From the NCBI GenBank assembly GCA_964434235.1, contig CAYSUN010000001.1:18574-82573 (forward strand): a DNA stretch of 64,000 nucleotides, in the 5' to 3' direction. Below, piece after piece: positions 1 to 64,000 of the stretch. Each line of letters begins with the position of its first letter. Position 1 is the stretch's first letter. The notes under the pieces are model-generated. The model saw only the letters and a program-made list of their open reading frames with translations, was not told the origin of the DNA and did not search any database. The stretch is from an uncultured Gammaproteobacteria bacterium. Its GTDB lineage: Bacteria; Patescibacteriota; Patescibacteriia; UBA11705; JABHMO01. Both the position numbers and the translations under genes were made by a program.

Positions 1-59
1 TTGTCGGGGAAATTGTTGGAGGGACTCAAACTTTAGCGAGTGGAACAGAACATAGTCAA

Positions 60-197
60 ATGAAAAAAATAATATTGATTGTGTTTTCGCTTTTACTTGT
101 AATTAATTTATTTTTTCTTGGGAAATATAAAACTCAATTATTGCAAAAATTTATAAAGAAAGTTCCTTGGTTCAAGGGTCGCCCAGCCCTTGAATAA
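60..197 (+). CDS. possible small hydrophobic peptide (45 aa, MKKIILIVFSLLLVINLFFLGKYK...)
   Basis: Short ATG..TAA ORF upstream of the VirB6-like gene with one predicted TM segment; read by eye, not in the ORF track (<60 aa); no recognisable SD. Confidence 0.15.
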   Translation: MKKIILIVFSLLLVINLFFLGKYKTQLLQKFIKKVPWFKGRPALE

Positions 198-288
198 TTA
201 AATTTGCGTTGTGTACAACTTTTTGATTTTAGCTTTGTTCCTAAACAAAAATTGTGTTATAATATAATCAAGATTTAATATTACTTGA

Positions 289-3200
289 ATGCTCAGTCAG
301 TTCAAGAAAATTTTTCATAGCCTTAGTGATAAACTGGGAAAGATATTCCGCTTTGTTAGGTTTTTGATTTGGCCAAAAAATAAGTGGGTCGGTAGGTTGA
401 TGCCTTTTGGTTTTGTGGCTGGTTTGCTTCCATTGACTGTTCATGCTGGTTTGTCTGAATTTCTTCTGTTCTTATTAAATTTCCTTTTATTTAAAATTGC
501 TCAATTGCTGGGTTGGATTGTTATGCAGATATTCGGAGTAGTTTTGATTGTTTCATCTTATAATAATTTTGTTACTCATCCAGCAGTTATCAAAGGTTGG
601 GTCTTGATGCGCGACATGTGTAATTTGTTTTTTGTGATGATTTTGCTTGTTATTGCTTTCATGGTTATTTTGCAAGTTAAAAAGTATGAGCCAACAAAAA
701 TGCTGTACCGAGTAGTGTTAGCTGCAATTTTGGTTAATTTTTCTAAATTGATTTGTGGTATAGTTATAGATTTTGCTCAGGTTGTAATGATGACTTTTGT
801 TAATGGATATGCAGCTTCAGCTGGTGGTAATTTAGTTAATGCTTTAAATTTGGATAGTTTATTATCGCTCAGTACTGATGAAAATATGGACACTGAAGCT
901 GCTTTCCAGATAACAGTAGCCATGATAGCAGCGATTGTTGTTTTAGTGGCGACTATTGTCGTTGTTTTCTTTATTTTAATTTTGTTAACACTTCGAATAA
1001 CTCAATTGTGGATATTAGTAGTTTTATCTCCATTTGCTTTTACTTTGGAAGCAGTACCAGTAGGGGGGTTTCAACAGCAAGCGTCCAAGTGGTTTACTCA
1101 ATTTGGTTGGACAGTAGCAGTTGGTCCGTTTATGGCTTTTTTCCTTTGGCTTAGTTTACTTGTTATGTCTGATCCTGGAGCAATAGTTGGAGACCTGAGT
1201 ACAGCTAGAAAAGTTCAATCAGTTAATAAGGCAAACTTTACTGATACGGGTGGCCATGCAACGGCCACAACAATGGAAGGTCTAACTCAAGCGGCTATTG
1301 GTTTGTCTATGCTTTTTGGTTCATTGATGATTGCTCAGGAAGCTGGAGGTATGATCGGTGATATGGCTTCAAAGGGTGTAGCTTCAACAAAATCAGCTAC
1401 AAAGTGGGCTGCTAATAAAATGACAGGTGGCGTGGCTGAAAAAGGTGGTGCAGCTGTCAAAGGTTATCAAGCAAAACGTAATGAGTTTAAACAATTAAAA
1501 TTGGCTAAATATGGACGAGCAGGAGAAAAAGTTATGGGTCTTCAGGCACAAGCGGGTAGAGTTCCTGGATTTCTTCTTAAAAATGTAGCGAGTGGTATTG
1601 GAGCAGTTGGAAAGGCAATTGATAAAAAGCGAGATGCAGCAAGAACTCCAGAAGAACGAGCAGAAAGAGCTAAAAAGAAAGAAGATAAGGCCAAGAATAA
1701 AAAAAAGAAAAGAGATAACCGAGCTAAACAGATAGACAAATATAAGAATAGCGCTTTCGGCAAAACCATGACAAAAAATTGGCAGAGTACAAATCCTATG
1801 GCTGAGATGTTTGCTAAACGAATTAAAACTGCACACCAAAATACAAAAAATGGTGAAGCAAAAGAATATTTGGCTGGTAAAACATTGGATGAACTAAAAG
1901 AAATTGCTAAAAATACCAGCATGCCTAGTACTATTAGAAATATGGGTGCCTTGGAACTTTCTAGAAAAGGTTATGAGGATGACGGTGATGATGTCGCACC
2001 AAACGAGAGAATGTCTGCTATAGAATATGCTAGAAATGCTCGTAATGATTTAGTTCGGTCTGGTGATAAGGAATCACTAAAAGCGTTTGATGATAATCTT
2101 GAAAAAGGACAGGCTAATATTTTATTCCATATCTCAACTGATGCTGAAAAGACTGCAATGGCTAAAAGGATGCAAAAAGGAGACTTGGAGATGAAAAGCC
2201 AGGGGCCAGAAGCTTTTGGAGATGTTGAGTTTATGGATTTTTATCGTAAAACGGTTGGAAACAAAAAATTTACTTCGACTATAAAAGATGCGTCTGGACG
2301 TGGTGAAGCTTATAGTGATGCAGTTAAAGGCTCCATGCCAAATATGGCTGAGCGTGTACATGTAGATTTAGCTGAACGTGGAAGTGCCGAAGGAATACAA
2401 AGAGAATTTGATTCACGCAAAGCCAAGTTGGATAAACAAATACAAGATGCGGAAATTTTAGGCAAGCCAGATGATGTCGCAAGATTGAAAACTGAAAAAA
2501 ATAAATTAGATCTCAATGGTGTTGGTGCGGAGATTAGAAAACAAATTGAAAAAGATCGAGATGGCTTTCAAAATACTCAAGCTTCAATTACTGGTAGTCT
2601 TGAGGATGCTTTTGGTGATAGAGATAATACAACTGGTAAATTAGATGGAAACATGTCATCTAAGGCGTTAGAAAAAATGGCAAAATATATAAAAAAGTCT
2701 GCAGGAAAAAATTTGGCTAATCTGGGTATTGATAAGTCAGCTGAGAAGGCAGAGAGCGAGGATCCAGATAGTGACAAGAAACCATCTACATCAACTATAG
2801 ATACTTTAGCGGATAACGTGAGCGAAAATCAATTAGTTCAAATGCTTAGGTCTGGTGAGGATGGAGCTGGTGACAAAGTTAATATTCTAGTAAGTAGAAT
2901 GTTGACTAGAGCAGACGATCCGGAAAATTCTAACTTAAAGGCGAGGTTGCAAACAATGTTACAGAAAAATAATGAGATAGTTGGTAGTTTAGATGATGAT
3001 GTCAGAAGGCGGGCGACGGAAAATTTCCCACCGGCCGAACCAAAGGCTGACAAAAAGGACGACAAAGATAATAAAGATCAACAAGGGCAACAAGCTTCAA
3101 GCGGGGACAATGCTCAATCTGGAAGTGGTCAAGATAAACCTCAATCTAAATCTAAACCTAAACCACAGGCTCAATCCCAGGCTGATAGCAGTAGTTATAC

Positions 3201-3438
3201 TTATAAAATTGGTGAGCCAGTTGAAATTAAGGGTGATGATGGCACAGTTCAGAAGTGTGAATATGCTGGGCAAGCAAACACGCAAGGTCATGTAAGAATT
3301 AAACAACAAAATGGCGATGTTATTGAAAGAAAATTAGACACTGTTTTGTTTACTAATAAAGTAATAGCTGAAAACATGAGAAAAGATCGAGATGCATTTA
3401 TGAAAAATAGATCTGGTGGTTATGATACTCAAGCATAA
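289..3438 (+). CDS. polytopic membrane protein, VirB6/TrbL (ConG/TcpH)-like type IV secretion component with a long charged C-terminal extension
   Basis: About 8 hydrophobic helices in the first ~330 aa, followed by a ~700-aa K/E/D/Q-rich hydrophilic tail with a small C-terminal beta domain. This architecture (N-terminal 7-8 TM plus a long C-terminal domain) is typical of Gram-positive VirB6 homologues. It sits in an operon with PrgI-like and VirB4 genes. Confidence 0.5.
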   Translation: MLSQFKKIFHSLSDKLGKIFRFVRFLIWPKNKWVGRLMPFGFVAGLLPLTVHAGLSEFLLFLLNFLLFKIAQLLGWIVMQIFGVVLIVSSYNNFVTHPAVIKGWVLMRDMCNLFFVMILLVIAFMVILQVKKYEPTKMLYRVVLAAILVNFSKLICGIVIDFAQVVMMTFVNGYAASAGGNLVNALNLDSLLSLSTDENMDTEAAFQITVAMIAAIVVLVATIVVVFFILILLTLRITQLWILVVLSPFAFTLEAVPVGGFQQQASKWFTQFGWTVAVGPFMAFFLWLSLLVMSDPGAIVGDLSTARKVQSVNKANFTDTGGHATATTMEGLTQAAIGLSMLFGSLMIAQEAGGMIGDMASKGVASTKSATKWAANKMTGGVAEKGGAAVKGYQAKRNEFKQLKLAKYGRAGEKVMGLQAQAGRVPGFLLKNVASGIGAVGKAIDKKRDAARTPEERAERAKKKEDKAKNKKKKRDNRAKQIDKYKNSAFGKTMTKNWQSTNPMAEMFAKRIKTAHQNTKNGEAKEYLAGKTLDELKEIAKNTSMPSTIRNMGALELSRKGYEDDGDDVAPNERMSAIEYARNARNDLVRSGDKESLKAFDDNLEKGQANILFHISTDAEKTAMAKRMQKGDLEMKSQGPEAFGDVEFMDFYRKTVGNKKFTSTIKDASGRGEAYSDAVKGSMPNMAERVHVDLAERGSAEGIQREFDSRKAKLDKQIQDAEILGKPDDVARLKTEKNKLDLNGVGAEIRKQIEKDRDGFQNTQASITGSLEDAFGDRDNTTGKLDGNMSSKALEKMAKYIKKSAGKNLANLGIDKSAEKAESEDPDSDKKPSTSTIDTLADNVSENQLVQMLRSGEDGAGDKVNILVSRMLTRADDPENSNLKARLQTMLQKNNEIVGSLDDDVRRRATENFPPAEPKADKKDDKDNKDQQGQQASSGDNAQSGSGQDKPQSKSKPKPQAQSQADSSSYTYKIGEPVEIKGDDGTVQKCEYAGQANTQGHVRIKQQNGDVIERKLDTVLFTNKVIAENMRKDRDAFMKNRSGGYDTQA

Positions 3439-3450
3439 TAATTTATTAAA

Positions 3451-5013
3451 ATGACTACAAATAAAAAAACAATTCCAGTACTAAAACAAATAGAACTACC
3501 AGAAAACGTAGCCAATGCTTTGTATAGCGAATTCGGTTATTCTTTAAATAATCAAATTAATAATGAACATGAATTAACTGTTATTCAAAGTTTTTCACTT
3601 GTGAAATTGCAAAATGATTTGTTTTTCAAAAAAGTTGAAGTGTCTGATATTGTACAAGAAATAATTGAGTGTTTGGGTATAAATAAAATCAAGGCAAAAA
3701 AAATTGCTTTAGATGTTTTGGGTAAAAAAATGTTATTACTTGATACTAAGTGGTTTGAGGGCGAAGTAAGTAAAAAAATAACCGAGCTTGGTGGAAATGT
3801 CAAAGATTATAAAGAAATCACTAATAAGTATATTGAAGAGGTTGTCCAAGAAACATTTTATCGTGAATTGTCAGAACAAAAAGAAAAACAAGCTGAAGAG
3901 GCGGAAAAATTAAGTCTTGTGGAAGAGATTGAAGCAGAGGCAGCGGTAGTTAAAGATCCTGAAGGAGAGAAAAAAGCAGCGATCGAAATATTTAGTAATA
4001 AGCTCAAAGATTTGTTGTATGTTAATGATTATGTGTTGAAAATTGAATTAAATATTAGATTGATTACGTTGCTTTTGCAAGAAATGGATGAAGGTGAATT
4101 AAAATCTTTTCATAGCAACTTGTTAAAAGCGATAAAAGAAAATCAAGAATTGATTACTGAACAAAAGATTAATTTAAAAGGCGAATTAGTCGAGCCAACT
4201 GTGGCTAATTGGGTCAAAAATTTTATTCGTGAAGTTGGTTTGGAGGGATCTCAAGTAAACTCATTGAAAAAAGCTAAATATTTAAGTAGCGCTGATAATA
4301 TTCAAGGTTTAAATGAAAACGAGAAAAGAGCAGTTGGTAATTTGTTTTTCCTTTATACTGCCCTAGAAACTTTTTACATTTTGGTGGAAAAATCTGGCAT
4401 TGATGATGTTCTGATACTGCAGTTAACTCCAGAAGAACAACAAGAGTTGAAGCAAGATGTGAAAAAAGCTGAAGAAGAAGATGACAAACAGTCAAAAACA
4501 AAATTAAATGAAGCTGGTGAATCAAAACCTGTGGATATTATGCAGTTGTATTTAGGTAGAGCTGAAGATAGAGAAAAAATCGACACAATTAAACAGCAAT
4601 TATCAATAGATACTCGTCGAGAATACGATAAAGTGGCTGATTACTTGAATGAAAATTTAAAGTCTAGATTTAAATTAAATATTATTGCGGCTATTGAGCT
4701 TTTGGCAGAAATTGGGTCGCTTGATGATTTACTTGCTCACGATGAAAGATATCAAGCGTATATGTACGGATTTTTTAAGCGTAATAATTTACAAGGTGAA
4801 GAAATCGAGTTCAAAAAAAATCCAGTGCAAGCTAAGTACGTTCAATATTTCTTAATGTTTGTATTTATGGAAAGACTTGGAATGAATAATGACAAAGCTG
4901 CTAGATTGGCTGCTAATGTTTCTCAAATATTTATGGCTCAAGGTGTTAGTCAATATGCTCAATTAGCGTACCTTGATTTGAATGATCATCAATTTAAATG
5001 GAGTGATTTATGA
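3451..5013 (+). CDS. hypothetical protein (acidic, coiled-coil-rich) of the T4SS-like operon
   Basis: 520-aa ORF 12 bp downstream of the VirB6-like gene; no motif recognised. Confidence 0.5.
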   Translation: MTTNKKTIPVLKQIELPENVANALYSEFGYSLNNQINNEHELTVIQSFSLVKLQNDLFFKKVEVSDIVQEIIECLGINKIKAKKIALDVLGKKMLLLDTKWFEGEVSKKITELGGNVKDYKEITNKYIEEVVQETFYRELSEQKEKQAEEAEKLSLVEEIEAEAAVVKDPEGEKKAAIEIFSNKLKDLLYVNDYVLKIELNIRLITLLLQEMDEGELKSFHSNLLKAIKENQELITEQKINLKGELVEPTVANWVKNFIREVGLEGSQVNSLKKAKYLSSADNIQGLNENEKRAVGNLFFLYTALETFYILVEKSGIDDVLILQLTPEEQQELKQDVKKAEEEDDKQSKTKLNEAGESKPVDIMQLYLGRAEDREKIDTIKQQLSIDTRREYDKVADYLNENLKSRFKLNIIAAIELLAEIGSLDDLLAHDERYQAYMYGFFKRNNLQGEEIEFKKNPVQAKYVQYFLMFVFMERLGMNNDKAARLAANVSQIFMAQGVSQYAQLAYLDLNDHQFKWSDL

Positions 5014-6230
5014 TATCTAATTTACAAGATGGCTATGTCTTGGTCAAAGATAAGGATGGAGAACTGAAATATTACAAAGAGGGAAAATTCTTCAGTATTG
5101 CAGAAATAGAAAAACAAAGACAAATAGCTTTACAAAAAAATACTAGTCCGAAAGAAAAAGTAGAACTTAAACCTGCTTATAGTTTTGATACTGTTAAACG
5201 TTCGGTTCAAGTTAAACAACCAGATCAAGTGAAGCAATCAGTTCAAGTTAGGCAACTGCCTGAAGATATAAGAAAAGAATTAAGAAAAATTGGTCCAGAA
5301 ATAGAAATCCCTAAATCGCACAAAAAACCTATTTTTCCGAGTAAATTGAAACCCTTGGATCTTGAACCAGAAGAGTTGAAACCGCACAGTGATTTTCATG
5401 AAAGAAGAAATCAAGATCAAGAATTGGTGCAAAAAAAAGTTGACGAAGTGATTGAAAGATTGAAAATTAAATTTAGTGATTCAAGTATAGAAAAAAGATT
5501 TAGAAATATTCTTCTAACTTATTTTCGTGGTATTCGTAAAGACAAAGAATTAGTCTATGTGCTTGGTTTGCCTAAAATAAGTGGTGGCATGGAATTGGAT
5601 GACACGAAGATTAAGATTATTTTGTCAGTTATTAACCAGCATGTGGAAGAATTAGAAAAAGATAGAAGACATTTGGCCAGTAAACCGTTGGCTGATGATA
5701 TTCAAGCGGTTGCTGATATGGAGCATAGATTGGCTCCACCACCACCAGCGATTATTCAAGATAATTCAAAGAATAATCAAGTGGAAAAAAATAGATTTCA
5801 GGCTAGGACTATGCCTAAGCCAGCTATTCAGCGTCCAACGCCAGTTAGTTTGAGTGCTAAAAGACCAGATAGACCGACAATTACAGATATAAAAAGAAGA
5901 CGTTTAATTGGGCCAGTCGAAGAACTTGAAATGATGAATATAGAAAATTTAAGAAGATTGGGAGAGAATGAACATGAAATTATGGAAGAAGTTTTGGAAA
6001 AAATTCAGATTTTAGCAGAGCAATCTTTATTAAAAAAGATTGAAGGTATTAATGCGTGGAAAAGTTCAGCTATCTATAAACTTTATTTGCAAATGACCTA
6101 TGAAGCTATTGTGAATAAGCGAAGTATTGCTGATATTATTGAACAACGGCAATTGAAAAATCAAGAAACTTTAACTTTAAGTGAATATGAAATGTTAGGA
6201 AATATAAATTCTAAATTGAATCTAGCCTAA
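5010..6230 (+). CDS. hypothetical protein with Pro-rich linker, T4SS-like operon
   Basis: ATGA start/stop overlap with the upstream gene (translational coupling); contains PPPPA and repeated VKQSVQV motifs. Confidence 0.5.
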   Translation: MISNLQDGYVLVKDKDGELKYYKEGKFFSIAEIEKQRQIALQKNTSPKEKVELKPAYSFDTVKRSVQVKQPDQVKQSVQVRQLPEDIRKELRKIGPEIEIPKSHKKPIFPSKLKPLDLEPEELKPHSDFHERRNQDQELVQKKVDEVIERLKIKFSDSSIEKRFRNILLTYFRGIRKDKELVYVLGLPKISGGMELDDTKIKIILSVINQHVEELEKDRRHLASKPLADDIQAVADMEHRLAPPPPAIIQDNSKNNQVEKNRFQARTMPKPAIQRPTPVSLSAKRPDRPTITDIKRRRLIGPVEELEMMNIENLRRLGENEHEIMEEVLEKIQILAEQSLLKKIEGINAWKSSAIYKLYLQMTYEAIVNKRSIADIIEQRQLKNQETLTLSEYEMLGNINSKLNLA

Positions 6231-6231
6231 T

Positions 6232-6690
6232 ATGCAACAATTTTTAGTCCCACAATTTATTGACGTTGAAGACAAAATCATCGGTCCTATTACCACAAGA
6301 CAGTTTGTGGAAGTTTTGGCGGGTGTTTTGTTTACTTTTATTTTTTATAAACTTTTAGCTTTTACATATTTTATTTTTGCAGCAATAATTATTTTGCCTT
6401 CAACTGGAATTATTGCTTTTGCAAAAGTTAGTGGACGGCCAATTCATTTTTTCTTGTTAAACTTTTTGCAAACTAGTAAAAGGCCAGCTCTTCGAGTTTG
6501 GAATCGGGCAGCCTATGTTAAGCAAGTTCAAGAAATAAAAAGTGAAATTAAGGAAAAGCCAAAGCCCCAGATTGTTAAAAATGTAATTTCCGGTTCAAGG
6601 TTAAGAGACGTTTCTTTGATTGTTAATACTGGTGGCGTTTATGAGTCGCATGAACCTGTTGTTGATGATAAATTAATGGCTAATAAATAA
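6232..6690 (+). CDS. PrgI/VirB3-like small membrane protein
   Basis: N-terminus FIDVEDKIIGPITTRQFVEVLAGVLF followed by two TM helices resembles the PrgI-family (Gram-positive VirB3) signature; immediately precedes the VirB4 genes, as PrgI precedes PrgJ. Confidence 0.5.
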   Translation: MQQFLVPQFIDVEDKIIGPITTRQFVEVLAGVLFTFIFYKLLAFTYFIFAAIIILPSTGIIAFAKVSGRPIHFFLLNFLQTSKRPALRVWNRAAYVKQVQEIKSEIKEKPKPQIVKNVISGSRLRDVSLIVNTGGVYESHEPVVDDKLMANK

Positions 6691-6724
6691 ATTTATATAA
6701 GTTAACATAAGATTATCAAGAAAT

Positions 6725-7393
6725 ATGGCTACAAAAAGCAGAATAACAACATCAACACAACTTTTTTTGGATATTGCAGAAATAAAAAATAATACTGTAA
6801 TAATGAAAGATGGAACACTTCGAGCAGTTTTAATGGTTTCAAGTGTCAATTTTGCCCTTAAATCTGAAGATGAGCAAGAAGCTTTGGTTTCTTCTTATGT
6901 AACCTTTTTGAATTATTTAGATTTCCCATTACAAATAGTAATTCAATCCAGGAAATTGGATATTGATAACTATTTAAAGAGAATAGAAGTTGCAGAAAAA
7001 GATTTAACTAATGAATTGCTTAAAAAACAAATAGTTGATTATAAAAATTATATTAATGAATTGGTTGAACTTGGTGATATTATGACTAAACATTTTTTTG
7101 TTGTTGTGCCGTACAGTGTTTTGGAAAGCAAGAAAAATGGATTTTTTGATAAAGTAGGTGCAGTTTTCACTCCGGCAAGAGTAATTCGTCTTAAAACTGA
7201 TAAATTTGAAAAATATTTACATGATTTAAATCAAAGAGTTGAGCATGTTTCTTCTAATATTACTTCACTTGGCATTACAGCAGTTCGATTGGATACCCAA
7301 AGTTTAATAGAGCTTTATTATAATGTTTATAATCCTGTTATGGCCAAGAGCCAAAAATTAGTAGATATTGATGAGCTAAGGGTAGAAAGATAA
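6725..7393 (+). CDS. VirB4/TraC-family N-terminal domain, encoded as a separate ORF
   Basis: FLDIAEIKNNTVIMKDGTLRAVLMVSSVNFALKSEDEQEALVSSYVTFLNYLDFPLQIVIQS matches the conserved N-terminal region of CagE/TrbE/VirB4-type ATPases; ends with TAATAA, 33 nt before the ATPase ORF. Confidence 0.5.
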   Translation: MATKSRITTSTQLFLDIAEIKNNTVIMKDGTLRAVLMVSSVNFALKSEDEQEALVSSYVTFLNYLDFPLQIVIQSRKLDIDNYLKRIEVAEKDLTNELLKKQIVDYKNYINELVELGDIMTKHFFVVVPYSVLESKKNGFFDKVGAVFTPARVIRLKTDKFEKYLHDLNQRVEHVSSNITSLGITAVRLDTQSLIELYYNVYNPVMAKSQKLVDIDELRVER

Positions 7394-7426
7394 TAATTTA
7401 TAATTTTAAATCTTGTATAATAAAAT

Positions 7427-9334
7427 ATGTTTAAACCCAATGATGTCAAGAAAAAACCAGTTTCTTCTGAGATACCAATTCCTAAATTAGAAATACTTAA
7501 CGAAACTGCTTCTATTAAAAATGAGGAAGTAAAAGCTTCAAAACAAAAAGAAGTTTTGGAACAAGAAAAAACGTATCGTAAGGGAATAACTTCGGTTTTG
7601 GATATAGTTGCTCCGGCTGCGTTTGAAGTAAATCCTGATCATGTTCGAATTGGCGGACTTTTTGCTAGAACTCTTTTTGTCATGACTTATCCAAGATATA
7701 TTAACGTTGGTTGGTTTTCTCCAGTTATAAACTATAACGCAACTTTGGATATTAGCATGTTTTTTTATCCAATTGAGGCTGGTGTAGTTTTGAAACAATT
7801 AAAAAATAAAGTTGGTATTTTAACAGCCCAGTTAACTTCAGATTCAGAAAAAGGAGCTCCTCGTGATCCACTTAGAGAAACAGCCCTTCAAGATATTGAG
7901 CAACTTCGAGATGATATTACTCAGGGTACTGAAAAGTTTTTTCAATATGCGTTATATGTAACTTTGTATGAAAAAACTATTAGTGAGTTGGATGTTTTAA
8001 CTGAAGACGTTGAAACTGTACTGGGAACAAGGTCAATAATTTCTAAACGGGTATTTTATCAAGCAGAGCAAGGCTTTAATTCAACAATTCCTATTTCTAA
8101 TGATGAATTAATGATAACTGCTAATCTTAATTCTTCCCCAATTGCTGCTTCATTCCCATTTATGTCCTCGGAGCTTACTTCTGATGATGGAGTTTTATTT
8201 GGTATTAATCGACATAATAACAGTTTAATTTTGTTCGATCGATTTTCTTTGCAAAATGCTAATGCCTGTGTGTTCGCTACTTCTGGAGCTGGTAAAAGTT
8301 ATACTATAAAACTGGAAATTTTGCGGAGTATGATGCTTGGAACAGATGTGATTATTATTGATCCAGAAAGAGAATATAAAAATTTGAATGACGCGGTTGG
8401 TGGAACTTATGTAAATATTTCCTTGAATTCTGATAGTAAAATTAATCCTTTTGATTTACCTCGAAAAATGGGTGATATGTCGGCGGCTGATGTTATCCGA
8501 AGTGCAGTCATTACTTTGAAAGGTTTAATGCGAATTATGCTTGGAAAAATGACTTTTCAAGAAGATTCTATTATGGATAGAGCTTTAATTGAAACTTATG
8601 CTAAAAAAGATATTACTGGTGAATCTGATCTAACCACAATCGAACCACCAATTATGCAGGATTTGTATGATGTTCTTGATGGAATGGATGGTGGAGCTGA
8701 TTTAGCTTTACGTTTGAAAAAATATACTTCGGGAACATTTTCTGGTTTATTTAATTCACCGACTAATGTAGACATGGCCAATCAATTAGTTTGTTTTAGT
8801 GTGCGTGACTTGGAAGATGAACTTCGACCAATGGCAATTTATAACATTGTTAATTATATTTGGAATGTAGTTCGATCGGAAGTAAAAAAGAGAATTTTGG
8901 TAATTGATGAAGCTTGGTGGTTATTGCAACATGAAGATTCAGCAAAATTTATTCACGCTTTAGTAAAAAGATGTCGTAAATATTATTTGGGAGTTACAAC
9001 TATTACACAGGATGTAAATGATTTTCTTTTGTCTCAATATGGTCAAGCGATTGTAACAAATTCAGCTTTGAAAATTTTGTTAAAACAAGCTCCTTCAGCT
9101 ATGGATTTGATTCAAAAAACTTTTCAATTAACTGAAGGTGAAAAATATTTACTTTTAGAATGTAATGTTGGTGAAGGAATTTTCTTTGCTGGTAGTCGTC
9201 ATGCTGCGATGAAAGTTGTGGCTTCTCCGCTTGAAGATAGAATGATTACAACTGATCCTCGACAGTTGTTAGCACAGGAAAAACAGAGAGAAGAAGAAGA
9301 GGCTAAGGAAGCTGAAAGAGAAAATACAGTTTGA
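7427..9334 (+). CDS. virB4: VirB4-like type IV secretion ATPase (central and C-terminal ATPase part)
   Basis: Walker A FATSGAGKSYT; Walker B ILVIDEAWWLL (the DEAW motif typical of VirB4/TraC); N-terminal region with the PRYINVGWFSPVIN..LDISMFFYPI motif seen in Gram-positive VirB4 (TcpF/PrgJ-like). Confidence 0.8.
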   Translation: MFKPNDVKKKPVSSEIPIPKLEILNETASIKNEEVKASKQKEVLEQEKTYRKGITSVLDIVAPAAFEVNPDHVRIGGLFARTLFVMTYPRYINVGWFSPVINYNATLDISMFFYPIEAGVVLKQLKNKVGILTAQLTSDSEKGAPRDPLRETALQDIEQLRDDITQGTEKFFQYALYVTLYEKTISELDVLTEDVETVLGTRSIISKRVFYQAEQGFNSTIPISNDELMITANLNSSPIAASFPFMSSELTSDDGVLFGINRHNNSLILFDRFSLQNANACVFATSGAGKSYTIKLEILRSMMLGTDVIIIDPEREYKNLNDAVGGTYVNISLNSDSKINPFDLPRKMGDMSAADVIRSAVITLKGLMRIMLGKMTFQEDSIMDRALIETYAKKDITGESDLTTIEPPIMQDLYDVLDGMDGGADLALRLKKYTSGTFSGLFNSPTNVDMANQLVCFSVRDLEDELRPMAIYNIVNYIWNVVRSEVKKRILVIDEAWWLLQHEDSAKFIHALVKRCRKYYLGVTTITQDVNDFLLSQYGQAIVTNSALKILLKQAPSAMDLIQKTFQLTEGEKYLLLECNVGEGIFFAGSRHAAMKVVASPLEDRMITTDPRQLLAQEKQREEEEAKEAERENTV

Positions 9335-9344
9335 AAACAAAAAA

Positions 9345-9982
9345 ACACTTAATCACTAAAACAAGAAATCAATAAAACATAAAAACAAGAAAACAAGGAA
9401 AAGAAAGATTCAAGTAACAAGCAAAACAGAACACGGAACACAAAACACGGAACATTAATCATAGAACATAGATCATAGAACAAACACTTAAGATGGTTTA
9501 GCACTGCCAACTCTTACCGCATCCCTTTAGGGTGCGTAGAACTTAAAACAAGGTTAAAAAGGCAGTAAAACCACTCCCTACCTGTCTATCGGTTTACATG
9601 CCGGAGGTATGCAGGCAGGCGTAATAAACACTTAAGCTGGTTTATTGCTTACTGTTTAACATTTAATGTTTAATATTTATTTACTTAATACTTAATCATA
9701 GAACATAGAATATAGATCATAGAGCATCAAATCAATAAATCATTTAAACACTTAATCACTAAAACAAGAAGTCAAGGAAAAGAAAGATCCAAGTAACAAG
9801 AAAAATTTAATACTTACTACCTGCCTGCCGGTTTACGTGCCGGAGGTGTGCAGGCAGGCTTAACACTTACTTTTTACTTTTAACTTTTAATTTTTAACTT
9901 TTTCAATTTACTGTTTATTTACTTAACACTTAATACTTAACACTTAACACTTACTTTTAACTTTTAACTTGTAACTTTTAAT
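9345..9982. repeat. tandem intergenic repeat block: two copies of a ~55-80 bp unit, each followed by a GC-rich hairpin, plus ACTTAA/CTTTTAA-type micro-repeats
   Basis: Unit ACACTTAATCACTAAAACAAGAA..GGAAAAGAAAGATYCAAGTAACAAG at 9345-9421 and 9748-9800; hairpin CCTGCCTGCCGGTTTACRTGCCGGAGGTRTGCAGGCAGG at ~9577-9619 and 9830-9858. Confidence 0.8.
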
Positions 9983-10561
9983 ATGGAACAAAGAAAAAAA
10001 ATTATATTAATCATTGTCGTTGGTGTTTTGATTATAGCGGGAATTATAACTTGGTTTGTAATTTCTGAAAAAAAAGCTAATTCAACATCAACGGAAACTG
10101 ATACTGTTGCTACTCTTTCGGGTAAACCAGTTGATGAAAAAAAAGCAATTGTGGCAGTAGCACCAACTCAAAAAGAAAAAGTGGAAGTTTCAGTTAAATC
10201 AGTTGTTACAACTTTTGTTGAGAGATTTGGAAGTTTTTCCAATCATGCTAATTTCTTTTCAGTCGAAGATATTGTACCAATGATGACAAGTTCTATGGCT
10301 AGTTGGGTACAAAATACTTATTTGCCAACATTAAGAAGAGAGTATGATCCACAAGGTTTTTATTATAGTGTACAAACAACTGCTCCTGTTGTGAGAATTT
10401 TGAAAGAAGAAGGTAATTATATGGAGATAATGGTAGAAACCCAAAGAGTTGAAGATAGAGAAGGACAAAAACAAAATTTTAATCAAGCTATTAAAATAGA
10501 TTTAGTTAAAAGTGGTGAGGAGTGGCTAGTTGATGGAGCATTTTGGCAAAAACAAGAATAA
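9983..10561 (+). CDS. hypothetical membrane-anchored protein
   Basis: N-terminal TM helix (ILIIVVGVLIIAGIITWFVI) followed by a soluble domain. Confidence 0.5.
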   Translation: MEQRKKIILIIVVGVLIIAGIITWFVISEKKANSTSTETDTVATLSGKPVDEKKAIVAVAPTQKEKVEVSVKSVVTTFVERFGSFSNHANFFSVEDIVPMMTSSMASWVQNTYLPTLRREYDPQGFYYSVQTTAPVVRILKEEGNYMEIMVETQRVEDREGQKQNFNQAIKIDLVKSGEEWLVDGAFWQKQE

Positions 10562-11258
10562 ACTAAAACGGCTATTCGAAAAAGTACTCAGTTATATTTT
10601 CCCAATTGAGTGTGTTAGCTGTCAAAAAGAGGGGGAGTATATTTGCTCCGCCTGTTTTGCTCAAATAAAACTGATTGAAAACTTTAGTTGTTTTATATGC
10701 AATCAAGGATCATTTGCCAAAGGTATTTGTCCCAAGTGTGAAGAAACCACTAGCATAGATCAAATAATTGTGGCTACAACTTATCAAGATAATATTGTTG
10801 GTAAGCTGGTTGAACAATTTAAGTACAATTATTTAGAAGATACCAAATATCTACTTAGTCGAGTCTTGATAAAACAAATTGAACAGAAAGAATTAACTAA
10901 TGTTTTGCGTAATAAAGTTTTAGTACCAGTGCCTTTGCACAAAAAAAGATTAGCGGAAAGAGGGTTTAATCAAGCGGAAGAATTAGCTAAATTATTAGCA
11001 GTTAAGTTTGATTCTCAGGTTAATACTACAATTGTGAGGAGAGTTGCTAACACAAAACAACAAGCAAAATTGAACAGAAAACAACGTTTGCAAAATCTTA
11101 TAAATGCTTTTAGAATAGATAGTGAAGGCAGTTGGCCTGAAGAAGTAATTCTCATAGACGATGTTTTAACTACGGGTACAACATTTACTGAGTTATGTAA
11201 ATGTCTTAAGAAAAATGGTGTTAAAAAAGTTGTTTGTATTGCTATTTGTCATGGATAA
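10530..11258 (+). CDS. comFC: ComF-family protein (phosphoribosyltransferase-type, ComFC-like)
   Basis: N-terminal Cys cluster (CVSCQKEGEYICSAC, CFICN, CPKCE) and C-terminal PRTase motif VILIDDVLTTGTT; true start may be an internal Met because the ORF overlaps the upstream gene. Confidence 0.7.
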   Translation: MMEHFGKNKNKLKRLFEKVLSYIFPIECVSCQKEGEYICSACFAQIKLIENFSCFICNQGSFAKGICPKCEETTSIDQIIVATTYQDNIVGKLVEQFKYNYLEDTKYLLSRVLIKQIEQKELTNVLRNKVLVPVPLHKKRLAERGFNQAEELAKLLAVKFDSQVNTTIVRRVANTKQQAKLNRKQRLQNLINAFRIDSEGSWPEEVILIDDVLTTGTTFTELCKCLKKNGVKKVVCIAICHG

Positions 11259-11262
11259 TAAT

Positions 11263-12372
11263 ATGGAAAAAAATCAAAAAAAAGTAAAAATTTTATTAAG
11301 CGGAGGAGGTACAATTGGTTCAGTCAGTCCGCTAATTGCTATAAAGCAAGAATTAGATAAACAGCAAATCCAAGCTGAGTATCTTTGGATTGGGACGGAA
11401 AACGGCATAGAAAAAGATATTGTTAGTAAACAGAATATTGAATTTAAATCTATAAATTCAGGTAAGTTAAGAAGATATTTCTCAGTTAAAAATTTTTTAG
11501 CACCGTGGCATACTTTTGTTGGTATTATCCAAGCTTTGAGAATTATAAATAAATTTAAACCAGATATAATTTTAACTGCTGGAAGTTTTGTTTGTGTGCC
11601 AGTGGCTATTGCTGGTTGGTTATCTAGAAAAATAGTTGTTGTTCATCAGCAAGATTTAAAAATAGGTTTGGCTAACAAATTGATGGTGCCTTTTGCTAAG
11701 CAAATAACTGTGACATTTGAAAAGTCAATTAAGGATTATAAAGCTAAGAAAGTAGTTTGGACTGGTAATCCTGTTCGGCAAGAACTTTTTTCTGGTGATA
11801 TTGAGCAGGGGCGTGCTATGTTCAATTTAGAAGCTGAATTACCAACATTATTAGTTATTGGTGGCAGCTTAGGTTCAGAAATAATAAATAAAACAGTTTT
11901 TTCTAGTGTGCCTGAACTAATTAAGACAATGCAAATCATTCATATTACAGGCAAAGGTCAAGTGATTGAATGGGTAGATAAAGAAAAATTTGGAACTAAT
12001 GTTACGAGATATCATTCTCAAGAATATCTTTATGATGAATTGGTTCATGCTTATGCAGTAGCTGATTTGGTTGTTTGTCGAGCGGGTATGTCTACGATGA
12101 CAGAGTTGTCAGCCTTGAACAAACCGATGGTTGTTATCCCGATTCCAGATAATCAACAAGAAGAAAATGCCCAATTTTTTGATAGTAAAAATGCAATCAT
12201 TTTGCTAGAACAAAAATCTTTAACTGAAGATCAGTTTATTACCATTGTGCAAGGTTTATTTAATAATCCAAATAGTTTAGCTCGATTGAAAAATAATTTA
12301 AAAAGTGTAATGTTGCCAGATGCCAATATTCGATATTCACAGCTGATTAAGGAATTGTTAAAAATAAATTAA
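11263..12372 (+). CDS. murG: MurG-like GT28 glycosyltransferase (UDP-GlcNAc:lipid I transferase)
   Basis: N-terminal KILLSGGGTIGSVSPLIAI (the GGGTGGH..P-type motif) and C-terminal GGSLGSEIIN; start placed at the ATG (MEKNQ) just after the comF stop, whereas the ORF track starts at 11215. Confidence 0.75.
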   Translation: MEKNQKKVKILLSGGGTIGSVSPLIAIKQELDKQQIQAEYLWIGTENGIEKDIVSKQNIEFKSINSGKLRRYFSVKNFLAPWHTFVGIIQALRIINKFKPDIILTAGSFVCVPVAIAGWLSRKIVVVHQQDLKIGLANKLMVPFAKQITVTFEKSIKDYKAKKVVWTGNPVRQELFSGDIEQGRAMFNLEAELPTLLVIGGSLGSEIINKTVFSSVPELIKTMQIIHITGKGQVIEWVDKEKFGTNVTRYHSQEYLYDELVHAYAVADLVVCRAGMSTMTELSALNKPMVVIPIPDNQQEENAQFFDSKNAIILLEQKSLTEDQFITIVQGLFNNPNSLARLKNNLKSVMLPDANIRYSQLIKELLKIN

Positions 12373-12382
12373 AATTATTAAT

Positions 12383-13015
12383 ATGAAAAATGATTTAGGT
12401 TTAGAATTGCGTGAGCAAGAAAAAATCATCAGAGTTGTAAATCATCACTTGATTGTGATTGTTCCACACGTTGTAATCTCTTTTTTAATATTAATTTTAA
12501 ATTTTTTCTTAATGTATTATTTGTTCATTCAGGGTTGGTGGGGTGCGGTTTTGTTTTTTGCTATAGTTTTGTCAGTTTTGTTTTACATGGTGAGGTTGGT
12601 TTTCTTGTATAAAAAAAATAAATTTGTTATTACCAATCAACGAATTATAGATTTTGAGCAGGTTGGTTTTTTTGAAAAATTTATTAATGAATTTACGTAT
12701 GCAAAAGTTGATAAAGCCTCAGCCGTTGTTAAAGGAATTGGTGGCGCTTTATTCAAATATGGTAATTTAAAATTAAATTTAATTGAAGACCTTGGTCCAT
12801 TTGAATTGTACAAAGTTCCAAGACCAATAGAATTACAAGAATTAATTAATAGTCAATTAGCCACTTCTGAAGAAAAGAAAGGAATTGAGCCTAGTGCTGA
12901 GCCTGTCAGTTTAGTTATGGCGGAAATAAACATGCTTGGTCGGTCAGAAAAAATTCAAATTTATAAAAAATTAAAAGCTGAATTATTAGCTGAAAAGCAA
13001 AAAAATGAATTTTAA
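12383..13015 (+). CDS. membrane protein with bacterial PH (YdbT-like, bPH_2) domain
   Basis: Two TM helices followed by ..FVITNQRIIDFEQVGFFEKF..YAKVDKAS..GNLKLNL.., typical of the bPH_2 family. Confidence 0.45.
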   Translation: MKNDLGLELREQEKIIRVVNHHLIVIVPHVVISFLILILNFFLMYYLFIQGWWGAVLFFAIVLSVLFYMVRLVFLYKKNKFVITNQRIIDFEQVGFFEKFINEFTYAKVDKASAVVKGIGGALFKYGNLKLNLIEDLGPFELYKVPRPIELQELINSQLATSEEKKGIEPSAEPVSLVMAEINMLGRSEKIQIYKKLKAELLAEKQKNEF

Positions 13016-13027
13016 CTTCGAAAATAA

Positions 13028-13459
13028 ATGTGCTATAATCATATGGTAGGAAAATCAAGGGAAAAAATAAAACATAGTCTTTTTTCTCGGTTTTTTGTGG
13101 TATTGGTAATTTTAGTGTCAATATTGTTAATTTTTGGTATTGCTCGGGAATATATGAGTAGAAATGAACTTGATAATGAAATTAACCAATTAGAAGATGA
13201 GTTACAAAGGTTAAAAGTACAAAAAAAAGATTTTTTAAGTTCAATAGAGTCATATGATAGCGATTTTTTTGTGGAGCAAGAAGCTAGGACAAAGTTCGAT
13301 ATGAAAAAACCTAATGAACAAGTAGTTATTATTCCGATCAGTGGTATTGTTAATAATCAAGATAATAATTCAGATGTTTTAGATAGTAATAAACAAATGG
13401 ACCAAAATCAATTAAATATTATGCAGTGGTGGCAATATTTCTTTGGTATAAAGTCTTAA
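13028..13459 (+). CDS. septum formation initiator FtsB/DivIC-like
   Basis: Single TM helix, coiled coil (NEINQLEDELQRLKVQKKDF) and the conserved ..VEQEARTKFDMKKPNEQVVII motif; start could be the ATG at 13043, just after a TGcTATAAT box. Confidence 0.6.
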   Translation: MCYNHMVGKSREKIKHSLFSRFFVVLVILVSILLIFGIAREYMSRNELDNEINQLEDELQRLKVQKKDFLSSIESYDSDFFVEQEARTKFDMKKPNEQVVIIPISGIVNNQDNNSDVLDSNKQMDQNQLNIMQWWQYFFGIKS

Positions 13460-13532
13460 TAAATCATATTTGGAATTAACTAATTTAAGTATTTTAATAA
13501 ATAGATTAGTTGATTACACTTAATTAATTTTT

Positions 13533-14549
13533 ATGGAAAGCACAGAGAAAAAAGGGAAAAAACTGGAGGGTCTTTTTCTTAAAATTAAAAAAAATATTAA
13601 AAAACCGAGTCGAATGGTAATCGCCATTATTGTTAGTAGTTTAGTTGTTGTTTTTTGTTTTTTGGGTATCGTTGGTTTAGGTGCATATCGATATGATTGG
13701 AATAATAAATTTGTAAAAACAATAACCAAAGCCTTACCTTTCCCAGCTGCGATTGTAGATGGCTCAGTTATAAAACTTTCTGATTGGAAATATGAGGTTG
13801 AAGGTGTGATGTTTTATTCTGAACAACGACTTGATGGTGTTGTCAAGGCTGATGTAGAAAAAGAAGTAATGGATAAGATGATAATGGAGAAAATTTTAGA
13901 AAAAATGGCGAAAGGTTATGGTGTAAAAGTTACAGACGAAGATATCGGTGAACAATTAGTGGTATTGGCAGAGCAAGTTGGTGGTATGGAAGAATTAGAA
14001 AATGTTGCTAAGGAATATTTTAATTGGGATCTTGAAACTTTTAAACAAAAAATTCTTCGACCTGAAACATTACGAATGAAATTAATTGAAAAAATATCAA
14101 CATCTGATAGAGCAAGAAAACAAGCTAAAGTTAAAGCAGACAAGGTATTAGCTGAAGTAAAAAGTGGCGATAAGGATTTTGCTGATTTAGCAGAAGAATA
14201 TAGCGATGATACAGGTTCAGCTGCAGTTGGTGGAGATCTAGGTTATTTTCCACGTGGTGTAATGGTTCAAGAGTTTGAGGATGTAGCTTTTTCTTTGGGC
14301 GTTGGCGATGTTAGTGATTTAGTTTTAACTGATTTCGGTTATCATATAATTAAGGTTAATGATCATATTTATCCAGAAGATGTCGTGGGAATTGACGATG
14401 GACAAACTGATGAAGACTTGGCTAATACAACTCAAGAAGAAGTTAGTGCTCAACATATTCTAATTTCAACCAAAGGTTATGATGATATACTTGCTGAGTT
14501 TGAAGAAAATGCTCGAGTTCATAAATTCGTAGCTTTGGATAGTGAATAA
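13533..14549 (+). CDS. PpiC-type peptidyl-prolyl isomerase (PrsA/SurA-like, membrane-anchored)
   Basis: Parvulin signature [43 protein letters not shown]; N-terminal TM anchor. Confidence 0.7.
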
Positions 14550-14570
14550 ACAATAAACATAGATGGACTT

Positions 14571-15278
14571 ATGGAGGACTTAAATCAACAACCTATTAAA
14601 GAAAATAATTCAATGAAATTTTTTTGGAAAATTGCATTGTCAGTTGCTATTACTATTATAGTAATTTCTTCTATTTTCTTTTATGTTTATCAAAAAACAA
14701 TCTCAGTGTCAGACCAATTAGCTTCTGATTTTAAGGAGCAGAATAACGTTCTTTTAGCTGAAAAAGATTCACTGTTGCAAAGTATTGCAACAAAAGAAAT
14801 GGAAACAAAAGAGATAAGTGAAAAATTGTCCGAAACTAGCCTAGCTGTTCATTTACCAATCAGATTTAAATACCCTGAATTATGGAGTCTAAGTTATTAT
14901 TACAATGTAACAGATGATGTTGTCAGTCCTTTTGAATTAGTTTTTAGTGATAGTAACGGAAGAGCTTATCTTAAGGTAGAATCACCGGTGCCATCTGTTG
15001 GCTTGGAACCATGGATTTTGACAGAGAAGGATGATTTGCCTGAGGGTGTTGATTATTATGAGTATGATGAAAATTTAAATATTGGTGAAATGGCTGGGGT
15101 GGAGAAAGATAGAGCCTTAATTTATCGGTATAAATACGCAGAAGATAGAACTTGTGTGCCAGCAAATGACGATGATAAGATAGGTTGGTTTTTTATGAGT
15201 TTTTCAACTTCCGCAGAAGATCCTGGTTTTTATATAAGTTTGTTTAATGAAATTGTTAAAAGTTGCCACGTCGAATAA
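14571..15278 (+). CDS. hypothetical membrane-anchored protein
   Basis: N-terminal TM (ALSVAITIIVISSIFFYVY), coiled-coil stretch, acidic C-terminus. Confidence 0.45.
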   Translation: MEDLNQQPIKENNSMKFFWKIALSVAITIIVISSIFFYVYQKTISVSDQLASDFKEQNNVLLAEKDSLLQSIATKEMETKEISEKLSETSLAVHLPIRFKYPELWSLSYYYNVTDDVVSPFELVFSDSNGRAYLKVESPVPSVGLEPWILTEKDDLPEGVDYYEYDENLNIGEMAGVEKDRALIYRYKYAEDRTCVPANDDDKIGWFFMSFSTSAEDPGFYISLFNEIVKSCHVE

Positions 15279-15281
15279 AGT

Positions 15282-16016
15282 ATGAAAAAATATTTTGCTT
15301 GCATTATCTTTAGCTTTTTAGTGTGTCTTAATGTTCAAGCTGAAACTTTTGTAACTGATATTTATGTTGATCAGCCAACTATTAGTAAAGGTTATACTGT
15401 CGTGAGTGAGGATGAAAATTTTCGTTTAGGAATTTATCCAGAAGTTTTAGCCAAAGAAACGAGAGTAGTAGTAAAACAATTTGACCAGAATGATTTTGTC
15501 TATCCTGAAAATTGGACTCCAATTAGTGATGTTTATGAATTTGATATTTTCAATAAACAAGCATTCCAAAACGAGAAACCTCTTATTATTAGAATTAAAA
15601 CACAAAAAGCATCAACTCATTTGAAGAAAATATTTTTCTGGAATGGTGTGATTGAACAATGGGTTGAATTGCCTTCGGAAACAGCTGACCTAGAAACAAT
15701 GAAATCAATTATTCATTTACCTTATGCGAAAATGGTTGTACTTGAAAATCAAGAAATATTAGGTATTGGTGATGCTAGCTGGTATGCTTATAAGGGTTGT
15801 ATGTGTGCGGCTTCACCTGATTATGCCAAAGGCACAAAGTTAAAAGTTAAAGATCTTGATACAAATAAGGAAATAGTTGTGACTGTAAATGATTACGGTC
15901 CAGACAGAAGTATTTTTCCAGAGCGAATTATTGATTTGGATAAAGTTGCATTTCAAGAATTAGGGAAATTAAGCTGTGGCGTCTTGAAAAATATATTAGT
16001 TACGGAAATAAAATAA
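15282..16016 (+). CDS. secreted RlpA-like double-psi beta-barrel (DPBB) protein
   Basis: Signal peptide; C-terminal DASWYAYKGCMCAASPDYAKGTKLKV..VTVNDYGPDRSIFPERIIDLDKVAFQELG matches the RlpA/DPBB_1 consensus (aSWYG..tAAh..lp.gt.v.VtN..nGk.v.VrvnDRGP...gRiiDLS.aAf..L). Confidence 0.65.
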   Translation: MKKYFACIIFSFLVCLNVQAETFVTDIYVDQPTISKGYTVVSEDENFRLGIYPEVLAKETRVVVKQFDQNDFVYPENWTPISDVYEFDIFNKQAFQNEKPLIIRIKTQKASTHLKKIFFWNGVIEQWVELPSETADLETMKSIIHLPYAKMVVLENQEILGIGDASWYAYKGCMCAASPDYAKGTKLKVKDLDTNKEIVVTVNDYGPDRSIFPERIIDLDKVAFQELGKLSCGVLKNILVTEIK

Positions 16017-16025
16017 AAATAAAAT

Positions 16026-16706
16026 ATGATAAGGTTTCGACAAGTTACAAAATTTTATGAGCCAGATACTTATGCGCTCAAAGGTGTTAATATCCACATA
16101 AAACAAGGAGAGTTTGTTTCGATTATTGGACAAAGTGGAAGTGGTAAAACAACTTTAGTGAAATTATTAACAGCTGAGGAAACTTTAACAGACGGTTCAC
16201 TTAATTTGAGTGGTTGGGATATTTCCAAAATTCATTATCGAGAGATCCCTTTACTTAGACGCCAAATAGGCGTGATTTTTCAGGATTATAAGTTGTTAGC
16301 TCAAAAAACTGTATACGAAAATATTGCGTTTGCTTTGGAGGCGTGTGGTGCTCCACATAAAAAAATAAAAGCAATTATTCCACAAATTTTAAGAGTTGTT
16401 AACCTTTCAAATAAAGCTGATCGTTATCCGAAGCAACTTTCAGGTGGAGAACAACAAAGAGTTGGGATTGCTCGATCTTTGATTCATAGACCAAAAATTT
16501 TGGTGGCGGATGAGCCAACAGGTAATTTGGATTTGACTAATACTCGGGAAATTGTTGATTTGCTAAAAAAGATTAACGAACTTGGCACAACTGTGATGTT
16601 AGTTACGCATGATCGTGATGTTGTAAATATGCTAAAAAAACGGGTGATTGTTTTGGATCGCGGGCAAGTAGTCAGTGATCAAAAGGTTGGTCGATATGTT
16701 ATGTAG
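16026..16706 (+). CDS. ftsE: cell-division ABC ATPase FtsE
   Basis: Walker A GQSGSGKTTL, ABC signature LSGGEQQRVGIARSL, Walker B ILVADEPTGNLD; followed directly by ftsX. Confidence 0.85.
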   Translation: MIRFRQVTKFYEPDTYALKGVNIHIKQGEFVSIIGQSGSGKTTLVKLLTAEETLTDGSLNLSGWDISKIHYREIPLLRRQIGVIFQDYKLLAQKTVYENIAFALEACGAPHKKIKAIIPQILRVVNLSNKADRYPKQLSGGEQQRVGIARSLIHRPKILVADEPTGNLDLTNTREIVDLLKKINELGTTVMLVTHDRDVVNMLKKRVIVLDRGQVVSDQKVGRYVM

Positions 16707-16712
16707 TTAATA

Positions 16713-17648
16713 ATGAAAATAAAAATAAAATATATGAATTATTCTTTTTTCCGAATAATAAAATTTGCAATTCAAGATTTCTATAGAAATTTTTGGTTAT
16801 CAATAGTAACTATTACAGTTCTAATTTTAGCTTTATTTTCAGTTAATATTTTAGTTTCCTTAAATGCTATTTCTGATAGTGTTATTAGTTCAGTCAAGGA
16901 CAAGGTTGATGTAAGTGTGTTTTTTCAGGCTGAAACGCCACAAGCTGTGATTGATAATTTTCAGCAAAAAATTGTGGCAATGGATGAAGTAGACAGTGTT
17001 TTGTTTATTGGTAAAAATGAAGCTTTGGATAGTTTTAAGGAAAAACATAGCGATGATCCAGCTTTGATGGAAGCGCTTAAGGAAGTCGAACAAAATCCTT
17101 TGTTAGATGCTTTAATTGTTAAGGCTACAGACACTGCTGGTTATAATAAAATATTATCAACTTTGAATTTACCAGAAAATCAAGAAGTCATTAAATATCA
17201 AAATTATACTGATCATGAAAAGATTATTAACCGAGTTTCTGTTTTGAGTGATAAAATTAGAAAATTCAGTCTTTCTTTGACAGTGATATTCTCAATTATT
17301 GCGATATTAATAGTTTTTAATGCAATTAGAGTCACAATCTATACTCATCGTGAAGAGATCGCAGTTATGCGCCTTGTGGGGGCTAGTAATTCATTTATTA
17401 GAGCGCCATTTTTGGTGGAAGGTATAATTTTTGCTCTTGTTTCTGTTTGTCTGGCTTCAATTGCTTTGTATGTTTGTTTTATTGCATTAACTCCATATTT
17501 AAGCGGTTTCCTTGAAACTTACAATTTTAGTTTAATTGGGTATTATCAAGCTAATTTTTGGCAAATTTTATTATCTCAGATTGGGGCAGTGATCCTTTTG
17601 AATATAGTAAGCGCGGGTGTGGCTATAGGTAAGCACCTTCGAGTTTAA
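16713..17648 (+). CDS. ftsX: cell-division permease-like protein FtsX
   Basis: TM1, large extracytoplasmic domain, three C-terminal TM helices; genomic context with ftsE. Confidence 0.8.
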   Translation: MKIKIKYMNYSFFRIIKFAIQDFYRNFWLSIVTITVLILALFSVNILVSLNAISDSVISSVKDKVDVSVFFQAETPQAVIDNFQQKIVAMDEVDSVLFIGKNEALDSFKEKHSDDPALMEALKEVEQNPLLDALIVKATDTAGYNKILSTLNLPENQEVIKYQNYTDHEKIINRVSVLSDKIRKFSLSLTVIFSIIAILIVFNAIRVTIYTHREEIAVMRLVGASNSFIRAPFLVEGIIFALVSVCLASIALYVCFIALTPYLSGFLETYNFSLIGYYQANFWQILLSQIGAVILLNIVSAGVAIGKHLRV

Positions 17649-17724
17649 GGGTTTACAATGTCCAAAAATCATGCTAAACTACTATTCGTAGTTAGCATTT
17701 TGTTATTTAGTCTATCGAAATAAG

Positions 17725-17813
17725 GAGAGGTGCCTGAGCGGTCGAAAGGGGCACCCTGCTAAGGTGTTAGATTCTAACGGGTCTCGAGGGTTCGAATCCC
17801 TCCCTCTCCGCCA
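17725..17813 (+). tRNA. tRNA-Ser (anticodon GCU), long variable arm, CCA encoded
   Basis: Cloverleaf read by eye: acceptor GGAGAGG/CCTCTCC, anticodon stem GCACC/GGTGT with loop CTGCTAA, long variable arm, T arm GGGTTCGAATCCC. Confidence 0.8.
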
Positions 17814-17903
17814 AAAATAGACATATAAACAAATAAGGGATGAGAAGCCTGCCCTGAGGTAGGAGCAAGCGACGAATCTCAGGGAATCCCTCCCTCTCCG
17901 CCA
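17814..17903 (+). repeat. short insert ending in a 20-nt direct copy of the tRNA-Ser(GCU) 3' end (GAATCCCTCCCTCTCCGCCA)
   Basis: Exact duplicate of tRNA positions ~17794-17813 at 17884-17903; att-site-like tRNA 3'-end duplication. Confidence 0.7.
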
Positions 17904-17996
17904 ATTTATTCGTTTTTTGGGCTTAAATATAGTGCAAAGGGCTAATCATAAAAATAGCGTAAATTACTTGTTGCAAATTAAAATCATAATAATTAT

Positions 17997-18086
17997 GGAG
18001 AGATGGCTGAGTGGTTGAAGGCGACGGTCTTGAAAACCGTTGAACCTGCAAGGGTTCCGTGGGTTCAAATCCCACTCTCTCCGCCA
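17997..18086 (+). tRNA. tRNA-Ser (anticodon UGA), long variable arm, CCA encoded
   Basis: Acceptor GGAGAGA/TCTCTCC, anticodon stem ACGGT/ACCGT with loop CTTGAAA, long variable arm, T arm GGGTTCAAATCCC. Confidence 0.8.
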
Positions 18087-18216
18087 AAGATTATCAATTC
18101 TTAATATCGGGATTTGAATGGGAAGGGGTAGGGAAACGGTAGTTTCCCGAGGAGGAAAGTTGGGAAACCTTGGGTTTCCCAAAGGAGCAAAGCGACGCTC
18201 AAGATCCCACTCTCAC
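18087..18216 (+). repeat. insert ending in a near-copy (19/20) of the tRNA-Ser(UGA) 3' end, with internal GGGAAAC/GTTTCCC hairpins
   Basis: ATCCCACTCTCACTCCGCC at ~18198-18216 versus tRNA ATCCCACTCTCTCCGCC; shares the motif GGAGCAA(A)GCGACG..TCARG with the first insert. Confidence 0.65.
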
Positions 18217-18242
18217 TCCGCCTAAAATAAACTTAATTTAAG

Positions 18243-18272
18243 CAGTTTCGCGTACGCGAAGCTGTTTTTTTT
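18243..18272 (+). terminator. rho-independent terminator
   Basis: Hairpin CAGTTTCGCGTACGCGAAGCTG followed by T8. Confidence 0.7.
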
Positions 18273-18295
18273 ATTGCTCTTTTTTGTGTAATTTT

Positions 18296-18328
18296 ATTTG
18301 CCTGATTTCGGAAAAATGAGTATAATTT
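18296..18328 (+). promoter_or_regulatory. promoter-like direct repeat DR1 (GGAAAAATGAGTATAATTTAGTTAGATTT)
   Basis: Contains a TATAAT box; 31/33 identical to the copy at 19903-19936. Confidence 0.5.
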
Positions 18329-18394
18329 AGTTAGATTTGGGTTCGGGTAGGAGGATTTTTGTAAAATTAATTTTTATTTTTTAATCCCAACAAT

Positions 18395-18823
18395 ATGATA
18401 GATCTTAAAAATGCTAATAAAAAACTTATTGATTTAATTTTTTTTGCCTTGGATAACGGAATCGATTCGGTTAAAACAGGTGACCTCTTAATACCATTTA
18501 TTGTTGCTGAAACAGATAGTAAAAAAACACTAAATAAGTTTGTACCAAAAGATTTTAGTAAAATGGAAGAATGTTTGCAAAAAGCTCAAGAATATATAAC
18601 CAAGCTTAATCCTTTACCAGATTTTATTGTGATTACGTTTGATGGGAAGGTAACAATTCAAGGCGAAAAAACAGAGGCGATAGTGGTCAAAGGATTTGAT
18701 AAAACACAAGATGAAGGGTTTGTATTTGCCCAGAGATATAAACCAAAAGCATTTTTAAAAAAGTTTTCTGTCATAGGTAATGCTGGTTACATGGGAAATG
18801 AATCAAACCCATTGAAAAAATAA
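18395..18823 (+). CDS. hypothetical protein
   Basis: 142-aa ORF inside the DR-flanked cassette; no motif recognised. Confidence 0.45.
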   Translation: MIDLKNANKKLIDLIFFALDNGIDSVKTGDLLIPFIVAETDSKKTLNKFVPKDFSKMEECLQKAQEYITKLNPLPDFIVITFDGKVTIQGEKTEAIVVKGFDKTQDEGFVFAQRYKPKAFLKKFSVIGNAGYMGNESNPLKK

Positions 18824-19073
18824 AAATTTACATCACTTGACACAGAATATGCGGTTCTGTTCGTCATCGTAACTTTTTTAACTATAATCATCTTTGGCAC
18901 TGGCAAGTCGCTTTATTCCAAATTATATCAGTGCCAAAGATCGCATATATACGAAAGTTGTGTGAAATAGCAAGAAATTCCTTACTTATTTTTTAGATTT
19001 TTTTTGGGAAATTTATTTTAGGTCAAACATGACTTGTGATAAAATATAATCATTATTATTAACTACTAAAATT

Positions 19074-19313
19074 ATGGAAAACCCGCAAATGGGCTCAACG
19101 CCCGAACAGCCAAAGAAAAAATGGAAAGTGCTAATCGAAATGGAAGGATATGGCAAAGATGGTGAAGAAATTACCGGCCCAGCTCTTTATGAAGAAGTAA
19201 TAGTTGAAGCAATGACTGCTGATGAGGCAGATGATGTTGTGACAAATATGGATTTTGGCAATCGTAGAGTAAGCTACGTAGAAGAACCGGAGGAAGTTAT
19301 AGAAGCTAAATAA
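19074..19313 (+). CDS. small acidic hypothetical protein
   Basis: 79-aa ORF preceded by a TATAAT-like box (tgataaaatataat). Confidence 0.4.
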   Translation: MENPQMGSTPEQPKKKWKVLIEMEGYGKDGEEITGPALYEEVIVEAMTADEADDVVTNMDFGNRRVSYVEEPEEVIEAK

Positions 19314-19342
19314 GTTGTATCATTCAAACAAAATTTATACTT

Positions 19343-19888
19343 ATGGAAGGTGAACAACATTTTTCCCCTAAAAAAAAGAAAAAGCCACTATTTTTGTATC
19401 ACGCATCGGCCAACAGGGAAATAGAAAATTTTGAACCTCGAGCAAAAAGTACACGTGACCCAGAAGAAGGTCCTGTTATTTTTGCCACCCCTGATTTTGC
19501 ACTTGCTACTACATTTTTAGTCAGCGAAGCAAATGATGAGTGGACTCAAATTGGAAAAATCAACAATACCCCTTACATGGTAATTATGGATAAAGAAAAA
19601 TTTTTGCTACATGATAAAGGTGGCTCAATTTATAAATTTTCGAATAATGGCTTTACTTCAGATCCAGACAAGGGTATGGGCGATGATGAATGGACCAGTA
19701 GAGATTCGGTTACTCCAATTGAAAAAACGGATGTTGAATCAGCTCTTGGGGCAATGATAGAAAATGGCGTACAAGTATTCTTCGTGGAGAAAGAAACATT
19801 CAGCAAGATTAAAGACTCCGCAGATAAGATCAGCATATTAAAAACACTTGAATCTGAAAATCAAAGACAAGGAAAAAATTTTGCGTGA
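19343..19888 (+). CDS. hypothetical protein
   Basis: 181-aa ORF; no motif recognised. Confidence 0.45.
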   Translation: MEGEQHFSPKKKKKPLFLYHASANREIENFEPRAKSTRDPEEGPVIFATPDFALATTFLVSEANDEWTQIGKINNTPYMVIMDKEKFLLHDKGGSIYKFSNNGFTSDPDKGMGDDEWTSRDSVTPIEKTDVESALGAMIENGVQVFFVEKETFSKIKDSADKISILKTLESENQRQGKNFA

Positions 19889-19902
19889 AATTGTAGTTTT
19901 GC

Positions 19903-19936
19903 TTTTTTCCTGTTTTGGGAAAAATAAGTATAATTT
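19903..19936 (+). promoter_or_regulatory. promoter-like direct repeat DR2 (GGGAAAAATAAGTATAATTTAGTTAGATTT)
   Basis: Second copy of the DR1 sequence, ~1.6 kb downstream. Confidence 0.5.
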
Positions 19937-20070
19937 AGTTAGATTTATATCACACAACACCGAGATAAGTAAAAGGGGATAGTTTAATATTTCTTGATCC
20001 ATAACTCCGTAAAAATGTTTATTTAATAAGGGGAAAAGAATATAATTAAATTAAAATAAATTATAACAAT

Positions 20071-20829
20071 ATGAAACATATTATAAGTTGGAAAGTGTTT
20101 TTTGTTTTATTAGGATTGGCAATGATCAGCATAATTTGCGTATTTCCATACATTCTCACTGTTCAGGGGGAATTATTAAATAAAATTGGCCAGCCGATTC
20201 AGGTTATATTCATCGCTCAATTTATTCAAAGCCTTATTCTTTTTTCTATTGTTATATTTTTTGGGCTTTTTTTTGCAAAAAAATTAAATTTTCAACTTCC
20301 ACTTATTGAAAAAATATTAGAAAAAAAAGATTATAAGTCAATATTAAAAAATATTCTAGGAAAATCAGTCCTCTCAGGAATTATCGTGGCCATTGCCATC
20401 TATGTATTAGATATTCTTTTTTCTATAAATGGTGCGATTATTACCACCCACGAAAACTATGCCCCAATATGGCAAAAATTGCTCGCAGCTGTTTACGGAG
20501 GGGTGGCTGAAGAAATTCTAATGAGATTATTTTTGATGCTGTTCTTTATTTGGATTAGTGTGAAATTATTTAGAAAAACAGAAACTTCGAAATTAGGAAT
20601 AATCATATCAATTTTTCTCTCGGCTATAATATTTGGTTTGGGACATTTGCCGATTACAGCTTCTGTAACCGCGATTACACCTATAGTTATAGGTCGAGCA
20701 ATTATTTTAAATGGAATCGGCGGAATTGTTTTTGGCTGGCTTTTTTGGAAAAAGGGTCTTGAATCAGCAATAATTGCTCATTTTACTGCGGATATTTTTT
20801 TATTAACCATTTTACCTTTGGTTTTTTAA
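20071..20829 (+). CDS. CPBP-family intramembrane metalloprotease (CAAX protease/Abi-like)
   Basis: Polytopic; motifs VAEEILMRLF (EExxxR), FGLGHLP (FxxxH) and IIAHFTADIF (HxxxD/N). Confidence 0.7.
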   Translation: MKHIISWKVFFVLLGLAMISIICVFPYILTVQGELLNKIGQPIQVIFIAQFIQSLILFSIVIFFGLFFAKKLNFQLPLIEKILEKKDYKSILKNILGKSVLSGIIVAIAIYVLDILFSINGAIITTHENYAPIWQKLLAAVYGGVAEEILMRLFLMLFFIWISVKLFRKTETSKLGIIISIFLSAIIFGLGHLPITASVTAITPIVIGRAIILNGIGGIVFGWLFWKKGLESAIIAHFTADIFLLTILPLVF

Positions 20830-21149
20830 AATATATTAAAAATATTAAACTTAATTAAATAATACAAATGCTACAATAGTAAAAGCCACAGATAGTCATA
20901 TAAACGTAAATGTATTCTTTAATTCTGGAGGTGGCTACATTTAGGAGGCAAAAGTTTAAGGCGAATGGAAGTATTATGATAATTATTTCGGTGGTGAATC
21001 AGTGGCTGGTAAACATGAGACTATTAAAAAAAATAAAAGTATGAGTTTTTCTGGACAAAAGCTATAAAAAGACCTATAATTATTATAATTATTGGGTATT
21101 TGACGCTTGAATCTTGGCACAACTTTAGTCAATAAATAAAAATAAAAAT

Positions 21150-21671
21150 ATGAAAAAGTTTTTAACAAAATTAGTTACACCGTTAATGCCTGAAGATATT
21201 GGTGAAATCCATATTAGTTGGGAGTTCCCAGAATTTGTCCAACAAGAAAGAAGTCGAGCTTGGTATGTGGTATTTTCCTTGTTACTCGCTTTGTTGATTT
21301 TGTATGCAGCTTTTACAGCGAATTTTTTGTTTGCCATAATTCTATTACTTGGTTCATTTGTAATTATTTTTCAATATTTTCAACAAGCTAGGAAATTGCC
21401 AATGGTTATTGGTCAAGACGGTATTATTATAGATACCCAGTTTATTCCATATAAGGCTTTGAAAAGTTTTTCCATTGTTTATGAACCGCCAGTTATTAAA
21501 CTTCTTTATTTAGATTTTAATAGTTCTGTACGAAAAAGTTTACCAGTTCCACTTGAAGATGTTAATCCAATCAAAGTCCGAGAAATTTTACTTAATTATA
21601 TTGAAGAAAACTTTGAAAGAAAAGAAGAGTCATTTGATGAAACATTTGAAAGAGTCTTGCGTTTAAGATAA
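21150..21671 (+). CDS. hypothetical membrane protein (2 TM)
   Basis: Two adjacent TM helices (WYVVFSLLLALLILYAAF, FLFAIILLLGSFVIIF) and a soluble C-terminal domain. Confidence 0.45.
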   Translation: MKKFLTKLVTPLMPEDIGEIHISWEFPEFVQQERSRAWYVVFSLLLALLILYAAFTANFLFAIILLLGSFVIIFQYFQQARKLPMVIGQDGIIIDTQFIPYKALKSFSIVYEPPVIKLLYLDFNSSVRKSLPVPLEDVNPIKVREILLNYIEENFERKEESFDETFERVLRLR

Positions 21672-21725
21672 ATATAATTTAAAGTAATTAAATTACAGTT
21701 ATCTGTTTTTTGTTTATATGATTTT

Positions 21726-21802
21726 GTCCTCATAGCTCAGTTGGATAGAGCGTCAGCTTGCGGAGCTGAAGGTCGGAGGTTCGAGTCTTCCTGGGGACAC
21801 CA
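21726..21802 (+). tRNA. tRNA-Arg (anticodon reads GCG), CCA encoded
   Basis: Strong similarity in arm structure to bacterial tRNA-Arg (TAGCTCAGTTGGATAGAGC D arm; GGTCGGAGGTTCGAGTCTTCC T arm); anticodon loop TTGCGGA. Confidence 0.7.
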
Positions 21803-21806
21803 TTTT

Positions 21807-21828
21807 AAGCTGATTTTCAGCTTTTTTT
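21807..21828 (+). terminator. rho-independent terminator after the tRNA
   Basis: Hairpin AAGCTGATTTTCAGCTT followed by T7. Confidence 0.6.
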
Positions 21829-21969
21829 GTATAAATTTTTGAGTTGACGATTTATAATAAATATGATAATTTTTTATTGGAATGTATATTAACAATTATA
21901 AAAGGATTAATGCAAACAAAGATAAATTAATAAGCCAACTTGCTAGCAATCACTTAAAAGGAGAATTGA

Positions 21970-22527
21970 ATGAAAGTTATTCAAAACAAAATCGAGGGTG
22001 TTTTTGAATTTATTGCGACTGATATTGAAGAAACTAAAGTTCTAAGAAAATTGATCAAAGCTTGTAAACCTGGAAATAAATTGAATTATGGTGGATATAT
22101 AGATAATCCGGATAATTCTAGGAGTTTGAATTTCCATTTTGGAGCGAAGAAAAAAATACAAAGAAAAAGAATTAGTGCTTATGCTACTTTGAAAATTATT
22201 GTGCCAGTGGGTGGAATACAGTTGAGTTTAGCTGGAAATGATAAGGAAGATTTAGATAATATTAGGACCTTGCGTGATATTTGTCGTTTGGGGTCAGATG
22301 AGGTCATTTTTCTTAGCGGAACTGAGATTGATGGTTTAGTATCTATCGTTATTGCACCTAGCAATTGTAAGGTTTGTGGAGCTAAAATTGCTGATCTTGT
22401 AAGTTCTGAATTTAATATTTGTGAAACGTGTGCTGGTAACTGTGAGCATGAGTATGAGGAAATATATGTTCGAGGTGTTGGTTTTCGTGATTTTTGTGGA
22501 TTGTGTGGACGAATGAAAGGAGCGTGA
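21970..22527 (+). CDS. Cys-rich hypothetical protein, tandem paralogue A (CxxC..CxxCxxxCxH..CxxC)
   Basis: About 50% identical to the following ORF over its whole length; C-terminal CKVCGAKI..CETCAGNCEHEY..FCGLCGRMKGA. Confidence 0.55.
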   Translation: MKVIQNKIEGVFEFIATDIEETKVLRKLIKACKPGNKLNYGGYIDNPDNSRSLNFHFGAKKKIQRKRISAYATLKIIVPVGGIQLSLAGNDKEDLDNIRTLRDICRLGSDEVIFLSGTEIDGLVSIVIAPSNCKVCGAKIADLVSSEFNICETCAGNCEHEYEEIYVRGVGFRDFCGLCGRMKGA

Positions 22528-22528
22528 T

Positions 22529-23152
22529 ATGAAAATTATTCATGATGAAAAAGAGGGTGTGTTTGTTTTTATTGCGAGAGACGTTGAGGAAACAGAAGTT
22601 TTGAGAAAGTTGATCAAGGCTTGTCAACGAGGAAATAAATTGGATTATGGTGGGCGAAAAACAAATCCGGATAATTCTATGAGTTTAGATTTTTATTTTG
22701 GAGCTAAGGAAAAAGAAGTAGTAAGAAGACTTAGTGAGTGTTGTATTATAATTGATACAGTGCATGTGGGTGGTATACATTTAAGGTTGAAAGGAATCGA
22801 AAATCAAGATCAGAATAATGTTAGAGCATTGCGTGATTCCTGCTATTTCGGATCAGGTGAATTAACTTTTCTTCGTGGGACAGAGATTGATGGTTCAAAA
22901 GCTATTATTGTTGTAGCAGGTTATTGTAAAGTTTGTGGAGGTAAAATTACGGATTCGGGTAGTTGTGAATATAGGGTTTGCAAAAAGTGTGCTGATAAAT
23001 GTAATCATCAATATGTTCATGGATATATTCATGGTGGAGAAATATCACTTGGTAGGGGGGTGTATTGTGAATTGTGTGGACGAGTGAAAGATAATGAAAA
23101 CGTTTTTCCGATTCTTAAACAGGGAGAATCTGGCATTGTGGAAATTTTGTAA
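22529..23152 (+). CDS. Cys-rich hypothetical protein, tandem paralogue B
   Basis: MKIIHDEKEGVFVFIARDVEETEVLRKLIKAC.. parallels paralogue A; CKVCGGKI..CKKCADKCNHQY..YCELCGRVKD. Confidence 0.55.
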   Translation: MKIIHDEKEGVFVFIARDVEETEVLRKLIKACQRGNKLDYGGRKTNPDNSMSLDFYFGAKEKEVVRRLSECCIIIDTVHVGGIHLRLKGIENQDQNNVRALRDSCYFGSGELTFLRGTEIDGSKAIIVVAGYCKVCGGKITDSGSCEYRVCKKCADKCNHQYVHGYIHGGEISLGRGVYCELCGRVKDNENVFPILKQGESGIVEIL

Positions 23153-23160
23153 ATTACATT

Positions 23161-23193
23161 ACGGAAGATTAAAATAATCTTCCGTTTTTTTTG
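23161..23193 (+). terminator. rho-independent terminator
   Basis: Hairpin ACGGAAGATTAAAATAATCTTCCGT followed by T8. Confidence 0.7.
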
Positions 23194-23244
23194 TTTAAAT
23201 AACATGCTAAAATATATAAAGAACAATATAACAATTGAAATATA

Positions 23245-25293
23245 ATGAATTTAGAGACCAAAATAAGCGAATTAACTAGAGTCGGCAAAACAACTGGCTC
23301 ACGATTAAAAAATCTCGGTTTGGAAACTGTGGAAGATTTGATTTTTTATTTTCCTTTTCGTTATGAGGATTACAGTATTATTAAATCAATCAACAGTTTA
23401 ATACCTGGTGAGCCGGTTACGGTTAAGGGTAAAATTCAACTAATTGCCAACCGGCGAAGTTGGCGCAAAAGAAAAATTATTACTGAGGCGTTAATTTCAG
23501 ATGAAACTGAAACAGTGAAAATTATTTGGTTTAATCAACCATTTTTAACAAAATCATTGAAAGTCGGAGATGAAGTTTTCATTTCAGGTAAATTAGACGA
23601 AGACCGATTGCAATTTGTTAGTCCAGATTATGAAAAAGTTCGAACAGAAAATATTCATACTGCTAGACTGGTGCCAGTTTATCATTTAACGCAAGGCGTA
23701 ACCCAAAAGCAACTTCGCTTTTTGCTTAGTCAATGTCGTTCAGTTATGCAAAGTTTGCCAGAATATGTGCCTCAAGATATTTTGCAAAAATATAAATTTT
23801 TAGATTTAAATTCAGCTTTGTCAAATATTCATTTCCCTGAAAACAAAAAAATTGCTGAGCAAGCTAAATTGCGTTTACAGTTTAATGAACTTTTTTTAAT
23901 TCAGTTGGCTATTCAAAAGGAAAAACAACTTTTGAAAGAAAGCAAAGCTTTGAAAATTAAATTTTTACAAAAACAAACTAAGGATTTTGTGGAATCTTTG
24001 CAATTTAAATTGACTGATGCGCAAAAAAAATGCTCTTGGGAAATTATTCAAGATTTAGAAAAAGATCGACCAATGAATCGTTTACTTGAAGGTGATGTTG
24101 GTTCTGGTAAAACAGTAGTTGTAACTCTTGGTATGTTGAACTGTATTTTGAACGGGTACAAAGTCGTATTGATGGCTCCGACAGAAATTTTAGCTGAGCA
24201 ACATTACCAGACTTTGCGCAAGTTTTTTGTTAAACAAAAATTTAATTGTGCATTATTTACAGGTAGCAAAAGAGAGATCAATGGGGAAAAAATTAGTAAG
24301 ATAAAAATTTTGGATATTTTAAAACAAGGTCAATTTGATCTTGTTATAGGCACTCAAGCTTTAATTCAGGCAGGCGTTGAAATAAAAGATTTAGGTTTGG
24401 TGGTGGTAGATGAACAGCATCGTTTTGGAGTGAGTCAAAGAAAGGCTTTGGTAAATAAGAGTCAAAAAAACGGCTATTTGCCTCATTTCCTTTCCATGAC
24501 AGCTACACCGATTCCTAGAACTTTAGTTTTAACTTTGTATGGTGATTTGGATTTGTCTATAATCAATCAAATGCCAGCGGGACGAAAACCAATTTCAACT
24601 AAAGTTGTTTATGAAGGCGACCGTCAAAAAGCGTATGACTTTATAGGCCAGGAAATTAGTCACGGTCGCCAAGTTTTTGTTATTTGTCCACTGATTGATC
24701 CTAGTGATAAGGCGGGAACTAAATCAGTTAAACAAGAATTTGAAAGATTAGATAAAGATATTTTTCCTGATTTGAAAATCGGACTAATGCATGGCAAATT
24801 AAAATCAATTGATAAACAGTTGATAATGCAAGAATTTGCTGAACATAAAATTGACATATTAGTTTCAACTTCAGTTATTGAAGTTGGTATTGATGTGCCC
24901 AATGCTTCCATTATGATGATTGAAGGTGCTGATCGATTTGGTTTGGCTCAATTGCATCAGTTTCGTGGACGGGTCGGACGAGGTGAACATCAATCTTATT
25001 GTTTTCTTTTTACTGATAATAATTCACCACTGACAAAAAAAAGATTAAAATATTTAGAACAGTGTAAAGATGGATTTAAACTAGCGGAAATGGATTTACA
25101 ACTTCGTGGACCTGGAGAAGTTTATGGCGTTCAACAATCAGGTTTGCCTGATTTAAGAATTGCCAGCTTAACAGATTTATCTTTAATTCAAAAAGCGCAA
25201 GAAGAAGCACGAATTTTATTACAAAATGGTAATTTAAGTCAAAATTTACAAGTCGTGGTTGATAAGCAAAAAATCAGTTTGCATTTTGAATAG
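23245..25293 (+). CDS. recG: ATP-dependent DNA helicase RecG
   Basis: Walker A GDVGSGKT, DEQH box (VVVDEQHRFGV), motif TATPIPRT, HQFRGRVGRG; RecG-type N-terminal wedge region; 682 aa. Confidence 0.85.
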   Translation: MNLETKISELTRVGKTTGSRLKNLGLETVEDLIFYFPFRYEDYSIIKSINSLIPGEPVTVKGKIQLIANRRSWRKRKIITEALISDETETVKIIWFNQPFLTKSLKVGDEVFISGKLDEDRLQFVSPDYEKVRTENIHTARLVPVYHLTQGVTQKQLRFLLSQCRSVMQSLPEYVPQDILQKYKFLDLNSALSNIHFPENKKIAEQAKLRLQFNELFLIQLAIQKEKQLLKESKALKIKFLQKQTKDFVESLQFKLTDAQKKCSWEIIQDLEKDRPMNRLLEGDVGSGKTVVVTLGMLNCILNGYKVVLMAPTEILAEQHYQTLRKFFVKQKFNCALFTGSKREINGEKISKIKILDILKQGQFDLVIGTQALIQAGVEIKDLGLVVVDEQHRFGVSQRKALVNKSQKNGYLPHFLSMTATPIPRTLVLTLYGDLDLSIINQMPAGRKPISTKVVYEGDRQKAYDFIGQEISHGRQVFVICPLIDPSDKAGTKSVKQEFERLDKDIFPDLKIGLMHGKLKSIDKQLIMQEFAEHKIDILVSTSVIEVGIDVPNASIMMIEGADRFGLAQLHQFRGRVGRGEHQSYCFLFTDNNSPLTKKRLKYLEQCKDGFKLAEMDLQLRGPGEVYGVQQSGLPDLRIASLTDLSLIQKAQEEARILLQNGNLSQNLQVVVDKQKISLHFE

Positions 25294-25384
25294 ATTAGTA
25301 GTTGATGTTGACAGTGAGCAGGCATTTTGCTAAAGTTTTTCTTGATTGTTTGATAGTAGTTTAATTGACTAGGAGGATCAATAA

Positions 25385-25765
25385 ATGGAAAGCGTAAGGG
25401 ATAAAAAATGCCCACACTGTGCTCGCTTGATCCAAATTGAACAAAATCAAACTAAATTTTTTCTTGATGAATTTTGGCATTCTGAATGTTTAATTCGCTA
25501 TGCACTAAGTCAGATTGCTCAGTCTTTTGGTCATAAAATTGAGATTATCGGTTTTCTTATGGGCATTAGAGGTAATTATACTAAGTTTGAAAGAGCTTTA
25601 TTGGTTATTTGGGTGAAAATTGCAAAGCAAGAAAATACTGATTTTGAAGTTCGAGAGTTAGTTCGAGATTTGTTAGTCCATTTATTCCAATACACGCCAG
25701 AAGAATTAACTAATACTTATTGGTCTGGTAGTGTTGTTTCAATTTACAAGGTAATGTCTGCTTAA
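25385..25765 (+). CDS. hypothetical protein (N-terminal CxxC)
   Basis: 126-aa ORF; no motif recognised beyond CPHC. Confidence 0.4.
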   Translation: MESVRDKKCPHCARLIQIEQNQTKFFLDEFWHSECLIRYALSQIAQSFGHKIEIIGFLMGIRGNYTKFERALLVIWVKIAKQENTDFEVRELVRDLLVHLFQYTPEELTNTYWSGSVVSIYKVMSA

Positions 25766-25773
25766 AAAATAAA

Positions 25774-25808
25774 ACTGATCGCAATCTGGCGGTCAGTCTT
25801 TTTTTTTG
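25774..25808. terminator. bidirectional rho-independent terminator between convergent genes
   Basis: Hairpin ACTGATCGCAATCTGGCGGTCAGT flanked by A-run and T-run. Confidence 0.65.
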
Positions 25809-25812
25809 TAAT

Positions 25813-26748
25813 TTATTCTTGTGTGATTTTTGCTAATTGATCAGGAAAGTTTTGATAAATTAAATTTATTGCTTTAATGGCTATTGTTCTTAGCGTTTTT
25901 CGGTCATTGTTTTTTTTGCAGTTCTCAAGTTGGCTATTAAATTCATCAACCAAAGCATCAATTTCTTTGACCATGTCTGGGTTACTCAATTGAATTATTT
26001 TTTCTGCAACTGATGATAAACCATTTCTAGCAAAATATTTTTGGTAATGGGGAATTGGACTTATTTTTTGAAATATATCATCAGCAACATCATCATCAGT
26101 TAAATGTAAACAACCCCAAGCATTAAAATAATCTGGATTAAGTGTGTAGTTTGCTCTTTCCATTTCTTCTTTTACTCGCAAACTATCACGTTTAAGTTTT
26201 TTTTGTATTAATTTCTGATCATCATTAGCAAAAGGAAAATCCTTTCTTTCAAAAGTTTCAGGATCAACATAGTTTGGCCCATATATAAGCAGTTTTGCTT
26301 GATTAGCAATATCAAGTAATGGTTGAATAATCTGTTTTTGTTGACAAATAGGTAGGAGTTCGTTGAATTTATCAGCTAAGCGGTCAAATTCTTTTATAGC
26401 GTCAGGATGGCTGAGAATTTTTAATGTATTAGCATAATCGTTATCTCTGTAAGCGTGCGGTCGGCGATAGCTTTCAATATAGTGAAAAACTGGTTTTACT
26501 TTGTTTAAATATTGCAAACCATCTTTTAGTAGACCTATATTTCCTGCCCAAACATTGAATGAATCACTTAATAAGCCGGTTTCTGAAGTTTTCATTCCTT
26601 CCACAAGTCTTAGTCTATATTCTCGACGTTCTTCAGCGTCAGATTTGAATTTAATCATTTCTCCAGAGTCTGGAGAAACAAGACCCTCCAAAGAAGAATC
26701 TTCTTTAGAGGTTTGGGGTTGATCTTTTTTCCTAAAAGGGTTGAACAT
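25813..26748 (-). CDS. hypothetical protein with internal duplication
   Basis: Two similar ~50-aa segments (LSHPDAIKEFDRLADKFNELLPICQQK.. / LSNPDMVKEIDALVDEFNSQLENCKKN..). Confidence 0.5.
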   Translation of the reverse strand: MFNPFRKKDQPQTSKEDSSLEGLVSPDSGEMIKFKSDAEERREYRLRLVEGMKTSETGLLSDSFNVWAGNIGLLKDGLQYLNKVKPVFHYIESYRRPHAYRDNDYANTLKILSHPDAIKEFDRLADKFNELLPICQQKQIIQPLLDIANQAKLLIYGPNYVDPETFERKDFPFANDDQKLIQKKLKRDSLRVKEEMERANYTLNPDYFNAWGCLHLTDDDVADDIFQKISPIPHYQKYFARNGLSSVAEKIIQLSNPDMVKEIDALVDEFNSQLENCKKNNDRKTLRTIAIKAINLIYQNFPDQLAKITQE

Positions 26749-26761
26749 ATTTATAGTAAAT

Positions 26762-27382
26762 TTATGAGTTGGCTGATTTATCTAATTTATGAATAATATC
26801 ATCAGCAATTTTTTGATCAATAGGCATGTTTAAGAGTTTTTTTAAATCTTTTTTAGGTACTAGGCTAACTGTCCAAACTTCTTCAACTTCGCCATCTTTT
26901 CTGTGAAAATCTGCTTGAGTTGGTGTTCCTCCAATTCTTTTGGCCAAATAATATCGTGTTAACGTTGTGGTTTTTGTATAGTCACCTAAATAACCGGTGA
27001 TTTCGGTAAGTAAACCAGTTTCTTCCAAAGCTTCCTTAACGGCCGTTTGCTGTAAGGTTAAAGTCGGTTCAATTCTGCCTTTGGGAAAGGTGTGTTCATA
27101 TCCGCCAAAATGATTACTTGGTTCATATATCCAAATTCTGCCATCTGGTTCCTCAATAATTACGCCAGTAGATTTTTTTAAATAACTGTTTGGAGGCAAT
27201 TTAAATTCCGGTTCTTGGTTTTTTAGATCAACATCTGGTATATTTGCGAACTCTGGAGCTTCTTTTATACTTTCAAATTTAACGTCGTTAATTTCTAATC
27301 CTTCGCAAAAAGTTGTTTTTGAAAAATTAACTATTTCATTCGGATCTTTTAGTGGATCTTGTTCTTGTTCAAATTTAAACAT
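26762..27382 (-). CDS. NUDIX-family hydrolase
   Basis: Nudix-box-like GGYEHTFPKGRIEPTLTLQQTAVKEALEETGL (REx2EE-type core KEALEETG). Confidence 0.5.
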   Translation of the reverse strand: MFKFEQEQDPLKDPNEIVNFSKTTFCEGLEINDVKFESIKEAPEFANIPDVDLKNQEPEFKLPPNSYLKKSTGVIIEEPDGRIWIYEPSNHFGGYEHTFPKGRIEPTLTLQQTAVKEALEETGLLTEITGYLGDYTKTTTLTRYYLAKRIGGTPTQADFHRKDGEVEEVWTVSLVPKKDLKKLLNMPIDQKIADDIIHKLDKSANS

Positions 27383-27488
27383 ATCTTTTGGTTTAATTGC
27401 AGTTATATTAATTTCAATAATTGATTAACTTCTGTAACTTGAATAGTGCCAATTATTTAGAGTGGATTGAAAAGTTTTAACAGAAGTA

Positions 27489-28655
27489 CTATTTCTTAAT
27501 TTTTTTTATAAAATAATAAAACGAACTTAAAATCGGAATATTTAGGGCAATTGTGAAAATTAATAATAGTAAGAGTATTATTAAGTCTGGGATGTTTTCG
27601 ACATTTAATTTAACCCATAGTGGTACAGTAATATTCGTTGCATAAAAAAGGTGAAGGTATGTTGGAATAAATATTACGGTAATAATAATTATTAAACTAT
27701 TTAGCTGACCTAAAAGTATTTTTGAAATATCTTTATCAACTATCGTTGATTTTAAATATTTTAGAAAATTGTTTTTATTTTTCTCAAACTTTTCCTCTAA
27801 TAAATTATAGGTTTTTTGCGAACTGTCAATTATAAAACCGATTGGTGCTAATGTTAATATAAGTAGAAAAATATTTTGTAATTTCAATTCTTGAATTAAA
27901 GAAAAATATAAACTGGTCGAGATATTGCTTATTACACCGAGTGGCTTATACAGTATTATTACAATAGAAAAAACAATGACTGAAAAGAAAATAGTTAAGA
28001 TATTACCAAGAAATGAAAATATTGATTTTTTGTTCAGCCCAAAATTTATGAAAGTATAAATACCAATAAAAATAATTGCACTGAACAAACTTAATAACAA
28101 AATATTTGAATTGTTAATTGCCATCGGTAGTGTATACGTGAAAAGTATTGTCAAAATAATGATACTACTAGCAAAAATTTTCCAACTTTTTTTATATAAC
28201 AAAACAAATAATAAAAATAATATTATTAAAATAGCTTTCAGAATAATGGGGGAGCGGTATTTACTAATTATTTGATAATTTTCAAATGAGTAATTATTTT
28301 TTGTTAAAATTAATTTGTCTCTAGTTTGAAATCGTTCAAAAACAGAATCAACTTGATTTTTATAATGGCTTACTCCAATGAGTTGATTTTTGTTTTCTCC
28401 AGATTTTATTTTGACTTCAAATTCTTGAAAAATAGCTAAGGGGTCTAAATATTCATCATATTCTTCAAAGTTTTCTGCGATAATTTCAGTTATTTCTCCA
28501 ATGAAATAAGTTTCTTTTAGTTGAGTATCATTAGCAATATTTTGCTCTTCAAGTATATTTTCAGAATCTACCGTTGTTTCTTGAGCTATGGCAACATGGC
28601 CAATAAAAAAGAATATTAACAAAATAATGATTATTTTTGAGTACTTACTTTTCAT
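27489..28655 (-). CDS. hypothetical polytopic membrane protein (signal peptide, extracytoplasmic domain, ~7 TM)
   Basis: Hydrophobicity pattern only. Confidence 0.45.
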   Translation of the reverse strand: MKSKYSKIIIILLIFFFIGHVAIAQETTVDSENILEEQNIANDTQLKETYFIGEITEIIAENFEEYDEYLDPLAIFQEFEVKIKSGENKNQLIGVSHYKNQVDSVFERFQTRDKLILTKNNYSFENYQIISKYRSPIILKAILIILFLLFVLLYKKSWKIFASSIIILTILFTYTLPMAINNSNILLLSLFSAIIFIGIYTFINFGLNKKSIFSFLGNILTIFFSVIVFSIVIILYKPLGVISNISTSLYFSLIQELKLQNIFLLILTLAPIGFIIDSSQKTYNLLEEKFEKNKNNFLKYLKSTIVDKDISKILLGQLNSLIIIITVIFIPTYLHLFYATNITVPLWVKLNVENIPDLIILLLLLIFTIALNIPILSSFYYFIKKIKK

Positions 28656-28657
28656 AA

Positions 28658-29989
28658 TTATAATAAATTTAATAATTGATTAACTTCTGTAACTTGAATA
28701 GAATTATTTTGTTTTTTAGGAATTATAATATTTTTAAATCCTAATTTTTTAGCTTCCTGAACTCTTTTTTCTAAATTGATAACCGACCGAACTTCACCAC
28801 CAAGTCCAATTTCACCTATGGCAATAGTATCTTTGCTAATGGGTTTATTTCTGAAAGCTGAAATAATAGCGAGAGCAACAGCTAGATCAATAGCTGGTTC
28901 AGTTACTTTTAATCCGCCGACAATATTTAAATGAATATCTTGATTGTTTAGATTGATATTCGCTCTTTTGAATAAAACGGCTGAAAGCATTTGCAATCTA
29001 TTTTGATCGTAGCCCGACGTTTTTCTTTGCGGATAACCAAAAATAGTTGGAGTGACCAGAGCTTGGACTTCAATCAGAAAAGCTCGAGTACCTTCCATAA
29101 AACAGGAAGTTACAGTTCCAGGTGTGATATTTGTTTCATTGGAAAGGAATGCTTTTGTTGGATCTTTTACTTCAGCTAAACCTTTGTCCGTCATTTCAAA
29201 AACCCCGATTTCATTAGTTGAGCCAAAACGATTTTTACTACTTCGAAGTAATCGGAAACCGTGTAATTTATCTCCTTCCAAGTATAAAACTGTGTCAACT
29301 AAATGTTCTAATGTTTTTGGGCCAGCCACCGAGCCATCTTTAGTAACGTGCCCAGTAATTAAAATTGGGATGTTGTTTTGTTTGGCTGTTTGCAAAAGTT
29401 TAACGGTGCAAGCTCGTATTTGGCTAACATTGCCTGATTCAGAATCAACATCTGATGAATAAACAGTTTGAATTGAGTCAATTATTGCGATGCTGGGGTT
29501 GATTGTTTTTATAGCCACGCAAACTTCTTCAATGTTTGTTTCACTTAAAAATTTTAAATTGATAGGTTTATAACCCAGTCGATCAATTCGAAGTTTTATT
29601 TGGCTGGCAGACTCTTCACCTGAAATATAAAGCAGGGGAGCGTTTTGATTTTCTAGACTTTGCAATATTTGTAGAACTAGAGTTGATTTTCCGATACCTG
29701 GTTCGCCACCGAGAAGAGTAATGCTTCCTTTGACAATTCCACCACCAAAGATTTGATCAATTTCTACTAAATTGGTTTTCATTCTTTCAAAGTGTTCAAG
29801 TTTAATGTCGTTAAAATCAGTTAATTTCCCAGAGTCAAATTGTAGTTCTTGTTTTTTTGATTTTTTGATTTTTTGATTTACTGACTCTTGAATTGTTCCC
29901 CAAGCACCACACTCAAGACAGCGTCCTGACCACTTAGGAAACTGTGCATCGCATTTTGAACAGGTGAAGATTGTTTTAATTTGAGCCAT
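28658..29989 (-). CDS. radA: DNA repair protein RadA/Sms
   Basis: N-terminal zinc finger CSKCDAQFPKWSGRCLECGAW, Walker A GGEPGIGKSTL, RadA signature KNRFG, Lon-protease-like C-terminal domain. Confidence 0.9.
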   Translation of the reverse strand: MAQIKTIFTCSKCDAQFPKWSGRCLECGAWGTIQESVNQKIKKSKKQELQFDSGKLTDFNDIKLEHFERMKTNLVEIDQIFGGGIVKGSITLLGGEPGIGKSTLVLQILQSLENQNAPLLYISGEESASQIKLRIDRLGYKPINLKFLSETNIEEVCVAIKTINPSIAIIDSIQTVYSSDVDSESGNVSQIRACTVKLLQTAKQNNIPILITGHVTKDGSVAGPKTLEHLVDTVLYLEGDKLHGFRLLRSSKNRFGSTNEIGVFEMTDKGLAEVKDPTKAFLSNETNITPGTVTSCFMEGTRAFLIEVQALVTPTIFGYPQRKTSGYDQNRLQMLSAVLFKRANINLNNQDIHLNIVGGLKVTEPAIDLAVALAIISAFRNKPISKDTIAIGEIGLGGEVRSVINLEKRVQEAKKLGFKNIIIPKKQNNSIQVTEVNQLLNLL

Positions 29990-30003
29990 TTTATTAAATA
30001 AAA

Positions 30004-31377
30004 TTATTTAATGGTAATTGGACAAGTCCCTGCACCAGGCACAGCTTGAAATAATTTCTCAGCATGGTATTTGTCAATTATTCTTTGTTTTCCAGCTTTT
30101 CGAACTGAAACAGCTTTACCAGCCCCAAACATTTCACCACCAATCGCAGCTTCTTCTAGATTTTTATAATTACCACCAGTCCATTTGCTATTTTGATAAC
30201 CGCCATCACCAGCAGTACATTCTGACTTACCTTTATCAAAAGCATTTTCTTTGCAACGTTTGACAATTAATTGTTTCCAAGATTCAGTTAGTCCTTTTTC
30301 AATATTTGTACCACCATTACAACCTCCAAGTTTAAGTGTGTTACCAAGACTGGCCGTTCCACTGTTGTGATAAAGATAAAGTAAAGTGGCAATATCAGAA
30401 TCACTTAATTTACTAAGATCGCCTTTACAAATAGTATTAATCTTTTTTATGGCGAGCATAGTCATGCCAGTTACACCCATTACCTGAACTTTATCTAAAA
30501 TAAGGCGTGAATCATTTTTTAGTATAGGACTAGTTGATACCCCGATTTGGTTTAAGTAATAGGCAGTATCTGCCCCGCCTGTCCAGCCTTTCATTGACGC
30601 TGTCCAAGTGTCATATTTGAATTGGTACAAACCTTTGAAACAAGCACAATTTACTAATCCAGGTCTAAAGCCAGATTCATGTTCACACATTCCCACTAGA
30701 ATATTATAATTGAAGTTACCGCAAGCAGCAAAGTCTTTCATGAGTTGAACTAGTGAGTTTTTGTCTGGATGAGGATCACTATTTGTTGGCACACCGCAGT
30801 ATTCAAGAACTGAGTTTTTAGGGGCAGGACATTTACCACCTGATCCACCACTTATCCAGCCTTCTCCATCTGCTTTTTCCGCATAAACTGGATCTATGTT
30901 AAAATCCAGTGGAATGTTTTCAATTAAAGTGGTTTTTAGATTGGTTAAATTTGGATTAATTGTGTTCAAAATAATGTTTGTAATTAATAAAATTACTAAA
31001 CCTAATAAAGCGCTGGTCATCATTGATTTTGATTTTTGTATACCTGCTGGATAAGCACCAGCTAAAACATAAAAAAGTCCACCAATCATAAAGACAAGAG
31101 TCGCCACAATAGAGCCCAAAATTATACCATAATTGTAAATACCAACTAGATATTCAACAATCCAAGGTGATGAAGAAAATTTTCCTCCTTCAACCATAAC
31201 TTTTGATAAAGATGGCATGTTGGGAATTGGAATGCTGATTTTAGGTTGAATGGCTTCTTTTGCTTTACTTTCTGATGTGGTTGTTGCGCTTTGTGCAGAA
31301 ACAGAAGGAACCAAACAAATGCTAACGAGAAGACAGGTTAGGCTAAATAAGAATAAAATTTTAGTTTTATTTCTCAT
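30004..31377 (-). CDS. secreted/membrane-anchored protein with lytic-transglycosylase (SLT)-like domain; N-terminal signal plus two-helix module shared with the next gene
   Basis: SLT-like motif GMCEHESGFRPGLVNCACFKGLYQFKYDTW (ES..GLMQ-type); N-terminus is signal peptide + WIVEYLVGIYNYGIILGSIVATLVFMIGGLFYVLAG + ..ALLGLVILLITNIILNTINPNL. Confidence 0.5.
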   Translation of the reverse strand: MRNKTKILFLFSLTCLLVSICLVPSVSAQSATTTSESKAKEAIQPKISIPIPNMPSLSKVMVEGGKFSSSPWIVEYLVGIYNYGIILGSIVATLVFMIGGLFYVLAGAYPAGIQKSKSMMTSALLGLVILLITNIILNTINPNLTNLKTTLIENIPLDFNIDPVYAEKADGEGWISGGSGGKCPAPKNSVLEYCGVPTNSDPHPDKNSLVQLMKDFAACGNFNYNILVGMCEHESGFRPGLVNCACFKGLYQFKYDTWTASMKGWTGGADTAYYLNQIGVSTSPILKNDSRLILDKVQVMGVTGMTMLAIKKINTICKGDLSKLSDSDIATLLYLYHNSGTASLGNTLKLGGCNGGTNIEKGLTESWKQLIVKRCKENAFDKGKSECTAGDGGYQNSKWTGGNYKNLEEAAIGGEMFGAGKAVSVRKAGKQRIIDKYHAEKLFQAVPGAGTCPITIK

Positions 31378-31418
31378 GTGTTCTGATAATAATAAAATTT
31401 ATAAACTTTGTTTTTGAA

Positions 31419-33770
31419 CTATTTTGCAATATAACCTTTGTTGGTTTTGTACCAGTTAGATGTTCCAGCTCCACACTGTTTTAAATCTACAACGCCAGTA
31501 ATTGCTTCAGATGGGGTAAGTGCTTTTTCACACGTTCCACCAGGTGTGAATGTTCCCTTCAGATTTACGCAGGTTTCAGGACTTGTTTTTATGCCGTTTT
31601 CGGGATTTGTCAATCCTAGGGAATAAGCAATTAAATCGCTTTTGCAACAACCAGATTCGCCTGCATCTAAATTATCTTCGGGGAAAAACACAATGTTTGC
31701 AACTGTTCCTGATCCTCCGCCATGGACACATTGATTTGTTGATCCTGCATTTGATGAAATTGGATTTAAGTTTTCGATGGTGCCATTTCCATTACTAACA
31801 CATTTACTCATTAAATCATTTTGCTTATATGTGTCTTTGTTGGCTTTAGGACAACCTGTTGCAGCACATTCTGATGACCAGCCTGTGTTTGATTCAACTA
31901 TTTTTCCTTCGCCTAGTGAAATAAATACATGTTGAAGTGTGCCACCGTTACATCGGAACATTGCTCCGGCCGGAAGTAGACTTGGATATTTTGATGCAGC
32001 CCCACCACCAACAATAAGAGCTTTCCATCTTAAGTCAGTTAGTTGAGGTCCTAAGGCTCCAATACAAGTAGCGCCTGGTAGTTTGCAACCAGAGTTTTTT
32101 AAAATTCTTGAAGATATTTTAGCACAACTATTTGGCGCTGTGAGGAAGTCTTTTGCATTAGCCCAAGCAGTACCAACATTTTTTATGTCAGTTGAAGTGC
32201 ATTTCAAAAGTGAATTGTAGCAACCTGTACCACTATTGAATTTAGAGTAATCTGGAAATTTGGATGCATCCGCTTCTGGACATTCCCCAGTTGAAGGATC
32301 AAAGTTGGGTGGGTTGTAAGCGCTATCATCTGCCGTTGTTAAATTAGCTGCTATTCCATATTCACCTGGTTTATAAAAATAGGTAGAATCTGCTATTCCG
32401 CAATCATCCCAGATGTCTTGAGCAGAGGCTGTTTTTAGACCTCGGTGAACTGGATCATTTATACCATATACTCCTCCAGAATAACTGGTTAAAACTATGT
32501 AATGACCATTTTTAGTGAATTTGCACTTTGGATGATCTCTTCCAATTGACCTAATTATAACTGGAATTCCTTTTGAAAGTAATTCAATAAGTTTTGGGTC
32601 ATCTTTTGGTCTGTTCCAAACAGATTCTGATTTTAGTCCGTTTGCAGTAGCCAATTCTGCCATCCCTTTGTCATCAAAACCACAACAAGTCTGAGCTTTG
32701 CTTCCAGAAACAGAGCCAGCTGGTGCGCGGATGCCATTTAGCTGTATCCATTTAGCAACGTCAGGTGGAGTAACACTAATTCCATAATAGTTCAAAACCA
32801 TTGCAGATGAAGTTAGTCCACAGCCAGAAGATTGAATCACGTTAGTGTTGGGAGTGCCACCAGTGCTATTTGTCATTTTTGAATTTTTACAAAATTCTAC
32901 AAAATTATTTGCGCCCCATGGGTTTTTACTACACCACGCTGAATCTTTGACATTTGGATTGTTACAAAGTTCAGAAACTTTGTAAGTCTTTTCTAGCCAT
33001 TCACAGTAATTTACATCAGTTTTAGGATATTTGTCATTTTTAAATTTACAAGAAAAAATACCAAATTGAGGTGGGTTAGAAATGCCTGGCATTTCCATTT
33101 TGTAACCCGCAGTACCACAGGCGACCGCATATTTACCTAGGCCAGGAACTTCAACCTTACCATTTTGATAACTGCAATTATTGCCAGTTAGAGGATAACA
33201 TGCCCATTGTATGTCAGTCTGAGCATAGTAAACAACTTTTCCTGTGCCAGTTGGGGTGTTTGTTACTGGAGTATTTGCAAATTCACTTTCATTGATTACT
33301 CCATCTGAGACAGATTCAATTAGCGTTGTTTTTAGATTTACTAGATTGGGGTTTATTGTATTCAAAATAATGTTTGTGCACATGAGAATAACCAGACCGA
33401 TTAAAGCACCAGATATCATTGATTTAGCTTTTTGTATTCCTGATGGATTTGCGCCTGCCAGAACATATAATAATCCACCAATCATCAAAATCAGTGTAGC
33501 CACGATTCCTCCAAAAATTATTCCATAGTTATAAATTGCAACTAAATAATCAACGATCCAATTGGTTACATATGTTTGACCAGGAGTGAATTTAATGCTA
33601 TCCCAGGCATCTAGACCAGGAATTTCTACACGAACTTTCGGAGCTGGTAGTTCAACTTCTTCCTGCACTTTTTGACTGTATGTGAGATGAAGAGGTATTA
33701 AAATGAAAACAAAAATAATAATTGTTGAAAGAATGATTTTTTTATAATATTTTTTTTTTGTTTTTGTCAT
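31419..33770 (-). CDS. large Cys-rich secreted protein with peptidase-C39-like (papain-fold) domain; shares N-terminal two-helix module with 30004-31377
   Basis: SSGCGLTSSAMVLNYYG resembles the C39/C39_2 catalytic-Cys motif; the N-terminal ~110 aa are paralogous to the downstream gene. Confidence 0.5.
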   Translation of the reverse strand: MTKTKKKYYKKIILSTIIIFVFILIPLHLTYSQKVQEEVELPAPKVRVEIPGLDAWDSIKFTPGQTYVTNWIVDYLVAIYNYGIIFGGIVATLILMIGGLLYVLAGANPSGIQKAKSMISGALIGLVILMCTNIILNTINPNLVNLKTTLIESVSDGVINESEFANTPVTNTPTGTGKVVYYAQTDIQWACYPLTGNNCSYQNGKVEVPGLGKYAVACGTAGYKMEMPGISNPPQFGIFSCKFKNDKYPKTDVNYCEWLEKTYKVSELCNNPNVKDSAWCSKNPWGANNFVEFCKNSKMTNSTGGTPNTNVIQSSGCGLTSSAMVLNYYGISVTPPDVAKWIQLNGIRAPAGSVSGSKAQTCCGFDDKGMAELATANGLKSESVWNRPKDDPKLIELLSKGIPVIIRSIGRDHPKCKFTKNGHYIVLTSYSGGVYGINDPVHRGLKTASAQDIWDDCGIADSTYFYKPGEYGIAANLTTADDSAYNPPNFDPSTGECPEADASKFPDYSKFNSGTGCYNSLLKCTSTDIKNVGTAWANAKDFLTAPNSCAKISSRILKNSGCKLPGATCIGALGPQLTDLRWKALIVGGGAASKYPSLLPAGAMFRCNGGTLQHVFISLGEGKIVESNTGWSSECAATGCPKANKDTYKQNDLMSKCVSNGNGTIENLNPISSNAGSTNQCVHGGGSGTVANIVFFPEDNLDAGESGCCKSDLIAYSLGLTNPENGIKTSPETCVNLKGTFTPGGTCEKALTPSEAITGVVDLKQCGAGTSNWYKTNKGYIAK

Positions 33771-33782
33771 TTTTGTTTTAAA

Positions 33783-35072
33783 TTATTTTAGGTTTATCAA
33801 ATGTAACCCTTGTGTTGTTTTGTCAGTGTAATACAATTTTGAACCATCTTTTGAAACTTGCATTTGTTCAATTGAATATCCAACCTCTGGTTCAGCAACA
33901 AAACTTTTAACACCTGTTTGTAAATTTATTTTGTATATATAATCAGGAATGTCATCAGCTAAAGCAGGAACTAACCCAGCGCCATAAGGTAGTTCTTTTG
34001 GTACTGCACAGTACATTTCAGTGTTTGAAGAAAAAGTACATTTGTCAGCCCAAGTGTTCAGTTTTAGACTGTAATTGTTTTGACCAATATTATTTCCTGA
34101 AGCATCCACTACATATAAAAGTGGCTTGTGATCAGAAAATTGATTTTGAACACTATAAACTAATTTGTTTCCATCTGGAGACCATTCTATTTGTGGGTCA
34201 TAACCATTAAGGTTTATTGATTTGAAATTTTCTTCATATTGACCCAAGAAAAATAGTTCACTTGTCGAAGCAGATTTGGCAGTTTTGTAACTAGCAATTA
34301 TTTTGTTATTTGGTGACCATTCAGTAATAAAATTATTTGCTTCATCACCCATGTATTCAATGTATTTTTGATTTGAACCATCAGCATTAGCCGTTCCTAA
34401 GAATTTATATTCTGGATTTGGGTTATCATCTTTAAAAACAATTTGACTGCCAGTATTATTAAAACCAAAGTCAGTCCAATCTTTTGGTAAACTTATTTGT
34501 TTGTCGTTTTCAAAGTTGTACAGAATATTTGAGCCATCGGGAAATTCCAAAATTGCTTTTTCTGAGTTTGGTGCCCATGTTATATTCTCAACATTTTTAT
34601 AAGTTCTATTTGAGTATAATTCATGATCTCCATAAAATGTTATTTTTTGAAAAAGTCCAGTGTTCTTATTGTAAACTATAGTGTCATTTCCATCAGGAGT
34701 TAATGCTAGACTATCAACAGTTTGAAGACTTAAATTTGTTATGGCAGTAATACCCCCTTTCGCATATGAGTCAGCAGTTGTTTCGTAATCAATTTCTGGA
34801 GTTATTTTAATAACAGCGTTAAAATCACTTTCCTCCGCGACTTCAGCTTGTGGAACTTCAGATTCTCCTGGAGTGAAAATTCCAGGTTGCTCACCTTGAT
34901 TAGCTCCTTCTAATTGTTTGATATCAATCTCTGTTTTTTCACCAACTTCTTCATCAATGACGATTGATTTGAAAAATAATTGGTAAATACCTAGTCCAAT
35001 TAAAATACACAAAAGAATAAACGCAAATATTAAAGCAATCTTTTTCCAGTCAAAGTTTTGTAAATTGAACAT
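33783..35072 (-). CDS. membrane-anchored beta-propeller protein (TolB/PD40-like repeats)
   Basis: N-terminal TM; repeated W/SP(D/N)G(N/S)K(I/L)(V/A)(Y/F) motifs (TPDGNDTIVYN, APNSEKAILEF, WSPNNKIIASY, WSPDGNKLVYS, SKDGSKLYYT). Confidence 0.55.
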   Translation of the reverse strand: MFNLQNFDWKKIALIFAFILLCILIGLGIYQLFFKSIVIDEEVGEKTEIDIKQLEGANQGEQPGIFTPGESEVPQAEVAEESDFNAVIKITPEIDYETTADSYAKGGITAITNLSLQTVDSLALTPDGNDTIVYNKNTGLFQKITFYGDHELYSNRTYKNVENITWAPNSEKAILEFPDGSNILYNFENDKQISLPKDWTDFGFNNTGSQIVFKDDNPNPEYKFLGTANADGSNQKYIEYMGDEANNFITEWSPNNKIIASYKTAKSASTSELFFLGQYEENFKSINLNGYDPQIEWSPDGNKLVYSVQNQFSDHKPLLYVVDASGNNIGQNNYSLKLNTWADKCTFSSNTEMYCAVPKELPYGAGLVPALADDIPDYIYKINLQTGVKSFVAEPEVGYSIEQMQVSKDGSKLYYTDKTTQGLHLINLK

Positions 35073-35096
35073 AATTTTATCTTTATTTTATGAATT

Positions 35097-36680
35097 TTAG
35101 AATAAACCTGAAATGTCGCCACTTAAAGCTTCTGCTAAAACTACTCCAGCTAAAACTGCAGCCACAATAATAATTATTACAGGTAGAATTGGACCGACAC
35201 AAAATGCACAAGTAGAGCAACACATTCGGCAACCTTTGATTATTTTTATAATAACTTTAAATACTTTTCCTATTTTGCCACCAAATTTAGTAAACCACTG
35301 GGCAATACTACAACTAAATTTAAATTGTTTAGTTGGTAAACAACTGTTGAATTTTTTCATTGGATTCATTCTATCTATACAATCAGTAGCGTTTTTTCTG
35401 GCCATTGCTTTCATTTTATTGGCTTTTTGATTTGCCATTTCTTTGGCTTTTTGTTTAACGAGGTCAGCATTTTCCTTCATTGATCTTTGTCTTATGGCGT
35501 TTAACTGTAGTTGCATCTGTTTTGCCTTTTGTTGCATGGCTTTGGCTTGGGCAATCGGGGATTGTCTTTGGTTTGACTCGTTTTTGTTTTCTGATCCGCT
35601 TGGTTTGTCTTCTGGGGAAGGTGGTTCATCTTGATTTTCGCTGTAGGGCGTAGTGCCCTCTTTTTCGGATTGTTTTTGTTTGCGAAAATCTTGTAAACTT
35701 TGATTTTGATCTTGTTGTCTTTTCTGATCAATGGCCCGTTGTCTATCAAGTTGTCTTTTTATAGATCTTTCATGATCAGCATCACCAGTTGTTCTACCGC
35801 CAAGTGGTTCAGCATACCTAGGTTTTGCTGGTGGAGTAGGTTGTTGTTGCTGTTGTTGTTCAGAAGCTCTTTGCTGATTTACCGGGGGTGCAGAAAGATC
35901 TGGGATGTTGCCGTCAGCCATTTGAGTGGCAGCTTGATTTTGTTTGTTTTTTTCTTGATCTGAAAATTCGCCTTCAGGATTTGTTGAGGTGGATTCTGGT
36001 TCTGTTGGGTTATTGGTTTCCTGTTTTTTTGCTTCTTCATCCCCATTCTTTCCATCTTCAGATTTTAAATTGTCAGATTCTGGGTTGTCATTTTTTGGTT
36101 CTTCTGTTTGATTGTTGTTGTCAGGTTTTCTATTGTCAACAAAAGCTGGACTTGGATTACTGGCGTCGTTGTTATTATTCTTGCTATCGTCGCCGTTACC
36201 TTCTTCATCTTCTTTACTGTCGTCGTCATCATTCTGATTTTTTGAAGTTTTTTTCTTGGCTTCGGCAAGCGCTTGGCCATCAGCTGTTTTTTTGCCTCCA
36301 GCGGTTGGCTTACCAGATTCTTGTCCTGGTATTTCGGGTTTCTTTTTTTTGGTTTTTTTCTTTTTCCTAGTATTTTCGTTACTGCTTGTAGTAGTTCGAT
36401 TGTCTTGGTTCATTAAACCATTTTCAGCAGGATCTTTAGTCTCAATTTTTTGCCTTGATGATTGGGTTTGTGGAGTTAGATTTATTTCGATCTCTTTTTC
36501 TTCAGGTTCAATTTTACTGGTTATTGAGATTTCTTCTTGTTCTTCAGTTGGCGGGTTAGATTGATTATTTGATTTATTCGGAGTAATTGTTTGATTATCT
36601 AAAACAATATTAGCATTACTCGGTAATGATTTTAGCTCTATACTTTCATTTTTATCCTTTGTTTTATTATCGTCTGCCAT
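35097..36680 (-). CDS. highly disordered, charged (K/E/D/N/Q/P-rich) protein with Cys-rich C-terminal tail anchor
   Basis: ~480 aa of low-complexity charged sequence (poly-Q, KKKKTKKKK, NNNN runs), then CRMCCSTCAFCVGPILPVIIIIVAAVLAGVVLAEAL at the C-terminus. Confidence 0.6.
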   Translation of the reverse strand: MADDNKTKDKNESIELKSLPSNANIVLDNQTITPNKSNNQSNPPTEEQEEISITSKIEPEEKEIEINLTPQTQSSRQKIETKDPAENGLMNQDNRTTTSSNENTRKKKKTKKKKPEIPGQESGKPTAGGKKTADGQALAEAKKKTSKNQNDDDDSKEDEEGNGDDSKNNNNDASNPSPAFVDNRKPDNNNQTEEPKNDNPESDNLKSEDGKNGDEEAKKQETNNPTEPESTSTNPEGEFSDQEKNKQNQAATQMADGNIPDLSAPPVNQQRASEQQQQQQPTPPAKPRYAEPLGGRTTGDADHERSIKRQLDRQRAIDQKRQQDQNQSLQDFRKQKQSEKEGTTPYSENQDEPPSPEDKPSGSENKNESNQRQSPIAQAKAMQQKAKQMQLQLNAIRQRSMKENADLVKQKAKEMANQKANKMKAMARKNATDCIDRMNPMKKFNSCLPTKQFKFSCSIAQWFTKFGGKIGKVFKVIIKIIKGCRMCCSTCAFCVGPILPVIIIIVAAVLAGVVLAEALSGDISGLF

Positions 36681-36699
36681 TTGAGAAATTTTGATAGAT

Positions 36700-37012
36700 T
36701 AGATCGAAATTACATGAAAAATATTAATATCTAAAATTAACAGATATTATTTTGAAATACGGTCTTTGTTTTTGTATTTTCTGTTAATATTGTATAATAA
36801 TTATACTTTAGCGTCAAAAGCAAAAGTGGGTAAATACACAAGAAATCAAAAAACCAAGAAAACAAGAAAGCAAGAAAGTATGAAAGCAAATACTTAGCCT
36901 TTGTAAAGTATCTTAAGCTACCCTTTGTTTCTTAGTTTCTTATTTCTTTATTTCTTTATTTCTTTTTAACTCACTATTCATTACTTATTTACTTAACACT
37001 TAACTTAACTCT
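36700..37012. repeat. divergent promoter region rich in CAAGAAA/TTTCTTG and TACTTAACACTTAAC word repeats
   Basis: Same repeat vocabulary as the 9.3-10.0 kb block. Confidence 0.6.
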
Positions 37013-38125
37013 ATGAAAAAATTTATTTTGGTTTTGATTTTATGTTTGTTGGCTATTCCAGCTGTTACTTTAGCGGGTGGATCTTCAGATGAAAATGTTT
37101 TTATTCCAAAAGAACAAGTAATTTCTGATAATTATTTTGTTATTGGTAATACAGTTGATATTTCAGGTACATTAGAAAAAGATGCTTACATTATCGGACA
37201 AAATGTCGTAATTAGTGGAACTATTAAAGGTGATTTGATTGGCGTTGCTAACAGTTTAAGAATTGACGGAGTAGTTGAGGGTAATGTTCGATTTTTAGCT
37301 TCTGAAATGGATATCAAGGGTGAAGTTTATAAAAATATTACAGTTGCTTCTGGTAATTTAGTTGTTTTAGGCAAATTAAATCAAGATTTAATTGGAGCAG
37401 TTGGTTCTGCTGATTTACAAGGCGAAATGTTGGGGAATGTAAATCTTGTGGCTAGCAAAGTAAATGTGGATAAAAATATTGCTGGTAATTTATCATTACG
37501 TTTAGATGAAAATGGGACAATGTCTTTTGCTGAAGAAGTGGAAATTGGAGGAAATTTAGCTTATTCTCCAATTAAAAAGGAAGTTGAGGGTTTATCTGGA
37601 GTAACGGTTGTAGGAGAAACGAAGTTATTGAAAATAAATAAAAGTCTTAATATTAACAAAGCGTATAATTATATTTATTTATATAGTCGAATTGCTTATT
37701 TTTTATCTTTGTTGATGATAGTTTTAGTAATGTTAAGTTTCATGAAAAAATTTACTGTTCAGTTATCTTCACTTTTAGCCAAAGAACCACTTAGATGTTT
37801 TAATAAAGGTTTTTGGTTTGTAATTTTAGTTCCGCTTGTTTGTTTGCTCTTGTTGTTCACTTTGGTTGGTTTGCCATTGGCCGGGATACTTATGGCTTTG
37901 TATATTATAGTTTTTTATATTAGTAAAATTTTTGTTGGGTTAGCAGTTGGTATGGTTGTCTTGAAACAAGATTTTACAAAAGCAAAGTTAATTTGGCCAG
38001 CAGTGTTAGGTGTATTTTTAGTTGTAATTGGAGTTTCAATACCATTTATTGGTTTTCTGGTTAACTTATTGCTAACTTCCGCTGGGTTTGGAGCGCTTTA
38101 TATAATTTTGAAAAGGGAAAAGTAA
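37013..38125 (+). CDS. membrane protein with N-terminal signal, bactofilin-like beta-helical repeat region, and C-terminal multi-TM domain
   Basis: Repetitive G-x-hydrophobic pattern (GNTVDISGTLEKDAYIIGQNVVISGTIKGDLIGVANSLRIDGVVEGNV..) typical of DUF583/bactofilin-type beta-helix; ~5 TM helices in the C-terminal 150 aa. Confidence 0.4.
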   Translation: MKKFILVLILCLLAIPAVTLAGGSSDENVFIPKEQVISDNYFVIGNTVDISGTLEKDAYIIGQNVVISGTIKGDLIGVANSLRIDGVVEGNVRFLASEMDIKGEVYKNITVASGNLVVLGKLNQDLIGAVGSADLQGEMLGNVNLVASKVNVDKNIAGNLSLRLDENGTMSFAEEVEIGGNLAYSPIKKEVEGLSGVTVVGETKLLKINKSLNINKAYNYIYLYSRIAYFLSLLMIVLVMLSFMKKFTVQLSSLLAKEPLRCFNKGFWFVILVPLVCLLLLFTLVGLPLAGILMALYIIVFYISKIFVGLAVGMVVLKQDFTKAKLIWPAVLGVFLVVIGVSIPFIGFLVNLLLTSAGFGALYIILKREK

Positions 38126-38228
38126 AAAGTAAAGAAACAAACAGTGTTAAGTATTAAGTGTTAAGTATTAAGTATTAAGTAAATTTGTAATATTCGTAGA
38201 TTCGTAGCTAATTCGTAATTTGTAAACT

Positions 38229-39596
38229 ATGAACATAGATAAATCAATTTTCAAAGCTTATGACATTCGCGGAGTTTATCCTTCGCAAGTTAATAAGGAA
38301 ATGGCTTATAAATTAGGCCAATCTTTTGCTGAATTTATGAAAGTAGAGCTTCAAAAAGATAATTTGAAATTAGTTGTTGGGCAAGACATGAGATTGTCGT
38401 CTTCAGAATTATTTGAAGCTTTAACTGCTGGAATAACTGATCAAGGTGTTGATGTTGTCGATATTGGTTTAGTTTCAACTCCAACCTTTTATTTCGCAGT
38501 AGCTAAATTTGGTTATGATGGTGGAATTCAAGTTTCAGCTTCGCATAATCCTTCAGAATATAATGGATTTAAAATGGTTAGAGGCGGGGCAGTGCCGATT
38601 AGTGGAGATACTGGAATTTTGGAATTAGCCGTGTTGATGGCTGAGCAAGAGTTTGTGCCAACGGAAAATAAAGGCGTGATTGAAAAGCATGAAAATATTC
38701 TTGATGAGCATTTAGCTTATGCTTTGACTTGGGCTGATTTGTCAAAAATTAAACCACTGAAAATTGTAATTGATTCAGCTAATGCGATGGGCGGACCATT
38801 GTTTGAAAAACTTTTTGAAAAATTGCCTTGCGAAATTATAAAATTAAATTTTGATTTAGATGGAACTTTCCCAGCTCATGAAGCAGATCCACTAAAAGAT
38901 GAAAATAACAAACAATTACAAGACAAAGTTTTGGAAACCAAAGCTGATCTTGGAATTGCACTTGATGGTGATGGGGATAGAATATTTTTTATTGATAATA
39001 CAGGCAAAACGATTGAGCCAGCAATTATTAGGGGAATACTGTCACAAATATTTCTGGCCGATAACCCTGGAGCTACTATTTGCTATGATATACGGCCAGG
39101 CAAAATTACCATTGATATGATCGAAGAAGCTGGAGGTGTGCCAGTTGTCACAAGAGTTGGACATTCTTTGATAAAAGAAAAAGCTCGAGAAGTTGGAGCA
39201 GTTTTTGCCGGTGAATCAAGTGGACATTTTTTTGTAAAAATGCCTTTTGGTATTTTTGAAATGCCAATGATTGTAACTTTAAAATTGTTAGAAAAATTTT
39301 CTCAGTCAAATAAAACAGTGGCTGAGCAAGTCGCGCCACTGTATAAATATGCTCATTCAGGTGAAATAAATTTTTCTGTTGAAGACAAAGCAGAAGTATT
39401 TAATCTTTTGGAAGAAAGATATGGAGCTAATCTGATTTATGATTTTGATGGTTTAAGTTTTGAGTGGTCTGATTGGTGGTTTAATGTTCGACCATCAAAT
39501 ACAGAAAATAAAGTTCGCTTGAACTTGGAAGCAATATCAGAAGATATAATGAAAGAAAAGCGTGATGAGGTCTCGGACTTTATAAAATCAGCTTAA
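38229..39596 (+). CDS. phosphomannomutase/phosphoglucomutase
   Basis: Active-site loop SASHNPSEYNGFK, metal-binding ALDGDGDRIFF, sugar-binding GESSGH. Confidence 0.85.
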   Translation: MNIDKSIFKAYDIRGVYPSQVNKEMAYKLGQSFAEFMKVELQKDNLKLVVGQDMRLSSSELFEALTAGITDQGVDVVDIGLVSTPTFYFAVAKFGYDGGIQVSASHNPSEYNGFKMVRGGAVPISGDTGILELAVLMAEQEFVPTENKGVIEKHENILDEHLAYALTWADLSKIKPLKIVIDSANAMGGPLFEKLFEKLPCEIIKLNFDLDGTFPAHEADPLKDENNKQLQDKVLETKADLGIALDGDGDRIFFIDNTGKTIEPAIIRGILSQIFLADNPGATICYDIRPGKITIDMIEEAGGVPVVTRVGHSLIKEKAREVGAVFAGESSGHFFVKMPFGIFEMPMIVTLKLLEKFSQSNKTVAEQVAPLYKYAHSGEINFSVEDKAEVFNLLEERYGANLIYDFDGLSFEWSDWWFNVRPSNTENKVRLNLEAISEDIMKEKRDEVSDFIKSA

Positions 39597-39661
39597 GATA
39601 TTTTTAAACGTGAAAAGAGGCATCCTAGTGGGGATGCCTCTTGCTGTTGAAGGGGGAAAAC

Positions 39662-40447
39662 CTAGCGCTTTGCCGTTTTCTTTGATTCATAGGAAAGCCT
39701 TGAACTGAGCTTTCCCCTTGTTGCCATGGGAACAATTGCCAGAATCTTTTCCAACCGCGGATCCTCAATCGAGAAAATGTGCATTTCCTGATAAAGTGTT
39801 TCGGCGGCCGTGTCGATTCGATTGTTTTGAATCATGGCAAAAACCAATTCGTACATCCATGGGTCAGTGGAAGGGTTCCACTGTTCCAGGTCAAACAGCT
39901 CTCGCAGGTTGGAATATTCACCCTTTACGTCGAGGAGTTTTATTCCCCTCATCGCCTTGATTTGTTCGATTCTTTTCTTGGCATACCGCATTTCCATATT
40001 CAGGGGAATCCAGCCTTGTCCAATGTAGTCAGAAATGGTCCAGAGTTGTTCTTTCTTCATCGCGTAATCGTAGAATTCCATGATGAGCTGTTGCTTCTCT
40101 TTCTTTTCAGAACTTGAAAATCCAAAGCTCAAAAACGTATGAGCCTTGGTTGGTTGACCTTCCGCCAAAAAGTTTCTGAACGTCTGCATCTTAACATTTG
40201 AAAGTAAACTGAACTTCTCATTTCTGAAGTACGTACGCAGAGTTGCGGCATGCTCAAGAATGTAGTCATTCAATTCGAAGAATGCGTCCTTCGTTCTTTC
40301 TCCTTCAATTCCGTTAATTTTCAAAGTTGCGTATTCCAATGCAAGTTCACTGCATTCTTCAAAAACTTCTTCTTGCGTTTTGAAGCAACCGGAAAAGGTT
40401 GAAATCGACACTATCGCTACAATTACCAGAACCAATGCGTTCTTCAT
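39662..40447 (-). CDS. putative lipoprotein (GC-rich foreign island)
   Basis: Signal peptide with lipobox ISTFSGC; markedly higher GC than the flanking genes. Confidence 0.5.
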   Translation of the reverse strand: MKNALVLVIVAIVSISTFSGCFKTQEEVFEECSELALEYATLKINGIEGERTKDAFFELNDYILEHAATLRTYFRNEKFSLLSNVKMQTFRNFLAEGQPTKAHTFLSFGFSSSEKKEKQQLIMEFYDYAMKKEQLWTISDYIGQGWIPLNMEMRYAKKRIEQIKAMRGIKLLDVKGEYSNLRELFDLEQWNPSTDPWMYELVFAMIQNNRIDTAAETLYQEMHIFSIEDPRLEKILAIVPMATRGKLSSRLSYESKKTAKR

Positions 40448-40642
40448 GTGGGATCTCCTGTGAAAGGTTGAAAAATTATAAAATGAACTTCAAACTAATA
40501 GCAGTATAGCACATATTTATATTTTTGTCAACAGTAGCTTGTTTTGATTATGATTGGTCTTATATAAGTAAATAAAGATAGTTGTTTATTTTATGATTAT
40601 TTATGTGTAATTTTAGATTAATTTTTTGTTTATCTTATCGAT

Positions 40643-40671
40643 ATTGACATAATATAAAATATATGCTATAA
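40643..40671 (+). promoter_or_regulatory. sigma70-type promoter TTGACA-17bp-TATAAT
   Basis: cgatattgacataatataaaatatatgctataattacaag; a second TTGACA at ~40689 and the SD AGGAGA precede the ATG at 40720. Confidence 0.6.
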
Positions 40672-40719
40672 TTACAAGAATCTGTTTATTGACAATCTAC
40701 TAAAAAAAAGGAGAAAATC

Positions 40720-41133
40720 ATGAAAATGCGTATTGAGGATGCAATTGTAGCATTTGTTGAGGCAGTTCTGCCTCGTAGTAGCGTGGGGAAGGTTCTGCAT
40801 GTTTGTCTGAACTTGACCTACGAGCATGTGCTCGGGGAAGAGTACACTGTGAAGCAACTTGTTCCTGATGAAGGTTCGGAGTGGGACGTTGAGGAAAGGT
40901 ATTCTGATGAGTTGAGGTCTAGGACAATTGGTGATAAACAAGAGTGGTTAGTTGATATGCCAGTCAGTGCGGGTTTCGGGTTGGCTGGTTCTGGCATCAA
41001 GGTTTTGGATGGAAATATTCCGTACCTTGATCGTCATGATGAGATGGCTTGGCAGTACGAACTTCAGTTCGTGCCCTTGTCAGTTACAGCACAATTTCGA
41101 CAGCTCAAGCGGTCGAAGATCAAGTCAGCCTAG
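40720..41133 (+). CDS. hypothetical protein (GC-rich island)
   Basis: 137-aa ORF with strong SD (AAAAAGGAGAAAATCATG); ends ..KSA followed by a palindrome. Confidence 0.5.
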   Translation: MKMRIEDAIVAFVEAVLPRSSVGKVLHVCLNLTYEHVLGEEYTVKQLVPDEGSEWDVEERYSDELRSRTIGDKQEWLVDMPVSAGFGLAGSGIKVLDGNIPYLDRHDEMAWQYELQFVPLSVTAQFRQLKRSKIKSA

Positions 41134-41147
41134 GCTGACGAAGGAGG
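41124..41147 (+). promoter_or_regulatory. intercistronic palindrome + SD (GTCAGCCTAGGCTGAC GAAGGAGG), copy 1
   Basis: Perfect 16-bp palindrome immediately followed by a consensus SD; repeated at 41565-41587. Confidence 0.6.
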
Positions 41148-41151
41148 CAAG

Positions 41152-41574
41152 ATGTTTGCTTTTTTGACGTTCCTCATTACATTGGTTCTGCACCATTTCG
41201 TTATAAGGTATTGGGGTTGGGCAGAGATGGGGGATGTCTGGGTGTATGTGGCTTCTCTCGTTTCCTTCTTGGCCATGGTTGGACTGGCTATTGGGGTTGA
41301 GCTGATGAAGAGGGATTTAGCTGTGGTCGGAGCCTTTGGTAAGAAGATCCTTTCCGGATTCTTTGAGCTTGTCACAGCTGGAGTATTTCTCGCAATTCTG
41401 TTTGTACCCTTTTCCGTATGTCTTTTCCTGGCTGTAAAAGAAACAGGAACTATGACGGTCGGGATGTTTCTACTGGACTATTTGGGGTCAGGAGTTGTCT
41501 TCGTTGGTTCTGTTTTTGCAGGGAGGTTTTTTAGAGCCTTTTTCAAGAAGTTATACAACAGCAAGTCAGCCTAG
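41152..41574 (+). CDS. hypothetical 4-TM membrane protein (GC-rich island)
   Basis: Four hydrophobic helices; ends ..SKSA then the second palindrome+SD copy. Confidence 0.5.
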   Translation: MFAFLTFLITLVLHHFVIRYWGWAEMGDVWVYVASLVSFLAMVGLAIGVELMKRDLAVVGAFGKKILSGFFELVTAGVFLAILFVPFSVCLFLAVKETGTMTVGMFLLDYLGSGVVFVGSVFAGRFFRAFFKKLYNSKSA

Positions 41575-41587
41575 CTGACGAAGGAGG
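41565..41587 (+). promoter_or_regulatory. intercistronic palindrome + SD, copy 2, followed by a 4-codon remnant ORF (ATGATGAAGATTTAA)
   Basis: GTCAGCCTAGCTGAC GAAGGAGG; the downstream cistron appears truncated. Confidence 0.55.
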
Positions 41588-41623
41588 ACGGATGATGAAG
41601 ATTTAAGCTTACATGAAAAATCA

Positions 41624-41661
41624 CCCCGTCACCACCATGTGGTCGACGGGGTTTTGTTTTT
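41624..41661 (+). terminator. rho-independent terminator
   Basis: Hairpin CCCCGTCACCACCATGTGGTCGACGGGG followed by TTTTGTTTTT. Confidence 0.7.
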
Positions 41662-41744
41662 AAATAAAAGAAGATGAATCCTAGACCAGAAATTCAAAAG
41701 ATTATCAGCGAAGTTCAAGCAAATCATACTTAGTGAACATAAAG

Positions 41745-41777
41745 TCCACCACTGCCAAGTAGTTGGTGGATTTTTTT
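41745..41777 (+). terminator. rho-independent terminator
   Basis: Hairpin TCCACCACTGCCAAGTAGTTGGTGGA followed by T7. Confidence 0.65.
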
Positions 41778-41833
41778 GTGTATTTTGAGTATAATATTGA
41801 AGAATTATATGTTTTGTAAATTAATATTTTATT

Positions 41834-42715
41834 ATGATTGGTATTTTTGACAGTGGGCTTGGCGGTCTGACAGTTCTAAAAGAAATTCGAAAGGTTTTGC
41901 CTGCGTATGATTACATGTATCTTGGTGATACTTTACATTTACCTTATGGCAATAGAAGTGATGAGGCTATTTTTGAATTAAGTCGCCGAGCTTGTGATTA
42001 TTTGTTTTCGCAAGGTTGTAAATTAATTATAATTGCTTGTAATACTGCCAGTGCCAAGGCTTTACGAAAACTTCAGCAAGAGTATTTGCCGGCCGTTAAT
42101 TTGCAGATTTCTCCACTACTCCTTCGACAAGCTCAGGATTCGGTCGAAATGACAAATAAGAATATACTTGGTGTAGTACGGCCAGTGGCGGAAAAAATTG
42201 CGAAACTCGGATATGAAAAAATCGGTATGATTGGAACAAAGGGAACTGTTAATTCAAATATTTATGTGCTAGAATTAAAAGAGCAAATGATTAAAGAACA
42301 AAGGAGTAGCGAGGCTGAATTTAAGATTAGTGTAGAACAACAAGCCACTCCACTTTTGGTACCATTGATTGAAGAGGGTTGGCTTAATGAACCAGAAACA
42401 GAATCTATTTTATCAAAATATTTAAAACCCTTGCAGGAAAAAGGTGTGCAATGTTTAATTTTGGGTTGTACACATTATCCACTTTTAATTAAAAAAATAA
42501 AAAAAATTCTTGGGCCGAGTTGTTATGTACCCAATCCAAGTGAAATAGTAGCGGAATCTTTGAAAGATTATTTGATTAAACATTCTGAACTTGAAAAAAA
42601 ATTACCAAAAAATGGGCGTGTTAGTTATTTTGTAACTGATTTGAATGATAATTTTCGTCAAGTGGCTGAGGCTTTATTCGGTGAGAAAATTAAGATAACC
42701 AAAGTAAAATATTAA
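41834..42715 (+). CDS. murI: glutamate racemase
   Basis: IGIFDSGLGGLTVL, IIACNTAS and LGCTHYPLL motifs (both catalytic Cys contexts present). Confidence 0.85.
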   Translation: MIGIFDSGLGGLTVLKEIRKVLPAYDYMYLGDTLHLPYGNRSDEAIFELSRRACDYLFSQGCKLIIIACNTASAKALRKLQQEYLPAVNLQISPLLLRQAQDSVEMTNKNILGVVRPVAEKIAKLGYEKIGMIGTKGTVNSNIYVLELKEQMIKEQRSSEAEFKISVEQQATPLLVPLIEEGWLNEPETESILSKYLKPLQEKGVQCLILGCTHYPLLIKKIKKILGPSCYVPNPSEIVAESLKDYLIKHSELEKKLPKNGRVSYFVTDLNDNFRQVAEALFGEKIKITKVKY

Positions 42716-42847
42716 GAATAATTTTGCTTTAAACTTTTATATAATTAAAATTCTAAACATTTAAATAAAAATCATAAAAATAAAACTATAAAACTTCCAG
42801 CACTTTATAATTTGAATCGATAAAATGTCGGAATAAAAATTAGATCT

Positions 42848-44011
42848 ATGCTTACATTAATTATTTTTTTAGCGATTTTAGGTGTAATGGTATTTTTTCA
42901 TGAACTTGGTCATTTTTGGGTTGCCCGAAAATTTGGTGTAAAAACTGATGAGTTTGGTTTTGGTTTTCCACCAAGAATTTGTGGTTGGAGAAAAATTAAA
43001 GGTAAAAGAAAGTTTTTTTGGGGGAATGAAGATGCTGAAAAAATAGAATCAGAAGACACAATATATTCTTTGAATTGGATTCCAATAGGCGGATTTGTAA
43101 AAATAAAAGGTGAAGATGGTGAAGCTAAAAAAGAGCCTGATAGTTTTGGTAGTAAAAAAGTTTGGCAAAGAATCGCAATTTTGAGTGCTGGAGTTACTAT
43201 GAATCTTCTTTTGGCTTTAGTTTGTTTGATTATTGCTTTTATGATTGGCGCACCTCAGGTTGTTGATCAAGATTTAGCTTCTGCTAAAGTTGAGAATCCT
43301 AAAATTCAAATAATGAGTGTTTTGCAAGGTTCACCTGCGGAAAATGTGGGAATTCAAATGGGTGATGTTGTTTTATCTATTAATGATCAAACTTTTACAG
43401 AAGTTGTGCCTTTGCAAAATTTTATTAATGAAAATGAAGAGCAGGAACTGTTTTTTAAAGTTCAAAGACTTGATGAAGAAAAAGAGTTTACAGTTCAAGC
43501 TGAAATGCTTGCACAAATGCAGGAAGTGGGCGTGGGCATTGGTTTAGCGAAAACTGGGATAGTTTCTTATCCTTGGTATAAATCAATTTGGCTTGGTTTC
43601 ATGGCAACTGTATCTATGTTTGTGCAAATAATAGTTGCTTTTTATACTTTGATAAAAAATTCAATTATTGGACAACCTTTGGGAGTTGATTTGGCTGGAC
43701 CGATTGGCATTGCTGTTATGACTGGCCAAGTGGCGCGTATGGGGTTTGTTTATATTTTACAGTTTGCAGCTTTGTTATCATTGAATTTAGCTATAATTAA
43801 CTTTTTACCGTTCCCAGCCCTTGATGGCGGACGAGTATTATTTTTAATCATTGAGAAAATTAGAGGCAAGGCAGTTAATCAGAAAGTTGAACAAATAGTT
43901 CACGCTTCAGGCTTTGCTTTGTTAATGTTTTTAGTGATAATAGTAACGGGTAAAGATTTATTTAGATTTAAGGATTTCTTCATTAATTTATGGCAGACCA
44001 TATTTTCATAA
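42848..44011 (+). CDS. rseP: RIP metalloprotease RseP (site-2 protease, M50 family)
   Basis: HELGHFW zinc motif in TM1, PDZ domain, LNLAIINFLPFPALDGG motif. Confidence 0.85.
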   Translation: MLTLIIFLAILGVMVFFHELGHFWVARKFGVKTDEFGFGFPPRICGWRKIKGKRKFFWGNEDAEKIESEDTIYSLNWIPIGGFVKIKGEDGEAKKEPDSFGSKKVWQRIAILSAGVTMNLLLALVCLIIAFMIGAPQVVDQDLASAKVENPKIQIMSVLQGSPAENVGIQMGDVVLSINDQTFTEVVPLQNFINENEEQELFFKVQRLDEEKEFTVQAEMLAQMQEVGVGIGLAKTGIVSYPWYKSIWLGFMATVSMFVQIIVAFYTLIKNSIIGQPLGVDLAGPIGIAVMTGQVARMGFVYILQFAALLSLNLAIINFLPFPALDGGRVLFLIIEKIRGKAVNQKVEQIVHASGFALLMFLVIIVTGKDLFRFKDFFINLWQTIFS

Positions 44012-45048
44012 ATCAAGCAGAGATAATGCCAACGAATAGAGATTCTTCGCTAGACGACGAGAACTCTAGATTTATCGAATCTGAAAATTTAGAGCAAATT
44101 GCTAGTCTTGCTTTAGAAAAAAGGATTAAGTTAGATAATTTTTTTGATTTATCAAAATATCCAATTATTGAGAACGATTTTTTGCACAAGAAAAAAGATT
44201 TATATCAAATTGAGGATACTGATATTGTTATTCAAAGAGCTGAATTGAAAGCTCAGTTAGTCGAGATAAAAAGACGCTTACTTGAAGATTCAGATTTGAA
44301 CTTGTCTGAAAAACAAAAATTAGAAGCAGAAAAAGAAAGCTTTCAAAAAAAAGTTTCTAATTTACAAGTTCAATCGACTGGTACAATGCAAGGTTATGCA
44401 GAATTAGCCACAAGAAAAAAAAATCGATTAAGAACGAATTGGGTTAATTATGTGTTGGGAGAGGTTCAGATTATTGCAGATATTTTCTCTAAAGAAAACA
44501 TAGCTGGACAATATCACTTTGAGGATTTGCAGGCTGTTGTTTTAGCTTTTAAAGCTAAGATGGATGAATATTTAGTTCGTGAAGCCCAACTTAAAAGCGC
44601 TTTGACTGGTTTGCAAGAAATCGACCAAACAAAAGCAAAACAAGACTTGGCTTTGTTGGAATCCGAACTTAAAAATGTTTATTCAGCTAAAAAAGATTTT
44701 ATTTTGCAGGGTATGAATTCTTTGCATTTTGTAGCTACTCAAATGTTGGAAGTTTTGCGAAATGATATCGAGCAAGGTGAAATAAGAAGAAAGTTTACTT
44801 CAGGAAATCTTAATTTAGATAGTGTGTTTGACATTATAAATAATCATGAACCGCAAGCAATTATCGAACAAGTAAGGGCCATGCTTTTAGCAGATTATGA
44901 TAATGCGAATTGGCGGAAATTTATAAATATATATTTAAATAGCTTAGATTTAAGTGATTCTACGGCTGTACAAAAAAAAATAAATTCTTTATTAAACATT
45001 TTAACTGTGGTAACTTATGCCGATGAAAAAAAACAAAAAGCGAATTAA
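43990..45048 (+). CDS. hypothetical coiled-coil protein
   Basis: 352-aa ORF overlapping the rseP 3' end by 22 nt; no motif recognised. Confidence 0.45.
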   Translation: MADHIFINQAEIMPTNRDSSLDDENSRFIESENLEQIASLALEKRIKLDNFFDLSKYPIIENDFLHKKKDLYQIEDTDIVIQRAELKAQLVEIKRRLLEDSDLNLSEKQKLEAEKESFQKKVSNLQVQSTGTMQGYAELATRKKNRLRTNWVNYVLGEVQIIADIFSKENIAGQYHFEDLQAVVLAFKAKMDEYLVREAQLKSALTGLQEIDQTKAKQDLALLESELKNVYSAKKDFILQGMNSLHFVATQMLEVLRNDIEQGEIRRKFTSGNLNLDSVFDIINNHEPQAIIEQVRAMLLADYDNANWRKFINIYLNSLDLSDSTAVQKKINSLLNILTVVTYADEKKQKAN

Positions 45049-45769
45049 GTTTAATCTAATTGGAATAATTTTAGTGTTCCTTTTAGCAGTTTTTGTTTTT
45101 GTTTTGCTTTTTGTTAGTTACATGTATCAAGATTTAAAAAGTGTTCAGCAAGGAGTTTTTAATTTAACGGAGGAAGTTAAAATTACCAATGACAAAATTG
45201 ATCAATTTTCAATTACAGATGAACAAACAGCTCAAAAATCATTAAAGTTTACTGAAGCAACTAAAAAGTGGGATATTTATCAAAATAGTGAATACAAATT
45301 CCAATTTAAAAATCCGTTACCTTGGGGTAGCTTTAGCTTGTTAGCTAGTTATAATGAAGGAGATCATGAACCGTCTTCAGTCCAAGGTTTATTTGCTGGT
45401 GCTAGTAAATCTGAAGCCTTGAGCTTAGTTTTGATTGATTATGATAAGTTTCAAGGTGTTAATTATGCAAGTCATGAAGTAGAGCAATATTTAGTACAAA
45501 GCAGTTTAGGTGAATGTAATATAGAAATTTTTGCCGCTTTAAAAAAATTGAATTTAGGCGAAATTCGTAATTGTTTTGTGCGAGAAAATATTTTAAATCA
45601 AAAATACCTTGTATATCGTTATTACAAAGATTACGATGTGTTTGGCGCAGCTAAAAATAATTTGGTTATGGTTTATCCTCGTGAAAATTTTTATGTTTAT
45701 AGTTTCTTGAAAGATGATGTTTCAGCTGAAGTGGATTATTTTATCCAGAGTTTAGTTTTCATGCATTAA
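45017..45769 (+). CDS. hypothetical membrane-anchored protein
   Basis: N-terminal TM (LIGIILVFLLAVFVFVLLFVSYMY), then a soluble domain. Confidence 0.45.
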   Translation: MPMKKNKKRIKFNLIGIILVFLLAVFVFVLLFVSYMYQDLKSVQQGVFNLTEEVKITNDKIDQFSITDEQTAQKSLKFTEATKKWDIYQNSEYKFQFKNPLPWGSFSLLASYNEGDHEPSSVQGLFAGASKSEALSLVLIDYDKFQGVNYASHEVEQYLVQSSLGECNIEIFAALKKLNLGEIRNCFVRENILNQKYLVYRYYKDYDVFGAAKNNLVMVYPRENFYVYSFLKDDVSAEVDYFIQSLVFMH

Positions 45770-45779
45770 AAAAAATGGT

Positions 45780-45925
45780 ACAATGATTTTGCATAAAAAC
45801 TAATTACGAATCAGCTACTAATCTACAAATTACAAATTACGAATCAGCTACTAATCTACAAATTTACGGATTGAAAATTTAAAATAAAAAATACAAATTT
45901 AAAATAAAAAATAAAAATTGCAAAT
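45780..45925. repeat. tandem ~30-bp repeat TTACGAATCAGCTACTAATCTACAAATTACAAA (x2) plus AAATTTAAAATAAAAAATA (x2)
   Basis: Exact tandem duplication; related copies at 38190-38228 and 56993-57110. Confidence 0.75.
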
Positions 45926-46672
45926 ATGCCAGTAAAAAAGAGGGGAAGTTCTTTGTCTGAAAAAAAAGACAAACCAAAAACAAAAAAAGAATCAGTTTTA
46001 ACTAGTGATCAGATTCGGATAAGACTATTAAAAACTGAAGTTCATTATTCCAAAGGTTTAGCCATTAGTATCACAGTTTTAATTTTCTGTGTGTTTATTG
46101 CTTTTGGGGTTTTATTTAGTGCTATGTATTTGGAAACGAGAGCATCTCGAGTAATGTTCCAAGAAGCTCTAAAAGATGTTTTACCTGCAGGGTTTAACAT
46201 TGATTCTGAATATAATGTAACGGCAGATAATGTTGATGAAGAAGTTTACGATGAAGATATTGTTTATGATGATGTTGAAGAAAATTTAACTTTGTCTGGG
46301 GTAAATATGGACTTTGAAACTTGGCTAAGTTTTTCTAAATATGGAGTTCTAGTGTATTTTCCAAACTCTTGGACTTATTTTGATCGACCATTTGAAAAAC
46401 AAATACATTTTTTTGCTGATGGTTTAGTCCGGGCTGATAATTCAACTGAAATTGGTGATTTAGTTGTTTCTTTTGCTGATGAAAATAACTATAAAGAGTT
46501 AACGGCTAAATTAGTTTCTGTGGCTGGTAAAATTGGTTTTCGTTATGATCTTGGAGATAGTCAAGAAATCATCATTGCTAATAACGATAAATACATTGAA
46601 ATTTCTTATACCAATGAGTTAGAACAAGAAGTAGTTGAACAAATATTAGAAAATTTTCAAATTATTGAATAA
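45926..46672 (+). CDS. hypothetical membrane-anchored protein
   Basis: Basic N-terminus then TM (LAISITVLIFCVFIAFGVLFSAMYL). Confidence 0.45.
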   Translation: MPVKKRGSSLSEKKDKPKTKKESVLTSDQIRIRLLKTEVHYSKGLAISITVLIFCVFIAFGVLFSAMYLETRASRVMFQEALKDVLPAGFNIDSEYNVTADNVDEEVYDEDIVYDDVEENLTLSGVNMDFETWLSFSKYGVLVYFPNSWTYFDRPFEKQIHFFADGLVRADNSTEIGDLVVSFADENNYKELTAKLVSVAGKIGFRYDLGDSQEIIIANNDKYIEISYTNELEQEVVEQILENFQIIE

Positions 46673-46692
46673 TAAATAAAATTATCCACTAA

Positions 46693-46718
46693 AGGGGCTG
46701 TAAAAGCCTCTTTTTTAT
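46693..46718 (+). terminator. rho-independent terminator
   Basis: Hairpin AGGGGCTGTAAAAGCCTCT followed by T6. Confidence 0.6.
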
Positions 46719-46826
46719 TAGTTGAAAATGATTAAATTTGCTATAATATTAATGATAAATATAATGTTATAAAGTGAACAAAGATAACGCTCAAAGTTTT
46801 TTTGTTTTACTAATTTAAAAAAAATT

Positions 46827-47819
46827 ATGATTAAAATTGCAATCAATGGCTTTGGCCGAGTTGGTCGAGCAGCTTTTAAAATCGCTTTAACAAAAAAGAA
46901 TCTTCAGGTTGTGGCCATTAATGATCTTGGTGAAATAAATAATTTAGCTTATCTTTTGCAATATGATTCTGCTCATGGTCAATTTGATAAAAAGGTTTCT
47001 GTAAAAGGAAATGATTTAGTGGTAAACGGGAAAAAATATCCAGTTTCTGCAATTGCTGAACCAAACAAATTACCATGGAAAAAATATAAAGTTGATGTGG
47101 CTTTGGAATGTACTGGCGTTTTTAAACAAAAGAGTGATATTGCCAAGCATCTAAAAGCTGGTGCGAAAAATGTTATTCTCTCAGCTCCAGCCAAGGATGA
47201 TGCAGTTAAAACTGTTGTCAGAAGTATTAATGATCATGATGTGAAAAAAGAAAATATTGTGGCTAATGCATCATGTACAACAAACTGTGTGTCGCCAGTT
47301 ATGGCTGTTTTGGAATCTGCTTTTGGCGTAGAAAAAGCTTTGTTAACAACTGTCCACGCAGTAACTTCAAGTCAAAGAACAGTTGATCTTGCTGATAAAG
47401 GTGATTGGCGTCGTGGTCGTTCAATTTTAGGTAATGTTATACCCACAACAACAGGAGCAGCTATTGCTACGGGCAAAGTTTTGCCAAGTTTAGTTGGTAA
47501 ATTTGATGGTATGTCAATTCGAGTTCCAGTTATTACTGGCTCGTTGATTGATGTTGTGGCTTTGCTAAAAAAAGATGTTACAGAAGAACAAGTAAATAAA
47601 GCTTTTATTAAATATTCGAAAATGCCACAATATAAAGGAATTTTAGAAATTGCTTCCAGTGAATTAGTTTCTTCTGATATTATCGGCAATCCAGCAAGTG
47701 CAATTGTTGATTTGAAATTTACCAAGGTTGTGGCTGGTAATTTGGTTAAAGTTTTGGCTTGGTATGATAATGAGTGGGGATATGCTAATCGTTTAGTTGA
47801 AATGGCAACTAAGGTGTAA
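46827..47819 (+). CDS. gap: glyceraldehyde-3-phosphate dehydrogenase
   Basis: NAD-binding INGFGRVGR; catalytic ASCTTNC. Confidence 0.9.
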   Translation: MIKIAINGFGRVGRAAFKIALTKKNLQVVAINDLGEINNLAYLLQYDSAHGQFDKKVSVKGNDLVVNGKKYPVSAIAEPNKLPWKKYKVDVALECTGVFKQKSDIAKHLKAGAKNVILSAPAKDDAVKTVVRSINDHDVKKENIVANASCTTNCVSPVMAVLESAFGVEKALLTTVHAVTSSQRTVDLADKGDWRRGRSILGNVIPTTTGAAIATGKVLPSLVGKFDGMSIRVPVITGSLIDVVALLKKDVTEEQVNKAFIKYSKMPQYKGILEIASSELVSSDIIGNPASAIVDLKFTKVVAGNLVKVLAWYDNEWGYANRLVEMATKV

Positions 47820-47918
47820 GTGGAAAATAAGGAAAAACAAGTAACAAGGGGAAACAAGAAGCAAGGGAAAAAAAGGAACAGGAAAACAAAGAACAAGAAA
47901 AAATAAATAACAAGGAAT

Positions 47919-48269
47919 ATGCAGACATATGATTTAACTGAAAGAATGTTTAGGTTTGCCAGAGATATTCGTTGTTTAGTAAATTCCTTACCAAAAAAGA
48001 CCACAAATTTTGAAGATGGACGTCAAGTTGTTCGATCTTCTGGCTCTGTTGGCGCGAATTATATAGAAGCGTCAGAACCATTGGGATTCAAAGATGAATT
48101 GCACAAGCTGAAAATTTCAAGGAAAGAAGTTAAAGAGACGATTTATTGGTTGAAGTTGATTATGTCTCAAAATAATATTGAATTACTGACGGATATTTCT
48201 AAGCTAATTGATGAAGCAACGCAAATATTAAAAATTTTATCAACTATTATTAAAAAGTTACAAGACTAA
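47919..48269 (+). CDS. four-helix-bundle protein (23S rRNA intervening-sequence protein family)
   Basis: FRFARDIRCLVNSLPKK...VRSSGSVGANYIEA...EVKETIYWLKL is characteristic of the TIGR02436-type family. Confidence 0.65.
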   Translation: MQTYDLTERMFRFARDIRCLVNSLPKKTTNFEDGRQVVRSSGSVGANYIEASEPLGFKDELHKLKISRKEVKETIYWLKLIMSQNNIELLTDISKLIDEATQILKILSTIIKKLQD

Positions 48270-48311
48270 TTTTTTTGAATCTTGGTACTTAATTATTGTT
48301 GCTTATAGATT

Positions 48312-49100
48312 ATGTTTTTCTATTTATTACTATTTATTATTGGAGCTTGTGTGGGAAGTTTTTTGAATGTTGTTATTCTTCGCTTGCCACAAAAAAAGTC
48401 AATTGTTAAAGAAAGTTCGCACTGCCCAAATTGCCAAAAGAAATTGAAAGCTTATGATTTGATTCCAGTTATTAGTTTTTTTCTTTTGGGAGCAAAGTGC
48501 CGGAATTGTCAAAAGAAAATTTCTTGGCAATATCCAATTGTTGAATTAGTTTGTGCTGGTTTATTTATTTTTTTGGGCTATCATTATCAAATTTTGACTA
48601 ATTTTGCTAATCCAATTTTTTATCGGGATTTAGTTTTTGTTTCTACTTTGTTAATAATATTTGTGACTGATTTAAAATATTATTTGATTTTTGATGCGGT
48701 GACAGTTCCTCTTATGATTTTTGCTTTTTTGATTAATTTTTTCATACTAAGTAATTCAAATAACTATTGGTCAGTTTTTATAAATTTAATTGTGTCGGCT
48801 GTTATTGGCGGTGGTTTCTTTTTACTTCAATACATTGTGTCCAAAGGTAAATGGATTGGTGGTGGAGATATCCGTTTGGGTTTTTTAATGGGATTTATGC
48901 TCGGCTGGCCAATGATTTTAGTTGCTTTAGTTATCGCCTATTTAGTAGGAGCAATTATCAGTATATTTTTAGTAATTGGTAAAAAGAAAAAAATGAAAAG
49001 TGAAGTTCCTTTTGGTGTGTTTCTCAGTTTCGCTACATTTGTAGTTTTGATTTGGGGTAACCAGATTTTGAATTGGTATTTAACGCAATTGGGGATTTAA
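48312..49100 (+). CDS. pilD: prepilin peptidase (A24 family, PilD-like)
   Basis: N-terminal tetra-Cys CPNC..CRNC zinc motif, catalytic Asp contexts (FVTDLKYYLIFD; GGGDIRLGF), 6-8 TM. Confidence 0.85.
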   Translation: MFFYLLLFIIGACVGSFLNVVILRLPQKKSIVKESSHCPNCQKKLKAYDLIPVISFFLLGAKCRNCQKKISWQYPIVELVCAGLFIFLGYHYQILTNFANPIFYRDLVFVSTLLIIFVTDLKYYLIFDAVTVPLMIFAFLINFFILSNSNNYWSVFINLIVSAVIGGGFFLLQYIVSKGKWIGGGDIRLGFLMGFMLGWPMILVALVIAYLVGAIISIFLVIGKKKKMKSEVPFGVFLSFATFVVLIWGNQILNWYLTQLGI

Positions 49101-49365
49101 AGTGTTGAGTGAAAAAAAGTTAAAAGGCTTGCCCTGAACTTAACGTCTTATAGCGTTATAGTTCGGGGTAAAAGTTAAAAGTAAGTGTTAAGCCTGCCTG
49201 CCGGCAGGCAGGTATTAAGTAATAAATTTTTCTTGTTACTCGTTACTTGAATCCTTCTTTTCCTTGTTTTCTTGTTTTTATGTTTTATTGATTTCTTGTT
49301 TTAGTGGTTAAGTGTTAAAATGATTTCTTGATTTGTTGTTTTCTTGTTTTCTTGATTAAAAATGT
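49101..49365. repeat. inverted copy of the 9.3-10.0 kb repeat unit plus the collapsed palindrome CCTGCCTGCCGGCAGGCAGG
   Basis: 49232-49315 is nearly exactly the reverse complement of 9345-9421; palindrome at 49193-49212. Confidence 0.8.
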
Positions 49366-49884
49366 ATGCGCGGATTTAGTTTAATTGAACTTATGATTTC
49401 TATAGCCATTGTTGGGTTAATAACTTCAATGGGAGTTTTAAGTTTTTCTGGACATAACGACAGAAAGAATTTTGACAATAGTATTAAGCTTTTAGAACAA
49501 AAAATTATTGAAACAAAAATATCTGCTTTAGCTGGGCAATTAGATAATAATGAATCAACTCCGATGTATGGGCTTCAGCTCGGTCAGAATAAAAAAGAAT
49601 ATTTTACATATTTTGATATAAATGGCAATTGCCAATTTGATAATGGTGAAACTATCAAAGAAACAGTAACTTTGCCAGATCAAGTTGAATTTATTTCTTC
49701 TTCGGTAAATGGTTTTTGTTTTCAGAGAGATTCAAGTGTGGACCATGTTTGTGCTTTTGGTGGTAATTGTAGTTTTGTTGGAAATTATACCTTATATTTA
49801 CAAGCACTTAAAATAAAAAAAGGCGCCAGTCTTAGCCTTAATAGTGAATCTGGTAATGTTAGTCTTGAACAGTTTGATTTATGA
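49366..49884 (+). CDS. type IV pilin-like protein (prepilin N-terminal cleavage/methylation motif)
   Basis: MRG|FSLIELMISIAIVGLITSM: Gly, conserved Glu at position +5, hydrophobic helix. Confidence 0.7.
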   Translation: MRGFSLIELMISIAIVGLITSMGVLSFSGHNDRKNFDNSIKLLEQKIIETKISALAGQLDNNESTPMYGLQLGQNKKEYFTYFDINGNCQFDNGETIKETVTLPDQVEFISSSVNGFCFQRDSSVDHVCAFGGNCSFVGNYTLYLQALKIKKGASLSLNSESGNVSLEQFDL

Positions 49885-50513
49885 TAAAAATTAAAACTAA
49901 TAATCAAGGACAAACTTTGATTGAAGCAGTCGTGGCTGTAGCTATCATTGGTATAGCTATGGTTGGTTTTTTGTCTAGATCAACTCAAAATTATTTAGCA
50001 ATTAGTGAAACTTTGGAACGAAATCAAGCTTTGAATTTGGCTAGAGAATCAATTGAAATAGTCCGTAATATGAGAGATAGTAATTGGCTGAAGGGTTGTT
50101 TTGATCCTGCTGACTCAGATAATTGTAAATACTGGAATTCTGGTTTGCATGTGGGCAATGAATATCGAGCTGTAATTGTTTTTGATGAGGACACCACTCA
50201 TTGGGTATTAGATTTTATTAATAATGATTTTGATAGTTGTATAGAAAATGAACAGTGTCGTTTGTATCAAAGGGAGTATGGTTTAATTGATGGCAATAGT
50301 TCAAATGCTGAGCCATTAGATTTTTATCGACAGGTTGAAATGCGACCAATTTGTGAAAGCCAAACAGCTTGTGGTGGTGATGGAATCTGTATGTCTGGTG
50401 AAGCTTGTCCTGATAAACAAATTGGTATTGAAGTTATTTCTCGTGTTCGCTGGCATCGGACAAATGGTTGGCGTAATGTGATATTAACTGATTATTTATA
50501 TAATTGGCGATAA
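49881..50513 (+). CDS. pilin-like protein, Cys-rich (minor pilin candidate)
   Basis: NNQG|QTLIEAVVAVAIIGIAMVGF prepilin-like N-terminus; ATGA overlap with the upstream pilin. Confidence 0.55.
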   Translation: MIKIKTNNQGQTLIEAVVAVAIIGIAMVGFLSRSTQNYLAISETLERNQALNLARESIEIVRNMRDSNWLKGCFDPADSDNCKYWNSGLHVGNEYRAVIVFDEDTTHWVLDFINNDFDSCIENEQCRLYQREYGLIDGNSSNAEPLDFYRQVEMRPICESQTACGGDGICMSGEACPDKQIGIEVISRVRWHRTNGWRNVILTDYLYNWR

Positions 50514-50517
50514 TAGT

Positions 50518-53500
50518 ATGCGTAAAAAAAATCAATCAGCTGAAAAAATTGAAGATTCTACCATTGTTGAAGAACCTCAATTTTCCATGGAACAAATAGC
50601 TGAGCAAAGCAAAGAAAAAATTATTGAGATCAGCCAAAGGAAGGCAGAAAAAATACAAAAGCAAGATGAATTGTTAGATCGAATAATTGATATTAACCAG
50701 CAATCATTGACTGAAAATGTTCCAGAGCAAGAACTGCAATTTTCTGATGTGAAAAATAAAATTGATGAGTTAACAGATCAAATTTTTGATGTAGAAACTA
50801 TGCTCAAGCGATTCAAGGATGGTTTTGATTACGCTCAGCTAAGTTTAGTCTTAGAACGCATTCAGCAAGTTTTCAATGATTTAGAAACAGTTATTTCGCA
50901 AGCTAATAATGAGGTAATTAAAACGGAAGCTCGAATTAAGTTATTGATTAGTTCCAAAGAAAAATTAATTGCCAAACAGCAAAAGTTAAAAGGTTTTTGG
51001 CAAAATTTATTTAAATCCAAAGAACAAGATAAGACTGCTCAGTCAATATTAAAAGCTGAAGAAGATTTACTTCAGTCTCGAAACAATCTTTATCTAGATA
51101 AAGAATCTTTAGCCACAATTCAACGTGAAAAAGAACGTCTTGGTGCTAAACAAGAAAAGCTCTTGATTGCGGCCCAGATTAGGAACTTTGATTCAACTGT
51201 TGTTTCTAAATTAAGTTTAATAGATGAATTGCTGGATGATGATTTGGTAATGGCCTATGAATGGGAGTCTATGCAAATTGTAGTGCCAACAAAAATAGAA
51301 AATTTGTCTAGTAAACTTGAAACTCCTTTAACTGAAGAAGAAAAAACTAAACTTTATAATTTGCTTGAGCGGAGATTTAGAATCAGCAAAGACGAGAAGC
51401 CTGTAGATAAAGAGAGCAAGTTGAAAGAACTTGATGCAGAAATCGAAGCTATGCGAGGGAGGAAAGAAGCTGATTTTCATTTTGGTTTTGATTCAGAAAG
51501 AGAAGAAATGAAAAGTTTCTTGCGAGAGATGACTGAACAATACGGTGCGGTTGTTGGGTCAGACCATAAGCGAGTTTGTAAAAATTGGTTGAACTTATTT
51601 ATTCGTCACAATATAAAGCCAGAGTTAGATGCTCTAACCCAAGAGATTATTGATAAACAGCCAACAGAAGAAGTCCAAGCAGAAGTAGCTAAAAATATTA
51701 AGGCATATATAGATAGTACTTATCACACATCAGTAAATTTGAAACATTGGGAAGATTTAGCCATAAAATGTGAGCCAGAGGCTTGGCTTGGTATGAGAAA
51801 AGTTTTGTTGGCTTCAGGAGAGTATTCAGCTGAAAGTATTAAAGATTTTGAAGATTGGTATGCTGATATTTTAATAGAAAAGAATTTGTTTAGCGGAGGT
51901 TCAGAATCTTTTGCCGGTTCAACGGCCGTCAGTAATATAGCAAAAATTGAACATTTTCAGTCATTGCCAAGAATGTACGAATTTTGCGTGAGCCATGATC
52001 CTAGCCATACAACCACAGCTACAATTCGTGCCATGAAAAATTTATTGGTCAAAAGTGATCAAACGGAATTGGCAGAGTTTTTACAAAATCTACCACAGCA
52101 AACCAGAAATATGTTTGAAGTATTAATCGACCCAAATTCAGCTTTAAATTTTTATGGTGAAAGTGAAGGACTTCGTTTTGAAGACTTTGCTTTGGTTGAG
52201 CCTGAATTAACTTTAATGAAAGAAAAACTGGTAAAAGATTTAAGGAAAAAAAATTGGAGCGATCAGGCAATTCGCGAAGCCTATAATCTAACTGGTAATA
52301 AATTTGAGGTTCTTGAAAATTTGAAAAAATTAGTATTAGGTTTGGGATTAAATTTTTCTGAGTTTGCTCAAGCCTATTTTCGTCAATTGTTTCGAGATTT
52401 TGACCCGAAAAACGCAGATGATCTAAAATTTTTGGATTTATATTGCAAGGAAACGGGTCTTGAAAAAGAGAGAATTTGTTTGGATCTCGGTTCTGTTATT
52501 ATTGAATCGCCAACCAATAAATTAATCGCTTCTTTAGCGTCGCCTGAACACGGTGACAACGTGCATTTTTGTGAGTTAATATTAACGGAAGAAGCTAAAT
52601 TCCCTGAAGAGGTAATAGCCAAGTTAAGAAAAATTTATTTAAAAGATGAAGTAAAAAAGCAAGCTAAATTAAGGCAAGATTTAGTGGTTCTCAGTGTGAT
52701 GATTTCTGCAAATGAGAAATCTGGGATTCTGAAAAATATTATAGAAGTATATGATTTTGATAATCCATTAGAAGTTTCTAATCTAGAAAAAGTTGTGGCT
52801 TATTATTTATACTTGCAGAGATTTATAGAATATAAGGAACTTTATGTTGATAAAGATTCACCAAACTTACGGTCAATAATAGACGAAAAGATAATGAGTT
52901 TAATGAGCTTGAAAGAAGTTGAAGAATATTTAAGCGAGATTATAAAATCTTTAGCTAGAAGTTCTCAAATTTCTTTTATTCAAAATGCTGATAAAACAAT
53001 TTGGAAATTAGTTTACGGAGAAGAGGCAGTAGAGAAATTTTTAGATGTTTTGCCAACTGACTCACAAGAAAAAAGAAATGCTTTTACACATAATGATTAT
53101 GATCGCACAACTGAATTTTTTAAATTTATGTGTGTTGGCAATGATAAGACAACTTTAAATCAAGAAAACCTAAATATTTTTACTCAGTACGTTCAGCGAT
53201 TTGGTCTTTCGAAAACTCGGCTTTTGTTTGACTATGCTCGAAATATAATTTTGTTCAAGGAACAAGGAATTGATCTGCCCTACCATCAAGAGCAAGACGG
53301 AATAGATTCATTTGATAAGCTGGAAGAAAAATTTAAAAAAATAAAAGAAATTTTGTTTGGGGAAGAAGAAGTTTCTGATATGGCTAATTTATCTAACTTG
53401 GAAGTTGAATTTCTCAATGTTATGACTGGTAAAAGTACTCATCGTTTTGATAGAGGTCGGCCAGATATGCAAAGGATTATTAACGATTGGAATAATGATA

Positions 53501-54702
53501 GTAAGTCTGAAGAAATAGTTCCAAAACCAGAAGAATATCAATCGTTCTCGTTGGAAGTTCAACGAGCAAACGTTACGGTCGATGTAGACGTTATTCGTAA
53601 TGAGTATGAAGAGTTAAAAATGAATATTTTAGAGGCTTGCAAAGATCCAGAAGATGTCCAAGGATTAAAAGCTAGAGCCTTGTCGATTATTAAGCAAAAA
53701 ATATTAGAGATTGAGCAAATGGTTGATGCTAATCCAGAAAATTCTTTTATCCAAAAACAATTAGTCAATTATCAAACTATCCACCAGAATTTGGGACAGG
53801 TCAATGATTTGGATCAGTTGTTAATTGCGTTACTGTCAGTAGAAAAAGGTTTTGCTCTTAAAAATAATATTGATTCGATAGTTCGAGAAATTTTAATAAA
53901 AAAAGTTTTTCGAATGAATTTTTCCGAAGATACTTTAGCTCAGTATATTGGCGTTTTAGAAAAACCAATTTCAGTAAAAGGAGTTTTGGGAATGGTTAAT
54001 ATAGTTAATAATTTTATTAAGGATCATGTTATAAATTTAAGCCGAAATAATCAAGAGGGCTATTGGAGTGAAGAGGCTTGGCAGAAAATATTAGCGACTA
54101 AAAAGAATTCTAAGTTAATTGATGTTACTAAAGTTTTTAAAACACAAATTGATGCCCTAACCAAAGAAATTAAAAGTGCCAAAGTCGAAGACGTGTTGGA
54201 GCCTTCGCTGGCAGTTCAGTTTATTCCTGATCGTGGTTTTGTAGGCGAAATGTCAGGATATTTAGCTGATGTTTGTTACACAGCTGAGTATCCATTGTTA
54301 AAAAAATGGCCGAATGTTGTTCCGTTTAAGTTAGTTTATACGGCTGATGATGGATCAAAAGAGTTCCTCGGTTCAGTCTTGGTTTTTGAAGTAACACAAA
54401 AAAATGGGGAAAAGGCATTGCTTGTTAGAGCTTTTGATGTACCGCAAGAAGAAGATTTTAATATAAGTAAATGTATTGAGAGCTTTTTAGATGCCATGCA
54501 AGATTTGGGTAAAAAGCGTGGAGCTACAAAAGTGCTGGTGCCTGGAGTTAATGGCGCAATCTCCAATTATTTAATGACAGTTGCACACATAAAACAATAC
54601 GTAACTGATAAAACCGCTGTGTCTTTAGCTGAAGAGTTTAAATTTAATGGGGAAAGTTATAATTTAACAGATAATTGTTTTGTGGCTAGAGAGATAAAAT
54701 AA
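50518..54702 (+). CDS. giant hypothetical protein (1394 aa) without signal peptide or TM, coiled-coil N-terminus, embedded in the pilin operon
   Basis: Continuous ORF; 5 nt after the upstream pilin-like gene and 2 nt before the next pseudopilin gene. Confidence 0.6.
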   Translation: MRKKNQSAEKIEDSTIVEEPQFSMEQIAEQSKEKIIEISQRKAEKIQKQDELLDRIIDINQQSLTENVPEQELQFSDVKNKIDELTDQIFDVETMLKRFKDGFDYAQLSLVLERIQQVFNDLETVISQANNEVIKTEARIKLLISSKEKLIAKQQKLKGFWQNLFKSKEQDKTAQSILKAEEDLLQSRNNLYLDKESLATIQREKERLGAKQEKLLIAAQIRNFDSTVVSKLSLIDELLDDDLVMAYEWESMQIVVPTKIENLSSKLETPLTEEEKTKLYNLLERRFRISKDEKPVDKESKLKELDAEIEAMRGRKEADFHFGFDSEREEMKSFLREMTEQYGAVVGSDHKRVCKNWLNLFIRHNIKPELDALTQEIIDKQPTEEVQAEVAKNIKAYIDSTYHTSVNLKHWEDLAIKCEPEAWLGMRKVLLASGEYSAESIKDFEDWYADILIEKNLFSGGSESFAGSTAVSNIAKIEHFQSLPRMYEFCVSHDPSHTTTATIRAMKNLLVKSDQTELAEFLQNLPQQTRNMFEVLIDPNSALNFYGESEGLRFEDFALVEPELTLMKEKLVKDLRKKNWSDQAIREAYNLTGNKFEVLENLKKLVLGLGLNFSEFAQAYFRQLFRDFDPKNADDLKFLDLYCKETGLEKERICLDLGSVIIESPTNKLIASLASPEHGDNVHFCELILTEEAKFPEEVIAKLRKIYLKDEVKKQAKLRQDLVVLSVMISANEKSGILKNIIEVYDFDNPLEVSNLEKVVAYYLYLQRFIEYKELYVDKDSPNLRSIIDEKIMSLMSLKEVEEYLSEIIKSLARSSQISFIQNADKTIWKLVYGEEAVEKFLDVLPTDSQEKRNAFTHNDYDRTTEFFKFMCVGNDKTTLNQENLNIFTQYVQRFGLSKTRLLFDYARNIILFKEQGIDLPYHQEQDGIDSFDKLEEKFKKIKEILFGEEEVSDMANLSNLEVEFLNVMTGKSTHRFDRGRPDMQRIINDWNNDSKSEEIVPKPEEYQSFSLEVQRANVTVDVDVIRNEYEELKMNILEACKDPEDVQGLKARALSIIKQKILEIEQMVDANPENSFIQKQLVNYQTIHQNLGQVNDLDQLLIALLSVEKGFALKNNIDSIVREILIKKVFRMNFSEDTLAQYIGVLEKPISVKGVLGMVNIVNNFIKDHVINLSRNNQEGYWSEEAWQKILATKKNSKLIDVTKVFKTQIDALTKEIKSAKVEDVLEPSLAVQFIPDRGFVGEMSGYLADVCYTAEYPLLKKWPNVVPFKLVYTADDGSKEFLGSVLVFEVTQKNGEKALLVRAFDVPQEEDFNISKCIESFLDAMQDLGKKRGATKVLVPGVNGAISNYLMTVAHIKQYVTDKTAVSLAEEFKFNGESYNLTDNCFVAREIK

Positions 54703-54704
54703 TT

Positions 54705-55277
54705 ATGAAAAAAGGTTTTTCTTTAATTGAAATGTTGGTAGTTATGGCAGTTTTTATGACCATTATGCTGGTGGTTAGTGATATTTTTTTATCAGTTTCT
54801 AGTTCACAAAAAAGTAGTTTAATAAAACAAAGAGTAATGGTAGATATGCAGTATACTTTGGAACAAGTCGCGCAAATGATTAGATTAGGGCAACTTGATT
54901 ATCGCTCTGGCTCTAGTTCTAGCCCTAACCTTAATCAGTATGAACATTTAAAATTAATAAGTAGTACAGGCGAAAAAATGATGATTGGTATGGATGATAG
55001 CAATTGTGATAGTCCTGCGGAAACTTGTTTAGTGTTAATTAAAAATGAGGTTGTAACTGTTCTGTCTCCTCCAAGCTTTAATGTCACAAGATTTGATTTT
55101 ATCAGAACTCCTAGTGAAAGTCCGTACCAATTTAATCAATTTACTCAAAAATACAAGAGCGATGCTCAACCTCAAGTGACAGTTTTGCTTGAAGGTGTGT
55201 CAACTATTGAAACAGAAAAATCAATTAAGCCAATACTTTTACAAACGACAATCAGTTCTCGATATTATGAAAGATAA
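54705..55277 (+). CDS. pseudopilin / minor pilin (prepilin-type N-terminal methylation domain)
   Basis: MKKG|FSLIEMLVVMAVFMTIML. Confidence 0.7.
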   Translation: MKKGFSLIEMLVVMAVFMTIMLVVSDIFLSVSSSQKSSLIKQRVMVDMQYTLEQVAQMIRLGQLDYRSGSSSSPNLNQYEHLKLISSTGEKMMIGMDDSNCDSPAETCLVLIKNEVVTVLSPPSFNVTRFDFIRTPSESPYQFNQFTQKYKSDAQPQVTVLLEGVSTIETEKSIKPILLQTTISSRYYER

Positions 55278-56067
55278 ATTATTACAATCAGAGCAAGGAA
55301 ATGTTTTGGTTTATGCGCTTTTAACGATTGCCGCGATTTTAAGTTCCTCGATAGTAATTTCTAATATTATTAATGGTTCAATCGGGCACAGTGGCTTGAT
55401 TGCCAGTTCTGAAGAAGCTTTTTACAGCGCTGAAAGTGGATTGGAAAAAACTTTGTATACAATTCGAAAAGAAGACAATTTACCTCAGAGTGGCTCTTGT
55501 GACATAGATAATATCGATTGTGAAGTTGAAGTGAGTAATGATAAAGTTAATTATTTAATGTTGGATTTAGAAAGAAATCAATCAGTTCAAATTGATCTTT
55601 TTGATCCAGAGAATAATTTGCATTCTAGTGGTGTTGATTCATTTGCGATGGAATGGGCAAATTCTCAAACTTGGCTGGAAGTTAGTATTGTGGAGTGGCC
55701 AAATGATTATGTTTTTAGTTGGCCTAATTTATTAGGTCAAGTTAACGTAGATGATTTACCGACTCAAAAATTTTTATATAGTGGTGGACAAGATTTTAAT
55801 TTAGCTATAAATAACTATTTTGTAAAAACAAAAAATTATAGAGTTCGAATTAAAGCTTTGTATGGAAATGCTGATGATTTAATAATTAAACTTTATGGGA
55901 CGGATAATGGTGGTGTGCCAATTGCTTTTCCTAATTATTTAACAATTGATGCTGTTGGTAAATATCGTGATTCAAGTCAGCGACTGTCTGTAGAAATGCC
56001 AAGATATTCTTCTTTACTTGGCTTGTTTGATTATGTGCTATTTAGTGAAAGTGTTATAACAAAATAA
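55267..56067 (+). CDS. PilX-like pilus assembly / minor pilin protein
   Basis: N-terminal QGNVLVYALLTIAAILSSSIVISNII hydrophobic segment as in PilX-type proteins; start chosen at the internal ATG (MKDKLL) overlapping the upstream stop by 11 nt, whereas the ORF track starts at 55189. Confidence 0.45.
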   Translation: MKDKLLQSEQGNVLVYALLTIAAILSSSIVISNIINGSIGHSGLIASSEEAFYSAESGLEKTLYTIRKEDNLPQSGSCDIDNIDCEVEVSNDKVNYLMLDLERNQSVQIDLFDPENNLHSSGVDSFAMEWANSQTWLEVSIVEWPNDYVFSWPNLLGQVNVDDLPTQKFLYSGGQDFNLAINNYFVKTKNYRVRIKALYGNADDLIIKLYGTDNGGVPIAFPNYLTIDAVGKYRDSSQRLSVEMPRYSSLLGLFDYVLFSESVITK

Positions 56068-56110
56068 AATTTAATATTAAAAACAAAAATTTAAGGAGTG
56101 AACAAATATT

Positions 56111-56992
56111 ATGCTTTGGATAGTTTTTACATTAGTGGCCATGCTTTTGTGGTCAGCAGTAAATATTTTAGATAAATATATAATTGGGCATGAGCTTCGC
56201 GATCCAATTTTAGTTACTACGATTTTTGGTTTTTCTATTAGTTTACTTTTTATATTTTTAGGACTTTTTACTGGAGCTATTATTATTCCAGTTAAATACA
56301 TGTTACTTTCTATGCTTGGCGGTTTGGTTTATGCGACGGCCATTATTTTTTATTATTCTGCTATGAAAAAGATAGAAGTCTCACGCATAGTGCCGATTAT
56401 TGCAACGGAACCTTTAATTATTGCGATTGTGGCTTTCTTCTTATTTGGTGAAAGCTTAAAATTAATTCAATATATTGGGATCGGATTAATCGTATTTGGA
56501 GCAATTCTGATTACTCATAAAAAATATGGTGATAAGGTAAATATGCATAAGTTTTATGCTATGGCTTTCCTTTGTACTTTGCTTTTTGGATTGAGAAATA
56601 TTTTAATAAAATATGTAACAATTGGAGTAGACTTTTGGCCGATGTTATTTTGGCTTGGCGTAGGAATGTTTATTGCCCCTTTGATTTTGCTTTTCTTTCA
56701 TCATCCACATATTAGAGAACAGGCCAAGAAAGGTGTTTTGCATTTGTGTTTAACTGCTCTTTTGTCTGGTTTAGCTTTAATTTTCTTCACCAAGGCAATT
56801 TCGATTGGTTCTGTGTCTTTGGCTTCTGCTTTGTTGGCGACAAAACCAATGTTAGTTTTTTTTATCGCTACTTTTTTAAGCTTTTTTCACCCTGATATTA
56901 TAGTTGAAAAACATACGAAAAAAGTTTTACTGAAAAAAATGACCGCTGTGGCTTTGATTGTGGCTGGTGGGATCTTTGTACTCATTCAGTGA
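56111..56992 (+). CDS. EamA/DMT-family transporter
   Basis: 10 TM helices in a two-fold-repeat arrangement. Confidence 0.6.
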   Translation: MLWIVFTLVAMLLWSAVNILDKYIIGHELRDPILVTTIFGFSISLLFIFLGLFTGAIIIPVKYMLLSMLGGLVYATAIIFYYSAMKKIEVSRIVPIIATEPLIIAIVAFFLFGESLKLIQYIGIGLIVFGAILITHKKYGDKVNMHKFYAMAFLCTLLFGLRNILIKYVTIGVDFWPMLFWLGVGMFIAPLILLFFHHPHIREQAKKGVLHLCLTALLSGLALIFFTKAISIGSVSLASALLATKPMLVFFIATFLSFFHPDIIVEKHTKKVLLKKMTAVALIVAGGIFVLIQ

Positions 56993-57110
56993 TTACAAAT
57001 TACGAATTGGCTACGAATCTACGTATTACGAATAGGAAAAACAAATTTACAAATATTACGAATTACACTTTACTAATTACCAATTACTCTTTACTAAATA
57101 TTCGCCTGTG
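56993..57110. repeat. TTACGAAT-type word repeats (TTACAAATTACGAATTGGCTACGAATCTACGTATTACGAATAGG..)
   Basis: Related to 45800-45870 and 38190-38228. Confidence 0.6.
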
Positions 57111-57126
57111 TTAATTTACTTATAAT

Positions 57127-59145
57127 ATGAATATAACTGAATCGAAAAATCGTTTGGAGAAATTAAAAGATCAGCTTCGAGAGACTGATCACGCTTATTA
57201 TACTTTGGATAAGCCGATTATGTCTGATTCAGCAAGAGATAGTTTGAAAGATGAAATTGAAAAAATCGAGAAACAGTTTCCAAATTTAATTACTTCAGAT
57301 TCACCAACTCAGAGAATCGGTGGTCGAGCTTTGGGTCGATTCAAAAAAGTTAAACATGAAATTCCTAAATATTCTTTAGATGATGTTTTTAGTTATGAAG
57401 AAGTTCGCGAATTTGATGAACGAGTAAAAAGATTTTTGAAAATTCCGATTAACTCAGACCTAGAATATACTTGCGAATTGAAAATTGATGGTTTGAATAT
57501 GTCTTTTCATTATAAAGATGGTTTATTTGAACGAGCAGTTACTCGAGGTGATGGTGTGCTTGGCGAGGACGTTTCTCATACTGTTAAGACGATTAAAAGT
57601 TTACCTTTGAAATTAAATAAAAATGTTGATATTGAACTTGGTGGTGAAGTTTATATGCCAACCAAAAGTTTTGAAAAGTTAAACAAAAAAGGCCCAATTC
57701 AATTTGCTAATCCGAGAAATGCGGCCGCTGGTACGGTGCGCCAATTAGATCCAATGGTGGCTGCTTCTCGAGATTTAGATATTTTTTGTTGGGCTATCTA
57801 TAAGTTAAAAGTTAAAAGTGAAAAGTTAAAAGTAAATACTCAGGTTGAAATGCTTGAAAAAATGAAAGAGCTTGGATTTAAAGTTAATCCAGAATACAAA
57901 AAAGTAAATAATATTGAAGAAGCAATTAAATTCTGTGAAAGTTGGCAAGACAAAAGAGCTAAACTTCCTTATGAAATTGATGGAATTGCGATCAAGGTAA
58001 ATCGAATTGATTGGCAAGAACGATTAGGCCGAGCATCAAAATATGTTCGCTGGGCTACAGCTTATAAATTTCCAGCCGAAGAAGCGACTTCTGTAATTGA
58101 AAATATTGTTTGGCAAGTTGGTCGAACTGGCGCCTTGACTCCAGTTGCTCATTTAACGCCAGTTAGTTTAGCTGGGTCGATTGTCAGTCGGGCAACTTTG
58201 CATAATATTGATGAATTAAGAGAAAAAGATATTAGAATAGGCGACACAGTAATTTTGCATAAAGCTGGAGATATTATTCCAGAAATTATTAAACCATTAC
58301 TCAAATTAAGAACTGGAAAACAAAAAAAAGTGGAAGCACCAAAAAATTGTCCGATTTGTCAGGCGAAAGTTGAAAGGATGGATGGTGAGTCAGCAATTCG
58401 TTGTACAAATAAAAATTGTTTTGCTCAAGATCAAGAAAGATTAATTCATTTTGTTTCGCGTAAAGGTTTTGATATTGATGGTTTTGGAGAAAAAATTGTT
58501 GAACAATTAATGCTGGAAAAGTTGGTTACAAATTTTTGTGATATTTTCGAACTTAAAAAAGGTGACTTGCAAGTGCTAGATCGTTTTGCGGAAAAATCAG
58601 CTGAAAATTTAGTTCAAGCTATTGAAAAAAGCAAATCTGTTTTGTTAAGTAAATTAATTTTTGCTTTAGGCATTCGTTATGTAGGCGAAGAAAATGCTAG
58701 CTTACTAGCCAAACAATATTCCGATCGAACAATTTCTATGTTTTTAAAAAACATTAAGCAAGCAAAAGTTACTGATTTGGAAGAAATTGAAGGTGTTGGT
58801 AAAATTGTTGCTCAAGCAGTTTTTGATTATTTTCACAATGAAGATAATTTACAAAAACTATTAAAACTTGAAGAACTTGGTGTTGTTTTGAAAAGAGTAG
58901 AAGTTTCACAAGTAAAATCCTCAGTCTTTGGAAAAACTTTTGTTTTAACTGGTAGTTTAGTCAGTTTATCCAGAGATGAAGCCAAGGCTTTGATTAAATT
59001 AGCTGGAGGTAAAGTTAGCTCGACTGTGAGTGCTAAAACTGATTACCTTGTTGTTGGTGATGAACCGGGTTCTAAATACAAAAAAGCAGTAGAATTAAAA
59101 GTGAAAATACTTGAAGAAAAAGAATTCATGAGTTTGATTAAATAA
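57127..59145 (+). CDS. ligA: NAD-dependent DNA ligase LigA
   Basis: Adenylation motif CELKIDGL, OB fold, Zn finger CPICQAKVERMDGESAIRCTNKNC, HhH, C-terminal BRCT (GKTFVLTGSL..); contains an in-frame repeat-derived insert at ~57795-57840. Confidence 0.9.
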   Translation: MNITESKNRLEKLKDQLRETDHAYYTLDKPIMSDSARDSLKDEIEKIEKQFPNLITSDSPTQRIGGRALGRFKKVKHEIPKYSLDDVFSYEEVREFDERVKRFLKIPINSDLEYTCELKIDGLNMSFHYKDGLFERAVTRGDGVLGEDVSHTVKTIKSLPLKLNKNVDIELGGEVYMPTKSFEKLNKKGPIQFANPRNAAAGTVRQLDPMVAASRDLDIFCWAIYKLKVKSEKLKVNTQVEMLEKMKELGFKVNPEYKKVNNIEEAIKFCESWQDKRAKLPYEIDGIAIKVNRIDWQERLGRASKYVRWATAYKFPAEEATSVIENIVWQVGRTGALTPVAHLTPVSLAGSIVSRATLHNIDELREKDIRIGDTVILHKAGDIIPEIIKPLLKLRTGKQKKVEAPKNCPICQAKVERMDGESAIRCTNKNCFAQDQERLIHFVSRKGFDIDGFGEKIVEQLMLEKLVTNFCDIFELKKGDLQVLDRFAEKSAENLVQAIEKSKSVLLSKLIFALGIRYVGEENASLLAKQYSDRTISMFLKNIKQAKVTDLEEIEGVGKIVAQAVFDYFHNEDNLQKLLKLEELGVVLKRVEVSQVKSSVFGKTFVLTGSLVSLSRDEAKALIKLAGGKVSSTVSAKTDYLVVGDEPGSKYKKAVELKVKILEEKEFMSLIK

Positions 59146-59259
59146 TTATAGTGTTAATTGATAGAATGTGATTTAAAATAATGGTACGAAGTTAATATGT
59201 AGATCTTTTAATGTCCCTCTTACTAATAGTTGGATTTCAAAAACGCAAAGGGGAACGCT

Positions 59260-59397
59260 ATGACGAAACTACTTTTTCCTGCGAAGTTTTTTGGTGAGAA
59301 GGTATTGGCTGTAGGTTTAGCTGGAATTCTTGCTGTTGCATTTGTTGTTGTTTACTGTGGGGTTGCTGTTAATGCTGGGGTTGATAAGTATTTGTAA
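59260..59397 (+). CDS. possible small hydrophobic peptide (45 aa, MTKLLFPAKFFGEKVLAVGLAGILAVAFVVVYCGVAVNAGVDKYL)
   Basis: SD-like AAAGGGGAACGCT upstream of the ATG; single TM; followed by a hairpin + T-rich stretch at ~59406-59435; below the ORF-track size cutoff. Confidence 0.3.
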   Translation: MTKLLFPAKFFGEKVLAVGLAGILAVAFVVVYCGVAVNAGVDKYL

Positions 59398-59473
59398 ATT
59401 AACTATCCTCGTTTCTTAAACGGGGATTTTTATTGCCTTTTAAGTAGAATTTTGTTATAATTTCTGTGAATTT

Positions 59474-59764
59474 ATGAATATAAACAAAGAACATATTGAG
59501 CATTTAGCCAATTTGGCTAGATTGGGTATAACGGAAGAAGAAAAAGAGAAATACGCTGAGCAGATTTCTTCTGTTTTAGATTATTTTACTGAATTGAATG
59601 AATTAAACACTGACAACGTTGAACCTTTAACGCATGTTTTTGAATTGGAAAATGTTGTCCGTCCAGACAAAGAAGTTCGCACCGTAGAAGCGGATAAAGT
59701 TTTGGCCGAAGCACCAGAATTAGAAAAAAAACAAGTTAAAGTTAAGGCTGTTTTTGATAAGTAA
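59474..59764 (+). CDS. gatC: Asp/Glu-tRNA amidotransferase subunit C
   Basis: N-terminus IEHLANLARLGITEEEKEKYAEQISSVLDYF typical of GatC; directly upstream of gatA. Confidence 0.8.
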   Translation: MNINKEHIEHLANLARLGITEEEKEKYAEQISSVLDYFTELNELNTDNVEPLTHVFELENVVRPDKEVRTVEADKVLAEAPELEKKQVKVKAVFDK

Positions 59765-59921
59765 TGTAATTTCACAGTTTATTGTTTATTGCTTATTTAT
59801 TTTTTACTCACGACCCGCCTACCGGCCGGCTCACAACTTAATTCTTACCTACTTAACACTTAATACTTAATACTTATTTACTCACCATTAACACGTTAAA
59901 TATGGACGCAGGTATGTTATT

Positions 59922-61340
59922 ATGAAATTAAATACTCTTACAATAAAAGAAGCTCATGCTGGTTTGAGCCAAAAACAATTTTCTTCGTCAGAATTGACTA
60001 AGTCTTGTTTTGATGCAATTAGAGAAAATGATGATAGTTTGAATGCTTTTATTACAATTACAGAAGATCTTGCGTGTATTCAAGCAGAAAAAGTTGATAA
60101 GAAAATTAAAAAAGGTGAAAAGATTAGTGTCCTAGAAGGTATTCCTACTGCTATTAAAGATAATATTTTAGTTGAAGGTATCAAGGCAACTGGTGGTTCA
60201 AAAATTTTGTCTAATTATATTGCTACTTATGATGCTACAGTTATTAAAAAACTTAAAAAACAAAATTCTGTAATATTGGGAAAAACTAACTTAGATGAAT
60301 TTGCCATGGGCGGTTCAGGTGAAACGTCAAATTTTGGTTCGACCAAAAATCCAATTGATAAAACTCGGGTGCCAGGAGGATCATCTAGTGGTAGCACTGT
60401 AGCTGTAGCTTCCAACGAAGCGATATACGCCTTGGGTTCAGATACTGGCGGTTCAGTTCGCCAACCAGCTGCACTTTGTGGTGTGGTTGGTTTTAAGCCG
60501 ACTTATGGTCGCGTTTCTCGTTTTGGATTGATGGCTATGGCTTCAAGTTTTGATCAAATAGGAACTTTAACAAAAACAGTAGAGGATGCTTCATTTGTAT
60601 ATGAACAAATTGTCGGTTTAGATAAATTGGATGCAACAACGGTAAACAAACCTGTAACTTTAGATTTGAATGGTAATCTAAAAAATTTTAAAATTGGTGT
60701 ACCTCAGGAATATTTTATTAAAGGTATGGATGAAGGAGTAGAAAAAGTTGTCAGAAAAGCAATAACTAAATTAGAAAAAGCTGGCGCACAAATAATTCCA
60801 ATCAGTTTACCAATGACTAAATACGCCTTGGCTACATATTATATTTTAATGCCAGCGGAAGTTTCTTCAAATTTAGCTCGTTACGATGGTGTTCGTTATG
60901 GATATCGAGCGGAAGCTGGCAATTTATTAGAAATGTATTTAGAATCAAGAGCCAAAGGTTTTGGTGATGAGGTGCGTCGAAGAATTATGCTTGGAACTTA
61001 TGTTTTATCTTCTGGGTACTATGATGCTTATTATAAAAAAGCTCAAAAAGTCCGTCGTTTGATTAAACAAGATTTTGATAAAGTTTTTGAAACTGTAGAT
61101 TGTCTCGTTACACCAACTTCCCCAACTACAGCGTTTAAACTTGGTGAAAAATTTAATGATCCATTAACAATGTATTTGGCTGATATTTTTACAGTTTCAG
61201 TTAACGTGGCTGGTTTACCAGCAATTTCAATTCCTTGCGGTTTAAGCAATAAATTACCAGTCGGTCTTCAGTTTATTGGTAAACCATTTGATGAAAAAAC
61301 TCTTCTTCGTTTAGCTCATAATGCAGAGCAAATATTGTAA
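59922..61340 (+). CDS. gatA: Asp/Glu-tRNA amidotransferase subunit A (amidase)
   Basis: Amidase signature GGSSSGSTVAVAS; catalytic Lys context AIKDNI; Ser-cis-Ser-Lys family. Confidence 0.9.
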   Translation: MKLNTLTIKEAHAGLSQKQFSSSELTKSCFDAIRENDDSLNAFITITEDLACIQAEKVDKKIKKGEKISVLEGIPTAIKDNILVEGIKATGGSKILSNYIATYDATVIKKLKKQNSVILGKTNLDEFAMGGSGETSNFGSTKNPIDKTRVPGGSSSGSTVAVASNEAIYALGSDTGGSVRQPAALCGVVGFKPTYGRVSRFGLMAMASSFDQIGTLTKTVEDASFVYEQIVGLDKLDATTVNKPVTLDLNGNLKNFKIGVPQEYFIKGMDEGVEKVVRKAITKLEKAGAQIIPISLPMTKYALATYYILMPAEVSSNLARYDGVRYGYRAEAGNLLEMYLESRAKGFGDEVRRRIMLGTYVLSSGYYDAYYKKAQKVRRLIKQDFDKVFETVDCLVTPTSPTTAFKLGEKFNDPLTMYLADIFTVSVNVAGLPAISIPCGLSNKLPVGLQFIGKPFDEKTLLRLAHNAEQIL

Positions 61341-61366
61341 ATGATTTAATAATAAGTTTCACCAAT

Positions 61367-61813
61367 ATGGTGGATGTTACTTGGAATTTTAATGTAATAG
61401 ATTATGCTGTTTTAATCGGTATAGTTGCTATTTTGTTAGTTGCTGGAGTTGCTAAATATTTTTCTATAAAAAATGAATCACTTGATGGTATTGATCGTAA
61501 ATTTTACAAAGAAAGATGGAAAAGTATACAGGATTTGATGTCTTATGGAAAAGAAATGAATTATAAATTAGCAGTAATTGAGGCTGATAAACTTTTGGAT
61601 CAAGCTTTGAAAGATTTACATTTTTCAGGTGAGACAATGGCCGAAAGATTAAAATTAGCTTCTTATAAATTTCCGAATCTTAAAAAAGTTTGGTGGGCAC
61701 ATAAGGTTCGTAATCTTATTGTTCATGATGTGCGTTATCAATTAAAATTTAATGAAGCGAAAAAGGTTGTTTCTTTATTCCACAATTCTTTAACTCTTCT
61801 TAAAATAATATAA
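61367..61813 (+). CDS. hypothetical membrane-anchored protein
   Basis: N-terminal TM (AVLIGIVAILLVAGVA). Confidence 0.45.
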   Translation: MVDVTWNFNVIDYAVLIGIVAILLVAGVAKYFSIKNESLDGIDRKFYKERWKSIQDLMSYGKEMNYKLAVIEADKLLDQALKDLHFSGETMAERLKLASYKFPNLKKVWWAHKVRNLIVHDVRYQLKFNEAKKVVSLFHNSLTLLKII

Positions 61814-61814
61814 T

Positions 61815-63020
61815 ATGAAAAAAATTTTAATTATTATTTTCGCAATGTTATTATTGATGCCAAGTTTAAGTCCTGCTTTGGCTAGTACGTCCGATTTATC
61901 GATTGATGTGGGCAATGTTCGTTTTTCAAAAAATACAAATAATTTATTAGTGGGTGATACTGTGCGGGTTTATGCTGCTGTAGCCAATAATGGAGATACT
62001 GACGCGCTTGGCTATATTGCTTTTTATATTAATAATGAAACAACAATGATCGGTAGTGCTGAAGTTTCAGTTTTAGCGGGTGGCTATTATGACGAAGTTT
62101 ATGTTGATTTTACTGTGCCTGATGATGATTTCCGTTTGTTGGTTAGTCTTTTATCTGTTGTGCCAACTGATTCAAATTTGAATAATAATAATATTCTTAC
62201 TCAAAAGTTTAATGTTCAGGGAGATAATGATGGTGACGGAATTGGTGATGATACTGACGCTGATGATGATAATGATTCTTTAACGGATGCTCAAGAAATT
62301 CAAATGGGAACAGATCCATTGCTGAGGGACACAGATGGCGATGGTGTTTTGGATGCGGATGATTTATATCCTTTAGACCCCAATAAATACAAAGATGAAC
62401 CAATTGTAATCTCGCCCGAACCAGAGCCAGAAATAAATCCAGAACCAGTCCCTCAACCTAAACCAGTACAAAAAGCTTACATTCAACCAGTTGTAAAAGT
62501 AGTGGAAAATAGCAATAAAGAACCTGAAAGTACAGAACCAATTTTGGTGGAAGATTTTTATAATTCACCGGCCGTTGAACTTTTGCAAGAAGTGAAAATT
62601 AATGTTAATCAGATAAACTGGAATACTTATAGTTTTAATTTTGATACAAATATAATGGATTTAAATATTGATAGTTTAGAGTATCAATGGATTTTTGGCG
62701 ATGGCACGGATAGTCCTAAAAACACTGAGCATCGCTTTCGTGGGACTGGGCAATATTTTGTAACGTTAAAAGTTAAAGGTCCATTTAATAATTTTATATA
62801 TGACAATGTAACGATTGATGTTGAGTTTTGGTCAGTTTATAATTATTGGTTGTGGATTATTTTATTGGTGTTTATAACTATTGGTTTTTTGTACACTTAT
62901 GAATTTAAACACACAAGTGGTAAACTAAATTCTAAAAATGAACCAAGAAAAGTTGTAGGTAATGATGAATTGAGAAAGCCTAAAAAAAGAAAAATAGAAG
63001 AAGATAAATCAGAAAATTAA
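61815..63020 (+). CDS. surface protein with TSP3-like Ca-binding Asp repeats and PKD-like domain, C-terminal TM anchor
   Basis: Signal peptide; DGDGIGDDTDADDDNDSLTD..DTDGDGVLDADD; PKD-like WIFGDGTDSPKNTEHRFRGTGQYFVTLKV; C-terminal TM YWLWIILLVFITIGFLY + KK-rich tail. Confidence 0.6.
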   Translation: MKKILIIIFAMLLLMPSLSPALASTSDLSIDVGNVRFSKNTNNLLVGDTVRVYAAVANNGDTDALGYIAFYINNETTMIGSAEVSVLAGGYYDEVYVDFTVPDDDFRLLVSLLSVVPTDSNLNNNNILTQKFNVQGDNDGDGIGDDTDADDDNDSLTDAQEIQMGTDPLLRDTDGDGVLDADDLYPLDPNKYKDEPIVISPEPEPEINPEPVPQPKPVQKAYIQPVVKVVENSNKEPESTEPILVEDFYNSPAVELLQEVKINVNQINWNTYSFNFDTNIMDLNIDSLEYQWIFGDGTDSPKNTEHRFRGTGQYFVTLKVKGPFNNFIYDNVTIDVEFWSVYNYWLWIILLVFITIGFLYTYEFKHTSGKLNSKNEPRKVVGNDELRKPKKRKIEEDKSEN

Positions 63021-63034
63021 AATTAAAAATAAAA

Positions 63035-63553
63035 ATGAAAAAGTATTTTGTAGTTTTTACCTGTTTATTTGTTTTGTTACTTAGCCCAGCTTTGGCTAAG
63101 CAAAGTTATAATTTAACTTTGGGTGAGGCTTATATTAAATATAATCAAATCGGTTGGCAGAATTATGAATTTTATGTAATTACTGATTTGGAAAATAAAG
63201 ATGGCTTAACTTATGAATGGACGTTTGATAATAAATCCTCGTTTTCATCAGAAAAAGTAAGGTATTTTTTTGCCAAAGGCGAACATACTATAAAATTAAA
63301 AGTTGAAGATAACTATGGTAATGTTCGTTACGATACAGTTCGTTTGAATATTCAGTTTTGGTCGTTGAAAAATAATTGGTTTTGGTGGGTGGCGTATTTA
63401 ATAGTTGTGATGTTAATTATCTATTATTGGGCGGCCAAAATAATGTATTTACTTAATCGACCGAAAATAAGTAAAGAAGCAAGATACTTTTTGGACTTAC
63501 TGGATGAACATGGCTGGATTGATGAAATTATAAAACATCACGCAAAAAAATAA
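63035..63553 (+). CDS. small PKD-like domain surface protein, paralogue of the C-terminal part of the upstream gene
   Basis: Signal peptide; YEWTFDNKSSF..HTIKLKVEDNYGN; C-terminal TM WFWWVAYLIVVMLIIYYW. Confidence 0.55.
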   Translation: MKKYFVVFTCLFVLLLSPALAKQSYNLTLGEAYIKYNQIGWQNYEFYVITDLENKDGLTYEWTFDNKSSFSSEKVRYFFAKGEHTIKLKVEDNYGNVRYDTVRLNIQFWSLKNNWFWWVAYLIVVMLIIYYWAAKIMYLLNRPKISKEARYFLDLLDEHGWIDEIIKHHAKK

Positions 63554-63554
63554 A

Positions 63555-63670
63555 TAAGTTGAAAGTAAAAAGTTAAAGGTTTATATAGAGAAAAATTATG
63601 TAAAAGTTAAATAGTTCAGATTGTCTTGGTAGTTTAACTTTATAAACTTGTAACTTGTAACTTTTCCCAA
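63555..63670. repeat. AAAGTTAAA / AACTTGTAACTT word-repeat region
   Basis: Shares AACTTGTAACTTTT with 9960-9980 and AAAGTTAAAAG with the ligA insert. Confidence 0.55.
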
Positions 63671-63674
63671 CATT

Positions 63675-64000
63675 ATGTACATGATTTTACGTTGGTTGAT
63701 AAACGCTATTGGTTTATTGGCCATTGGTTATTTTATACCGGGGATTGAAGTGGCCAGCCTTTATTACGCCATGATTTTGGTCGTAGTTATCGGCTTGGTT
63801 AATTTTGTTCCAGGAATGATTCTAAAAATTATAACTTTCCCAATCAATATTATTACTTTGGGAATTTCCAATTTGATAATAAATGCTTTTATCTTTTGGT
63901 TTGTGGCCAGTTTTATTCAGGGTTTTGATATTACTGTTTGGTGGGCTGGTTTTCTTGGCGCTGTAATTTATACAATGATAACAACTTTTAGTGGTTGGCT
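63675..64000 (+). CDS. phage-holin-4-like / DUF360-family small membrane protein (3' end truncated by window)
   Basis: MYMILRWLINAIGLLAIGYFIPGIEVASLYYAMILVVVIGLVNFVPGMILKIITFPINIITLGISNLIINAFIFW.. matches the 4-TM Phage_holin_4_2-type pattern. Confidence 0.5.
   Translation, partial: MYMILRWLINAIGLLAIGYFIPGIEVASLYYAMILVVVIGLVNFVPGMILKIITFPINIITLGISNLIINAFIFWFVASFIQGFDITVWWAGFLGAVIYTMITTFSGW

Follow-up and report, generated by a model that had tools for sequence, protein, structure and literature searches.

The tRNA-linked repeats (TLRs) of E. coli K-12, among them the RtT RNA (rttR; RF00391), have been known since 1978 (Egan & Landy 1978; Rudd 1999; summarised in PMC8144298). E. coli K-12 carries 22 of these repeats, and the hallmark of all 22 is a copy of the 3' end of the upstream tRNA, with the last 18-19 nt of the repeat identical to that end (PMC8144298). 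They also occur behind 5S rRNA genes, and a 2021 study gives them no known function (PMC8144298). The literature that we searched treats TLRs in E. coli and other Enterobacterales only. Here we describe two short inserts behind a pair of tRNA-Ser genes in a 64-kb stretch of DNA from a member of the Patescibacteria (the window), which probably are tRNA-linked repeats of the family of the E. coli RtT RNA and most likely do not represent the scars of integrated elements. Our verdict is that they constitute a new compact member of the known TLR family in Patescibacteria. What is observed at the locus is a particular architecture, a set of shared sequence blocks, and an absence from close relatives.

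The tRNA-Ser pair and its two inserts

Each of the two tRNA-Ser genes is adjoined without a gap by one of the inserts, here designated TLR1 and TLR2. The features of the locus are as follows:

17652..17680, + strand: promoter-like site 5' of tRNA-Ser(GCU), TTTACA, 17-nt spacer, TAAACT, with TG (consensus scan)
17724..17813, + strand: tRNA-Ser(GCU), ARAGORN and Rfam, 56.3 bits, CCA encoded
17814..17903, + strand: TLR1, probable compact RtT-like tRNA-linked repeat unit, 90 nt (RF00391 alignment, chain alignment to E. coli TLRs)
17837..17849, + strand: TLR block A, GGGATGAGAAGCC, a 13-mer also in E. coli serX TLRs
17852..17884, + strand: hairpin CCCTGAG / CTCAGGG around the loop GTAGGAGCAAGCGACGAAT (TLR block D)
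17884..17903, + strand: exact copy of the tRNA-Ser(GCU) 3' end, GAATCCCTCCCTCTCCGCCA, its last 20 nt from T-loop G57 to CCA
17997..18086, + strand: tRNA-Ser(UGA), ARAGORN and Rfam, 61.2 bits, CCA encoded
18087..18222, + strand: TLR2, probable tRNA-linked repeat unit, longer and more degenerate than TLR1 (chain alignment to E. coli TLRs)
18109..18118, + strand: GGGATTTGAA, inverted copy of the tRNA-Ser(UGA) T loop and T-stem 3' strand
18131..18182, + strand: two internal hairpins, GGGAAAC-GGTA-GTTTCCC (18131-18148) and TTGGGAAACC-TTG-GGTTTCCCAA (18160-18182)
18184..18197, + strand: TLR block D motif GGAGCAAAGCGACG
18204..18222, + strand: degenerate copy of the tRNA-Ser(UGA) 3' end, ATCCCACTCTC (18204-18214), AC, and TCCGCC (18217-18222), without CCA
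18240..18275, + strand: intrinsic-terminator-like hairpin, 12 pairs, plus T run

A preliminary description of this DNA had reported a 70-nt insert behind tRNA-Ser(GCU) followed by an exact 20-nt copy of the tRNA 3' end at 17884-17903, and both hold; the insert occupies 17814-17883, and the identity of the copy reaches 21 nt when the next A is included. The second insert, put there at 110 nt, measures 117 nt (18087-18203), and its copy, given as a 19/20 match, is in fact 11 nt and 6 nt split by a 2-nt insertion and ends at 18222, so that the end coordinate of 18216 had truncated it. With a 17-nt probe for the tRNA-Ser 3' end (up to 3 mismatches), 3 matches were found against 0.05 expected by chance, and the tRNA-Arg(GCG) gene at 21726-21802 has no 3'-end duplication.

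From 5' to 3', the units consist of a segment rich in purines and complementary to the T loop and the 3' strand of the T stem (GGGAU-GAGAAGCC in TLR1, GGGAUUUGAA in TLR2), between 0 and 2 variable hairpins, a conserved block GGAGCAA(A)GCGACG in a loop, and a copy of the upstream tRNA 3' end that begins inside the T loop. The motif that had been noticed in both inserts, GGAGCAAGCGACG at 17862-17874 and GGAGCAAAGCGACG in TLR2, is indeed shared, and these are its only copies in 64 kb. The GGGAAAC/GTTTCCC hairpins of TLR2 and its inverted T-loop copy have also proved real, the latter being a 10-nt exact inverted match to TTCAAATCCC (18064-18073) that was reached in 14 of 2000 shuffles; inverted T-arm copies are likewise present in L007 (11 nt, tRNA-Gly) and in the E. 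coli lysQ TLR (13 nt). The RNA fold of TLR2 has a z of −3.1, and that of TLR1 is not better than shuffles (z = −1.2). Neither insert (70 nt, 117 nt) contains an ORF, and a tpr-like small ORF considered in TLR1 was rejected as not coding here, its AUG in GGAUGAGAAGC opening a frame of only 5 codons.

The promoter-like site, whose promoter function is predicted from the consensus scan only, is the one such site on the + strand between ftsX and the terminator, and the terminator-like hairpin is the sole one within 17400-18500. Since one promoter-like site and one terminator bracket the unit, the inserts are probably co-transcribed spacer RNAs, processed as tRNA 3' ends are. If this is the case, a single transcript would run from the promoter through tRNA-Ser(GCU), TLR1, tRNA-Ser(UGA), and TLR2 to the terminator, the tRNA 3'-end processing machinery would trim TLR1 at CCA by way of its tRNA-like 3' end, and the products would be discrete small RNAs of ~80-130 nt. 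The annotation of E. coli RttR ends exactly at the CCA of its tRNA 3'-end copy.

Resemblance to E. coli TLRs and recurrence in other lineages

The inserts appear to agree with the E. coli TLRs in block order, and they agree in the T-loop junction. Their 5' block GGGAUGAGAAGCC is identical to that of the serX TLR, and rttR has GGATGAGAAGC as the counterpart of block A of TLR1. The 3' block GGUAGGAGCAAGCGACGAAU stands opposite GGUGAGGAGCGAAGCGACGAAU in the TLR of the tyrT-tyrV spacer, to which GGT-AGGAGC-AAGCGACGAAT is also a match, and TLR1 block D aligns to GGTGAGGAGCGAAGCGACGAAT of the same TLR with 20 identities and two 1-nt gaps. We compared the non-tRNA-derived parts of the inserts with 12 E. 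coli TLRs by collinear chain alignment. TLR1 scores 18.3 and TLR2 19.9; for each, 1 of 3162 window segments reached the score, as did 2 of 1500 shuffles for TLR1 and 7 of 1500 for TLR2. The resemblance of both inserts to the E. coli TLRs has an empirical p of ~3e-4.

RF00391 is the best Rfam family for TLR1, at 16.6 bits and E = 0.3 in a 100-nt search (17819-17903), in an alignment that spans the full length of the model (positions 1-130) with the central 45 nt deleted. This score is under the gathering score of 45 bits, the E. coli controls reach 133-137 bits, and the same search of TLR2 gave no match. Profiles of the non-tRNA-derived TLR parts (nhmmer) returned nothing significant in the window, a sequence model of the TLR 3' module built from E. 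coli only (R1) had no match in 139 kb with default filters nor in the window with filters off, and a literature search by sequence string found no match for any string. Given the low Rfam score and the negative results with the E. coli-only model and nhmmer, homology is argued here from short blocks, the order in which they come, and where they lie.

In the Rfam RtT consensus structure, GGGAU pairs with AUCCC to form the closing helix, and in TLR1 GGGAU (AGGGAU including the A at 17836) could pair with AUCCC(U) of the 3' copy. This helix has 8-10 bp in several E. coli TLRs, where it is clearly longer with cognate than with non-cognate tails. In the window units it has 5-6 bp and is not longer than with non-cognate tRNA tails, and we therefore claim no proven helix for them. 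The stem of the block-D hairpin covaries among the E. coli TLRs, which speaks for selection on its structure.

The motif combined with a tRNA-Ser-type 3'-end copy was found again in three unrelated metagenomic lineages (L034, L036, and L035/L037). The search pattern that led to L034, L035, and L036 came from the window, so that they are no independent evidence for the motif and count only for the association with the tRNA 3'-end copy. RF00391 scores 21.8 bits on the unit of L036 and 19.8 bits on that of L034, GGTGAGGAGCAAAGCGACGAAT of L035 has 21/22 identity to the E. coli sequence, and between L035 and L037 the hairpins of TLR(Arg) show compensatory changes, again in keeping with selection on structure. 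Judged from these blocks, recognisable TLR sequences appear to stand behind tRNA genes of a reduced-genome candidate-phyla bacterium as well as of unrelated metagenomic lineages, which suggests either a functional constraint on the family or an unusual capacity for spread.

Relatives at the locus and alternative origins

The arrangement of ftsX followed by two tRNA-Ser genes is kept in 8 relatives (L001, L002, L004, L005, L006, L008, L039, and L042), and L003 keeps only tRNA-Ser(GCU). The inserts are absent from every syntenic relative whose locus was read, the two nearest included; a scan for duplicated tRNA 3' ends in the relatives that keep the locus found none, and in L005, L039, and L042 the tRNAs lie 3-49 nt apart without a copy. 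In this comparison, which the preliminary description had proposed, the units behave as lineage-specific insertions. Its impression that the downstream DNA is accessory was also borne out for ~2.75 kb (18.3-21.1 kb), which is missing in the two nearest relatives. The inserts probably originated in this lineage at the DNA level, when the end of the tRNA gene was rearranged locally or received an insertion, and recombination between the direct repeats could later expand or contract them, as in the E. coli arrays.

Two further observations concern the locus in other genomes. Same-species contigs end at the repeat boundaries of TLR1, which was considered as a sign of population heterogeneity but may be an assembler artefact at the 21-nt repeat. 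In L001 and L002, a GIY-YIG gene lies between the two tRNA-Ser; L001 has two such genes beside tRNA-Ser(GCU) (Pfam-confirmed), and L002 and L005 have one homologous ORF each. A general link between the TLR motif and small GIY-YIG genes was rejected, with 0 among 120 viral motif loci and 0 in the window.

The inserts had at first been read as resembling integrase att scars; on this view each unit would be what is left of an island that a tyrosine recombinase had integrated at the tRNA 3' end and that then decayed or was deleted. Integrase identity blocks are expected to form a direct repeat of this kind, which starts in the T loop and extends through the end of the tRNA, relatives have empty sites, and a variable 2.75-kb segment lies downstream, all of which fit such a history. 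However, no integrase, transposase, or HUH enzyme was found among the 58 ORFs of the window (recombinase/transposase domain scan, the 10 nearest at E <= 1e-3 and the other 48 at E <= 1e-8), no integrase remnant is present in the units or the whole window, and no second copy of the tRNA-Ser(UGA) 3' end was found on the far side of the variable segment. The inserts appear to share ordered blocks with E. coli TLRs that follow tRNAs for Tyr, Ser, Lys, Arg, and Pro, and blocks with L034-L037. The same motif and junction recur in unrelated organisms, and the insert size class is 60-180 nt in every lineage, which is not expected of random decay. TLRs described in the literature also stand behind 5S rRNA, which to our knowledge is not an integrase target. 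An origin as att scars is, on this evidence, very unlikely. About as improbable is that the units are tRNA-Ser pseudogenes left by tandem duplication and decayed beyond recognition except at the 3' end, even though the start-to-start spacing and the tRNA are both 90 nt long (TLR1 being exactly 90 nt), the similarity runs slightly past the exact copy (TCTC-AGGG vs TCTCGAGGG), the near-complete pseudo-tRNA-Ser of L035/L037 carries the core, and E. coli TLRs keep a direct copy of the T-arm 5' half. When each unit without its 3' copy was aligned to its own tRNA (Smith-Waterman), 1469 of 2000 shuffles scored at least as high for TLR1 and 782 of 2000 did so for TLR2. The parts outside the copy match E. 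coli TLR blocks that are not tRNA-derived, and no intermediate duplicated tRNAs are present at the locus in relatives.

A selfish miniature element is a less remote alternative, if still an unlikely one. Such a non-autonomous element, a hairpin with the constant loop GAGGAGCRAAGCGACGAR, would insert in or near the T-arm hairpin of a tRNA and duplicate its 3' end, and TLRs would be its tRNA-locked copies, with no function for the cell needed. Miniature elements that target tRNA genes had also been suggested in the preliminary description. The presence and absence of units between related genomes and the tandem arrays in E. coli and L036 are consistent with this, as is the pseudo-tRNA-Ser of L035/L037, which is split exactly in the T loop (GGGTTCGA / ~100 nt / ATCCC) with an intact copy beside it. 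The 18-mer GAGGAGCRAAGCGACGAR also occurs in at least 120 IMG/VR loci against ~7 estimated by chance. The complementary stems around it are of at least 7 kinds, and its copies often form inverted, REPIN-like pairs. The block-D motif is widespread outside tRNA contexts, and on its own it is therefore not specific to TLRs. On the other hand, the window contains no HUH/RAYT, integrase, DDE transposase, or GIY-YIG candidate and only two copies in its 64 kb, and the motif shows no association with GIY-YIG genes in the 120 viral loci. A target-site duplication would have a fixed length, but the direct repeats range between 17 and 48 nt, and the 5' T-arm complement follows the local tRNA, which simple insertion does not explain.

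A similarly doubtful extension would have the TLR cores belong to a very widespread class of small hairpin modules with the constant 18-nt interior and a freely varying closing stem, spread between phyla (Gammaproteobacteria, Patescibacteria, and phage contigs), in which landing in a T-arm copies the local tRNA 3' end and so makes a TLR. The interior may fold as a G-G-A-G-C / G-C-G-A-C mini-hairpin with tandem G.A pairs. If this were true, the TLR module would be a miniature mobile element targeting tRNA genes. The family of hairpin modules with this 18-nt interior is not described in Rfam 15.

Comparison with described systems

The REP/REPIN elements with their RAYT (HUH) enzymes resemble the units in small size and in the block-D hairpin as it occurs elsewhere, with a constant interior, variable stems, and inverted pairs. 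REPs, however, come as tens to hundreds of scattered copies with no link to tRNA 3' ends, whereas the motif occurs only twice in the 64 kb of the window, both times behind tRNAs, and no RAYT gene was found in the window. The attL/attR sites of tyrosine-integrase islands and of their derivatives without an integrase (CIMEs, cis-mobilisable elements) have in common with the units a tRNA 3'-end repeat that starts in the T loop and empty sites in relatives, but the units come without integrase and without cargo, and what is inserted is a small conserved module that distant bacteria also have. A duplicated tRNA 3' end alone is no evidence of an integrated element, and pipelines for finding islands can therefore be misled by TLRs.

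If the inserts are released as proposed, they would be analogous to 3'ETS-leuZ of E. coli, a functional small RNA freed from the trailer of a tRNA operon by tRNA-processing enzymes. The sponge function of 3'ETS-leuZ is known, and we know of no report of a tRNA 3'-end copy in it.

The E. coli TLRs differ from the window units in host, which here is a member of the Patescibacteria (CPR) and not an enterobacterium, and in length before the copy (~80-165 nt against ~70-72 and 117 nt), the window units being much the shorter. The window units also lack the CGUUGC..GCAACG hairpin and the GCCCGAAGGG block, fall below the Rfam threshold, and form no tandem arrays, and the copy of TLR2 is degenerate and without CCA. 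Like the E. coli TLRs, they immediately follow a tRNA within its operon, close with a copy of its 3' end that starts in the T loop, and contain internal hairpins. A 5' block GGAUGAGAAGC and a 3' block GAGGAGCGAAGCGACGAAU at the junction also appear to be common to both, and in E. coli, too, TLRs are found behind tRNA-Ser (serX, serW). The blocks that appear conserved across this distance are GGAUGAGAAGC and GAGGAGCRAAGCGACGAAU at the T-loop junction, and others simply follow the local tRNA.

Layout and assignment of the units behind the tRNA-Ser genes

The host genome of the window is a member of the Patescibacteria (CPR) of the Kuenenbacteria/Falkowbacteria type, and its FtsX reaches no more than 67% identity to proteins of GTDB representatives and 73% to the nearest metagenomic proteins. 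Two tRNA-Ser genes sit 3' of ftsE-ftsX, and the short inserts and 3'-end copies that the preliminary description placed behind both of them are confirmed, with an exact 20-nt copy behind tRNA-Ser(GCU). The second insert is also present, with small corrections: its length is 117 nt, its copy is degenerate and its end coordinate is 18222.

Features of the tRNA-Ser region (window positions)
17652-17680, plus strand: promoter-like site (predicted)
17724-17813, plus strand: tRNA-Ser(GCU)
17814-17883, plus strand: insert 1, 70 nt
17884-17903, plus strand: exact 20-nt copy of the tRNA-Ser(GCU) 3' end
17904-17996: AT-rich spacer, 93 nt
17997-18086, plus strand: tRNA-Ser(UGA)
18087-18203, plus strand: insert 2, 117 nt
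18204-18222, plus strand: degenerate copy of the tRNA-Ser(UGA) 3' end, ATCCCACTCTC-AC-TCCGCC
18240-18267, plus strand: terminator-like hairpin, the sole one of the region (predicted)

The motif common to both inserts, GGAGCAA(A)GCGACG, has just these two sites in 64 kb, and the 10-nt inverted T-loop copy in insert 2 is likewise real and improbable by chance, being equaled in 14 of 2000 shuffles. The finding thus stands as an observation, and the inserts are most likely tRNA-linked repeat (TLR), or RtT-like, units of a known, enigmatic family, not att scars. We refer to them as TLR1 (17814-17903) and TLR2 (18087-18222).

One weak match, to RF00391 (RtT RNA), emerged from a permissive Rfam scan, and it covers insert 1 exactly. 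It extends over the full model length with a deletion of the central 45 positions, agrees with the consensus in GGAUGAGAA toward the 5' end and in AUCC...CCA at the 3' end, and places the 5' GGGAU of TLR1 in the closing helix opposite AUCCC. Since its 16.6 bits fall far under the gathering score of 45, we took this match as a lead, not a classification. TLR2 had no match in the Rfam search, and nhmmer profiles and an E. coli-only 3'-module model left the window units undetected. When the non-tRNA-derived part of each unit was aligned collinearly to 12 E. coli TLRs from five loci, TLR1 scored 18.3 and TLR2 19.9, either score being reached by 1 of 3162 same-length window segments and, among composition-matched shuffles, by 2 of 1500 for TLR1 and 7 of 1500 for TLR2. 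Two such matches, each right behind a tRNA and each with a copy of the 3' end of this same tRNA after it, can hardly be due to chance. With the alignment and the recurrence of the units in favor and the profile and Rfam negatives against, we file them as what they probably are, compact, divergent TLRs that are not certified members of RF00391.

Anatomy and distribution of TLR-like units

The 5' segment of a unit is complementary to the T-arm region of its 3' copy and follows the local tRNA. It pairs with the 3' strand of the T stem and with AU in the T loop, and in some units the pairing continues into the first bases of the acceptor.

5' segments and their partners in the 3' copy
E. coli Tyr: 5' segment GGGGAAGGAU, 3' copy AUCCUUCCCC
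E. coli Ser(GGA): 5' segment GGGGGGAU, 3' copy AUCCCCCC
E. coli Arg: 5' segment GGGAGGAU, 3' copy AUCCUCCC
E. coli Pro: 5' segment GAGGAU, 3' copy AUCCUC
TLR1: 5' segment AGGGAU, 3' copy AUCCCU

In TLR2, the E. coli lysQ unit and a unit of the CPR relative L007, this segment is an exact inverted T-arm copy of 10-13 nt; the 5'/3' helix of the window units is short, with cognate pairing indistinguishable from non-cognate. Variable hairpins form a second part and are retained through compensatory change, as in the TLR(Arg) of two metagenomic contigs, where CCAAUUGC/GCAAUUGG in L037 stands against UAAAUCGC/GCGAUUUA in L035, and likewise GGAUCGC/GCGAUCC against AGAUCGCC/GGCGAUCU. Most E. coli units have CGAG-[small hairpin]-CGAG as their conserved 3' block, with a covarying stem (GC/GC, GCC/GGC, GAC/GUC, GCCAC/GUGGC) and a GAA or GNRA loop; in the subtype of the tyrT spacer and the window the block reads GGAGC-RAA-GCGAC, a putative mini-hairpin with tandem G.A pairs. 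The last part is the tRNA 3' end, starting at about position 57-59. The compensatory changes argue for selection on a single-strand structure, whether of RNA or of DNA in replication or transposition.

When metagenomes were scanned for the motif with a tRNA-Ser-like 3' end after it, three other lineages emerged besides the window's species. In the GC-rich L034, tRNA-Ser(UGA) and its terminator are followed by a ~105-nt core, after which the tRNA end and terminator are repeated over 48 nt, and L036 carries two units in tandem; both have weak full-length RF00391 matches. L035 (1170-1345) and L037 (2500-2680, minus strand) contain a pseudo-tRNA-Ser(GCU) without D arm that is broken exactly in the T loop (GGGTTCGA, then ~100 nt ending GGAGCAAAGCGACGAATCC, then ATCCCTCTCTC), with an intact tRNA-Ser(GCU) just downstream, and this arrangement resembles a TLR at an early step of its formation. 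In L035, GGTGAGGAGCAAAGCGACGAAT matches the tyrT spacer unit of E. coli at 21/22 positions.

Scanning every retrieved locus for tRNA 3'-end copies added two more TLR-like units. One lies behind tRNA-Arg(ACG) in L037 and also in L035, there past an IS481 insertion; the other, behind tRNA-Gly(CCC) in L007, is 148 nt long (820-982, minus strand), opens 13 nt past the tRNA with an exact 11-nt inverted T-arm copy, GGGAATCGAAC, and ends TCCCGTACTCCGCTCCA. The IS481-family transposase of L035 (1585-2877, minus strand; domains rve, HTH_32 and LZ_Tnp_IS481) separates tRNA-Arg(ACG) from its terminator/TLR, and the related contig L037 is without it.

Origin of the units

The ftsX to paired tRNA-Ser synteny is present in eight relatives (L001, L002, L004, L005, L006, L008, L039 and L042), and in the majority tRNA-Arg(GCG) comes further downstream; L003 retains tRNA-Ser(GCU) alone. 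Among the loci read, the gap between the tRNA-Ser genes is 3, 24 or 49 nt (L039, L005 and L042), with a terminator or ordinary sequence thereafter; it is 5 nt in L004, and in L001 and L002 it contains GC-rich hairpins together with a small gene of the GIY-YIG type. The preliminary description had suggested such a comparison, and it found 3'-end copies in none of the relatives scanned, L003, L006 and L008 included, so the inserts appear specific to the window's species.

In CPR relatives, ORFs for small GIY-YIG nucleases sit in these same intergenic positions next to tRNA-Ser: L001 has two (4080-4358 and 4513-4803; Pfam PF01541, E = 1e-13 to 1e-15), matched in phmmer/hmmsearch by homologous ORFs in L002 (~4315-4470) and L005 (~4111-4371). 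The hairpins preceding these genes in L001 and L002 (CTCGACTCGCTTCGCTCGCTCG...CGAAGCGAGTCGAG) hold TTCGACCAA and CGAAGCGAGTC, words found also in E. coli TLRs.

Five independent assemblies of the window's species are identical wherever each covers the region. Contigs of this species (L014-L018) begin at the equivalents of window 17811, 17883/17884, 17902 and 18010, breaking at the boundaries of the TLR1 21-nt repeat, which could reflect a population mixed for TLR1 presence or mere assembler breakage at a repeat or conserved tRNA.

If the inserts were att remnants of tRNA-integrated elements, the tyrosine-integrase footprint first proposed, the repeat geometry and the empty sites would fit, but the 58 ORFs scanned in the 64-kb window include no recombinase, a distal repeat is absent and the insert content is conserved across phyla, which leaves this origin quite improbable. 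That they are relics of tandem tRNA copies is very improbable, their similarity to the tRNA being no better than that of shuffles. A selfish miniature element is rather unlikely. In its favor, viral contigs are very rich in the 18-mer GAGGAGCRAAGCGACGAR, which at least 120 IMG/VR loci carry (L049-L167 and L024, among them L112 875-892, L095 1668-1685 and L131 550-567) where ~7 are estimated by chance. In these loci it is the invariant inner part of hairpins whose closing stems are of at least 7 different kinds, and the TLR1 hairpin CCCTGAG[...]CTCAGGG has the same form. Among the matches listed, GTCATTGC[...]GCAATCC makes up the largest hairpin class, frequently arranged as inverted, REPIN-like pairs and not beside tRNAs. 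Against such an element, no enzyme candidate surfaced in the window, and GIY-YIG genes had no link to the motif outside CPR relatives. Permissive scans of the window gave no Rfam match over the 18-mer block.

The best-supported reading, from the promoter and terminator layout and from analogy, is that the unit would be a spacer RNA co-transcribed with the tRNA. Its tRNA-like end would recruit the tRNA 3'-end processing machinery, as the RttR ends and RrB processing (PMC8144298) suggest, and processing would set free a discrete small RNA. The units themselves would have arisen at the DNA level in the window's lineage. The repeats of L034 (48 nt) and of E. coli serX, proK and lysQ take in the terminator, which shows that whole units of core, 3' end and terminator are duplicated as DNA, not from mature tRNA.

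The DNA downstream had been described as looking accessory, which fits ~2.75 kb of it: the orthologue of a 173-aa gene (21150-21671) lies directly 3' of the tRNAs in L039 (74% identity), so the 18.3-21.1 kb segment is extra in the window. The two nearest relatives lack it and have that orthologue right after the tRNAs. The segment is unremarkable in base composition, and its four ORFs encode 142 aa, 79 aa, a 181-aa DUF6886-like protein and a 252-aa CAAX protease. Within 18300-21100 neither an integrase nor a flanking repeat was found, and no second tRNA 3'-end copy closes the segment. Elsewhere in the window, a series of large ORFs that match nothing in Pfam (289-9334; 1049, 520 and 406 aa) ends with a TraG/VirB4-like P-loop ATPase (7427-9334; PF19044, E = 1.5e-29) and may be a type-IV-secretion or conjugation-like module, and a free-standing "23S rRNA-intervening sequence protein" gene (47919-48269; PF05635, E = 1.4e-15) adjoins GAPDH and prepilin peptidase genes.

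Comparison with the E. coli repeats

According to PMC8144298, the first description of the E. coli TLRs dates from 1978 (Egan & Landy), and Rudd (1999) put their number at 22, spread over ten loci. In all of them the 3' 18-19 bp are identical to the upstream tRNA or 5S rRNA. A part in the stringent response, claimed early on, was later withdrawn, and the three 5S-linked TLRs bind Hfq and CsrA in vitro (PMC8144298). Our literature search on tRNA-linked repeats found TLRs treated for E. coli and other Enterobacterales only (PMC8144298). The annotated RttR sRNA terminates exactly on the CCA of the tRNA-end copy.

Core sequences and the tRNA-end copies that follow them
E. coli tyrT 3' unit: ...GGGGAAGGGTGAGAACC...GGGTGAGGAGCGAAGCGACGAATA, then ATCCTTCCCCCACCACCA
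E. coli tyrV 3' side, three units: ...GGGGAAGGATGAGAAGC...CTGAGTA, then ATCCTTCCCCCACCACCA
E. coli serX units: ...GGGGGGATGAGAAGCCCC...GGGCGAGCGAAGCGAGTCA, then ATCCCCCCCTCACCGCCA (repeat takes in the terminator)
TLR1: AAGGGATGAGAAGCC TGCCCTGAGGTAGGAGCAAGCGACGAATCTCAGGGA, then ATCCCTCCCTCTCCGCCA

The 29-aa "protamine-like" tpr ORF of E. coli (L038, an E. coli locus, 1288-1377) takes its start codon from the conserved GGAUGAGAAGC block. In the window counterpart of this block (17840-17857) the same AUG opens a frame of just 5 codons, so the block is conserved for a non-coding reason.

TLR1 has a 13-mer in common with the serX TLRs and a 22-nt block in common with the tyrT spacer TLR (20 identities, two 1-nt gaps), with the same block order and the same T-loop junction as the serX and tyrT units. 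The E. coli consensus, in contrast, is dominated by a CGUUGC..GCAACG hairpin and a GCCCGAAGGG block, and the window units are without both. What is new is the CPR host, the compact form and the evidence for TLR core blocks common to distant bacteria; this is no new kind of system but a comparative entry point to a TLR question more than 45 years old.

Follow-up and report, generated by a model that had tools for sequence, protein, structure and literature searches.

The minus strand of the window studied here, a 64-kb stretch of DNA, carries a compact run of genes, two of whose products resemble anchored cell-wall hydrolases, and its plus strand carries the core of a type IV secretion system (T4SS). 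This raises the question of whether the two belong together, and which wall the enzymes would act upon. The host of the operon is an ABY1-type Patescibacterium (CPR, ultrasmall) whose nearest relatives are labelled Kuenenbacteria or Falkowbacteria. Much of bacterial diversity belongs to the Patescibacteria, which live attached to other bacterial cells. In the sole genetically tractable species, the Patescibacterial T4SS and VirB2-like pilins are essential (PMC10633639, PMC12857230).

Organization of the operon

The four minus-strand reading frames that an earlier note had recognized between 36680 and 30004 are all present, and the operon runs on into radA, as that note had also proposed. The genes and the promoter-like site ahead of them are as follows:

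36789-36817, minus strand, promoter-like site TTGACG-17-TACAAT from a consensus scan, in the 332-nt intergenic stretch ahead of gene 1
36680-35097, minus strand, gene 1, ORF of 527 aa
35072-33783, minus strand, gene 2, ORF of 429 aa
33770-31419, minus strand, gene 3, ORF of 783 aa
31377-30004, minus strand, gene 4, ORF of 457 aa
28658-29989, minus strand, radA, co-directional and 14 nt past gene 4
27489-28655, minus strand, YibE/F-like membrane protein gene, 2 nt past radA

The spacers within the operon are 24 nt (genes 1 and 2), 12 nt (genes 2 and 3), and 41 nt (genes 3 and 4). A sequence scan found no terminator-like site on the minus strand between 36680 and 26711, and radA and the YibE/F-like gene are apparently, from direction and spacing, the downstream part of the gene 1-4 transcription unit; we infer that all six genes are co-transcribed. 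Promoter-like matches are frequent in this AT-rich window (64 found, 47 expected), so the site upstream of gene 1 is weak evidence. No clear Shine-Dalgarno motif precedes any operon gene, and Rfam at gathering thresholds places no RNA element within or upstream of the operon, its only hits being three tRNAs elsewhere. A PHROGs search with all four operon proteins gave no match, and they thus belong to no phage-lysin family; NCBIfam returned nothing for genes 1, 3, and 4. The earlier impression that none of the proteins clearly belongs to a named family is not borne out by profile searching, which detects C39_2, T4SS_pilin, and PD40.

Composition and hydrophobicity of the gene 1 product agree with its earlier description as a 527-aa, highly charged, low-complexity protein with a Cys-rich C-terminal transmembrane (TM) segment. 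Residues 1-480 are charged and rich in K, N, Q, E, S, D, and P; the sole hydrophobic segment, the C-terminal TM, spans residues 484-527, with five Cys at 484-494, and a short conserved motif (..AEPLGGRTTGDA..KRQLDRQRAIDQKR) lies ahead of it. The protein has no Pfam match either, and because it lacks a signal peptide its long N-terminal region is probably cytoplasmic. In relatives, counterparts of 253, 335, and 574 aa occupy this slot; they share the motif, and their TM tail contains CCxxCC.

The gene 2 product has a single N-terminal TM segment (aa 6-40) and one PD40 repeat that passes the Pfam threshold (24.7 bits, cut-off 20.9), which bears out that much of its description as a TM-anchored PD40/TolB-like propeller; the TolB resemblance is weak (TIGR02800, E 1.6e-6, 27 bits, far under the 343-bit cut-off). 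Its homologs give faint Tricorn/PD40 matches, and a sequence and profile search of the PDB gave no match to gene 2. Beyond the anchor, the sequence provisionally suggests an extracytoplasmic beta-propeller of the TolB/PD40/Tricorn type.

Pilin-like hairpins and their predicted enzymatic cargo

Genes 3 and 4 had been taken for two paralogous hydrolases. The paralogy holds for the N-terminal hairpin, where the two proteins are 58% identical over aa ~30-155; the enzymatic parts are unrelated, and whole-length paralogy is rejected. As judged from sequence profiles, the common N-terminal ~125 residues are a signal peptide followed by a two-helix VirB2-like pilin hairpin (Pfam T4SS_pilin, PF18895). 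The domains of the two proteins are:

33306-33641, minus strand, gene 3 T4SS_pilin-like domain, aa ~44-155, TM segments 72-109 and 116-141 with a short basic loop
32451-32834, minus strand, gene 3 Peptidase_C39_2 (PF13529, clan CA), aa 313-440, Pfam E 1.5e-16
31881-32195, minus strand, gene 3 predicted second papain-like (CHAP/NlpC-P60-like) domain, aa ~526-630
30913-31245, minus strand, gene 4 T4SS_pilin-like hairpin, aa ~45-155, TM segments 77-113 and 117-142
30058-30765, minus strand, gene 4 SLT/GH23-like domain, aa ~205-440, all-alpha lysozyme-like fold in the model

Both window proteins score under the PF18895 cut-off of 26.6 bits (gene 3, 25.9; gene 4, 16.6). The family nevertheless matches 13 of 13 close homologs, with best E-values of 7e-9 (gene 3 family, 8/8) and 7e-7, and three same-slot orthologs exceed the cut-off (L004, 27.5 bits; L012, 30.8 bits; P0129, 32.5 bits). 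A search with the hairpin domain gives 13,330 clusters at E<=1e-3, and PF18895 is present in 78 of the nearest 103 of these (best E 2.9e-71). The predicted hairpin structure superposes on a conjugation pilin, both AF2 models being of low confidence (pLDDT 60 and 51), and in gene 3 the domain carries a conserved PK(I/V)x(I/V)PIPxL motif. Scanning genome contigs with the gene 3 alignment gave only three loci, a number that reflects narrow pattern matching, not rarity. A pilin-like domain also occurs in L013, a protein encoded at an unrelated locus in the genome of a relative.

Each protein has the pilin layout of signal peptide, two hydrophobic helices, and short K-rich loop, shared with VirB2-like pilins (PF18895 T4SS_pilin, PF04956 TrbC) such as those of Southlakia (SEML1_0014-0019) and TM7x. 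In size and location, however, they are unlike pilins: the Southlakia pilins SEML1_0017-0019 are stand-alone proteins of ~126-138 aa within the T4SS cluster, whereas the proteins of 783 and 457 aa described here have enzymatic C-termini and are encoded outside the cluster, 20.7 kb from virB4. Two tandem, sequence-divergent copies constitute a 'VirB2 array' by the criteria of PMC12102498, and genes 3 and 4 would count as one. A full-text literature search, with most subscription journals outside its reach, found no description of pilin-hydrolase fusions.

The gene 3 protein contains 30 Cys and is composed of signal peptide, pilin hairpin, Cys-rich linker, Peptidase_C39_2, a CHAP/NlpC-P60-like domain, and a Cys-rich tail. 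Its earlier description as a Cys-rich protein with a C39-like motif is well founded, since CGLTSSAMVLNYYG lies inside the C39_2 domain. With 61.6 bits this domain exceeds its cut-off of 24, and it has the catalytic Cys and His; C317 does not vary across the family alignment, and H423 (GHY/F) and D439 (DP) appear conserved in all full-length homologs, as judged by eye without a count. Searched against the PDB, the gene 3 family profile finds 8z4n, the pseudomurein endoisopeptidase PeiR (E 9e-6), and 3erv, a C39-like peptidase. PeiR is the nearest solved structure by sequence, and its His-containing strand aligns with that of gene 3. PeiW, PeiP, and PeiR are archaeal-virus cysteine peptidases that cut cell-wall peptide cross-links in pseudomurein; the similarity of gene 3 to PeiR is distant, however, and the substrate of gene 3 is presumably bacterial murein.

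Residues 450-783 of gene 3 have no Pfam match at E<=1, CHAP and NLPC_P60 included. A low-confidence model and the alignment place C549 at a helix start and H614 on a beta-strand, with E626 also conserved, and on this basis the region appears to hold a second Cys/His domain like CHAP/NlpC-P60 in its papain-like fold. The earlier note had missed this domain.

Gene 4 encodes a signal peptide, the VirB2-like hairpin, a flexible linker of ~60 aa, and a domain that, from motifs, profiles, and model, is a divergent SLT (GH23) lytic transglycosylase. In family-1 SLT domains the catalytic Glu lies in an E-S motif, followed by GLMQ-like and AYNAG-like motifs. Gene 4 has the counterparts E-S, GL(Y/F)Q, and (Y)HNSG, with E234-S235, G249-L250-(Y/F)-Q252, and H337-N338-S339-G340 invariant in five homologs; the lytic-transglycosylase-like motif noted previously (CEHESGF..GLYQF) is thus present with its catalytic-type residues. 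The protein itself has no Pfam SLT (PF01464) match, and two of five close homologs match SLT, at E 0.01 only. In a database of 149 sequences, the gene 4 domain profile matches P0053 (E 2.5e-15) and P0050 (E 1.2e-13), which score 39.8 and 34.9 bits for SLT, above the cut-off of 21.3, and align with the gene 4 motifs. In a low-confidence AF2 model the domain has an all-alpha, lysozyme-like fold, and searches of PDB sequences with the single sequence or the family profile gave chance TM matches only.

Conservation, cargo exchange, and the T4SS core

The tail-anchored disordered protein, the anchored propeller, one or more pilin fusions, and radA are kept together in all relatives for which the flanks were read. 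In relatives the propeller has 41-55% identity and without exception lies upstream of the fusions, next to them or separated by one or two small genes (L012, L014), and radA directly follows the fusions in all relatives examined, overlapping the last one in L012. What varies is the cargo, which at the same genomic slot is SLT, SLT plus GDSL esterase, Amidase_2, papain-like, Peptidase_M15_4, or pilin repeats; the papain-like cargo of one relative is homologous to the papain-like domain of gene 3. Where the cargo is enzymatic it is, going by its domains, always wall-directed. Among the nearest 103 pilin-domain clusters, too, the commonest fused Pfam domains are peptidoglycan hydrolases, in ~35-45 proteins (family counts overlap): SLT 9, Amidase_2 8, NLPC_P60 8, C39_2 5, M15_4 5, VanY 4, SLT_3 3, Amidase_5 3, M23 1, and Glucosaminidase 1. 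This exchange of cargo between relatives had gone unremarked in the earlier note.

The T4SS core had been placed ~20 kb from the operon, and the measured distance in the window is 20.7 kb. The core comprises:

289-9334, plus strand, T4SS core region, with three large unannotated membrane or surface proteins and the three genes below
6232-6690, plus strand, PrgI/VirB3-like
6725-7393, plus strand, TrsD/TraC-like
7427-9334, plus strand, VirB4 ATPase

The last two are not a split VirB4, because all relatives have a VirB4 of ~630 aa and a separate TraC/TrsD-like gene of ~226 aa. Core and operon keep their relative position in relatives, with the same gene order and 16-21 kb between them, and in four relatives the longest contigs for VirB4 and for the pilin-C39 protein are equally long. 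VirB4 is 73-88% identical in the relatives compared, so that this order is conserved among fairly close relatives and is weak evidence of coupling. No other pilin-domain ORF is present in the 64-kb window, the T4SS core included, and in the one relative examined there is none within 10 kb of VirB4.

The cell-wall and division genes murG, divIC, DPBB (RlpA-like), and ftsEX lie between core and operon, the region also contains comF and recG, and type IV pilus genes are found at 48-55 kb. ABY1 T4SS loci often include comF, recG, and radA (PMC12102498), and the window resembles them in having all three. The T4SS cluster of Southlakia epibionticum, whose T4SS genes are essential, has VirB2-like pilins and a lysozyme/cysteine-peptidase protein, SEML1_0006 (PMC10633639).

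Possible roles of the operon

We give about an even chance to the reading that the operon encodes membrane-tethered, outward-facing peptidoglycan hydrolases that serve as a VirB1-like wall-breaching arm of the Patescibacterial T4SS or its pilus. The gene 3 and gene 4 proteins would be exported via their signal peptides, the two hydrophobic helices entering the membrane as a hairpin whose short basic loop faces the cytoplasm, which would leave the Cys-rich catalytic domains outside the cell membrane on flexible linkers. There gene 4 would cleave glycan strands as an SLT/GH23 lytic transglycosylase, and gene 3, with its C39_2/PeiR-like and CHAP/NlpC-P60-like cysteine-peptidase domains, would cleave peptide stems or cross-links; together they would supply the glycosidase and peptidase chemistry that monoderm T4SSs usually have in one VirB1-like protein. 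The pilin-type anchor may put the enzymes in the membrane pool of pilus subunits used by the VirB4/VirB6 machine, for which, or for whose pilus, they could open the wall locally. The propeller and the disordered gene 1 protein would be conserved partners, possibly a scaffold or regulator. We infer topology, enzymatic activity, and functional coupling to the T4SS from sequence, and the PF18895-like hairpin is, at that level, the only direct link of the operon to type IV secretion.

The proposed analogy with monoderm T4SS hydrolases is a reasonable one. PrgK (pCF10), TraG (pIP501), CwlT (ICEBs1), TcpG (pCW3), and Tn916 Orf14-type proteins pair a lytic-transglycosylase or muramidase domain with a papain-like (CHAP/NlpC-P60) peptidase, much like the SLT-like and C39_2/CHAP-like domains here; these VirB1-like enzymes are membrane-anchored with their catalytic domains outside (PMC12102498), the layout predicted for genes 3 and 4, and Tn916-like Orf16/Orf17 hydrolases are among the structural neighbours of the models. 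The resemblance is functional, however, and not one of membership. VirB1-like proteins, which are required for transfer, hold both domains in one polypeptide of the T4SS operon, behind a single N-terminal TM, whereas here the domains are divided between two genes that lie outside the T4SS cluster, and are anchored by signal peptide and VirB2-like hairpin; the extra C39_2/PeiR-like domain, the adjacent radA, the 16-21 kb to virB4, and the cargo exchange also set the operon apart. Within Patescibacterial T4SSs, the same kinds of wall-cutting domain occur in Southlakia SEML1_0006 (two lysozyme-like domains and a cysteine proteinase) and SEML1_0007 (M15B-like), in whose annotation rows, the basis of this comparison, PF18895 does not appear. 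Against a T4SS arm stand the location of the operon outside the cluster, the intervening murG, divIC, DPBB, and ftsEX, which suit a housekeeping role equally well, the very wide use of the pilin-like domain, the scores of the window proteins under the PF18895 and SLT cut-offs, and the low pLDDT of the models. A cargo of 300-640 residues would also be hard to fit into a VirB2-type filament.

If the operon does arm the T4SS, pilin-borne hydrolases with changing cargo would offer a concrete, testable idea of how a wall, the cell's own or its host's, is opened, and some reported 'VirB2 arrays' would be arrays of pilin-anchored enzymes. In practical terms, the locus yields a set of modular peptidoglycan hydrolases, and its five conserved genes (for a ClpB-like protein, the tail-anchored protein, the propeller, the pilin fusions, and radA) form a unit that is traceable across metagenomes.

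A somewhat unlikely alternative is that the enzymes are housekeeping autolysins that remodel the cell's own wall in growth, division, or daughter-cell separation, the hairpin being a convenient anchor with no present tie to secretion. So widespread a hairpin, found in thousands of protein clusters and in L013 at a locus unrelated to secretion, may be a mere membrane anchor, and the nearby wall and division genes and the distance from the virB4 cluster fit such a role. However, the anchor is specifically PF18895-like and not a generic TM hairpin, and autolysins are usually conserved, yet the cargo of this operon is replaced among relatives, as is more typical of enzymes that track a variable target.

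Cargo swapping also fits adaptation to the peptidoglycan chemotypes of hosts, and in a further account, which we consider improbable, the tethered hydrolases attack the wall of a host or neighbour and the co-transcribed radA serves to recombine released DNA that is taken up. The competence-induced fratricins CbpD and LytA of streptococci are a parallel for lysis combined with DNA uptake. The constant position of radA behind the last fusion, and comF, recG, and the type IV pilus genes in the region, would suit this account, and Patescibacteria, which lack nucleotide synthesis, take up DNA via type IV pili (PMC10633639; PMC12857230). On the other hand, linkers of ~35-60 residues would hold the enzymes close to the membrane of the cell that makes them, there is no evident immunity gene, unrelated genes are often combined in the operons of compact genomes, and loss of comEC has no effect on Southlakia viability (PMC12857230).

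It is similarly doubtful that the VirB2-like domain is a working pilin, with VirB4/VirB6 feeding hydrolase subunits into or onto the pilus tip or base to give an armed filament that digests the host wall; the cargo would then be a host-range cassette, and radA would process DNA gained through the breach.

It is very improbable that gene 3 is a peptide-processing protease, like the C39 peptidases that classically cut double-glycine bacteriocin leaders, in an operon that would export and process a peptide or surface protein instead of cutting peptidoglycan. No ABC transporter is fused to gene 3 or encoded beside it, C39_2 is the better match and has the cell-wall endoisopeptidase PeiR as nearest solved relative, the C39_2 domain is predicted to be extracytoplasmic, and the domains that accompany or replace it are without exception peptidoglycan hydrolases.

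Organization of the operon

The four minus-strand ORFs that the earlier note placed between 36680 and 30004 lie exactly there, in a window with a G+C content of about 33%, and encode products of 527, 429, 783, and 457 aa with spacers of 24, 12, and 41 nt.

35097-36680, minus strand: gene 1, tail-anchored protein
33783-35072, minus strand: gene 2, predicted beta-propeller
31419-33770, minus strand: gene 3, pilin-C39_2 fusion
30004-31377, minus strand: gene 4, pilin-SLT fusion

The operon also runs into radA as had been noted, with a gap of 14 nt after gene 4, and a YibE/F-like gene (assigned by Pfam) follows radA after 2 nt. A scan of 36680-26711 found no minus-strand terminator-like site, and the 332-nt gap 5' of gene 1 contains a sigma-70-like site, identified by consensus match only. 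On the other side of this gap (37013-38125, plus strand) a divergently transcribed gene encodes a 370-aa protein in which a signal peptide and a repeat region weakly resembling bactofilin are combined with a polytopic membrane domain at the C-terminus; its homologue in locus L004 of a related genome carries DUF8173, and it is a syntenic neighbour of the operon in L004, L006, and L008.

Searches of Pfam, NCBIfam, and PHROGs gave no family match for the product of gene 1. Residues 1-480 are rich in K, N, Q, E, S, D, and P, a signal peptide is lacking, and hydrophobicity is confined to the last 40 residues, which include a Cys cluster; the protein is thus predicted to be tail-anchored, with the disordered region presumably cytoplasmic. 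Counterparts at the same position in relatives (253, 335, and 574 aa) have in common a short motif (..PLGG.TTGDA..KR.LDRQ.AID..) and a CCxxCC TM tail. At 527 aa the protein is much longer than in most relatives (200-335 aa). Gene 2 encodes an N-terminal TM segment and a single PD40 repeat that passes the Pfam cut-off, and it matches TolB-like proteins weakly; its product is 41-55% identical to its counterparts in relatives, homologues give faint Tricorn/PD40 matches, and it is likely a membrane-anchored extracytoplasmic protein with a predicted beta-propeller fold.

Pilin-like hairpins and their predicted enzymatic cargos

Genes 3 and 4 had been described as paralogous, and this holds for residues ~30-155 (58% identity, E 2e-41, BLASTP), but the remainders of the two proteins are unrelated. 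The common region, which sits after a separate N-terminal signal peptide, consists of a conserved PK(I/V)x(I/V)PIPxL motif and then a pair of hydrophobic helices linked by a short basic loop, and from its sequence matches the VirB2-like T4SS_pilin domain (PF18895), a family typical of Patescibacteria. Gene 3 scores just under the PF18895 cut-off of 26.6 bits (25.9) and gene 4 well under it (16.6), all 13 of 13 close homologues match (best E values of 7e-9 and 7e-7), and proteins occupying the same position in other genomes pass it with 27.5, 30.8, and 32.5 bits. This pilin domain went unseen in the earlier note, and it strengthens the connection with a type IV secretion system (T4SS) proposed there.

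Outside the membrane both proteins are Cys-rich (30 Cys in gene 3 and 13 in gene 4), as expected of extracytoplasmic domains. Some orthologues (P0007, P0008, and P0010; L008 9176-12262) have long Cys-rich extensions, certain of them N-terminal, inserted after the signal peptide but ahead of the hairpin, reaching ~270 aa in length and built of repeated CxxxC-type modules, and the second fusion of L008 (12364-13968) has a C-terminal Cys-rich repeat tail, so extracellular domains are possible at both ends of the hairpin. One Dickkopf_N-like match was recorded in the Pfam census of pilin-domain proteins.

The enzyme classes guessed earlier for the two proteins, a C39-like peptidase and a lytic transglycosylase, are borne out, and the motifs quoted in support are present. 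In gene 3, Peptidase_C39_2 is matched at aa 313-440 (Pfam, E 1.5e-16); C317 is invariant, and His423 and Asp439 are conserved in an alignment judged by eye. The closest solved structure to the family profile is PeiR, a pseudomurein endoisopeptidase (8z4n, E 9e-6), with the C39-like peptidase 3erv next, such that the closest characterised relative of this domain is a cell-wall cross-link peptidase and not a bacteriocin-leader protease. A second Cys/His domain (aa ~526-630), overlooked previously, has no Pfam match; all sequences spanning the region conserve C549, H614, and E626. The AF2 model covering it is poor (pLDDT 51), and structure matches from weak models can be meaningless, yet the uniform list of matches together with the conserved residues makes a CHAP/NlpC-P60-like domain likely, if not certain.

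The cargo of gene 4 (aa ~205-440), that is the part C-terminal to the hairpin, has no Pfam match of its own. Its HES, GL(Y/F)QF, and (Y)HNSG motifs are invariant in five homologues, two of which match Pfam SLT weakly, and a profile of the domain matches two pilin fusions in a 149-sequence database, P0053 (E 2.5e-15) and P0050 (E 1.2e-13), both of which pass the Pfam SLT cut-off. On these grounds it is classified, by sequence, as a divergent SLT/GH23 lytic-transglycosylase domain.

Conservation of the module and exchange of cargo

Homologous loci were recovered by exact-protein look-ups and a genome scan from Kuenenbacteria-labelled and several other MAGs; the entries containing L006 and L008 are titled 'uncultured Gammaproteobacteria bacterium', probably a taxonomic mislabel for genomes with this clearly Patescibacterial locus. 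Mapping by tblastn shows the same order everywhere, with the tail-anchored protein, propeller, pilin-C39_2 fusion, second pilin fusion, and radA followed by recG, a 173-aa gene, ftsX/ftsE, and a DPBB gene. In most relatives a gene for a ClpB-like double-AAA+ protein, absent from the window, lies directly 5' of the tail-anchored protein gene, sometimes overlapping it:

L001, 3045-5444: ClpB-like gene
L004, 5259-7688: ClpB-like gene
L008, 3647-6067: ClpB-like gene
L012, 4065-6548: ClpB-like gene
L015, 540-2936: ClpB-like gene

Some relatives have LemA and M48 peptidase genes further upstream; the window has only the 332-nt intergenic gap at the ClpB-like position.

The cargo of the second fusion is SLT-like in the window and in L001/L007, Amidase_2 in L004/L006 (E 2.9e-12), and in L008 a papain-like homologue of the domain at the C-terminal end of gene 3 (E 2e-5, with the Cys and His aligned). 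When the pilin region of gene 3 was run with HMMER against 1.84 billion representatives, 13,330 clusters matched at E<=1e-3, 1,815 of them at E<=1e-10. The best 149 of the 13,330 have a median length of 419 aa, 137 of these 149 have more than 100 residues C-terminal to the pilin domain, and some carry 2-8 pilin repeats. In a Pfam census of the top 103 clusters, 78 match PF18895 and the fused domains are nearly all wall hydrolases.

Domains fused to the pilin domain in the top 103 clusters
SLT: 9
Amidase_2: 8
NLPC_P60: 8
C39_2: 5
M15_4: 5
VanY: 4
SLT_3: 3
Amidase_5: 3
GDSL esterase: 2
M23: 1
Glucosaminidase: 1

We examined the loci of six representatives, five of which occupy the same slot directly upstream of radA; a propeller and/or ClpB-like gene lies upstream in four of these five, and in the other, L011, the upstream gene is cut off. 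Slot contents include:

L011: pilin-M15_4 and a second pilin fusion without assigned cargo
L012: two short pilins and a three-repeat pilin protein
L014: pilin-SLT
L015: pilin-SLT-GDSL and another pilin fusion

SGNH/GDSL-type esterases acting on O-acetyl-peptidoglycan prepare it for lytic transglycosylases, and the SLT-GDSL pairing is therefore biochemically sensible. The exception is L013 (10001-12880, GCA_964590105.1 contig 2, the same genome as L008), which encodes a 959-aa protein with a pilin-like hairpin at aa 171-269 and no other Pfam domain, flanked by genes for pyruvate:ferredoxin-oxidoreductase subunits; the hairpin is thus used also away from the radA-linked module. The fixed slot and differing cargos amount to a conserved chassis with exchangeable wall-directed cargo. 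Wall hydrolases of this kind, anchored by a pilin domain, swapped as cargo, and encoded in a conserved module linked to radA, appear to occur widely in public data and, so far as our searches go, are undescribed: neither a full-text literature search nor PMC12102498, PMC10633639, and PMC12857230 yielded any mention of pilin domain-hydrolase fusions.

Relation to the T4SS and the wall target

The operon lies 20.7 kb from the T4SS core, in agreement with the distance reported earlier.

289-9334, plus strand: T4SS core of monoderm (MPF-FATA-like) type, with large proteins of 1049, 520, and 406 aa lacking a Pfam match
6232-6690, plus strand: PrgI/VirB3-like
6725-7393, plus strand: separate TrsD/TraC-like protein, 222 aa
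7427-9334, plus strand: VirB4, 635 aa
10530-11258: comF
11215-17648, plus strand: murG, bPH-domain protein, divIC, SurA/PPIase-like, DPBB_1/RlpA-like lytic-transglycosylase-fold protein, ftsE, ftsX
23245-25293: recG
28658-29989: radA

The 222-aa and 635-aa pair is not a split VirB4, since relatives show that the two-gene arrangement is normal. No relaxase, coupling protein, or stand-alone pilin was seen in the 64-kb window, and when all window ORFs of 40 aa or longer are scanned, genes 3 and 4 alone match pilin-domain HMMs, whether these are built from 13 close homologues or, more broadly, from 149 representatives. In one relative (L009) the broader HMM gives no match among ORFs lying up to 10 kb from VirB4, and each radA-linked module has one to three pilin-domain ORFs. 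L009 and L008 overlap at ftsX and the 173-aa gene, which puts that relative's operon ~16 kb from virB4, compared with 20.7 kb in the window, in the same gene order. In four relatives the longest contigs for VirB4 and for the pilin-C39 protein are equal in size (563,767, 364,661, 205,808, and 84,325 bp), from which we infer that the two share a contig.

Patescibacterial T4SSs resemble monoderm conjugation systems, unusually with VirB2-like pilins, often in arrays, and ABY1 T4SS loci commonly include comF, recG, and radA (PMC12102498), a pattern that the window fits, with all three between or beside the T4SS core and the operon. The search criteria of that study would count genes 3 and 4 simply as a two-gene VirB2 array. 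The Southlakia epibionticum T4SS cluster encodes small PF18895 pilins as well as a protein of lysozyme/cysteine-peptidase type and one that is M15B-like; its T4SS genes and pilins are essential (PMC10633639), as are the peptidase and lysozyme homologues downstream of virB4 (PMC12102498); a pilus in this monoderm system has been speculated upon (PMC12857230). The VirB1-like protein of monoderm T4SSs usually combines glycosidase and peptidase chemistries, whereas here the same two would be split over genes 3 and 4, which belong to no described T4SS hydrolase family and are not canonical pilins.

What we propose for the operon's function we infer from sequence, weak-to-moderate structure models, and synteny. 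With the signal peptide followed by the hairpin and the basic loop in the cytoplasm, the N-terminal stretch and the entire C-terminal cargo would be outside the membrane, the latter on linkers of ~35-60 disordered residues. Genes 3 and 4 are thus very probably outward-facing, membrane-tethered peptidoglycan hydrolases, with glycan strands predicted to be cut by gene 4 and peptide stems or cross-links by gene 3. The pilin-type anchor is the one feature tying them to the T4SS rather than to other envelope processes; it could put the enzymes in the membrane pool of pilus subunits extracted by the VirB4/VirB6 machine, and the wall would thereby be breached at the exit point of the machine or its filament. 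We consider the chances that they serve the T4SS or pilus to be evenly balanced.

The cell-wall and division genes between the T4SS and the operon (murG to ftsX), which are syntenic in relatives, provide a possible alternative context for the hydrolases. Whether the wall opened is the cell's own or the host's is much less certain: the replacement of cargos among relatives argues for a variable target, namely the host, and against pure housekeeping, but the shortness of the tether, the presence of division genes alongside, and the promiscuity with which the hairpin domain is used all speak against it. A competence-like programme coupling lysis to DNA uptake would account for the linkage to radA, which is tight and universal (always directly after the last pilin fusion, and overlapping it in L012), and is possible but speculative. 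The window also contains type IV pilus genes (48312-55277, plus strand), for a prepilin peptidase (A24) and three proteins carrying an N-terminal methylation motif (172, 210, and 190 aa), amid which lies a gene for a 1394-aa protein without a Pfam match that may be a giant minor-pilin-associated or adhesin protein.

Follow-up and report, generated by a model that had tools for sequence, protein, structure and literature searches.

Pilin-like hairpin modules joined to predicted peptidoglycan hydrolases in a Patescibacterial genome

The window, meaning the whole 64-kb stretch of DNA analyzed, carries two adjacent open reading frames, termed gene A (457 aa) and gene B (783 aa), whose products share an N-terminal block (Table 1). 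BLASTP aligns A34-155 with B30-154 at 58% identity over 125 aa (E 2e-41), in agreement with the earlier sequence-only reading that the N-terminal modules are paralogous, and all other segments of the two proteins give E > 1. The consensus string proposed for the module in that reading is accurate; its range of 31000-33770 omits most of gene A, and the full feature therefore spans 30004..33770. Both proteins have the same order of elements: after the signal peptide come about 40 exported residues and TM1, then a KxK loop, TM2, and the ILNTINPNL motif. Hydropathy analysis gives three hydrophobic segments in each (residues 4-31, signal-peptide-like; TM1, ~77-113; TM2, ~117-142). The signal-peptide cleavage sites were judged by eye, that of B by the -3/-1 rule, and the alignment of gene A orthologues places AXA-like sites at the same position. 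The loop between the helices (AGIQKSKS or SGIQKAKS) has a charge of +2 with neutral or acidic flanks, and glycine positions are conserved in both helices. AlphaFold models both modules as a helical hairpin (pLDDT about 65-77), formed in A by residues 70-104 and 109-139 (pLDDT 70-77) and in B by residues 70-103 and 108-138 (model numbering, equal to the protein numbering minus 1). Identity between the 84-aa cores of the two modules is 77% at the protein level and 74% at the DNA level, with 85% at codon positions 1 and 2 and 51% at position 3, a contrast indicating an old duplication under protein-level selection rather than a recent copy. Six-frame tblastn and HMM searches of the 64-kb window reveal no third copy of the module.

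Table 1. Features of the gene A/gene B locus and of the T4SS core cluster in the window
Feature	Position	Strand	Basis
Gene A (457 aa), with signal peptide and pilin-like hairpin joined by a ~50-aa linker to a lytic-transglycosylase-fold domain	30004..31377	minus	
A residues 1-28, signal peptide (...VSA/QS)	31294..31377	minus	hydropathy
A residues 72-150, pilin-like module	30928..31164	minus	BLASTP, Pfam, hydropathy
A residues 201-457, GH23/SLT-like predicted lytic transglycosylase domain	30007..30777	minus	
Gene B (783 aa), with signal peptide, pilin-like hairpin, and linker ahead of a predicted C39-like cysteine peptidase and a Cys-rich C-terminal region	31419..33770	minus	
B residues 1-32, Sec-type signal peptide (K-rich n-region, hydrophobic core, ...TYS/QK)	33675..33770	minus	hydropathy
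B residues 71-149, pilin-like module (TM1, basic loop, TM2, ILNTINPNL motif)	33324..33560	minus	
B residues 150-176, T/P/G-rich linker	33243..33323	minus	pLDDT below 50, sequence composition
B residues 177-470, Peptidase_C39_2-like papain-fold domain with Cys-rich insert	32361..33242	minus	
B residues 471-783, Cys-rich C-terminal region	31422..32360	minus	AlphaFold pLDDT mostly below 50
VirB6-like polytopic membrane protein, long charged tail	289..3438	plus	conserved operon position
PrgI/VirB3-like two-TM protein	6232..6690	plus	Pfam PrgI 29.5 bits, cut-off 27
VirB4-like ATPase, T4SS core cluster	7427..9334	plus	Pfam P-loop_TraG 1.5e-29, AAA_10, DUF87
Upstream gene, 429 aa, N-terminal TM and PD40/TolB-like beta-propeller	33783..35072	minus	Pfam PD40 2.2e-5, TolB propeller 1.6e-6
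First gene of probable operon, 527 aa, low-complexity, charged, Cys-rich C-terminal TM tail	35097..36680	minus	
Promoter-like site TTGACG-17-TACAAT	36789..36817	minus	consensus scan only

Beyond the module the two proteins continue into different predicted enzymes, as the sequence-only reading had proposed. The 307 residues that follow the module in A include a domain with a lysozyme/lytic transglycosylase fold, the fold characteristic of VirB1-like enzymes together with a catalytic Glu, and the orthologue alignment shows an invariant H233-E234-S235...G-L-Y-Q-F motif; the fusion is kept in gene A orthologues of 427-457 aa. In B 634 residues follow the module and include a C39-like domain that carries a GHY/NDP (His/Asp) motif along with a conserved Cys; Cys-317, His-423, and Asp-439 are candidate catalytic residues. 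Pfam matches B to PF13529 (1.5e-16) and PF18895 (1.1e-5), the same two families listed in the precomputed annotation of an identical database protein (P0158); its orthologues, 774-905 aa long, share this architecture and are likewise annotated with PF18895. The C-terminal region of B (residues 471-783) has no match in Pfam, PHROG, or NCBIfam; a C...LQHVFISLGEGKIVES pattern within it hints at a possible second papain-like domain, and homologous regions occur in three database proteins (P0053, P0121, and P0058) and in the open reading frame after the module gene of a related locus (L001). The predicted ectodomains are rich in Cys, with 11 in A and 29 in B, as is typical for exported proteins.

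The module matches Pfam PF18895 ('T4SS_pilin'), the family of Patescibacterial VirB2-like pilins. B scores 25.9 bits (E 1.1e-5), 0.7 bit short of the curated cut-off of 26.6, and A scores 16.6 bits (E 0.0084), also below it; A is counted as a member because its module is 77% identical to that of B, and alone it would not pass. PF18895 is matched by most module relatives in two sets (97/115 and 71/78, best E 2.6e-13), a few of which also match TrbC/VirB2 PF04956 (7/115 and 1/78), and neither A nor B matches the latter. The classical TrbC/VirB2 pilins (Agrobacterium VirB2 and RP4 TrbC, PF04956) share with the module a signal peptide and a pair of hydrophobic helices with a short basic loop. A 55-sequence module profile compared with Agrobacterium-type VirB2 by hhalign gives a non-significant probability of 3.6% (3.4% against a 3-sequence VirB2/TrbC profile), with TM1 placed on TM1, and the VirB2 query was confirmed against annotated virB2 genes at 99.2% identity. 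The module has no match among solved pilin sequences and no tblastn match in 72,556 plasmids. The VirB2/TrbC analogy put forward from the sequence thus holds for the Patescibacterial pilin family, through PF18895 and virB4 linkage in relatives, and does not reach significance against the classical VirB2 profile. The Patescibacterial pilins themselves (SEML1_0014-0019 of Ca. Southlakia epibionticum; PMC10633639, PMC12102498) belong to the same profile family as A and B and have a signal peptide followed by two TM helices with a short positive loop, the topology indicated for A and B by hydropathy and the AlphaFold hairpins. They are standalone proteins of about 100-185 aa ending shortly after TM2, whereas A and B run 300-630 aa further into enzyme domains, and the A/B subfamily differs in its conserved ILNTINPNL motif, placed past the end of the Pfam model. 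The alignment with a 138-aa standalone PF18895 pilin continues through ILNTINPNLVNL and the pilin ends ~10 residues later, so that the enzymes are attached exactly at the natural C terminus of a pilin.

We favor, with moderate confidence, the reading that A and B are peptidoglycan hydrolases exported by the Sec route and tethered to the membrane, that their anchor is the VirB2-like pilin hairpin of the Patescibacterial T4SS, and that they work with this system. After cleavage of the signal peptide, the two module helices would span the membrane with the KxK loop on the cytoplasmic side and both termini outside, placing each enzyme outside the membrane on a flexible linker of 25-50 residues. 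A would bring the predicted lytic transglycosylase and B the predicted C39-like cysteine peptidase with its Cys-rich domain. As the anchor is a module that the T4SS handles as a pilin, the enzymes would be brought to the T4SS or the site of pilus assembly, where they may open the wall locally, that of the cell itself and possibly that of a host at the contact point, performing the VirB1 job through VirB1-like activities fused to VirB2-like anchors. The analysis shows the paralogy, the topology signals, the PF18895 membership, the enzyme folds, how frequent the fusion is, and virB4 linkage in relatives; that the signal peptide is cleaved, that the enzymes are active and on which substrate, that they are recruited to the T4SS, and that they may enter a pilus is inferred. 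The PF18895 scores of A and B, both under the cut-off, count against this T4SS-anchored reading, and so does the lack of significant profile likeness to classical VirB2 or to solved pilin sequences.

The gene pair belongs to a minus-strand run in the order 527-aa gene, propeller, B, A, radA, with intergenic gaps of 2-41 nt, a promoter-like site ahead of it, and the first minus-strand terminator-like site after it at 26711..26685. The 527-aa product has no family match in Pfam, PHROG, or NCBIfam. The T4SS core of the window (VirB6-like/PrgI/VirB4, 289..9334) is ~21 kb away on the opposite strand, a separation that sets A and B apart from Patescibacterial pilin genes. Its VirB6-like protein has no Pfam match; in 21 related loci its N-terminal 360 aa match large open reading frames that precede virB4 and have ~7-9 crude TM segments. 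This distance from virB4, and the housekeeping neighbors of the pair (radA, a YibE/F-like membrane protein, a Nudix hydrolase, and recG), count against T4SS anchoring and suit a different explanation, in which the PF18895 hairpin is a common two-helix anchor and A and B are housekeeping enzymes that remodel the wall during growth and division with no tie to the T4SS. The size of the family (30,049 cluster representatives at E<=1e-3) is also consistent with a generic anchor, as is one conserved array locus in a clade with no virB4 within 10 kb. Among the fusion partners, YkuD L,D-transpeptidase and VanY/M15 carboxypeptidase normally act on the cell's own wall and, with GDSL and GH15, resemble housekeeping wall or surface enzymes, which again counts against the T4SS-anchored reading. 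The available sequence shows no virB4 at 49/80 related loci, a further point against it, many of these loci being short contigs.

The related loci argue on the other side, and we regard the generic anchor as unlikely. In 31/80 loci, from a set biased by the ILNTINPN search pattern, virB4 is followed on its own strand by a module gene at a distance of <5 kb, and by our estimate for a ~1 Mb genome a random gene would fall within 10 kb of virB4 in ~2% of cases. The recurrent order in relatives is VirB6-like ... PrgI, p222, VirB4, a small two-TM open reading frame, a one-TM open reading frame, the module fusion(s), and the propeller; linkage to VirB4, PrgI, and VirB6-like genes and arrangement in tandem are also features of the Patescibacterial pilin genes. 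In one locus (L016) virB4, the module gene, the propeller, and radA lie on one strand and bridge the two separate clusters of the window. Because both parts are contiguous there and the minus-strand block of the window coincides with a dip in GC skew, the present layout looks as if the distal end of the operon had been inverted or translocated secondarily. Propeller homologues adjoin module genes in 9 related loci and accompany them inside and outside T4SS operons, which also weighs against a generic anchor, and a Kuenenbacteria-like contig preserves the order B-A-radA.

The sequence-only reading regarded the fusion as an unusual arrangement; within Patescibacteria most of the closest relatives have it, and 76/110 of the closest single-module family representatives carry a C-terminal extension of at least 80 aa. 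The recognizable partners are mostly peptidoglycan enzymes (C39_2, M15/VanY, SLT, SLT_3, NlpC/P60, Amidase_2, Amidase_5, 3D, and YkuD), with GDSL and GH15 also present. As judged from these predicted proteins, fusion of a pilin hairpin to a wall enzyme is common in the ultra-small Patescibacteria/CPR bacteria, and we found no published discussion of it. Two to four module genes stand in tandem in 22/80 loci, and some arrays (e.g. L037 and L061) mix short standalone and long fused forms. These arrays, the joining of a single conserved N-terminal module to many different enzymes, and the attachment of the enzyme at the natural C terminus would suit true minor pilins that the T4SS extracts from the membrane and builds into a VirB2-like filament among standalone major pilins, with enzymes that breach the host wall. 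In solved conjugative-pilus structures the pilin C terminus is on the outside of the filament, and the enzymes would be placed on the filament surface or at its tip. It further favors such a filament that epibiotic growth requires the Patescibacterial T4SS with its pilin array and that no relaxase is present (PMC10633639, PMC12102498). No PF18895 pilus is, however, known to have been seen, the literature giving only a 'potential to elaborate' one (PMC12857230), and the tight helical packing of a conjugative pilus would hardly accommodate ectodomains of 300-630 aa on all subunits, so that the fused proteins would at best be rare subunits. Moreover, tblastn and HMM searches find no standalone pilin gene in the 64-kb window, fusions are the sole recognizable PF18895 genes in many virB4 operons, and 2-6 hairpins per chain occur in 40/150 of the best family representatives, suiting a membrane protein better than a filament subunit. 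Incorporation into an enzyme-bearing filament is accordingly judged improbable. We are similarly doubtful of the broader proposal that most of the counted 'VirB2-like pilins' in many Patescibacteria are fusions with swappable heads, wall-degrading enzymes and also lipases or glycosidases, forming a pilus that cuts the host wall where epibiont and host meet. If true, a filament of this kind would give type IV secretion a new way to display effectors and would offer a clue to how very small cells get through a host wall. The specialized ('evolved') VgrG, Hcp, and PAAR proteins of type VI secretion likewise join an N-terminal structural-subunit module to a swappable C-terminal enzyme, often a peptidoglycan hydrolase; this is an analogy only, the proteins and machine being unrelated and delivery and toxicity of A and B hypothetical.

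A third alternative treats A and B as pro-proteins, cut after the NPNL motif to release a soluble secreted hydrolase and a pilin of ordinary size able to polymerize or to cyclize like TrbC/VirB2. Head-to-tail cyclization of the classical kind is impossible for A and B with the C-terminal enzyme in place unless it is cut off, and both RP4 TrbC and VirB2 undergo C-terminal trimming before cyclization. The NPNL motif falls exactly at the boundary of module and linker and is at least 90% conserved in fused and standalone forms, in two sets that were both chosen with motif-containing queries, and the linkers of A and B are flexible and modeled with low confidence. The motif is, however, equally conserved in standalone pilins, which release nothing, and we consider processing of this type very improbable.

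The T4SS-anchored reading invites comparison with the VirB1-type hydrolases PrgK of pCF10, TraG of pIP501, CwlT of ICEBs1, and the Tn916/CTn1 Orf14/Orf17-like enzymes, in which a papain-like cysteine peptidase accompanies a lytic transglycosylase or muramidase, a combination also predicted for A and B. In A and B the two predicted activities are split over two proteins, the peptidase is C39-like rather than CHAP or NlpC/P60, and the anchor is a pilin-like hairpin, whereas PrgK, TraG, CwlT, and the Orf14/Orf17-like enzymes have a single TM or lipid anchor. Neither A nor B matches the VirB1, SLT, or CHAP Pfam models directly. The VirB1-type hydrolases of monoderms are membrane-anchored and encoded in T4SS operons (PMC12102498), and the Patescibacterial T4SS, essential for epibiotic growth and devoid of relaxases, is distinguished from other monoderm systems by its supposed pilus (PMC10633639, PMC12857230, PMC12102498). 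The fusion may show how Patescibacteria get a secretion pilus through the cell wall; if the module is fused to wall hydrolases in many lineages and is mainly a T4SS-linked membrane anchor, the pilus idea itself would be weakened. Either reading, anchor or enzyme-bearing filament, alters how pilin counts from profile searches are interpreted and would help explain the scarcity of separate VirB1 homologues near virB4 in Patescibacterial genomes (PMC12102498). A and B supply concrete constructs and candidate catalytic residues for testing. In Ca. Southlakia epibionticum a single essential T4SS cluster encodes pilins and lysozyme/peptidase in different genes (PMC10633639 Table S2; PMC12102498), and the fusion in A and B forms a Rosetta-stone-type link between the two functions.

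The minus-strand genes A and B share a paralogous N-terminal module, a pilin-like two-helix hairpin, as the sequence-only reading had proposed, and BLASTP between the two proteins returns this as the sole similar stretch (125 amino acids, 58% identity, E 2e-41). Across the 84-aa core of the module the proteins are 77% identical, with codon positions 1 and 2 85% identical and position 3 51% identical, and from this codon pattern the similarity is read as an old duplication under purifying selection; recent gene conversion as its source is ruled out by the low identity of the third positions. Both proteins have the same order of parts, with a signal-peptide-like segment (putative ends between VSA and QS in A and between TYS and QK in B) followed by ~40 exported residues, TM1, a loop containing two lysines and no acidic residues, TM2 terminating in ILNTINPNL, and a flexible linker. 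The hairpin is modeled by AlphaFold as two long helices (pLDDT ~65-77), and the ectodomains are Cys-rich with 11 Cys in A and 29 in B. Residue n in both AlphaFold models and in alignments A3 (A orthologues) and A4, all of which lack Met1, corresponds to protein residue n+1. Within the 64-kb window the module has no third copy, fused or standalone, and the partial ORF 3..194, considered as a pilin, is instead a small TM protein fragment.

The module matches Pfam PF18895 (T4SS_pilin) with E 1.1e-5 in B (25.9 bits compared with a cut-off of 26.6) and E 0.0084 in A, and the precomputed database annotation of a B-identical protein and its orthologues gives PF18895 together with PF13529. Among 115 module proteins (the set from 80 related loci plus A and B) 97 match PF18895 and 7 match TrbC/VirB2 PF04956. 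The speculative analogy to VirB2/TrbC pilins is thus borne out at the level of the PF18895 family but not by direct comparison, as hhalign of the module with Agrobacterium VirB2 (single sequence, small profile) gives no significant match. The literature regards PF18895 proteins as the VirB2-like pilins of the Patescibacterial T4SS; their genes form arrays close to virB4, and in Ca. Southlakia epibionticum they are essential (PMC12102498, PMC10633639, PMC12857230). NCBIfam and PHROGs give no match for A or B, and when A, B, profile A3 and the module profile A5 are searched against PDB sequences nothing meaningful and no pilin is returned. The module also has no tblastn match in plasmids or phages. 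A full HMMER scan with a profile built from three module sequences, run over 1.84 billion cluster representatives, identifies 30,049 proteins at E<=1e-3, of which 9,238 reach E<=1e-10. The 80 loci come from a pattern search across GTDB species genomes, with Falkowbacteria and Kuenenbacteria the closest; records with an informative title are Patescibacteria MAGs, apart from one short contig titled Phycisphaerae, and the "uncultured Gammaproteobacteria" titles on many third-party-assembly records are taken to be mislabels.

A homologue word-index search with the module alone has a single match, P0001, a standalone 138-aa PF18895 pilin whose alignment runs through 'ILNTINPNLVNL' and which ends thereafter, indicating that the enzymes of A and B are joined at the natural C terminus of a pilin. 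The ILNTINPNL segment (A 137-146, B 136-145) lies at the outer end of TM2, just past the end of the PF18895 model. Its residues N, P, and L are at least 90% conserved in fused and standalone subfamily members, both sets having been picked with queries that include the motif; possible roles are as a helix cap, docking site, or site of processing. A pro-protein reading, in which A and B would be cleaved after NPNL, we consider very improbable.

The C-terminal domain of A is unrecognised by Pfam. The profile of A orthologues aligns with P0122, a pilin + SLT + GDSL protein, at an alignment probability of 100% over the region assigned to Pfam SLT (1.3e-8), and the H233-E234-S235 and GLYQF motifs are invariant across the A orthologues; on these grounds the domain is predicted to be a GH23-type lytic transglycosylase. 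Residues 471-783 of B have no family match and an AlphaFold pLDDT <50, and a motif spotted by eye makes this region a candidate for a second papain-like domain.

The fusion of the module to enzymes, considered unusual in the sequence-only reading, proves to be common. The 80 loci contain 107 complete module ORFs, a set skewed by the search pattern; 90 of them extend at least 80 amino acids past the module (median 171) and 16 extend <40. In the best 150 of the 30,049 representatives, a pattern-free scan, 110 are single-module proteins with C-terminal extensions of at least 80 amino acids in 76, 40-79 in 20, and <40 in 14. The remaining 40 of these 150 from the 1.84-billion-protein library have 2-6 tandem hairpins per chain; such proteins (P0002-P0024 and others), in which a 130-380-aa extension usually follows the hairpins, are either real concatenated pilins or gene-calling read-through (e.g. 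alternative genetic codes). The majority of the extensions are unrecognised Cys-rich domains, and wall enzymes predominate among the recognisable partners (C39_2, M15_4/VanY, SLT, SLT_3, NlpC/P60, Amidase_2, Amidase_5, 3D, and YkuD), with GDSL lipase and GH15 also present. In 22 of the 80 loci the module genes form tandem arrays. One clade (L003, L004, L007, L013, L015, L019, L022, and L025) has a conserved locus in which 2-3 pilin-fusion genes (~280-460 aa) are interspersed with a ~290-aa gene and a ~385-aa gene lies ahead of them, with no virB4 within 10 kb.

Features of the window around the T4SS core cluster and the minus-strand block
Feature	Position	Strand	Remark
Patescibacteria-type T4SS core cluster	289..9334	+	
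VirB6-like polytopic protein, 1049 aa	in 289..9334 cluster	+	long charged tail
Two uncharacterised proteins, 520 and 406 aa	in 289..9334 cluster	+	
PrgI/VirB3-like protein	6232..6690	+	PrgI 29.5 bits
Weak TraC-N-like protein, 222 aa	6725..7393	+	
VirB4	7427..9334	+	P-loop_TraG 1.5e-29
311-aa ORF	25813..26748	-	last in block
radA, then YibE/F-like membrane protein, then Nudix hydrolase	downstream of A	-	
A, 457 aa	30004..31377	-	
B, 783 aa	31419..33770	-	
TM + PD40/TolB-like beta-propeller, 429 aa	33783..35072	-	
Low-complexity protein, 527 aa	35097..36680	-	C-terminal TM tail; first gene of probable operon holding B and A
1394-aa ORF	50518..54702	+	no Pfam match at E<=0.001

A VirB4 orthologue precedes the module gene by <5 kb, on the same strand, in 31 of the 80 related loci. 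The recurrent order is VirB6-like … PrgI-like, p222, VirB4, a small two-TM ORF (in which Pfam sees no pilin), a one-TM ORF, one to three copies of the module fusion, and the beta-propeller. In the window nothing pilin-like follows virB4, and no pilin, relaxase, or coupling protein is seen beside the core cluster. With virB4 near the fusions in these relatives, that the module is a generic Patescibacterial surface anchor with no tie to the T4SS appears doubtful. We lean toward A and B being Sec-exported wall hydrolases, a predicted activity, that are anchored by the pilin hairpin and work with the T4SS, such that VirB1-type activities would be carried on VirB2-type anchors. One essential cluster of Ca. 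S. epibionticum has separate genes for pilins (SEML1_0014-0019, 100-185 aa) and for lysozyme/peptidase proteins (SEML1_0006 and 0007; PMC10633639), two functions that the fusion in A and B links. Separate VirB1 homologues are seldom near virB4 (PMC12102498), a scarcity that a pilin-hydrolase fusion would help explain. An alternative that we regard as unlikely is an armed pilus, a filament with the fusions as minor subunits that would present enzymes to the host wall.

The pilin family and T4SS hydrolases are already known, and the combination of pilin and enzyme domains appears in precomputed Pfam annotations. Searches of full-text literature and supplements found no discussion of pilin-enzyme fusions, and the supplement of PMC12102498 has no mention of PF13529, PF18896, or T4SS_pilin; judging from the search method of that study, fusions would go unnoticed among the pilins counted by profile searches in the literature. 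The A/B pair is ordinary within its phylum, yet informative on the nature of the Patescibacterial T4SS "pilus."

The window has a G+C content of ~33% and nearly all genes on the plus strand, with 25813..36680 the sole long minus-strand block. The 527-aa protein at its head is without a signal peptide, carries a Cys-rich C-terminal TM tail and a very long low-complexity region rich in K, E, Q, and N, and has no match in Pfam, NCBIfam, or PHROGs. The measured intergenic gaps are 2-41 nt plus one of 106 nt, a promoter-like site (36817..36789, consensus match only) precedes the 527-aa gene, and no terminator-like site occurs on that strand until 26711..26685 (consensus scan only), an arrangement that fits a single operon of the 527-aa gene, propeller, B, A, and radA onward. 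A single strand of the related locus L016 carries virB4, the module gene, and the propeller and then, after one additional ORF, radA, and a Kuenenbacteria-like contig has the order 427-aa ORF (in the position of the propeller), B orthologue, A orthologue, and radA. Together with the GC skew, which dips from ~+0.2 to ~0 or -0.07 across the block, these arrangements suggest an inversion or translocation of the distal T4SS operon genes in this lineage. The TM-anchored PD40/TolB-like beta-propeller gene directly adjoins pilin-fusion genes in nine related loci, including L001, L016, L032, L035, and L072, both within and outside virB4 operons.
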